DNA of 28,641 bases from Candidatus Velthaea sp. (GCA_050012475.1 JBEKHC010000066.1:1-28641); one strand, 5' to 3'; shown: positions 1 to 28,641, counted from the first letter of the stretch. Notes: a model not told the origin generated them from the sequence alone. Numbers and translations are program-made.

Positions 1-271
1 TGATCGCGTGCGTCGGGCAGAATTGCACGCACAGTCCGCAAAACGAGCATTGGCCGGCGAAGAAGTTCCACGTGATCCCGGTCTCCTGCTCCTCGTTGAA
101 CGAGATCGCTTTGGGCGAGCAGACCGTCTCACAGGCCTTGCAGCCAGTGCACAAGCTGACATCTTGCTCGATCAACCCACGGAATGTCGAAGGCGTCGGC
201 GGCATGTCGTTCGGACGCCGCGTCCGTGTGCGGCGACCGAAATTCTCCCAGACAATGCGAAGAATGCCCAT
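1..271 (-). CDS. NuoI/HycF/CooX-like 2x[4Fe-4S] subunit of the membrane complex (3' end runs off the window)
   Basis: Not in the ORF track. Manual translation from ATG 271 (GGGAG upstream): MGILRIVWENFGRRTRTRRPNDMPPTPSTFRGLIEQDVSLCTGCKACETVCSPKAI...GQCSFCGLCVQFCPTHAI. It has an FRG motif and two CxxCxxCxxxC(P/S) motifs. Confidence 0.9.
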   Translation of the reverse strand, partial: MGILRIVWENFGRRTRTRRPNDMPPTPSTFRGLIEQDVSLCTGCKACETVCSPKAISFNEEQETGITWNFFAGQCSFCGLCVQFCPTHAI

Positions 272-282
272 GTGCTGCTCCC

Positions 283-1194
283 TCAGCCGATGACCGCGGC
301 AACCATTGCAGCGGCCGCGGCCAACCCGCCCCAGACCCAATAAAATCGAAATGCCCGCTTCACCGTAAGCCGCGCGGTCGTGGCGGCGGCCAGTGTAACG
401 AGCACGATCAAACCGAGGCTGACGAGAAAGTACAGTGCAGCGTTAGCAAGCACGCTGTCCAGGCGCGGCACGAACAGCACAAAAAATGCATTGAACAACA
501 ACACGACTTCAAGCGCATGCGACAATTCAAAGATAGCGAGCGGAGCACTGTTGTATTCGATGTGCGCGCCGGCCACGATTTCCTGTTCGGCATTGGGGAT
601 CGAGAACGGATTGCTCTTCAGACGGGCGGGGACGGCCACGAGAAAAGCGAGCGCGGCCAATGCGGTGACCACACTGAAGGGGGCGGATTGCAGGGAGCCG
701 ATGCGAAAACTGTGGGCATTCTGCGCCATGGCGATCACCGCAGCGAGCAACGGCAGGTTGTAGGCGAGGCCCAGGAGCGCCTCACGCATTGCGCTGACCT
801 GACCGTAGATCGATTGGCTCACATAACCGGCCAGCACGTCGCAAATCACCGGGACTTCGAGCAAATAGAGCAACAAGATGATGTCGCCGGGAAACGACGC
901 GACGGCGTGTCCGGGCACCGGAACGATGACCAACCCGAATACCGTGGCTGCAAGCGCGATGAACGGCAACGCGTAAAACAACGCCGAGTTTACGCCGCGG
1001 GAGACGACGGTTTCTTTGCCCAACAGCTTCACAAAATCGAAAAAGGGCTGGAAAAACGGCGGCCCCCTTCGACCTTGCAGCCGTGCGTTGAGCTTACGCG
1101 CGATCCACAGGTAGAAAAAACCCAGCGCTGCCGAGCCAAGAAGTCCGGGCCACAGGAACACGGCGACGGCATACTGCCAGATCTGCAGCGTCAT
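283..1194 (-). CDS. NuoH/HycD/EchB/CooK-like membrane subunit (303 aa)
   Basis: ARKLNARLQGRRGPPFFQPFFDFVKLLGKE and NPFSIPNAEQEIVAGAHIEY signatures, hydrophobic. Start reassigned to ATG 1194 (MTLQIW...), which overlaps the upstream TGA by 1 bp. Confidence 0.92.
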   Translation of the reverse strand: MTLQIWQYAVAVFLWPGLLGSAALGFFYLWIARKLNARLQGRRGPPFFQPFFDFVKLLGKETVVSRGVNSALFYALPFIALAATVFGLVIVPVPGHAVASFPGDIILLLYLLEVPVICDVLAGYVSQSIYGQVSAMREALLGLAYNLPLLAAVIAMAQNAHSFRIGSLQSAPFSVVTALAALAFLVAVPARLKSNPFSIPNAEQEIVAGAHIEYNSAPLAIFELSHALEVVLLFNAFFVLFVPRLDSVLANAALYFLVSLGLIVLVTLAAATTARLTVKRAFRFYWVWGGLAAAAAMVAAVIG

Positions 1195-1658
1195 CACTTC
1201 GCTCGCGATTTCTGGTCGGCCGTTTTTCCGTCGGCCAAGAGTTGTGCGGCTTGCGCGACGCCGGCAATGATCAACTGCGGTCGCGGCGGACAGCCGGACA
1301 CCCAGACGTCGACCGGGATGTAGGTGTCCAACGAACCGTCGACGGTCGGACTGCCGGCAAAAACATTGCCGCTCGCCGGGCAAGAGCCGATGGCGACGAC
1401 GGCCTTGGGGCTCGGCATTTGCGCGTAGATCTCAATAACCGCTTGACGCGCGCGCTTCGTCATGGCCCCCGTAACCACCAGAATATCGGCGTGTTTGGGG
1501 CTGCCTTGCCGCAGCATCCCAATCTGCTCACCGTCATAACGCGGGCTCACGCACGGACCGATTTCGATATCGCAGCCGTTACATGAGCCGCTGTTCACGG
1601 CGTAAATCCACGGGGATTTGCGGCGAGAAACGGCGAGCAGCTTGGCGAAGAGGTTCAT
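1194..1658 (-). CDS. NuoB/HycG/EchC/CooL-like Fe-S small subunit (154 aa)
   Basis: C-terminal part of ORF 1194..2750, start at ATG 1658 (MNLFAK). Motifs GSCNGCDIE, SPKHADILVVTG, QMPSPKAVVAIGSC, PVDVWVSGCPPRP. The CxxC form (not the tandem CC of NuoB) is typical of group-4 hydrogenase/Ehr small subunits. Confidence 0.93.
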   Translation of the reverse strand: MNLFAKLLAVSRRKSPWIYAVNSGSCNGCDIEIGPCVSPRYDGEQIGMLRQGSPKHADILVVTGAMTKRARQAVIEIYAQMPSPKAVVAIGSCPASGNVFAGSPTVDGSLDTYIPVDVWVSGCPPRPQLIIAGVAQAAQLLADGKTADQKSRAK

Positions 1659-1669
1659 AACGTGTGCCC

Positions 1670-2848
1670 CTACCGCGCCATCGCCAGCGGACTTGGTACG
1701 ATCGCCCGGGTTAGGACGCTCGGATAACACCCCAGCAGGATTGCCGCGACAGCGAAGAGCGTCAACACGCCTGGCGCGAGAAAGGAAATCCGGGCACCGG
1801 TAAGAGCAATCTGCGCCGGTCCGAGCCACGTGCGGTGAATAGCGCGCGCGTAACACAGCAGGTCGAGCGCCGCGGCCGCGAGCAGGATGGCGATCAGGGC
1901 CGGCCCTCCGAACTGCGAGGCGGCAACATAAATCCGCCAATACCCCCCAAAACCGAAGCCGGGCGGGATGCCGATGAAGCTCAGCGCGCCGACGATGAAC
2001 GCCGCGCTGGCCAGCGGCAACCGTGCGCCGAGCCCACTGGTGTTGAGGGTAACGGTGCGACCGATCCGCGCCTCGGCCAGACCGACGGCACCGAAGAGGA
2101 TGACCTTGGAAAGCGCGTGACTGAGCGCGCCGATCCAGGCGCCGGGCAGGCCCGATCCGCCCGCGATGAGCCCCAGGAGCAGAAATCCGAGATCCGCGAT
2201 GGTGGAGAACGCCAGCATCCGTTTGAGTTCGGTCTGGGCCAGGGCGAGCAGCGCACCGCCGAACATCGAGATCACCGCAACGGCCATCCAGACCGCAGTG
2301 TGTCCGGTGAAGACCCACGGCGAGAGCTGGCGAATCGTCGCAAGTTCGGCGAAGGTTGCAATATCCACCACCGACACGATCAGCGCGGTCGTCATCGGCG
2401 CGGCCGCCGCGGCCACGGCCGGCAGCCAAAAGTAAAACGGGATCAGCCCAAGCTTCAAGGCAAAGCCGACAATGACGAGGCAGACGACCAGACCTTCGAC
2501 CGCCGGTGCGGGTCGGTTTCCACCAACGGCCGCCATCGAAGCAAAGGCGATTAGCGTGCAAGCAATCGCGGGAAGGATCGAGTACAGGTACGCGCGCGCG
2601 GCCGCTGCGGCTTCCTCGGTCGCGTGCGACCAGACGAGCGCGACGCCGGCAAGTTCCGCCAGATCCAACGCTATCGTGCGGGCCAGTGAATCGCCGGCCA
2701 GTTCCCCCGTAATGACGAGCGCAACGATTGCCGTTGCAAGCCCCCACCACGCTCGGCCGCCCTGCGGAACCGAAACGGCAAACAGCCCGATCCCCAGCGC
2801 CAGTGCGGCCGAAAAGCCGACAGAAATGAGCTCCATCTGGGCGCTCAT
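1670..2848 (-). CDS. Antiporter-like (NuoN/NuoM/HyfF/MrpD family) membrane subunit, short form (392 aa)
   Basis: GFALKLGLIPFYFWLP, QTELKRMLAFSTIADLG, HALSKVILF, SFIGIPPGFGF. ATGA-type 4-bp overlap with the upstream gene. Confidence 0.88.
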   Translation of the reverse strand: MSAQMELISVGFSAALALGIGLFAVSVPQGGRAWWGLATAIVALVITGELAGDSLARTIALDLAELAGVALVWSHATEEAAAAARAYLYSILPAIACTLIAFASMAAVGGNRPAPAVEGLVVCLVIVGFALKLGLIPFYFWLPAVAAAAAPMTTALIVSVVDIATFAELATIRQLSPWVFTGHTAVWMAVAVISMFGGALLALAQTELKRMLAFSTIADLGFLLLGLIAGGSGLPGAWIGALSHALSKVILFGAVGLAEARIGRTVTLNTSGLGARLPLASAAFIVGALSFIGIPPGFGFGGYWRIYVAASQFGGPALIAILLAAAALDLLCYARAIHRTWLGPAQIALTGARISFLAPGVLTLFAVAAILLGCYPSVLTRAIVPSPLAMAR

Positions 2849-4701
2849 AGCAGCGACACCGCGACGAACAGCACAGCCGCGGTCACCAGGGCGGTGAGCG
2901 CCGGTTGTCGCTCGAGCCAGCTGGTCGCGAACCGCCCAACATTGACGGCGCCCTGCCGTATCTTACGCCAAATCGCAAAATAGAGCGGATCAGGGTCCAA
3001 GGCATAGACCGGCTCGAACGCGTCCTCCGCCATGTGAGCGAAATCCGCTGCCCCCAGCGTGTCATCGTCGGGCAGATTCTCCCCGCCGCTGAAAACCGCC
3101 ACCCGCTGTGCTGCCAGCGGCTTTCGCACGAGGCGATATGCACCGACGCCGAACAGGACCGCAAGCGCCAGTCCCGCTGCTGCGCCCAGGGTAACCCCGA
3201 TCGACCCGCTGTCGGTGAGGATCCCAAGCCACGTCACCTGGATCTGCTGGCCGAAACCGAGGGCGCGCACGGCCGGTTCGATGACCGGCCCGATCATGAG
3301 TTGTGGCGCAAAGCCGAACACGAGGCAAAGCCCGCCGGTGATCGCCATGCCGACCAGCATGGTGGGCGACGCCTCGTGAACCTCCTCGGCGCAAAGCTCG
3401 CGCGACGGAATGCCGTAGAACACGTTGACCGTCGCCTTCAAGAACGAAAAAGTCGTGATCAGGCTGACCGCCCAGGCGACGACGACGACCACCGCCTGAT
3501 TGGCGTCGAGCGCCGCATTGAACAGCAACCACTTGGCCACGAATCCGTTTGTCAACGGCACGCCGACGATCGAAGCGGCGGCGGCCAGCCAGACGTACGT
3601 CGTTACCGGCATGCGCGCGCTCAAGCCGCCGAGTTTCTGCATGTCGCGGGTCCCCGTCGCGTGCTGCACCGCGCCGGCGCACATGAACAGCGTCCCTTTG
3701 AACAACGCATGACTGGCCGCATAGAAGAGGCCCGCGGCGACACCCAGACTCGTGCCCAGCGCCAGACCCGTCACGACATAGCCGAGCTGACTAACGGTAT
3801 GAAAGGCGAGCAGCCGCTTCAGGTCGGTTTGGGCCATCGCGAAAACGACTCCGATGAGCATCGTCAGGCAGCCGATCACCAGCAGCACATGGCCGAGCGC
3901 GGCATGCCATGGCCCGATCGAGTACATGCGCGCAATCAGATACGCTCCGGCCTTGACATAGCAGGCCGAGTGCAGCAGCGCCGAAACTGGCGTCGGCGCA
4001 TTCATTGCCTCGGGGATCCACGAATGCAGCGGGTACATGACCGACTTGGCCATAGCCGCTACGATCATCAACAGGGCAATGGCACCGGAAAACGCCGCTG
4101 CGACGCCCGGATCCGTCCACATGAACGTCCCGGTTCGAACGAACAGCAGCATGATGGCGGCGAGCAGCCCATAACCGGCAAGGTGGGTGATGATCAACAC
4201 CTTGCGCGAGCCGTCCGCGGCGGCTTGCTGCTTGTACCAAAAGCCCACCAAGAAATAGGAGCACAAGCCGATGAGTTCCCACGCGAAGTAGGCCATCAGC
4301 AGATTCGAGGTACATACCAGCACCACAAAACCCGCGATGAACAACAGCATCAGCACGTAGAAACGCGTGGTGCCCTCGGTCTCCGCTTCCATGTATCCGA
4401 CGGAATAGAGCAGGATCAGCGAGCCCATCCCGGTGCCAAGCAGCATGAAAAGAATGCTGAGGCCGTCGACGTGATAGGTCAGCGGTACGCCGGCGTCCCA
4501 ATCGAACCAGGTCGCCGTCAGGACTTCCCCGCCGATGACCGCCGGCATCATTGCCAGGACGGCCACCAGCGCAAGCGAGGTCGTCAGAAACGCCAGCCAC
4601 CCCTTGACTGCCCGCGACAGCATCCCGCCGAGGACGATCTGCAGCAGGGCCCCAGTGAATAAGACGCCGGTCGGGACGAAAGCCGGGTTGATCGATGTCA
4701 T
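2845..4701 (-). CDS. Antiporter-like (NuoL/MrpA/HyfB/EchA family) membrane subunit (618 aa)
   Basis: WELIGLCSYFLVGFW, KSVMYPLHSWIPEAMNAPTPVSALLHSA, QTDLKRLLAF, HALFKGTLF, GVPLTNGFVAKW. Starts 3 bp after the moaD stop. Confidence 0.93.
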   Translation of the reverse strand: MTSINPAFVPTGVLFTGALLQIVLGGMLSRAVKGWLAFLTTSLALVAVLAMMPAVIGGEVLTATWFDWDAGVPLTYHVDGLSILFMLLGTGMGSLILLYSVGYMEAETEGTTRFYVLMLLFIAGFVVLVCTSNLLMAYFAWELIGLCSYFLVGFWYKQQAAADGSRKVLIITHLAGYGLLAAIMLLFVRTGTFMWTDPGVAAAFSGAIALLMIVAAMAKSVMYPLHSWIPEAMNAPTPVSALLHSACYVKAGAYLIARMYSIGPWHAALGHVLLVIGCLTMLIGVVFAMAQTDLKRLLAFHTVSQLGYVVTGLALGTSLGVAAGLFYAASHALFKGTLFMCAGAVQHATGTRDMQKLGGLSARMPVTTYVWLAAAASIVGVPLTNGFVAKWLLFNAALDANQAVVVVVAWAVSLITTFSFLKATVNVFYGIPSRELCAEEVHEASPTMLVGMAITGGLCLVFGFAPQLMIGPVIEPAVRALGFGQQIQVTWLGILTDSGSIGVTLGAAAGLALAVLFGVGAYRLVRKPLAAQRVAVFSGGENLPDDDTLGAADFAHMAEDAFEPVYALDPDPLYFAIWRKIRQGAVNVGRFATSWLERQPALTALVTAAVLFVAVSLL

Positions 4702-4704
4702 CTG

Positions 4705-4977
4705 CTATCCGCCGCCGACCGGCGGGAATATGACGACCGTGTCAGCCGGAGCCAGCGGCGTGTTGAAACGCTGGAGGTGGCGCACGTCGTGCCCGTTGAC
4801 GAGAACGATGACGAGGTCCCACAGATCGCCGTCCTTGATCACCCATCGTTCGAACGCGTGCCCGTACTGCGCCACCAGGTCGCGCAGCAAATCCCCGACG
4901 GTCGCCTCCCGCTGCTGCCAGTCCTCCTCTTTCTTGCCCGTGACATCCCGGAGGACTGCGAAGTATTGAACTTTCAT
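4705..4977 (-). CDS. moaD: MoaD/ThiS/SAMP-type ubiquitin-like sulfur carrier (90 aa)
   Basis: MKVQYFAVLRDVTGKKE...VLVNGHDVRHL...VIFPPVGGG with C-terminal GG. Start at ATG 4977 after GGAG/AAGGTGG; lies directly behind aor. Confidence 0.85.
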   Translation of the reverse strand: MKVQYFAVLRDVTGKKEEDWQQREATVGDLLRDLVAQYGHAFERWVIKDGDLWDLVIVLVNGHDVRHLQRFNTPLAPADTVVIFPPVGGG

Positions 4978-5011
4978 ATCCACCTTCGCTCCTCCGGCTG
5001 TCCCGGTCGTG

Positions 5012-6823
5012 TTATGCGGTGGTGAGTCCCAGCTCCCCGAGCTTTGCCTGGGTCGGCACCCCATTCTCATCCCAGCCGCGAAGCTCGTAATAGGCCGGCA
5101 GCATCTCGGGCAGCCGGCTGAGCATCCCCTTCGATGCGCCCGTTTTGATCGGCTCCTTCAACAGCCGAGGGGGGAGCGCATCATCCTTCGCGGTCAAGCC
5201 GGCACTGAGGTTCCACTGTCGTTCCAGGTTCCAGATGCGATCACCGCATTTCATAAACTCGGCAGTCGTGTACTCGACGCCCGTAAGCGTGCTGAGCATC
5301 TCGGCAAGCTCGTCTGCACCAATCCCAAACGTGGTGAACAGGCACGCCCCGGTGGAGTCGAGCGCAGCAGTCAGATTCTGAAACAGGATTACCAGCGCCG
5401 GCTTGCCCTCGATCGTGTCCTTATCGACCTTCATCGGCACGCCGAGCACCTCCGGCGAGATCGTGTAACCGCGAACATGTGCGGCGCCACCGTTCGCCGT
5501 GGCATAGTTCAATCCGATACCTTGGACTGCGCGCGCGTCGTAGGCCGGGATCTCCTGCTTCTTGACGCTCATCGACAGCTCCGGACGGCCGAGCGAGTCG
5601 GCAAGCCGGTACGATCCGACACCGAGTTTCTTGCCGAAGCCTTCACCCTTGCCGGTAAGCCGCGTGACCTCGACCATGGCCTCGGCGTTGCCCCACTCGA
5701 GAGCAATACCGCCGGTGTCCTCGCGGGTGATCAGCCCCTCCTCATACAGTTCCATTGCACAGGCGACCGTGGCGGCCATCGAGATGGCGTCCATGCCGTA
5801 TTCGTTACACAGGTAATTGGCTTTGGTGACCGCATCGAGATCGTCGACGAAACAGTCACCGCCAAAACCCCAAGCGGTTTCGTATTCGGGGCCCTCGCCT
5901 TCACCGGCGTATTTTTTGTTGCTTACCTTGGTGACGCGGCCGCACGAGATGATGCAAGAGAAGCAGCCCTTGGGCCGTTGCAGCAGCGTTGCGGCCAGGG
6001 TCTCGCCGCCGATCTTGTCGGCGGTGGGAAAATACCCATCCTGGAAATTCTTGGTCGGATAACCGCCGACCTGATTGAGAATGTTGGTCAGCACGTTGGT
6101 TCCGTAGAGACGCAGTCCCGTTCCGCCGACCGGGTGCTTCTGAATTTTGTCACGCGCTTTGATGACAGCGCTTTCAAAGGTCTTGGGATCGGCGCAACTC
6201 ACCGCGCCCGTTCCGACGACGGCGACTGCCTTCAGATTTTTCGAGCCCATGACTGCGCCCGGACCGCTCCGTCCGGCGGCGCGGTGCAGGTCGTTCATGA
6301 TGCACGCGAACAAGACGCGGTTTTCGCCAGCCGGACCGATGCAGGCGACCTTGGCATCGTCGTCGGTCTCCGCGCGGATGGCATCCGTCGTATCCGGAAC
6401 CGTCTTGCCCCACATAGCCGCGGCATCGCGAATTTCGACCGTCTCGTTGCGAATCCACAAATACACGGGCTTGGGCGCCGCGCCCTCGACGATCAACGCA
6501 TCGTAGCCGGCGAATTTCAGTTCAGGCCCCCACACGCCGCCCGAATTCGAGGCGGCGATGGCTCCTGTCAGCGCACCTTTCGTGACAACATTGTAGCGGC
6601 CGCCCGAGGGAGCGTAGGTGCCCGTCAGGGGGCCGGGCACGAAGATCAGCTTGTTTTCCGGAGACAGCGGATCGACTTTCGGATCGACCTCGTCGGTCAT
6701 GATCTTGGTGCCGAGACCGCGAGCGCCGATATAGTCTCTGGCGACGCTGGGATCGAGCGCTTCCGTCGAGACCTTGCTGGTCGACAAATTCACCCGAAGA
6801 ATTTTACCGATCCACCCATTCAT
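5012..6823 (-). CDS. aor: Tungsten-dependent aldehyde:ferredoxin oxidoreductase, catalytic subunit (603 aa)
   Basis: MNGWIGKILRVNLS, YIGARGLG, GPELKFAGYDA, RAAGRSGPGAVMGSKNLKAVAV, CFSCIISC, GPEYET, CNEYGMDAIS, DSTGAC, YYELRGWDENGVPT. Full-length open frame. Confidence 0.96.
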   Translation of the reverse strand: MNGWIGKILRVNLSTSKVSTEALDPSVARDYIGARGLGTKIMTDEVDPKVDPLSPENKLIFVPGPLTGTYAPSGGRYNVVTKGALTGAIAASNSGGVWGPELKFAGYDALIVEGAAPKPVYLWIRNETVEIRDAAAMWGKTVPDTTDAIRAETDDDAKVACIGPAGENRVLFACIMNDLHRAAGRSGPGAVMGSKNLKAVAVVGTGAVSCADPKTFESAVIKARDKIQKHPVGGTGLRLYGTNVLTNILNQVGGYPTKNFQDGYFPTADKIGGETLAATLLQRPKGCFSCIISCGRVTKVSNKKYAGEGEGPEYETAWGFGGDCFVDDLDAVTKANYLCNEYGMDAISMAATVACAMELYEEGLITREDTGGIALEWGNAEAMVEVTRLTGKGEGFGKKLGVGSYRLADSLGRPELSMSVKKQEIPAYDARAVQGIGLNYATANGGAAHVRGYTISPEVLGVPMKVDKDTIEGKPALVILFQNLTAALDSTGACLFTTFGIGADELAEMLSTLTGVEYTTAEFMKCGDRIWNLERQWNLSAGLTAKDDALPPRLLKEPIKTGASKGMLSRLPEMLPAYYELRGWDENGVPTQAKLGELGLTTA

Positions 6824-6827
6824 GGCC

Positions 6828-7301
6828 TTACTCCGAGAAAGCGTTCTTGAACTTCTCCGAAAATGCGCGTTTGCGCTTGCGCGTCGCGGTCAGGTCGTCG
6901 ACCCATTCGATTGCCTGAGTCGGGCAGAATTTCGCGCATGCGGGGTCACCGTCGCAATAGTCGCATTTGAACACCTTCTGCGTTTGTTCATCCCAGATCG
7001 CATTGCCGAACGGGCACGCCTGGACACACATTTTGCAGCCGATGCATTTGGCTTGGTCGAGGTCCACCCAGCCGGAAGCGGAGTCCCGGGTCAACGCGTG
7101 CGGCGTGCAAACCGGGATGCACGGGGCGTCCCGACAATGCTGACACATCATCGGGACGGAAAAGCCTTCGCGCTCCCAAGTATAGACGTGAACGCGGGTC
7201 GCATCGGGGCGGAAGACGCCCTCATGCGTCATCGAACATGCTAGTTCACAATTGTGGCACCCGGTACATTTGTCCGCACTGATCATCAGCATCTTGGCCA
7301 T
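6828..7301 (-). CDS. Four-cluster [4Fe-4S] electron-transfer subunit (AorA/CooF/DmsB-like, 157 aa)
   Basis: CTGCHNCELAC, CQHCRDAPCIPVC, CIGCKMCVQACP, KCDYCDGDPACAKFCP. AGGAG upstream; ends 4 bp before the aor start. Confidence 0.93.
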   Translation of the reverse strand: MAKMLMISADKCTGCHNCELACSMTHEGVFRPDATRVHVYTWEREGFSVPMMCQHCRDAPCIPVCTPHALTRDSASGWVDLDQAKCIGCKMCVQACPFGNAIWDEQTQKVFKCDYCDGDPACAKFCPTQAIEWVDDLTATRKRKRAFSEKFKNAFSE

Positions 7302-7416
7302 TCGGCTTCACCGCTCCTAAGATCGCGCTCGCCAAGCATCACTAGCCGCCGCGTCCAGTCCCGCGATACCGACCACGTGTCAACGTCCCTAGCGCGCAAC
7401 CCCCGCGCCGCTCCCA

Positions 7417-7437
7417 GTCAGCTGCATGTCAGCTGCA
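7417..7437. promoter_or_regulatory. Tandem 10-bp direct repeat GTCAGCTGCA with 11-bp period upstream of the aor operon; candidate operator
   Basis: Exact copies at 7417-7426 and 7428-7437. A minus-strand TTGACA lies at 7383-7378 but has no convincing -10 element. Confidence 0.45.
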
Positions 7438-7704
7438 GCTGCGCGGGCCAATGGTCGAGGATCACCGCGCTGATCATGAAACCTTGGCTACTCGGCTCAC
7501 GACCGGACATTCCAGCGTATTACCTCAATTCCTGGACGAAATCCGAGCTGATCCGTCACCGAAAACCGTGCCGATCGAACTGCCGTTGCGTGATTTCCGA
7601 ATTGCTAGACGGCGACTGAAGAGTTGGTCGGCAATGTCGGCACGAAGCGTCCTCGGCGTTGCTTCGGGATGTCGCGTCGGACCGGCGCCGGCGCCGGCGC
7701 CGAA

Positions 7705-8089
7705 TCGGCGACGCGGACGTCGCCGGCGGACGATGCGTCGTAGCCGCCGAGCGCCTCGATCGCTGCGTGCAGCGCCGGCTCGTGCATCGCCGAACACGGC
7801 GAGTTCGTAATGGTTCGGTCGCCACCCGCACGAAGTCGCAGCCCAGCGCGAGCCGGCGCGTAAATGCCCAAGCCGCGCTGCCGTCCGTCAGACATGATCA
7901 TGAGGCGACGACAGCGCGGGCGAACACCGGTTGTGCCGTCACACGATCGAGCGCATCGCCGAGCACGATCTGCTCGACACCGTTATTGCGGGCGGAGGCG
8001 CGGTCGAGTGCGGCATTCCAGCATCCTTACGCTTCTTCGAGCGGGATGTCGATGAGAAACGGTCCGTGGCTGAAGCGATGTTCGCTCAC
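7705..8089 (-). pseudogene. moeA: Relic of a MoeA + periplasmic-binding (PBP/LysR-substrate) domain fusion gene with a large internal deletion
   Basis: Read across stops and frameshifts from GTG 8089: VSEHRFSHGPFLIDIPLEEA*...EQIVLGDALDRVTAQPVFAR/LSSPHDH (MoeA N-terminus), joined directly to GLGIYAPAR/ALGCDFVRVATEP/YELAV/LHAAIEALGGYDASSAGDVR (PBP-domain C-terminus). Confidence 0.8.
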
Positions 8090-8290
8090 GAAACGATCAC
8101 GCGAACGGTCGCGACCCGCCGCGAGGCCGCTTCGATCGAGCGGCACGACGACGGGGCGCCAAGCGACTACAAGCGCGCTGGCCTGGCTGGCTGCAAACCG
8201 ATAACCGGCTTCCGACCGGCGAAAGCCACGAGGGTCGTCCCCGGCTTGATCGCAATGCCATGGACCAAGGATACCGGCCCGGCCGATTGT
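8086..8290 (-). pseudogene. moeA: Relic of a gephyrin-like MoeA (molybdopterin metal insertase)
   Basis: IGRAGIL/VHGIAIKPGTTLVAFAGRKPVIGLQPARP/ASALVVAWR matches HGIAIKPGKP...PVIGLPGNPASAL. It is followed by VVVPLDRSGLAAG/TVRVIVS*, whose TGA overlaps the GTG of the next relic. Confidence 0.78.
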
Positions 8291-8368
8291 GGTTCGCGAC
8301 GGTCTTCTTCCCGTTCGCGCGGCCGCATTTGCGTTCGGTTTCCAGGGCGGCACCACGGCATACGACGC

Positions 8369-9040
8369 TCAGCGTACAAGGCGTGATTCGGCAACAAGTG
8401 CCTCGAGATACCGGTTTTGGCTCGTGTCGATGTCGCCGGTATCCAACGTCTGGACGGATCGTCCATTTTCGAGAACCATCGCTTTCTTGCAAAGCGTGGC
8501 GACGTCTATGAGATTTTGCGTTGCGAGGACCAGCGTGCAACGGGATTCTGCCAGATAATCGCCCACGAGCTGACGCAGAGCTGGGCGACCGTCCGCATCG
8601 ACGGTTGCGAACGGTTCATCAAGGAACAGCGCCTGCGGCTCAATCGCCAGCGCACGCGCTAACGCGAGACGTTGGCGCTGACCCGATGAAAGCCGCCGCG
8701 CATCGAGGTCGAGCGCGTCGCCCAGAGCGACGCGCGAAAGCAACTTCTTTGCTCGCTTCCGAGCTGTTCGCTCGTCCAGCCCGATCACCGCACGCGCGAT
8801 CGCGGCTACATTCCAAAGCACCGATCCACGCAAAACCGCGGGCTGCGCAAACACACCGGCACACCGTTTGGGTCGATCAACAACTCCATCGTAAGGAATC
8901 AGTCCTTGCAGAACAAGCAAGAGCGTCGACTTGCCGGCTCCATTGCGTCCAAGAAGCGCCGTACCATTCGTGCCGGCGTCGAACGCGTCGATCGCGAGAT
9001 GAAACTGGCCGCGCCGAACGCTGATTCCGCGAGCGTTCAT
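8369..9040 (-). CDS. tupC: Tungstate ABC transporter ATP-binding protein (TupC-like)
   Basis: Walker A GRNGAGKST, signature LSSGQRQR, Walker B LFLDEP. ATG 9040 overlaps the tupB TGA. The H-loop reads ATQN rather than ATH. Confidence 0.8.
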   Translation of the reverse strand: MNARGISVRRGQFHLAIDAFDAGTNGTALLGRNGAGKSTLLLVLQGLIPYDGVVDRPKRCAGVFAQPAVLRGSVLWNVAAIARAVIGLDERTARKRAKKLLSRVALGDALDLDARRLSSGQRQRLALARALAIEPQALFLDEPFATVDADGRPALRQLVGDYLAESRCTLVLATQNLIDVATLCKKAMVLENGRSVQTLDTGDIDTSQNRYLEALVAESRLVR

Positions 9041-9335
9041 CGCCACCGAGCTTGCAGTACAAGCGTGCCGCCGGCAACGATTACGACGATGCCGAGCAAA
9101 ACGGCGACATCGGCGAACGCGGCACCGAAACGGCCTCTGCTCACCTCCAGCATCGTCGCGGTCGTAAGCACCCGCGTTTGTCCTTCGATGTTGCCGCCGG
9201 TCATCTGCGCAGCCCCAACCTCCGCGATCGCGCGTCCGAAGCCGGCCAACGCCGCAGCAAGAAGTCCGGGAATGGTCTCACGCGCGAGCAGGCGGAGACG
9301 GCTTCGCGCTGGCACCGTTAGGGCGGCGAGCGTTC
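9037..9335 (-). pseudogene. tupB: TupB-like permease, C-terminal ~95 codons only
   Basis: LLAAALAGFGRAIAEVGAAQMTGGNIEGQTRVLTTATMLEVSRGRF is the TupB C-terminal signature. The frame abuts the tupA stop at 9339, leaving no room for the N-terminal half. Confidence 0.82.
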
Positions 9336-9338
9336 GTG

Positions 9339-10172
9339 TCAGCGCGTTTGGGCACCGCTTAGTGCATTTTGGGCGTCGGCGTTGAACAGCGGCCGGCCGA
9401 AGCGTTCCTTACCGAAAAGCGCGATAATGTGCTGGCCTTCGGGTGACACGATATATCTTGCGAAAGCCTCCGCTCCGGCAAGATTCCCAACGCGCCCAGC
9501 GATCGGTTTCACGACGATGACGTGATAGATGTTCCGAAGGTCAGTCGCCCCTTCTGCATAAGGAGCCAGATCGAGCGTCGAACGTTGCGCAAGATACGTT
9601 CCGTCATCCGTTAGCGTGTAGGCTGCCTTTTGCGAGGCGATGTGCAGGGTGTCGCCCATGCCGCTGCCCGACTTGATGTACCATGCGCCTTGCGGTGTGA
9701 TGCCGGCGGTGGACCAAAGGTCGAGTTCTTTTTTGTTGGTCCCGGAATCGTCAGCACGCGAGACGAACGGTGCGCCTGCGGCGGCAATGTGCCTGAAGGC
9801 GTCGACAGCCGTCGCCGTACCACGCACGTTCGCTGGATCGTTGGGTGGTCCGACAATGATGAAATTGTTATGCATGACGAGTTCGCGACTAAGGCCCCGG
9901 TCATCGGCCATGTACGTTTCCTCAGCTTTCGGAGCATGAACGAGGAGCACATCGGCGTCACCCTTCTCACCCATGGCCAAGGCCGCTCCCGTGCCGACGG
10001 CGATGGTCTTTACTTTGTAGCCCGTCGATGCCTCAAAGGCCGGAACCAGGACGTCGAGGAGCCCAGTGTCTTGAGTGCTCGTCGTCGTCGCCAAGATGAC
10101 TGCTGGACCGTTAGCGGCGGAAGCCGGCAGAAAAACCGACAGCAAGAGGGCCAACAAGAATAAGCACTTCAT
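9339..10172 (-). CDS. tupA: Tungstate-binding periplasmic protein TupA (277 aa)
   Basis: Signal peptide MKCLFLLALLLSVFLPASAA, then ILATTTSTQDTGLL, AVGTGAAL...GDADVLLVHAP, FVSRADDSGT, AYTLTDDGTYL. The TTTS motif is characteristic of TupA. Confidence 0.92.
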   Translation of the reverse strand: MKCLFLLALLLSVFLPASAANGPAVILATTTSTQDTGLLDVLVPAFEASTGYKVKTIAVGTGAALAMGEKGDADVLLVHAPKAEETYMADDRGLSRELVMHNNFIIVGPPNDPANVRGTATAVDAFRHIAAAGAPFVSRADDSGTNKKELDLWSTAGITPQGAWYIKSGSGMGDTLHIASQKAAYTLTDDGTYLAQRSTLDLAPYAEGATDLRNIYHVIVVKPIAGRVGNLAGAEAFARYIVSPEGQHIIALFGKERFGRPLFNADAQNALSGAQTR

Positions 10173-10279
10173 GGCGCACAACATTGTTGCCAAGGGCGAG
10201 GTTACCCCGCCCAGATTCAACCCGTAATCAAGTCGGTCTCAGGAAGCTTCAGTTTTTCCGCGAAAAATCGCCTCCGCCT

Positions 10280-10906
10280 CTACCCGTTGCGCCCGTAGAA
10301 GGGCCTTTCTCCCGACGCATGGTCCGTTGTGTCCACGATTTCGACGATCTCCGGTGCGACCCGGCGCACCATGACCTCGACCCCGTGGCGCAGCGTCACT
10401 TGCGAGGCCGCGCATCCTTGGCATCCGCCACTCATGGTGATAAACAGAGTTCCTTCGCGGACGTCAACGATCGAAATCTGTCCACCGTGAGCAGCGATGG
10501 AACGGTTGACTTCCCGGTCAAGCAGTTCTTGAACGACCGCCCGAACCTCGGCGTCGACTCGCCCGCCCGAGCTGACCTTGAGCGGGGTCTCGAGAACGGT
10601 CGGCGCGCCCGTGAGCAGAAGCGCCCGGATGGCGCTTCCGACTGCCGATTTCAATCCCGACCACGAGGCGCTCGACTCTTTTCCGACCGTCACGACATTC
10701 TCGCTGACTAGGACATAGGCAACGCCCGGGAGTGCGAACAGCCGCTCGGCCAGGGGCGAGCCGGCAGCTCGTTCCGGGTTGTCAAAGAAGAACGGGCCAC
10801 CGGGATGCACAGCCCGGCTCACGGTGAATTTGCACGTGTCGGGGTCGGCGAGCAGCGTCTCGGCGCGAATTGCAATCGTCGCGTCGACCGGCATGACTTC
10901 AGACAT
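10280..10906 (-). CDS. Nfu/NifU-type Fe-S scaffold (Nfu_N + NifU-C domains)
   Basis: GSPLAERLFALPGV (Nfu N-terminal domain) and VNRSIAAHGGQI...MSGGCQGCAASQVTLRHGVE...IVDTTDHASGERPFY. Confidence 0.9.
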   Translation of the reverse strand: MSEVMPVDATIAIRAETLLADPDTCKFTVSRAVHPGGPFFFDNPERAAGSPLAERLFALPGVAYVLVSENVVTVGKESSASWSGLKSAVGSAIRALLLTGAPTVLETPLKVSSGGRVDAEVRAVVQELLDREVNRSIAAHGGQISIVDVREGTLFITMSGGCQGCAASQVTLRHGVEVMVRRVAPEIVEIVDTTDHASGERPFYGRNG

Positions 10907-12149
10907 CTTCGACGATCCTCGCGGCGTTGAGGTCTCCGAAATCGCGCAGATAATCGAACGAATAGATTCCGGTGCTATGGCCGTCGTTCCAGTTGATCGC
11001 GACGGCGTAATTGCCTACGCTGGCGATCGTGTTGGGAACCACGTCGGGACGTACGCTCTTCGGATCCAGGAGGGGCTGCCCGCTCATCTCCTCCACGCAC
11101 AAAGCGCAACGGCACGCTAACCGAAGGTCGCGAACGTCGAAGTCGTCTTGGTGCCCGTCTTCCCAAAGCACGGACAGCGTTCGCGCATCTCTCCGGCGAA
11201 AGCCGACCGCCGTCGTGCGAGAGCCCGATGGCCCGGCCGCACTCTTTAGCCAGTCCGGCTCGCCATCGCCTGTTTCCCAAGTCCATGCGAACGGCGGTAA
11301 CGCCGCTGTTCTGGGCTGCCCCTCGAGTCGGTCCGTAACTGCAGCGGCAAGGCGCAGGTACGCCTGCCCTGCGAAGGAGATGGGCTTGTCGAGGACGATC
11401 GGACGGCCTTCGTCCCCGCTGGTGACAATCTCGGCGTCGAGAGGAATTCCACCCAAGAACGGTACCCCGAGCTGACGGCTCATCCGCTCGCCGCCGCCCT
11501 CGCCAAAAACGTTCGTTCCCTTGTTGCAGTGCGGGCAGATGAACGCGCTCATGTTCTCAACGATGCCGAGAATGGGGACGTGCACCGTCTCGAACATCCG
11601 CAAACCGCGGCGGGCGATCTTGAGACTGACCTCCTGCGGCGTCGTCACGATAACCGCGCCCGACAAAGGAAAACTTTGTGCAAGCGTCAGCTGCGTGTCG
11701 CCTGTCCCGGGCGCGAGGTCCAGGATTAGGTAGTCCAACTGGCCCCACTGCACGTCGTCGATGAACATGCGCAGGTACTTGCTGACCATTGGCCCACGCA
11801 GGATGGCCGGACTGTCATCCCCGGTAAGCATGCCCATCGACACGACTTTGAGTCCGTAGCGTTCCGCAGGCATGAGCTTGCCGTTGGGGTACATCTCCGG
11901 CCGCCCAGCGGGGAGCCCAAGCATAACGGGGATGCTGGGGCCCAGGACGTCCGCGTCAACGAGCCCGACCCGGGCGCCGGTCTCCTGCAGCGCAACAGCG
12001 AGGTTCACGCTGACGGTGGACTTCCCCACGCCGCCCTTGCCGCTGCCCACCGCGATGATATGCTTAATTCCCGGCAGCTTTTCTGGAGCACCGGAAGAAT
12101 GGGACGACGCGCTTTCCGCACGGCCATCGGCCGGATTGGTGGTTTGCAT
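10899..12149 (-). CDS. mrp: Mrp/ApbC/NBP35 Fe-S carrier ATPase fused to a C-terminal DUF971 (GBBH-like N) domain
   Basis: GSGKGGVGKST, LRGPMV, DLAPGTGD, VTTPQ, ENMSAFICPHC; C-terminal WEDGH...LRLACRCALC...VGNYAVAINWNDGHSTGIYSF. Start at ATG 12149 after GAGGGA. Confidence 0.92.
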   Translation of the reverse strand: MQTTNPADGRAESASSHSSGAPEKLPGIKHIIAVGSGKGGVGKSTVSVNLAVALQETGARVGLVDADVLGPSIPVMLGLPAGRPEMYPNGKLMPAERYGLKVVSMGMLTGDDSPAILRGPMVSKYLRMFIDDVQWGQLDYLILDLAPGTGDTQLTLAQSFPLSGAVIVTTPQEVSLKIARRGLRMFETVHVPILGIVENMSAFICPHCNKGTNVFGEGGGERMSRQLGVPFLGGIPLDAEIVTSGDEGRPIVLDKPISFAGQAYLRLAAAVTDRLEGQPRTAALPPFAWTWETGDGEPDWLKSAAGPSGSRTTAVGFRRRDARTLSVLWEDGHQDDFDVRDLRLACRCALCVEEMSGQPLLDPKSVRPDVVPNTIASVGNYAVAINWNDGHSTGIYSFDYLRDFGDLNAARIVEDV

Positions 12150-12419
12150 GCTTGAGATCCCTCGCTTCGGCCCGTCTGATACGCTTCGGCCCGGCTGATA
12201 GGATCGCCCCTGCCTCACTTTTCGAATCGAGCGCACAGTCAAGGCGGACGTTGCGCCAACGCTACCCGGACGCTGCGCCTAGCACTCAACTCGTTATCCT
12301 TCACGAGCCCCGCCGCAACCAGCATCACCTTCGCTGCTTCGATTGTGACCGTCCGACATTGATCAACACTGTTACAGCGATCGCAGGCACGCCCGGCGAG
12401 TACGGGCAAATACCGCCGC

Positions 12420-13430
12420 ATGATCGATTTGATCCCGCAGGTAGCGCCGCTGGCGGATCAATTCAACCGACCGATCACGTACCTCCGGGTGTCGGTCACC
12501 GATCGGTGCAACCTGCGATGCGTCTACTGCATGCCCGAAGCGGGACTTCCCTGGGTGGGCAAGACCGAAATCCTGACGTTCGAGGAGATTACGTCGATCG
12601 TGCGGGCCGCAGCAGCGATCGGCGTTCGCAGTATCCGGCTTACCGGTGGCGAGCCGCTCGTTCGGCGCGACCTGCCGCAGCTTGTGGCGCTGATCGCGAG
12701 CGTGCCGGGCATAGACGACATCGCACTTTCGACGAACGGGCTCCTGCTCGCCCCTCAGATCGACGAGCTGCGTGCTGCCGGTCTGCGACGGGTCAACATC
12801 TCGCTCGACACGTTGTGTCCCGAGCGCTTCCTCGCGATCGCGCGGCGGCCCGGTCTCGACCGGGTGCTCGCTGGGATCGACGCGGCGCTCGCTGTGGGCT
12901 TGGCCCCGATCAAGCTCAATTGCGTCGTGATGCGCGGCCAAAACGACGACGAGCTGATCGCGTTTGCCGAACTCACCCGCAATCGCCGTGTGCACGTCCG
13001 ATTCATCGAGATGATGCCAGTACTCGACAACGTTTTGCTGCAGCGTGATGCGTACGTTTCGGCGGCGGAAATCCTCGACCGGATCCGCGCGCGCGATACG
13101 CTCGTCCCGATTCCCGGTCCGGTCGGCAATGGGCCCGCGCGCTATTTTGCGTTCCCCGAGGCCGCAGGTGCGGTCGGCGTCATCTCTCCGCTATCGCACG
13201 ACTACTGCGAAACATGCAATCGCCTACGTCTCTCAGCCGACGGTCGGCTGCGCTTATGCTTGTTCGGCGATAATGAGATCGATTTGCGCACGCCGGTGCG
13301 CAGAGGTTGTTCTCTGGACGATCTTGCCGCCATCTTCCGCGGCGCGATGTACGTCAAGCCCGAACGTCACCATCTTGATCTCGGCAAGCCCGCCAGCGCG
13401 ATGCGGGCGTTCAGCGAAATCGGCGGCTAA
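12420..13430 (+). CDS. moaA: GTP 3',8-cyclase MoaA
   Basis: YLRVSVTDRCNLRCVYCMP, RLTGGEPL, NISLDTL, RFIEMMP, CETCNRLRLSADGRLRLCL, C-terminal IGG. Confidence 0.97.
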   Translation: MIDLIPQVAPLADQFNRPITYLRVSVTDRCNLRCVYCMPEAGLPWVGKTEILTFEEITSIVRAAAAIGVRSIRLTGGEPLVRRDLPQLVALIASVPGIDDIALSTNGLLLAPQIDELRAAGLRRVNISLDTLCPERFLAIARRPGLDRVLAGIDAALAVGLAPIKLNCVVMRGQNDDELIAFAELTRNRRVHVRFIEMMPVLDNVLLQRDAYVSAAEILDRIRARDTLVPIPGPVGNGPARYFAFPEAAGAVGVISPLSHDYCETCNRLRLSADGRLRLCLFGDNEIDLRTPVRRGCSLDDLAAIFRGAMYVKPERHHLDLGKPASAMRAFSEIGG

Positions 13431-13916
13431 CGATCGCCGACGACCGGTGCGGTCAATCGCCGGGTCAATAAAAGGCCGAAGAGCAAGAAGCTCTGCGCGT
13501 CGGCGGTCTTTAGCGCGAAGCAAGGTGCTGCAGGTCGCCGTCGAAATCGACTGTCAACCCCCGTGATATCAGTTAATTGCTCGTTTGCGTCGTCGATCAG
13601 CGGTGCGGTCTTCGGCTGCGCCGTCGCCGCGAACGAGTGCTGCGTCGACTCCGAAAAACGAAACGCCGTTGCGACTGGTTTTCTTGCTGTGGTACATCGT
13701 TCATGGGACAGCGCCACGCCGCTTCCCGACGCGCGAGTTGCACGCGAGGGACCGCGGCTGGTCAGCCCACCGCGCAATGCGCTTCGAACCCGGCTCCTCA
13801 AACGGCCCCTCCCTGCACGACTGTGCGTCGAACCCCAGTTTGGAAACAGCACTTCGAATCCTACAGGCTCCTGCGAGCACAGAACTTCTCCGCGGCGTGC
13901 TTTCGCAACAGAACCA

Positions 13917-14615
13917 TCAGGAGCGCTTGCTCGGTATGAGGGCCTGAACGTACGCGCGTGTGCGTAATATCACCGAGAGGAACGAGATGCCAAGGCGAGC
14001 TCGCAAATACAGGCACAAGTACGGGATGACGAAGCTCTGCGCTGCCCAGAGTTCCTGCTGCGACAGTGCTTTGCTGGTTTCCACATCGGGCTGCTCCTTG
14101 CGGGCGCCGTCGGCAAGCGGGATTCCCACGGGTGCTAACGTCCAGGTGACGATCTCGCCGTCAAACGGCTCAGGTCGCATCCCAACGGATCGGGCGAGGT
14201 TGCTGAACGCCCCGTTCTGCACGAGCGCGTAGGCGACCACGGACGTGCGGCGGCGTTGTCGCAACGCGGCGATGAGCCGGTCGAACAACAGTCGTCCGAC
14301 ACCGACACGTCGAGCGTCGTTCGCGACAACCATAGCGATTTCTGCACACACCTCATCGATGAAAAACGCGTGCGCGACGCCGAGCGGCCGACTATGCTGC
14401 TCGGCGATCAGCCCTAACACGTCAGGGCTCGCTTGCACGTAGCGACCTACCGCGTCGTCGTCAAAGTGATCGACGGCGTGAAAGAAGCGGCAACAACGAT
14501 CCTCAGCGCTCGTCCGCTGCAGGATGCTGCGATAGTTGTCGGCATCGCTCGGGACGATCGCGCGTACACTAACGACGTCGAGTAAATGTGCCATGCTGTT
14601 GAAGGCGTTTTCCAC
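13917..14615 (-). CDS. GNAT-family N-acetyltransferase
   Basis: SAEDRCCRFFH, CAEIAMVVANDARRVGVGRLL (acetyl-CoA-binding motif A), ALVQNGAFSNLARSVGM. AGGAG upstream of GTG 14615; alternative start ATG 14594. Confidence 0.8.
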   Translation of the reverse strand: MENAFNSMAHLLDVVSVRAIVPSDADNYRSILQRTSAEDRCCRFFHAVDHFDDDAVGRYVQASPDVLGLIAEQHSRPLGVAHAFFIDEVCAEIAMVVANDARRVGVGRLLFDRLIAALRQRRRTSVVAYALVQNGAFSNLARSVGMRPEPFDGEIVTWTLAPVGIPLADGARKEQPDVETSKALSQQELWAAQSFVIPYLCLYLRARLGISFLSVILRTRAYVQALIPSKRS

Positions 14616-15051
14616 CGGGTCTCGACTCCTTGGATTCTACTGTTCGGAATATAGGCACGCCCTATTAAAAAGGCAGTTTCGCATGTGTGCAAATTTGGCC
14701 GTATAGCCGTTGGTTTTGCTTTAACCTTGCGCTGCATCCCGCGATTTTGCGCCTTCCCGCGTTCGCGCGCGATGTCCGCACCAGATGGTCGGCGAGTCAT
14801 GCGCTTGGGGTTGCGGGCGCGAAGTTTCGGCGGCAATGAAGGCGGAATGTTACATACAACGCCCCAGCACCTCGCGAGTGCACCGCAATCGTTGCGTTGC
14901 GTTGGCCTGCACCTCCGAGCGTGAGCGCAGCCCGAGTCGGCGACTGTTGTGCTTCCCAGCGGCGATATCGTCGCCTTGGATGCGGTCCCGCTGGCCGATT
15001 CGCGATGCCGCGCTCTGGCCGCGGCCGATTCGTCAAGAGCCAAGCGTGCTG

Positions 15052-15426
15052 CTACGACACGATGGGTTGCTCAGAGCCAACGATACGCTGAAATATGCTT
15101 GTGCCGCCGCCGACGGCTTCGGCTGGATCCCGCGGATCGATCGTCCGGTCGTCGTCGCGCTCCTCGCCTGACGAAGGGTACGAACGAGACGATACAAGGA
15201 TGAATTTCTCCGGGAACGTGAATCTCACGCCGAGTTGCTCCATTTCGCGTAGCACGCTCATAATAAGCGGCAAATCCGTGAATCCGCTCTTAGAAAGACT
15301 TTTGCCAAACTGCGCGTTCAAATCGTCAATGCGTGTGTGGGTATTCGATTGCGCCTCAGCCGCCGTCGCGCATTGGCAGATGTACGTATAGCACTTCGCA
15401 CATTGGTCACTCTCGCGGCTGGTCAT
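15052..15426 (-). CDS. Hypothetical protein with N-terminal CxxC-x4-CxC; the 3' end may be chimeric
   Basis: GAGGAAGG 8 nt before ATG 15426 (MTSRESDQCAKCYTYICQC...); AT-rich region upstream. No family recognised. Confidence 0.45.
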   Translation of the reverse strand: MTSRESDQCAKCYTYICQCATAAEAQSNTHTRIDDLNAQFGKSLSKSGFTDLPLIMSVLREMEQLGVRFTFPEKFILVSSRSYPSSGEERDDDRTIDPRDPAEAVGGGTSIFQRIVGSEQPIVS

Positions 15427-15660
15427 CGCTGATACCTTCCTCACACGTTCTGAGCGGGTTGTGCCGAGCATGACGATACGATTGTTGCCCGATAGCTTTC
15501 GGGACCATTTCGGACATTGCTTTTGGACATATGAACACTTAGGTAATGATTAAGGACGAGATTATCACATCGTCAAGCGACGCCACGCCGTACAGGTAAT
15601 CCGACATCCGCGGAATCGGGGCGCTCAAGAAAGATATTTGTTAATACGAAGGTTCTTCGA

Positions 15661-16355
15661 TTAGTGTCCAGCAAAGCCGACGCAGCCGCCGCCGTTCATA
15701 TCACTGTTGGTCCAAGCAACGCCGACGCTCGCCATTGCCGCGATCCGCTTCCCGTCGATCTCGATCGGTTCGCTTAGTGCTGCCAAAATGCGATTAGCGA
15801 TTTGGACCGCCCTCAGTTTGCCATCAACGTGAGGGCAGACGACGAGGAACTCATCGCCTCCGAGCCGGCCAACGAAATCGCTGGCACGAGCGCTCGCAAT
15901 GAGGCGCTGGGCCGTGTGCCTGAGCACGTTGTCGCCGATGGCGTGTCCCGATTGATCGTTGATCGCTTTGAATCCATCGAGGTCGAGAAAGAGCACCGCG
16001 GTCCCCGTGTGCGCCGAGTTTTCAGCTGTCAGCGCGGTGTCGAGCACGGCGAGGATCGACGCACGATTGCGGCAGCCGGTCGAGCGTCCTAGGACGCGCG
16101 CGTTTCCAATTGTTCGCGCAGGCGCACCTGTTCCGTGGTGTCGAGCACACAAATGACCGCACCCGTCACCGCGCCGTTTTCCGCGAGGAGCGCGCGCAGA
16201 CTCCAGCTGCTGTGGCGCTGCTCGTCGCCTCGCTCGATCGCTACCTCGACATCACCGTCACGGCCCTCCTGAAGAGCCCCTCGCAGCGCGGCTGCGAGCG
16301 GTTCGCGATCCGTGGGCGAAACTTGGCAAAGCGGGCCCTGGATCGTCGCTATGAA
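15661..16355 (-). pseudogene. PAS/PAC-GGDEF diguanylate cyclase fragment
   Basis: GAVTGAVICVLDTTEQVRLREQLETRAS* then a frameshift at ~16085 into TGCRNR...LFLDLDGFKAINDQSGHAIGD...RLGGDEF...ASVGVA. Lacks the N-terminus and the terminal AD-x-AMY helix. Confidence 0.85.
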
Positions 16356-16461
16356 ATGCACAGTTGCGATCCGCCGCCCGAAGCCGGAAAAGCCGACACC
16401 GCAGATCCCAGTGAACGACCCCGAGGCTGCGGCGCTGGCGTTGGCCGACATGAAAAGCGCC

Positions 16462-17313
16462 CTGTACTCCGGATTCGGGGCGTTTAGTCCGCGGTTGAAG
16501 ATCACGCGGTCCTGTGGAAACCGAGCGAGCCTTTACGGATACATCGGGCGATTCTTCGAGCCGTTTTCCTCGGAGAATGTGAGCCCGACAGCAGCGTACT
16601 TGCTCAACCTCCCACTGCAGCAGAGCGTCGCCCAGTTCGACTTGGAGCCCGAACGCGACACGCAGCTCGAGTTTGGAGGGCACCTTCCGGTCGGGTCGGG
16701 CGACCTGGGCTTTCGAGTCTGGCAAAAGAATGCGAACAACCTCATCGACGACACCCAGGTCGGCGTGACATTGCTGCACCAGGACATCAACTACGTGCTA
16801 GGCCGACTGTCCCAGGAGGCGATCAACTATGTCCAACCGTTAGCGCGCAATTCCCGTCTGTACATCTCGGGTGCGCATGTTGTTTCGCTCAACAGTGGCT
16901 GAACGCAACTCCTTGCACCGTGCTTTGGATCGCCCACCGGCTTCACGCCGGCAGATCACGAGCAGCGTTGGAGCGTCGCCAGCGGCCTACTCCTCAACAA
17001 TCGGCGCGGGGGCTGGTTCTCGGTCGACGGCGAGTATGGCAGTGGGCTCTCGACGGGCCTCAATCCCACCGGCGGAATCACCTGCGCCGGACCAAACTAT
17101 TCCTTGAACATCGGCGGGCCGTGTAAGCGCACGCCGCACACGACGTTCAATGTTGAGGAAGGCCTCGCGCTTACGCCGCAAACGGCGATGACATTCGACA
17201 TTCAGAATCTCCTCAACGACCGCTATTTCATGACATACTTGAATGCGCAAGGGAATCATTACGGACCGCCGCGCGATTTCCAGATCGGTGTGAGGTTCCG
17301 CCCGCGTCAGTGA
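16462..17313 (+). pseudogene. C-terminal fragment of a TonB-dependent receptor with an in-frame TGA (16900-16902)
   Basis: FSPRLK...LEPERDTQLEFG...NLIDDTQVG...SG*TQLLAPCFG...DIQNLLNDRYF...HYGPPRDFQIGVRF. ORFs 16312..16902 and 17104..17313 are in the same frame; no plug domain or signal peptide. Confidence 0.8.
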
Positions 17314-17583
17314 GAGCGCGAAAGACGAGTTCGGGGACCTAACGGCGACGACCCGTGCAACCCTCATCGCTGGTATCTTCAACGGCCCCTCGTCGGATGA
17401 GCGGTTCGCTCAATAATGAGTCGTTCACTGATGTCCTCAGCCACGTGGCGACTGCACCCAATAAGCTTTGAGAGTGGGCGGGAGTGGCCATGGCGCGCAA
17501 AGAGAACGTGGAAGAGCAACGCGGATCACCGCTACGACTGCCAGTGAGCACCCGCTTCGTAGACGTACGAGACGCATATCGCC

Positions 17584-17870
17584 ATGTATCCCCGGCTCCA
17601 CTTCGGCTATGCCCGCACGTCCAATTCGTCGCAAGGCCGAACCGTCGACGATCAGTACGTCTTGCCGGCGCGCAACCGCCGCGGCGCGTACGTCGACGAC
17701 GTCACGCGGGCCCGGCAAAACGTGACGATCGCGTACGGGCAAGACGAGATCCCCGATTTCGGCCGGCTGATGGCGCAGGCGCAGCGCGACAACACGAAGA
17801 CGCGGGTCCGCGATGCAGTGACCGCCCAAGCCGAGCGCAAAGCGCAACAGAAGCGCGCCGAAGACGTCAA
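17584..17870 (+). pseudogene. Fragment of a TraA-type conjugative relaxase-helicase (SF1 helicase motifs V/VI region)
   Basis: YPRLHFGYARTSNSSQGRTVDDQYVL...AYVDDVTRARQNVTIAYGQDEIPDFGRL resembles HGYAxTxHKSQGxTVD...YVxxxRxR. Confidence 0.7.
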
Positions 17871-18184
17871 GCGCGGCTATTCGCCCGAGGCCATCGGTCA
17901 CTACTACGTCGACGAAGACAGCTGGTGCGCGGCAAGGACGGGACGGAATACACCATCGCCGAGGGCTGGCATACCGTCGTCGGCGCTCTCACGCTCGACG
18001 GCAAGGACCTGCGCGACGTTGCGGTGACCTTGACGGCGACTTCGGACGACGGCACGCGGGTCTACGTGCCGCGGAAGATCGACTTCACCGAGCTCGCCGA
18101 GGGTGTAGGGTTCCACGCACAGTCGTGGCGTGCGTGGCCATTCCTGGCAACCGTTATCGCTGAGTGCTGACGGTGTGCGCCCAA

Positions 18185-18250
18185 ACAAGCGGCGCGAACT
18201 TGATGTCATTCTCGTTTGGCGACTCGATCGCTGGGCCGGGGGACGGTCAT
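18185..18250 (+). pseudogene. Short serine recombinase (resolvase) remnant
   Basis: KRRELDVILVWRLDRWAGGRS matches the D-x-x-x-V-W-(K/R)-L-D-R-x-x-R-S catalytic motif; no flanking recombinase sequence seen. Confidence 0.6.
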
Positions 18251-18295
18251 TCCTGTTTGATCGCGCCAGTGAGGCGGCGGTAAACGTCTCGTGCG

Positions 18296-18601
18296 TCATC
18301 TCGCTTTCAGCATCCATGTTGGTGCTGCATCGTCGGCGCCATGCCGAACAAGTTGACCGTGAATTCGGCCGTCGAGAATCGCCTGGATGCTTTCCCAAGC
18401 GTCTAGGGTAGGTCGAGCGAGCTGCTCGTCTACAAACGCGGCCGTTATTTCGGTGAGAGTGAGGTTCTTGCGGTTGCGAGCGAAGTTAAGCCTCATGGCG
18501 ATGTCCATCGCGATTGGTTCGTTCGGAGCCACAACGAGCATCGAACCATGGCTCCTATTGAAAACTTTGTAAATGCAAAGCGGCTCCCTGGTTGCACTCA
18601 T
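18296..18601 (-). CDS. Hypothetical protein (101 aa)
   Basis: ATG start with GAGTAGGT upstream and globular-looking composition; no family recognised. Confidence 0.5.
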   Translation of the reverse strand: MSATREPLCIYKVFNRSHGSMLVVAPNEPIAMDIAMRLNFARNRKNLTLTEITAAFVDEQLARPTLDAWESIQAILDGRIHGQLVRHGADDAAPTWMLKAR

Positions 18602-19215
18602 ACCTACTCATAATCAGCAAGACTGCGAAATGCCGTCCGAGAGCATCCGATGCGTTGATACGCCTGCGAAGGGACGCTGTTTCGCGGGACATTGTCTTCT
18701 TGGATATCATTCGCATCCCACGCTTCTGTCATGAAAAGCCAGCTCAACCGCAGAACCAGTACGATAGTTAGAAGGAGATCAGCGTGACCTGGCCGAGGCG
18801 GGCAAGGGTTCGGGGGAAAACCTTCAAATCTTACGCTGCTTGTAACAGGGTTTTACCAGCCTCTGCAAGCGGTGAAAATATATTGCCGCGCACGTCTGTA
18901 AGCCAAGCCGGCAACTGGGCCTGTCGCCGTCAGTACTTAGCACCGCAGTCACTCATAAAGGTGATGGCGTCACCGCTTCCGAGAAACGCACCTTCCTATC
19001 ACCTTCGCCGTACGTTCACACGATGTTGTGAAACTCACGCGCATGAAGAGTGTGCTGCAGCAGATGTCATCGGATGTAGTACTCGGCGGCGCGCATCGTT
19101 CAAAACAACGATGCCTGGCTCGTTGCTCGTCTAGGGCGGAGCTGTCTCTCGACGTCTTAGGTTAAGCAACACTCATGGTTGCCTTGACCGTGCTCCTTCG
19201 GAAAGGTCGCCCGTT

Positions 19216-19311
19216 ATGGTATTCAACGCATTAGAATTCTTCTGTTCGTGCTGTGGTAAACCAAAAGACGTGAAGGTTGTCGTTTGTTCGGACTGCAAAC
19301 GTAATCAGTAA
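19216..19311 (+). CDS. Putative 31-aa zinc-ribbon-like microprotein
   Basis: MVFNALEFFCSCCGKPKDVKVVVCSDCKRNQ*; CxxC-x10-CxxC; GGAAAGG 9 nt upstream of the ATG. Confidence 0.45.
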   Translation: MVFNALEFFCSCCGKPKDVKVVVCSDCKRNQ

Positions 19312-19692
19312 AGTGCGATAACGCAAGCTGGACTCAACGCGTGACCCCGTTCGACTTGTAATCGTCAACTCTTTCCCAATCAGTCCGGCGCGTTCGATGC
19401 AGCAATACCGGCACATTGGGGTTCGACGCACACTGATATAATGGGATAGGCAGGGACGTTCATCGTACCTGCCCGGGAAAGCGCCGGTACATTCATCGCA
19501 CACTTTGGCCGCCCGATCCCGAACACGAGATCTGTGACCGGCGCCTTCCACCGATTCGTGAAGATCGAACGATCCTGGCAATCCCATCATATCAGCACGT
19601 TAAGGGCCGCGGCGAGGCATTCCGCGCCTCATTGCGTGTCCGATATCCCCGACGTGGAGACGTGGGGCACTACTCCGCCGGCTGATTCTCAG

Positions 19693-19910
19693 TCAGGGAT
19701 CGTTCGCGACCCCGAGGCAGGGGAGCACGCCGTTCTCAAAGCGCGTGATCGCGCAGATCTTATCGGCGCTCAGGGTGAGGATGGCCATGCCGGTCGCGTG
19801 GCGGATGCCGTCGGAACCGCGAAAGTATGCCACCACTGCCGGCTGACCGTTTGCGCGCGTCGGCACGAGCTCGTAGGGCCGTTTCGGAACGAGTCTTGCG
19901 TAAAAGCGGC
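19693..19910 (-). pseudogene. C-terminal SnoaL-like domain fragment of a SigG-type ECF sigma factor
   Basis: ELVPTRANGQPAVVAYFRGSDGIRHATGMAILTLSADKICAITRF. No sigma region 2 or 4 sequence upstream. Confidence 0.7.
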
Positions 19911-20152
19911 CCACGATGTCGCGAAGCCTTGCTGCACTGTCGCACGCAGATCTGCCGCATCTGCTGCGCGCGGCTGAAACGGACTGCGGCGCGTGGCGCG
20001 GCCCGTCGACGATCGACGCGACTCGTTTACTGTCAGCATTTTGACGCTCGCTTACGTACTTCGACGCACGGTTCACACGGGCGGAGTGAAGATTGCATTC
20101 ACGCGTCGCCGAGCAAAGGCGCGACGCTTCCGGCGATCAGAGCGCGGGAGAA

Positions 20153-20335
20153 TTAAGCCTGTGGCGACGCCCCGTTCAGCGTGTTCGCTGCTGTGAGGAC
20201 TCGGTATCCGAGCGAACAACATTTCGGGCACCAATGGGTTAGGGCGGAATGACGTTCTGCCGCCTTGTGAGCGTCGAGCGCTCCCAAAGCTCGGTCGTAG
20301 TCGGCCTGGATCTGCCCCTGGCTCTGGTGTGTCAT
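20153..20335 (-). CDS. Hypothetical small protein (60 aa) with CPKCC
   Basis: Strong RBS GGGAGG 5 nt before the ATG; no family recognised. Confidence 0.4.
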   Translation of the reverse strand: MTHQSQGQIQADYDRALGALDAHKAAERHSALTHWCPKCCSLGYRVLTAANTLNGASPQA

Positions 20336-20530
20336 AAAGACCTCCCTGCGAGTCCCTGCGCCATTGCCGGGCTCGCTTCCAGTATCGGCAACGAGAACAC
20401 GCGGAGGATGATCTCACAAAGCCTTTACTCGGTGCCATCGCGCTGTCTGAGAACGATCAAATCACCAGCCCGGGCAAGTGACCTTTTGACAGTCGATTCG
20501 CAGTTCGCGCAGCCGCAAAATGGACGTGTG

Positions 20531-20593
20531 GCCCATAATTGTCATTCCCTTGTTTAACGTGGTTGACAAGTTCCAAGTGCGCACAGACTCGTA
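20531..20593 (+). repeat. Left copy of a diverged ~60-bp direct repeat (exact core AAGTTCCAAGTGCGCACA, 20568-20585)
   Basis: Core is identical to 28370-28387; flanks share GCCCrTA..TGTCAT..CTT..GyGGTwGA and CTCGyA. Confidence 0.85.
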
Positions 20594-20696
20594 GAGAGCC
20601 AATGCCTCCAATGGTACGAGAATGCTGCGATTGTCCATCTACGTAGGTTAAACGAACGACCCGAGCGTGACCGGACCAAACGTCGCCACGTTGATG

Positions 20697-23600
20697 CTAT
20701 AGCTTGACTGAAAGCTGAAGATAGGCGCTAAACGGGACGGTAAAGTTCGCTATGTTGGGATCGCGAAACGCCGGCACGAACGGCTGCGCAAAGTACGGGT
20801 TGAGCGGCACGCCGTTGGCCCCGATGTCGTTCGGGCTCGTTCCGTTATAGAAGTTCGATACATAGACCGGATTGGCTTGGTACGCACACACGACGGAGCT
20901 GGGCGGGTAGGCCGCGCTCCACGGCGTGCGCGACCCGCCGAAGCACCGATTGACGATGTTTGCCAGGGTGAGCGACAGTTTCATGCGGCTCGAGATGTCG
21001 TAGCCGACGCCGAGGTTGAAGCTGAGTTGATACGGCTGAGCATACTGACCGAAGCGGTCGAACGCTCCGGTTTGCGAACTCGGTATGGACACTTGGTCGG
21101 TACACGACGTGTAGTCCGCCTGGAGCGGATCCGTCGTGGCGATCGACGATCCGACCAGGCCGGCCGAGTTGTTGGTGCACGCGCGGGGATCGAGTCCAGC
21201 GAAATCTGTCGGCGAACCGTAGACCGTTCCGGCGCTGGCCGTCAGCGACGGGGTAATGCTCAAGCGTCCGTGCCGTTCGTTCGCGATGATGGTAAGCACG
21301 TGCGGAACGAGATACGGCGAAGCCAGGCCCGTCGGATACCAGGCGCTTCGGCTCAGTAAGGGTTGCGGGCGGCTCGCGTAGTACGGATTGCGGATCGATG
21401 TGGGCCCGCAGGTCGGATCGGGTGTCGCGACATCGGACGAGTTTGCAGTATAGCATGGCGAGCCGCCGCCGGCCTGCGTCAACGCATTGTATCCGGCGAT
21501 CGCGACATTGAACGGGTCGAGCGGGTTTTGCGTGGTGCCCGCAAAGTTGTCGAAGCGTTCGCGCGAAGTGAGGTAGGTGTACGCCAAACGCCAGGACAGC
21601 CCGTTTTGCCGAAAGTCGCCTTTGGTAAACTCGACCTCCACTCCCGCATTGCGTTGGGTTCCGCTGGAGAACGCGCTGATACTTGGGCCTGGGTAGAGCT
21701 CATTTCTGGACGATCGGTAAAAGGGCGATATCTTGAGCGCGAGGTTGGTTCCGCGAAATTGTCGCTCGTACGAAGCATCGACATTGTTCGAAAATAAGGC
21801 GGGGGCTTCGTGCCGCGGCGACGTGTAACCGGATGCCCAAAAATCTTGAAAGAGGATCAGAGCGAGATTGTATTGCTTGGCGTCGTACTGAACGATCGCG
21901 CTCGGCGCCGCCTCTGCGTAGCGTCCGTACGAGAATCGCGCCACCGTATCGGCGTTGAACGAGTACGTCAATCCGACGCGCGGTTCAATGGCATCACTCA
22001 CCTCGTTATGGTCGTAGACATCGGTCAGCAGCGCATGTCCGTTTTTGCCGTCCGGATGGACCGTTTGCACCGGCACGCCGGAAGATCGATCAATGGGACA
22101 CGTCGTTCCAATGAAGGCGGGCGCTGGTGCAAGCGAGTTCTGCGGCACCGGGAGGAGCGCCGGTGCGTTGTTGACCGGGTTGTAGCAAAATTCGTTTTGC
22201 GCCGCTGCGAACCAAAATTCTTGGCCGGCGCTCGATGTGTCGGCCAGGCGGTACGCAAAGCGGTCGAAGCGCAAGGCCGTGTCGATCGTCAGCCGCTGAT
22301 TCGGCCGGAAGAAGTCGTCGAAGTTCGCCGAAAGAAATGTCGGCCGCACGGTATTCCAGAGGCCCTGTTGGCCTGACTCGGTCACGCGCCATGACGCGCC
22401 GGCCGCCGCTGCGGCGCCCACGGCGGGAGCATTACCGCGCGTCGGGGCGGCAAACGTTCCGCTGGTGAGATCGCTGTTACACGGCGCGGGATCCCCTGCG
22501 TTATAGTTGACGCCGCTCACCGTGCCGGCAACATAGGCAAAGCATCTGCCGCCTGCGGTGAGGTTGGTTACCGGGCTATCGGGCGTATCGAGATAGTCGG
22601 CGCTATTGAAGCGATTGGTCGTCGCGGTCACGACGTTGACGGTTCCGCTGATCAGATGCTGCGCGCTCAATTGATCGGCGACTTTTAGTTCAACACCACG
22701 CGTATGGGCATCGAGCTGGTAATCGTAATCGCTCAAACTCGTGCCGAAAATGCCACCGGTGCCGAAATACATCGGCCCGTTTATTGACCAGTCTGAATAG
22801 AACGAATAGCCGAAAATGCGCGCGTAGGCGTTGGAACCGAAGTTTTTTTGGTACTGGACTTTCACGATGCCGGCGTCGTAGCGCTGGCTGTCGCGTTGAT
22901 CGAGCGGCAGCGGCGCCCCAAACGCGTGCTGTGGCGACGACGGGTACGCGTAGGGCACGGCCGCTAAGCCTTGAGCGGATTGACCAAACGTCACGCCCGC
23001 GGGCCAGGTAATCGCGTCGGGCCAAATCGCGGGCCCACCCAAGAGCCCCGAAACCAGTGCAGACCCCGCGTCGTTCGGGCTTGAATACGCTTGCGTCAAT
23101 TGTGCCGATGTCGAATACAGAATCTGAACGTCGTCTTTTCCGTCTCCCTGCCGATGCGGCAGCCCCACGTGAACGTTGACCACGCCCTCTCGATCCGCGA
23201 TGTTCGAGAGGAGAAAAAACGCCGGGCCGAAGGTACTAAAGCAGCCGACGCCGTTCGCGACGCCGGCGGCCGGCGGACTGCCGGCGAACGGGTCGTTGAT
23301 GGGCGGGTTCCCCGTGCAGGCCGGATAGACGCCGCGATAAGTTGGAAACAGGCCGGCCGTGGCAAACTTCGTGTTGTCCAAACCCAACGTGTCGAGGAGA
23401 CCGGCACCGTTGAATTGGTCGAAATCTCGGAAATCTTGGTTATAACCGCCGTAGCCGGCAAAATACGAGAAGTTGCGATCCGGCGAGGCGCCGCCGGCTT
23501 CGACGGACAGGTAGTGATCGAACGCCGGCGCACCCAGACCAAGCTTTACTTGCGCGAAACCGGGGTACGTGCCCGTGCGGATTACTTGATTGATCGAACC

Positions 23601-24320
23601 GGCGGTTCCCGACGAACTCGCGCCCGGCTCCTCGGACCCGGTGTAAAGTTGCAGTTCTTGCTGCCCGAGATTTGACAGCGTGCTTGCTGGATAGCCATCA
23701 AATGCTCGGGTAATCGGGACGCCATCGTATTCGTAGCCGATCTCCTGCGCATTACCGCCGCGAATGTAGATAGCCTGATTCGGCCCTTGCTGGCCCGTCG
23801 GGACGAACACTCCCGGGACCGATGCGAGCGCCGAATACGCATTTTGCAAATTTTCTCCGTCGCCTAATGCCTGCGCCGCTTCCGCGCCGGCCGGATCGAC
23901 GGAATACACGTCGCTCGTCGTCCCGGGCCGCACGATGTCGGAGAGGCGAGTCGACGTGCGGCCGATCTGACGCAAAACGCGGGGCACGACAATCGTGAGC
24001 GAACGCGTTTGATCGGCGAAAATCGAGACGTTCCGGACAACGCGCGATTCGTAGCCGTCTTTCTCTGTCGACAGCGTGTATTGGTCGGGGCCAAGTGACA
24101 GAAACGTGAACGTCCCGCCGGCGCTTGTGATCGCCGTAACCAGCGCCGTCGGACTCGACAAATCGACGCGAACACCTGGGACCGGTCGGGAATCGGCGTC
24201 AGTTATCGTGCCCGTCAGCGCTCCGGTCGTTCCGGCTTTGCACGCGAGACCGCTAATGAGCATGAACAATGCCGAAAGCAGGATGGAACGCCAGGCAAGC
24301 ACACCACTCAAACGGAACAT
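20697..24320 (-). CDS. Large TonB-dependent outer-membrane receptor with an N-terminal carboxypeptidase-regulatory-like domain (1207 aa)
   Basis: Signal peptide; GTTGALTGTITD...GTFTFLSLGPDQYTLSTEKDGY; plug ALASVPGV...IYIRGG...YEYDGVPI; EPRVGLTY...ARFSYGRY; LANIVNRCF; C-terminal strand YLQLSVKL. Confidence 0.92.
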   Translation of the reverse strand: MFRLSGVLAWRSILLSALFMLISGLACKAGTTGALTGTITDADSRPVPGVRVDLSSPTALVTAITSAGGTFTFLSLGPDQYTLSTEKDGYESRVVRNVSIFADQTRSLTIVVPRVLRQIGRTSTRLSDIVRPGTTSDVYSVDPAGAEAAQALGDGENLQNAYSALASVPGVFVPTGQQGPNQAIYIRGGNAQEIGYEYDGVPITRAFDGYPASTLSNLGQQELQLYTGSEEPGASSSGTAGSINQVIRTGTYPGFAQVKLGLGAPAFDHYLSVEAGGASPDRNFSYFAGYGGYNQDFRDFDQFNGAGLLDTLGLDNTKFATAGLFPTYRGVYPACTGNPPINDPFAGSPPAAGVANGVGCFSTFGPAFFLLSNIADREGVVNVHVGLPHRQGDGKDDVQILYSTSAQLTQAYSSPNDAGSALVSGLLGGPAIWPDAITWPAGVTFGQSAQGLAAVPYAYPSSPQHAFGAPLPLDQRDSQRYDAGIVKVQYQKNFGSNAYARIFGYSFYSDWSINGPMYFGTGGIFGTSLSDYDYQLDAHTRGVELKVADQLSAQHLISGTVNVVTATTNRFNSADYLDTPDSPVTNLTAGGRCFAYVAGTVSGVNYNAGDPAPCNSDLTSGTFAAPTRGNAPAVGAAAAAGASWRVTESGQQGLWNTVRPTFLSANFDDFFRPNQRLTIDTALRFDRFAYRLADTSSAGQEFWFAAAQNEFCYNPVNNAPALLPVPQNSLAPAPAFIGTTCPIDRSSGVPVQTVHPDGKNGHALLTDVYDHNEVSDAIEPRVGLTYSFNADTVARFSYGRYAEAAPSAIVQYDAKQYNLALILFQDFWASGYTSPRHEAPALFSNNVDASYERQFRGTNLALKISPFYRSSRNELYPGPSISAFSSGTQRNAGVEVEFTKGDFRQNGLSWRLAYTYLTSRERFDNFAGTTQNPLDPFNVAIAGYNALTQAGGGSPCYTANSSDVATPDPTCGPTSIRNPYYASRPQPLLSRSAWYPTGLASPYLVPHVLTIIANERHGRLSITPSLTASAGTVYGSPTDFAGLDPRACTNNSAGLVGSSIATTDPLQADYTSCTDQVSIPSSQTGAFDRFGQYAQPYQLSFNLGVGYDISSRMKLSLTLANIVNRCFGGSRTPWSAAYPPSSVVCAYQANPVYVSNFYNGTSPNDIGANGVPLNPYFAQPFVPAFRDPNIANFTVPFSAYLQLSVKL

Positions 24321-24761
24321 ACCGCTTCGCCCTTTTGAGCGATCATCGCACGATCATCAAAAGTGAGAATAGTGCGACGGACCTTCACGGACGTGGTCCC
24401 AGGGTGCGAAAAGCGACCCGGCATCAACTCGACGTGCTCGTGCAATCGCGATTCTCCAAATGCAGCATAGCGCTGATTGACAGATGATCCGCGTGATGCG
24501 AACGTTCGGTACCGCGCCCGGCGTTTCCCAGCGCTGTAGCTCTAGACGGCTACCGGCGTAGTGCGCTCGTCCTCAACGACCGGCTCCGAAATTTTTGGTC
24601 ACGACAACTATTCAAATGTCCAACCGAATCGAGCAGGCTCGTATATGTATGAATATCCAGTGCCGGCCCAACTGGCTGCCGCGGCCGAACGCTTCGGAAT
24701 TGGCCAGATGCTCCGGGTGTCTTCGAGAGGCGTCCCGGTGGACGTCTAAGAACTGAAGCGG

Positions 24762-27338
24762 ATGCGCGGTGCGCTCGCTTCCGTGTCACGGCTGGTTCGT
24801 TCTCGCCTGGACGCCACAGCCCGGAACGCGATTTTCGTGTCGCTGATCGCCGGCATTGCGCTGGCGATATCTATACCGAACTACCTCCTCTGTTTCAATA
24901 ATCCCTACGGATGGTTTGGCGCGGACGTCGACGACAATTACCGAGTAACGTCGATCGTCCCAGGCGGTGGCGCCACCAGGCTACGAGTCGGTGACGTCTT
25001 CCAAAAAGATCCTTATCACGATTGGATACTCGGCCTCATGCCCATAGGCACCGTGGTCGACTTGCCGGTTATCCGGGACGGTAAGCCGCTAGTCGTTCGG
25101 GTAACGAATGTGCGTTCAGCGGAATTGGATCGATCTTTTGGGCCCGTGTGGGCCGACACGATCCAGGTCACCGCGGATTTGCTGCTCGTCCTGCTGGGCG
25201 CGTCACTCGTCCTTTTGCGCCCGACCCGGCTTACCTGGCCGTTCTTTCTCTTCGCTGCCGGGCTCGGCGGCAAAACGGAAGGCGGTCCGGCGTTCTGGTC
25301 GTTTCTGCCGACTCTTCCGGCGACGGTCGTCCTCTGGCTGTACTTTTTGTCGTGGAAGGTGGCGACGATCGCTTTCGTCGTCTTTGCCCTCCGGCTCACC
25401 GCGGTTTTCTCGCCCGGAGTCCAGCGGTTTTTCGAGCGCGCCGCCATCGCCGCGGCCATTCCGATGTTCGCAAACGACGCTGTATGGACGGCGCTTTATT
25501 TCGCGCGGCCGGCGCATGACGCCGGCTTCCTGGTATCGGCCAGCATCTTAGCCGTGCTTTGGGCGCTGGGAATTGCGATTTTCGGCTGGGCGATCATTCG
25601 GAAAAGCCGGACCGGAAACGGTCTGTCGATTGTCGCGTCGGCCATATTTGCCGCGGCCGGCATCGTGTTCCTCGGCTACCAGCTCGCGCTGAACGGGCTG
25701 ATCAGTCTTCCGCCGAGCATCAGCGAGGCGCTCACCGGGCACGCCTCGGTGCTGTATTTCCCGCTGGCCATTGCCGGCGCCTATATCATCATTCGCCAGC
25801 GCACGTTGGACGTTCGACTCGCGATAACACGTGCCGGCGCATTCGCCGCGCTGGGCTACCTGATCATCGCACTCGGCGTCTTTTTGAACTGGGGATTTGC
25901 AAAGCAGGTCGCCCAATATGCCTTTCTCATTCCGCTCGAGATCATATTCGCGGTCTGGCTGGGGTATTGGCTGAGCGGCCTGCGCGATATCGCCGGCACC
26001 CTCGGACTCGCGACGTCGGAAGCCGCGCTGGCGGGATTGCGCGGTGACCGCGTGCACGAGCGCGAGATCTTTGCCAAAGCGCTCGGCCGCGCCGAACTTG
26101 CCCGAAAGCCGAGCCTGGTTGCGGAAGTCCGCGCCCGGGCGGCTTTCAGCGCTTGGCTCGCCGGCGAGGATGACGAATACGAGCGCAATCTGGCGGCGCT
26201 CGAATCGGTCATCGGCCCAGCATCGTCGCGCGGATTAGGCTACTTCGTCGCCGCCGCTCGGGATCGCTTACCGCCCGGCGATCCGTCGGCGACGGACGTT
26301 GCCGAGTGGATCAGCCGCGGCGCCGTCATCGCGAGCACGCATGCCGCCAGTCCGGCGAGTGCGTTGCTCTACGCCCGTCAGGCGGCGCAATCGGCCGACC
26401 GCAGCGGCCAGCCGTTTCTGCAGCTCCTCGCGGCCGTCGCCACCAGCGAGGTCGCGCCGTTCGGCGTCGAGGCTGCGCAAGCCCGTGCCGTGGAGCTAGC
26501 GTCCGCGCTACACCAACCGCGTATCGAGAGCGCCGTCCGGGATTTGGTAATTCGCGGGGAACCCGGAATTCTCGCCCCGTTCGTGGGCCGATTCCGCCGG
26601 TCGCCCGTTCCGGACGCACCGGCGCTTGCCATCTCGTTTGTTTGCGCCGAAGTCCGGCTGCGCGGCGCGGTTCCCGAACTGCGGGATTCCGAGCGGGCCC
26701 TGCTGTTCGCGCTGGCCCATCGGGCCGGCCCGATCTCGACCGACGCGCTCGTCGACAGCCTCTGGCCCGACCGGGACGGCGACGCCGCGCGCAACGCCTT
26801 TCGGGTTTGTCTGCATCGTTTGCGGCGCGGCCTGGGCGAGACGGAGTTCATCAAGCGCACCAACGCGGGTTACGCGTTCTGCGCCGAGACCGTCGTCGAT
26901 CTCCACGCGCTGCCGAATCCGCCGCGATCGGTGGATCGGCCGCTCGAAGCCGCCGATCGCTTAGCCTACCGCAGCGCCTACGAGCGCCTGAACGCCAACC
27001 GGCAAGCGCGTGAGACGGCCGGCGTGTGGTTCGAGCGCTACACGCTGGAGCTGCGCGACCGCCTCGACAGCATCGCCAGGCTGCTGGCGAAGGACGCCTT
27101 GCGGCGCGGAGACGCTGTTGAGGCGCTCACGTTCGTCGACGGCCTTCTGGCCGAGGATGAAGCAGATAAGGAAGCGCGCGAGATGCAGATTGCCGCGCAC
27201 CTGCTCGCGGGCGATCGTTCGAGGGCTCAACGCGAGTTTGAAGCGTACCGAAAAGTCCACGGCACCGCGCAACGACTCGCGGGTGATTCCGCGATCGAAG
27301 CGTTGCTGAACGACTTTGCCCGCACATCCTCCATGTAA
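24762..27338 (+). CDS. Multi-pass membrane transcriptional regulator: PDZ-like periplasmic domain + TM region + winged helix + BTAD (SARP/AfsR-like), 858 aa
   Basis: FGADV..YRVTSIVPGGGA..LRVGD..GTVVDLPVIRDG (PDZ-like); roughly 9-10 hydrophobic segments; LLFALAH..ISTDALVDSLWPD..ARNAFRVCLHRLRRGLG..AGY (wHTH); EAREMQIAAHLLAGDRSRAQREFEAY (BTAD). Confidence 0.82.
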   Translation: MRGALASVSRLVRSRLDATARNAIFVSLIAGIALAISIPNYLLCFNNPYGWFGADVDDNYRVTSIVPGGGATRLRVGDVFQKDPYHDWILGLMPIGTVVDLPVIRDGKPLVVRVTNVRSAELDRSFGPVWADTIQVTADLLLVLLGASLVLLRPTRLTWPFFLFAAGLGGKTEGGPAFWSFLPTLPATVVLWLYFLSWKVATIAFVVFALRLTAVFSPGVQRFFERAAIAAAIPMFANDAVWTALYFARPAHDAGFLVSASILAVLWALGIAIFGWAIIRKSRTGNGLSIVASAIFAAAGIVFLGYQLALNGLISLPPSISEALTGHASVLYFPLAIAGAYIIIRQRTLDVRLAITRAGAFAALGYLIIALGVFLNWGFAKQVAQYAFLIPLEIIFAVWLGYWLSGLRDIAGTLGLATSEAALAGLRGDRVHEREIFAKALGRAELARKPSLVAEVRARAAFSAWLAGEDDEYERNLAALESVIGPASSRGLGYFVAAARDRLPPGDPSATDVAEWISRGAVIASTHAASPASALLYARQAAQSADRSGQPFLQLLAAVATSEVAPFGVEAAQARAVELASALHQPRIESAVRDLVIRGEPGILAPFVGRFRRSPVPDAPALAISFVCAEVRLRGAVPELRDSERALLFALAHRAGPISTDALVDSLWPDRDGDAARNAFRVCLHRLRRGLGETEFIKRTNAGYAFCAETVVDLHALPNPPRSVDRPLEAADRLAYRSAYERLNANRQARETAGVWFERYTLELRDRLDSIARLLAKDALRRGDAVEALTFVDGLLAEDEADKEAREMQIAAHLLAGDRSRAQREFEAYRKVHGTAQRLAGDSAIEALLNDFARTSSM

Positions 27339-27377
27339 TGCGCATGTAATGTCCGCGATGAGCGTCCCGTAACGCTC
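27332..27377. promoter_or_regulatory. CATGTAATG direct repeat (11-bp period) plus inverted repeat GAGCGT-N6-ACGCTC; candidate SARP-type operator for the downstream gene
   Basis: Copies at 27332-27340 and 27343-27351 (the first overlaps the regulator stop codon); inverted repeat at 27360-27377. Confidence 0.55.
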
Positions 27378-27454
27378 ACCGGATCAGCATTGCCTCAAGG
27401 CCGCTCCGCATTCACCCGGAGCGGACCGCACAACGGATACTTGAGGAAGCTGAC

Positions 27455-27817
27455 ATGTACAACGTTCTCCCCTTCTTCTTTTTTGCGGCCATTCTCCCGA
27501 ACTCACCGGTAGCTCCGACCGCCGCCCACCCGAGCTGCACCGTCGACCACCAGGCGGCTCACATCGTTCGCTCCGAGACTCCCGAATATCCAGCTCTTGC
27601 ACGGATTGAAGGCCTGACTGGGACGGCAACCGTTCGCGTCGACCTTTCGCAAGACGGTACCGTTACGGGTGCGTCGATCGTGAAATCGGCCGGCAGTGCC
27701 ACTCTCAACCGCGCAGCACTCCAGACCGCAAAGTCGATGGTCTACGCCGCCGAAACGCGTTCGTGCCAGCCGGTAAGCGGCTCGTATGCCGTTGAAGTCG
27801 AGTACGCGGACCCGTAG
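27455..27817 (+). CDS. Small TonB C-terminal-domain protein (120 aa)
   Basis: GAGGAA RBS; hydrophobic N-terminus; PEYPALARIEGLTGTATVRVDLSQDGTVTGASIVKSAGSATLNRAALQTA. Confidence 0.88.
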   Translation: MYNVLPFFFFAAILPNSPVAPTAAHPSCTVDHQAAHIVRSETPEYPALARIEGLTGTATVRVDLSQDGTVTGASIVKSAGSATLNRAALQTAKSMVYAAETRSCQPVSGSYAVEVEYADP

Positions 27818-27832
27818 GATGCGCTCGTTGTG

Positions 27833-27859
27833 GAGCCGCGACCCAAACGGTCGCGGCTC
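27833..27859. terminator. Perfect 11-bp hairpin after the TonB-C gene
   Basis: GAGCCGCGACC-CAAAC-GGTCGCGGCTC, starting 15 nt after the stop codon; no U-tract. Confidence 0.55.
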
Positions 27860-27921
27860 ACATCGGCATTCCTGCCGATTGCGACGTTAGCGATCCCCGT
27901 GGCCGCCAGGAGGCGCGGAAC

Positions 27922-28195
27922 TCACGCCGTGGCGCCCAACTCCGGACGGCCGACCGGTGAACCATCATCGATCCACTGCTTGAGGTTTTGGGGGAAAAGA
28001 GTTCGTCGATCACCATGAACGCGGCGCCGACGACGCCGGCGGTATCTTCCAACGATGATCGCACGATGCGCACGTGACGTGTGGCCAGCGCAGCGAGCGT
28101 CGGTACACCGCTTCACGCATCGGCGCGAGAAGGCGGTCGCCGGCATGCGCAAGGCCGGCACCGACGATAATGCTCGACGGGTTGAAGCAATTAAC
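27922..28195 (-). pseudogene. C-terminal fragment of a ROK-family (NagC/XylR-like) protein, frameshifted
   Basis: VNCFNPSSIIVGAGLAHAGDRLLAPMREAVYRRSL/LATRHVRIVRSSLEDTAGVVGAAFMVIDELFS/...WIDDGSPVGRPELGATA*. Confidence 0.8.
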
Positions 28196-28200
28196 GTGCT

Positions 28201-28308
28201 TTCTACGACGCAGCGATGGCAGCCGGAGCTACGGACAACCGTACGCCTGGCGCGCGTCTATACTATGACCCTCGCTACTATGCGGCAAATGTTTTCGATC
28301 CCGACGGC
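28201..28308 (+). pseudogene. Fragment of a VOC/glyoxalase-family protein
   Basis: Not in the ORF track. FYDAAMAAGATDNRTPGARLYYDPRYYAANVFDPDG matches AAGGxDNGxPGxRxxYxxxYYAAxVxDPDG. Confidence 0.78.
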
Positions 28309-28334
28309 TCCCGCAAAGCGCATCCCGCTCGCTT

Positions 28335-28396
28335 GCCCGTAGTGTCATCTAGCTTATGAAGCGGTAGAAAAGTTCCAAGTGCGCACAACGCTCGCA
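28335..28396 (+). repeat. Right copy of the diverged ~60-bp direct repeat (core 28370-28387)
   Basis: Same orientation as the 20531-20593 copy; the cores are 7802 bp apart. Confidence 0.85.
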
Positions 28397-28540
28397 AGTA
28401 GGCGGCATGCTGCCTAGGAACGGAGACTCGCCTTGTCACTCGGCATGGAAGCCTTCAGCTTGAGACATCGACGGCTGAGGTCCGTCATCCCGCTTTCCAG
28501 TGCAACGGCGACGCCGTGCGAGCACCCGCGATCCAAAACG

Positions 28541-28641
28541 CTAGGCCGTCGCCGCTTTTCGGGTAGGTCTACCACCCTTCATCCCGTTTGCACGCGCGGC
28601 AGCTGCCTTTGTCGGCGAAGCGACACTGCCGGCTCGTCGCG
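28541..28641 (-). CDS. 3' end of a probable DUF2442-type protein (5' part outside the window)
   Basis: RRAGSVASPTKAAAARANGMKGGRPTRKAATA*; the KAAAARxNGxKGGRP tail is one I associate with DUF2442 proteins. Confidence 0.6.
   Translation of the reverse strand, partial: RRAGSVASPTKAAAARANGMKGGRPTRKAATA

Follow-up and report, generated by a model that had tools for sequence, protein, structure and literature searches.

Tungsten aldehyde oxidoreductase genes joined to a predicted group 4 [NiFe] hydrogenase in Candidatus Velthaea sp.: a candidate aldehyde hydrogenlyase

Formate and CO are the dedicated dehydrogenase inputs given for group 4 hydrogenases (HydDB table). In Escherichia coli formate hydrogenlyase (FHL; FdhF-HycBCDEFG, group 4a, PDB 7z0s), a pterin dehydrogenase is connected via a four-cluster protein to a NuoI-like tail, and the tail of HycF contacts HycB (PMC9474812). 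The Coo hydrogenase (group 4c; CooS-CooF-CooMKLXUH) likewise has a dehydrogenase and a 4x[4Fe-4S] protein as input. Ech2 of Thermoanaerobacter kivui, called subgroup 4g, pumps H+ as a purified enzyme (PMC9356269); HydDB 4g is itself described as loosely clustered. Among tungsten oxidoreductases (WORs), Acetomicrobium mobile WorABCSL (9mqx) and Aromatoleum aromaticum AorABC (8c0z) deliver electrons to soluble flavin modules (NAD+, ferredoxin), and the text available to us of the 2026 five-class scheme (PMC13328260) holds no hydrogenase-linked class. Feng et al. 2025 list a 'U type' clade-87 WOR, uncharacterised and making up 2% of 444, in which WorSL lies upstream of membrane complex-I-like genes; it is called a 'quinone-related dehydrogenase', and the passage in question (PMC12318220) refers neither to a hydrogenase or Ni motif nor to docking or a Mop variant. 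The locus described here has the same gene context, and the 'U type' is probably this operon family, read differently. An earlier genomic mention, which the sequence-only reading had allowed for, thus probably exists, as a quinone enzyme. No biochemical description of such an aldehyde-hydrogenase complex was found in the literature.

The window is the whole 28,641-nucleotide stretch of Candidatus Velthaea sp. DNA analysed here (GCA_050012475.1 JBEKHC010000066.1:1-28641). Domain calls and an ORF check place the operon on its minus strand, and the eight same-strand open frames reported earlier were recovered, with gaps of 4, 34, 3, -4, 11, -1 and 11 bp. Because the window is an entire contig (C66), the assembled sequence stops at base 1, inside the eighth gene (F). 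Another contig of this genome, C190, opens with the last 35 residues of a large subunit, ending DPCLSCTDR-stop (C190:3019-2915; 97% identical to relative L013), and continues into moeB/thiF and then a cysteine desulfurase, as in relatives. From this collinearity we infer that C66 and C190 are adjacent, with about 1.7 kb (the remainder of F, the whole of D and most of E) in the assembly gap. For the large subunit of this genome itself, the C-terminal Ni motif is assembled on C190, and the N-terminal Cys motif lies in the gap. A NuoC-like gene and an intact large-subunit gene, sought beyond base 1, are present in relatives; the genome itself supplies the C-terminus of E only. The spacing suggests that the genes are co-transcribed as one unit, and no hairpin was found at the moaD/A1 junction in a terminator scan that was weak overall (6 sites vs 8.9 in shuffles).

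The first gene, worS (6828..7301, minus strand), encodes a 4Fe-4S protein with 16 Cys. It had been read as a CooF-like subunit, and its best PDB matches instead identify it as WorS/AorA (9mqx_E, E=4e-45; 8c0z_C, E=3e-37), with HycB matching more weakly (7z0s_B, E=3e-24). In an alignment of 23 sequences WorS starts straight at its first cluster motif, which sets it apart from the membrane-associated WOR class V (clade 41), where WorS carries a Tat signal or membrane helix. The 603-aa product of worL/aorB (5012..6823, minus) contains both AFOR domains (AFOR_N PF02730, AFOR_C PF01314) and the four cluster Cys, and its T242, E315, Y428 and H449 correspond to T243, E313, Y427 and H448 of PfAOR. The active site is thus predicted to be intact, and these are the features of an aldehyde-oxidising WOR (AOR sensu stricto). 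The best PDB matches of WorL are 9mqx_D, 1aor, 9g7j and 8c0z, among them three enzymes assigned to clade 87. WorABCSL and AorABC, the closest solved relatives for both WorL and WorS, share the aorA-aorB order with moaD-like genes, and the nanowire helix of their WorS is retained here; the outlet differs, being a predicted membrane [NiFe] hydrogenase in this operon. Neighbouring TupA/WtpA genes suggest tungsten as the WorL metal. The 90-aa ThiS/MoaD protein of worX/moaD (4705..4977, minus; TIGR01687 over cut-off) is a sulfur carrier ending in GG and, by its described role (PMC13328260), probably serves cofactor synthesis and is not a complex subunit. This AOR clade is not exclusive to the module: 25 metagenome AORs at ≥66% identity, sorted by downstream context, lie before this module (12), a formate hydrogenlyase operon (4) or an FAD subunit (3, class III), with one before neither and five uninformative.

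The remaining genes of the window, all on the minus strand, encode a membrane module: A1, a NuoL/EchA-like antiporter subunit of 618 aa (2845..4701; domain calls); A2, a short NuoM/N-like antiporter-like subunit of 392 aa (1670..2848; conserved residues and size); C, the NuoB/EchC-like hydrogenase small subunit (1194..1658; NF005012 over cut-off); B, a NuoH/EchB-like membrane subunit (283..1194; PF00146) with about 8 hydrophobic segments; and F, a NuoI/HycF-like ferredoxin subunit cut at base 1 (1..271; domain calls and relatives). Subunit C carries GSCNGC, in agreement with the SCNGC first noticed in place of the CC of complex I, and its cluster Cys C26, C29, C93 and C123 are conserved. Both motifs proposed as a check on the large subunit were found in relatives: all four Ni-binding cysteines occur in 39/39 full-length sequences, with an N-terminal E[R/H]VCGIC (32 R, 7 H), a C-terminal DPCxxCxDR in 39/39, and an arginine at the alignment position of the canopy Arg of HycE, also in 39/39. 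Large subunit E is 359 aa, ends in DR and has MbhL as its best PDB match. Together with a one-cluster small subunit and NuoI-, NuoC-, NuoH- and antiporter-like subunits (the NuoC-like one from relatives only), these four cysteines indicate a group 4 [NiFe] hydrogenase and rule out an Ehr or complex I assignment, in which the NuoD-like subunit lacks them. The predicted pump residues of A1 form a full charged set (E142, K219, H244, H331, K335 and K390, invariant where covered, in 43-45 of 50 rows). A2, with about 11 hydrophobic segments, keeps K132, D162, H244, K248 and R305 in 50/50 rows, a TM5 Glu in 24/46 covered rows and a TM12 Lys in 1/50; its axis residues appear atypical, with the canonical pump residues absent. 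Maturation genes, which had been listed as a check, were found: hypB-F elsewhere in this genome (hypA just under cut-off), and hyp genes directly upstream of the module in four related loci (L013, L017, L021 and L022).

The earlier assignment to group 4 stands, with the correction that the module is neither Coo nor FHL: its large subunits form their own clade near the Coo enzymes in trees, and the subunit set is that of Ech2. By its published description, T. kivui Ech2 has the same eight-part inventory (A1 of 69 kDa, A2 of ~43 kDa (42.6), B, C, D, E, F and a 4x[4Fe-4S] protein; PMC9356269), the run A1-A2-C-B-F, and a long and a short antiporter, and the A2 found here matches Ech2A2 in size. 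Ech2 differs in having no dehydrogenase gene in its cluster, HycB2 for WorS, D-E first and ferredoxin as donor. Coo is the nearest context-labelled group (94/79) and shares a ~360-aa large subunit without C-terminal extension, a long F with Cys quartet, and the type of input; its large subunits, however, are 43-47% identical to those of the operon and form a separate clade, and it has one ~1,285-aa CooM where two genes are present here. With no fused CooM and no cooF/cooS input, the module was not assigned to 4c. FHL resembles the operon in the wiring of its dehydrogenase but has a DMSO-reductase-family Fdh, fused C and D parts with a C-terminal extension, and one antiporter; large subunits are ~37% identical. 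The operon has no fdh and E has no extension, excluding 4a, and it likewise differs from the classic six-subunit Ech (4e), which has one antiporter, a short F without docking tail and the order ABCDEF.

The gene order worS-worL-moaD-A1-A2-C-B-F-D-E is found in five named phyla; cultured Azospirillum and Anaerolineaceae have it, as do bacteria of soil, peat and digesters that are only distantly related to this one. The predicted conservation of synteny is borne out in dozens of genomes, and the arrangement is therefore not due to chance. A linkage survey seeded with the small subunit only returned 45 loci, five of which were dropped (different architecture, 47-48% identity). Among the 40 in-clade loci, 31 reach upstream of A1, where 29 have a W-AOR, one a Mop and one, at a contig edge, an FeS gene only. 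In 5/5 Azospirillum loci the full set of ten genes stands beside a hypA, and Azospirillum lipoferum 4B has two copies; Longilinea arvoryzae has both W and Mo versions, and 20 of 151 sampled genomes of its family (Anaerolineaceae) have the hydrogenase. AOR and large-subunit distances co-vary over 31 loci (Spearman 0.76, 0/2000 permutations), as expected for linked genes. In two loci (L047, L201) WorL is without the catalytic Glu and Tyr, and the module is intact. In four Anaerolineaceae genomes a Mop-type molybdenum aldehyde oxidoreductase unrelated to WorL (NF045668 over cut-off, PDB 1sij) replaces worL-moaD, and the WorS-clade FeS protein is retained. The swap loci form one clade, so the swap was probably a single event.

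In relatives F is 172 aa and ends in a CxxC..CxxC quartet and a helix. The quartet is invariant in 34/34 sequences and aligns with HycF. Among outgroups it occurs in 7/7 Coo loci and 1/1 FHL locus vs 0/32 loci that do not encode a 4x[4Fe-4S] protein alongside; in the operons described here, WorS is the sole protein of that kind. Modelling of F with WorS from L013 gave a score of 0.75 (best control 0.25), a value attained by 116 of the 157 solved pairs and by 2 of the 215 mismatched ones; both counts are rough, as they come from our own alignments. Between runs, 82% or more of the contacts agreed, the partner had a pLDDT of at least 83, and the modelled interface uses F 152-168. The model predicts that WorS docks on the F tail, and may pass by likeness, since HycF-HycB is a solved homologous pair. 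WorA recruits WorS via a 4-Cys zinc finger and helix; no sequence match was found between the F tail and WorA. WorS/AorA is the normal partner of bacterial AORs, and its presence alone is therefore no sign of docking; the argument is carried by the HycF-type F tail, the model and the Mop swap that keeps WorS, three signs that point to direct wiring.

We conclude, with a probability of roughly 0.6, that the operon specifies a proton-translocating complex that oxidises aldehydes and evolves H2, an 'aldehyde hydrogenlyase'. WorL would oxidise RCHO + H2O to RCOO- at its tungsten site, and two electrons would pass from its cluster through the four clusters of WorS, docked on the C-terminal Cys quartet and helix of F as HycB is on HycF, then two clusters in F and a single one in C, before reaching the [NiFe] site of E, which would make H2. 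B and A1 (perhaps A2) would draw on the drop to pump, under anoxia, some one to two H+ for each aldehyde oxidised. One transcript would yield one stable complex, whose metal content, direction, pumping and substrate range we infer. Aldehyde/acid potentials are -520 to -580 mV, for which the computed energy is -20 to -55 kJ/mol at 1 bar to 10 Pa H2. The benzoate/benzaldehyde couple, at -505 mV vs -414 mV for H+/H2, gives -17.5 kJ/mol (PMC9295118). A tentative extension, which we hold to be possible at best, is a membrane-anchored nanowire enzyme in which the F tail helix nucleates a WorS filament and several tungsten (molybdenum where swapped) aldehyde-oxidising heads feed one pumping hydrogenase, with reversible H2-driven acid reduction. 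If so, aldehydes would join formate and CO as a third dedicated 'lyase' input, with a group 4 lineage of their own, and H2 and membrane potential could reduce unactivated acids in one complex.

It is unlikely that the operon specifies a soluble, class II-type WorSL together with a co-regulated Ech2-like hydrogenase, linked by free ferredoxin or flavodoxin, with the hydrogenase serving other ferredoxin-reducing enzymes too. Class II WorSL enzymes (PMC13328260) and T. kivui Ech2, despite its HycB2 (PMC9356269), do use ferredoxin, WorSL has also moved before FHL and FAD-subunit genes, FdhF is bound to FHL only loosely, and WorL is altered in L047 and L201. However, a free carrier fits poorly with the retention of WorS where Mop replaces WorL, with an F tail confined to loci that co-encode a 4x[4Fe-4S] gene, and with the modelled placement of WorS on that tail. 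Still less probable is a complex working mainly in reverse, in which H2 and proton-motive force would drive the reduction of carboxylic acids to aldehydes, and of these to alcohols, to dispose of electrons or detoxify acids. Unactivated acids are among the substrates that AORs reduce, and for benzoate only ~90 mV separates the couple from H2 (PMC9295118); Ech-type enzymes are reversible (HydDB table), and the motive force could come from the host's complex I and its several heme-copper oxidases. Known AORs, though, reduce acids at <5% of the oxidation rate (PMC9295118), group 4 is defined as H2-evolving (HydDB table), and no alcohol dehydrogenase stood out among conserved neighbours in flanking-ORF clustering, which was not a targeted search.

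There is little chance that the input chemistry is misassigned and WorL acts on something other than simple aldehydes. Among WORs there are sulfonate oxidisers and enzymes whose substrate is unknown, and the active sites of L047 and L201 are altered, but WorL of the window keeps the four aldehyde-oxidiser residues, its closest solved relatives are aldehyde oxidoreductases, and so is the unrelated enzyme that replaces it. We give least credence of all to the reading suggested by the term that Feng 2025 uses for the 'U type', a respiratory enzyme of complex I or Ehr character that would pass aldehyde electrons to quinone (aldehyde:quinone oxidoreductase). Databases label five subunits as parts of NADH-quinone oxidoreductase, the best NCBIfam models for E are NuoD/FpoD (all below cut-off), and one tree puts sequences without the Cys motifs in the same wider group. 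Against this stand the four Ni-ligating Cys, the GSCNGC small subunit, the hypA adjacent to every Azospirillum locus, and best structure matches that are hydrogenases.

An aldehyde-fed group 4 member, if real, would let cells conserve energy chemiosmotically from the detoxification of aldehydes and would be an H2 source so far unrecognised in peat, soil and digesters. It would also correct the only published interpretation of these genes, as a quinone enzyme; acid reduction driven by AORs is, moreover, of biotechnological interest. Since the gene sets occur in cultured mesophiles (A. lipoferum 4B, L. arvoryzae), the idea of a natural H2-AOR complex is directly testable.

Next to the operon, on the minus strand, lie genes for tungstate uptake and cofactor insertion. 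A tungstate ABC transporter (8369..10220; NF041772 best match below cut-off, PF00005) comprises tupA, a truncated tupB and tupC; compared with the 92%-identical locus L116, tupB is without ~340 bp of its 5' part near 9330. Nfu- and Mrp-type Fe-S carriers (nfuA-like and apbC/mrp-like; domain calls, minus strand, within 10280..13430) and moaA (12420-13430, plus strand; TIGR02666 over cut-off) form a predicted cofactor supply block. At 7689..8268 (minus), tblastn pieces with stops mark a decayed, internally deleted moeA and moeA-PBP remnant (cofactor metal insertion), judged against the intact pair of L116. In this genome, which has a related moeA pair on contig C5 and a second tup locus on C115, the tupB and moeA copies beside the operon are in decay.

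The ten-gene order worS-worL-moaD-A1-A2-C-B-F-D-E, which joins a tungsten aldehyde oxidoreductase (AOR; WorL) and its 4Fe-4S partner (WorS) to the subunits of a group 4 [NiFe] hydrogenase (the module), is a real and conserved unit. A re-check of open reading frames and domains reproduced the eight minus-strand genes, their intergenic gaps and the GSCNGC motif of the sequence-only reading. The window is the whole of contig C66 (the genome is in 204 contigs and is 94% complete), so the assembly breaks off within the operon. A search of the same genome with proteins of the related locus L013 identified contig C190. It starts with the large subunit's final 35 residues, which are 97% identical to those of L013 and close with DPCLSCTDR-stop; moeB/thiF and a cysteine desulfurase follow, and the contig is collinear with relatives at ~80% DNA identity. 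We infer that C66 and C190 are adjacent. The genes sought to the left of base 1 are recovered in part: the C-terminal end of the large subunit is on C190, and the ~1.7 kb between C66 base 1 and C190 base 3019 is absent from the assembly.

With the small subunit as sole seed, a scan of species-representative genomes returned 45 loci. Five from Bacillota were set aside as a different architecture, with 47-48% identity, three antiporters and an extended large subunit. In the remaining 40, whose hosts belong to Pseudomonadota, Chloroflexota, Spirochaetota, Methylomirabilota and Myxococcota, the genes follow the order A1-A2-C-B-F-D-E wherever the contig is long enough to show it. Conserved synteny of aor and module, proposed earlier as a check, was found in 29 of the 31 loci reaching upstream of A1; the other two carry a molybdenum aldehyde oxidoreductase (Mop) and, at a contig edge, an FeS gene only. 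The hyp maturation genes are likewise present, on the flanks of the operon in several loci of Alphaproteobacteria type and at other places in the window genome, and five Azospirillum plasmid loci have all ten genes with hypA alongside. Azospirillum lipoferum 4B carries two copies of the operon (AZOLI_RS20605-20560 and RS26810-26765). The distribution of the family is patchy: it was carried by 0/400 other Alphaproteobacteria-class and 0/401 Bacillota genomes sampled, and by none of 200 other sampled Anaerolineae-class genomes at in-clade identity.

In 16 Anaerolineae loci (L024:1762-4111 and 15 others), worS is immediately preceded by genes for a sensor kinase and a response regulator of NarX/NarL type, which are likely regulators of the operon. 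When 12 upstream regions were screened for boxes like those of FNR or sigma-54, L017 gave the single match, an FNR-like one. One wetland metatranscriptome (X1, word share 0.05), possibly with DNA in the run, yielded 319 short contigs against locus L015, 242 of them <90% alike, touching 28 of 30 bins. The moaD/A1 junction of L015 was bridged by none of the listed X1 pieces; the data are too weak to bear on co-transcription and are neutral.

In 39/39 full-length large subunits both cysteine motifs are kept, an arginine lines up with the canopy Arg, and the C-terminal motif closes the protein. The Ni-binding cysteines on which the sequence-only reading made H2 evolution depend are therefore present in the relatives, with the C-terminal motif alone represented in the window's genome (on C190), and their retention rules out Ehr and complex I as readings of the family. 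Among 1.8 billion representatives at 50% identity, one full-length match to the large subunit reached 61% and all other full-length ones were at most 48%. The family formed a single clade (100/99) in quick and LG+G4 trees with context-labelled outgroups. The letters for subunits, the numbers for helices and, for unnamed outgroup loci, the HydDB-style labels were assigned here from gene context and convention. Coo-type enzymes were its sister with moderate support (94/79), six-subunit Ech and FHL being separate; with more representatives the family clade stayed at 100 and its sister was unresolved. Aligned with relatives, A1 retains the full charged axis, and A2 is shortened and atypical.

The family clade and Coo share a wider group (SH-aLRT 94) with representatives that have neither cysteine motif and are probably NuoD/FpoD-like, a grouping that may bear on how complex I arose. 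Within group 4, one clade from Anaerolineae (L096, L098, L106, L107, L108) has the C-terminal motif DLCIxC in place of DPCxxC. The window's genome encodes two further group-4-like operons, at C39:5182-12416, where the large subunit lacks the second cysteine pair at its end (Ehr-like), and at C28:20616-27182, where its motifs are non-canonical.

As to the input, every active-site residue of the aldehyde type is conserved in WorL, whose nearest solved relatives are aldehyde oxidoreductases. The FeS protein, previously called CooF-like, is WorS/AorA and not CooF by PDB matches and tree; it retains in alignment the C-terminal helix whose counterpart builds nanowires in WorABCSL and AorABC, according to the portion of PMC12318220 covered. 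An AOR-seeded metagenome scan returned 71 loci. Among the 25 at >=66% identity, 12 lead into the module, four into an fdh-FeS-hyfB operon (one contig displays only fdh), three into an FAD subunit and one into neither, and five are too short; no module was seen in the 46 more distant loci, many of them short. WorSL is mobile, and since the loci with other outlets nest within the module-linked AOR clade (FastTree), they look derived. In L119, L121 and L122 (L120 partly), worS-worL-moaD, with an AOR 81-82% identical, stands directly 5' of fdh, a second 4Fe-4S gene and hyfB-like genes, an arrangement that may represent a combined aldehyde plus formate hydrogenlyase operon, the contigs stopping short of the large subunit. 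Two loci have an intact module downstream of a WorL with altered catalytic Glu/Tyr and no moaD match (G/F at L047:4632-6446; A/C at L201:8762-10495); a changed substrate or a dead head are candidate readings. The window's genome has another gene of the AOR family, a distant one at 31% identity, adjoining a moeA pair (C5:21775-26900).

Direct wiring from WorS to the NuoI/HycF-like subunit F is likely. A C-terminal CxxC..CxxC quartet is present in F of 34/34 members and aligns with HycF, the tail of which touches HycB (PMC9474812, as far as covered). In the outgroups, 40 loci have an F gene; such a quartet occurs in 8/8 of those encoding a four-cluster partner and in 0/32 others. In a fold model, WorS docks on the tail and the clusters of F, scoring 0.75 against 0.25 for the best control, with contact agreement of >=82% and partner pLDDT of >=83; the score mark was attained by 116/157 solved and 2/215 mismatched pairs. 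Because the HycF-HycB pair is already solved, the model shows likeness, not binding. The F tail had no match to WorA in the PDB. In four Anaerolineaceae genomes (L028:3573-13415, L187, L189, L192), Mop substitutes for worL-moaD beside a hydrogenase of the same family, and a WorS-clade FeS protein is kept in 4/4. L028, the only fully annotated variant, has the Mop maturation genes yqeB/xdhC/mocA downstream, and Longilinea arvoryzae has both W (L040) and Mo versions. The swap, probably a single event, changed the enzyme family and left aldehyde chemistry and the WorS wire unchanged, which also speaks for direct wiring.

Counting against direct wiring are the mobility of WorSL, the two loci with an altered WorL, and Ech2 of T. 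kivui, which shows that a HycB-like subunit can do without a docked dehydrogenase. Gene content of the family matches that of Ech2, for which proton pumping has been demonstrated, when set beside the published descriptions (PMC9356269, PMC4320612, in the parts covered). We claim likeness by gene content, not membership. The T. kivui-type gene order is absent from 40 outgroup loci, and a cluster look-up and A2 homologue search gave no T. kivui record among the matches listed (120 of 360). That the operon couples aldehyde chemistry with H2 in one way or another appears very probable; that it encodes a directly wired, H2-evolving complex we put at roughly 0.6.

The kind of machine is known (dehydrogenase, four-cluster wire, group 4 hydrogenase), and we found no description of its aldehyde input. 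A literature search, with subscription literature largely outside its coverage, found no characterised AOR-group 4 hydrogenase complex, in line with the sequence-only reading. The earlier genomic mention it allowed for is probably the 'U type' of Feng 2025 (PMC12318220, covered in part), so that the family has probably been seen once in print, there taken for a quinone enzyme. The covered text of a 2026 WOR classification (PMC13328260) has no hydrogenase-linked class and 0 occurrences of 'Ech' and 'MBH'.

We read the operon as a putative horizontal gain. Its DNA is up to 82% identical to Alphaproteobacteria loci, the match stopping ~45 bp upstream of worS. Bin contamination was considered because an in-clade large subunit is absent from 150 other genomes of the host class (best 36%; 147 without three unpublished ones) and the tetranucleotide profile lies at the 96th percentile. 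We judge it less likely than horizontal gain: L116 (92% identical) joins the operon to tupABC-moeA-moeA genes resembling host copies, its moeA and tup genes matching C5 (78%) and C115 (71%) of the same genome. In the window, the neighbouring copies are decaying while the operon core genes are intact: a moeA pair is decayed (7689-8268; related copy on C5), and tupB has a ~340-bp deletion (~9330; related copy on C115). As the host also encodes complex I, heme-copper oxidases and other hydrogenases, use of the complex under anoxia is inferred. From 13400 to 20450 of the window, the majority of the ORFs tested had no Pfam match. Positions 20697-27817, unrelated to the operon, hold a gene for a TonB-dependent receptor-like protein of 1,207 aa, one for an 858-aa protein that matches Trans_reg_C weakly, and one for a TonB C-terminal protein.
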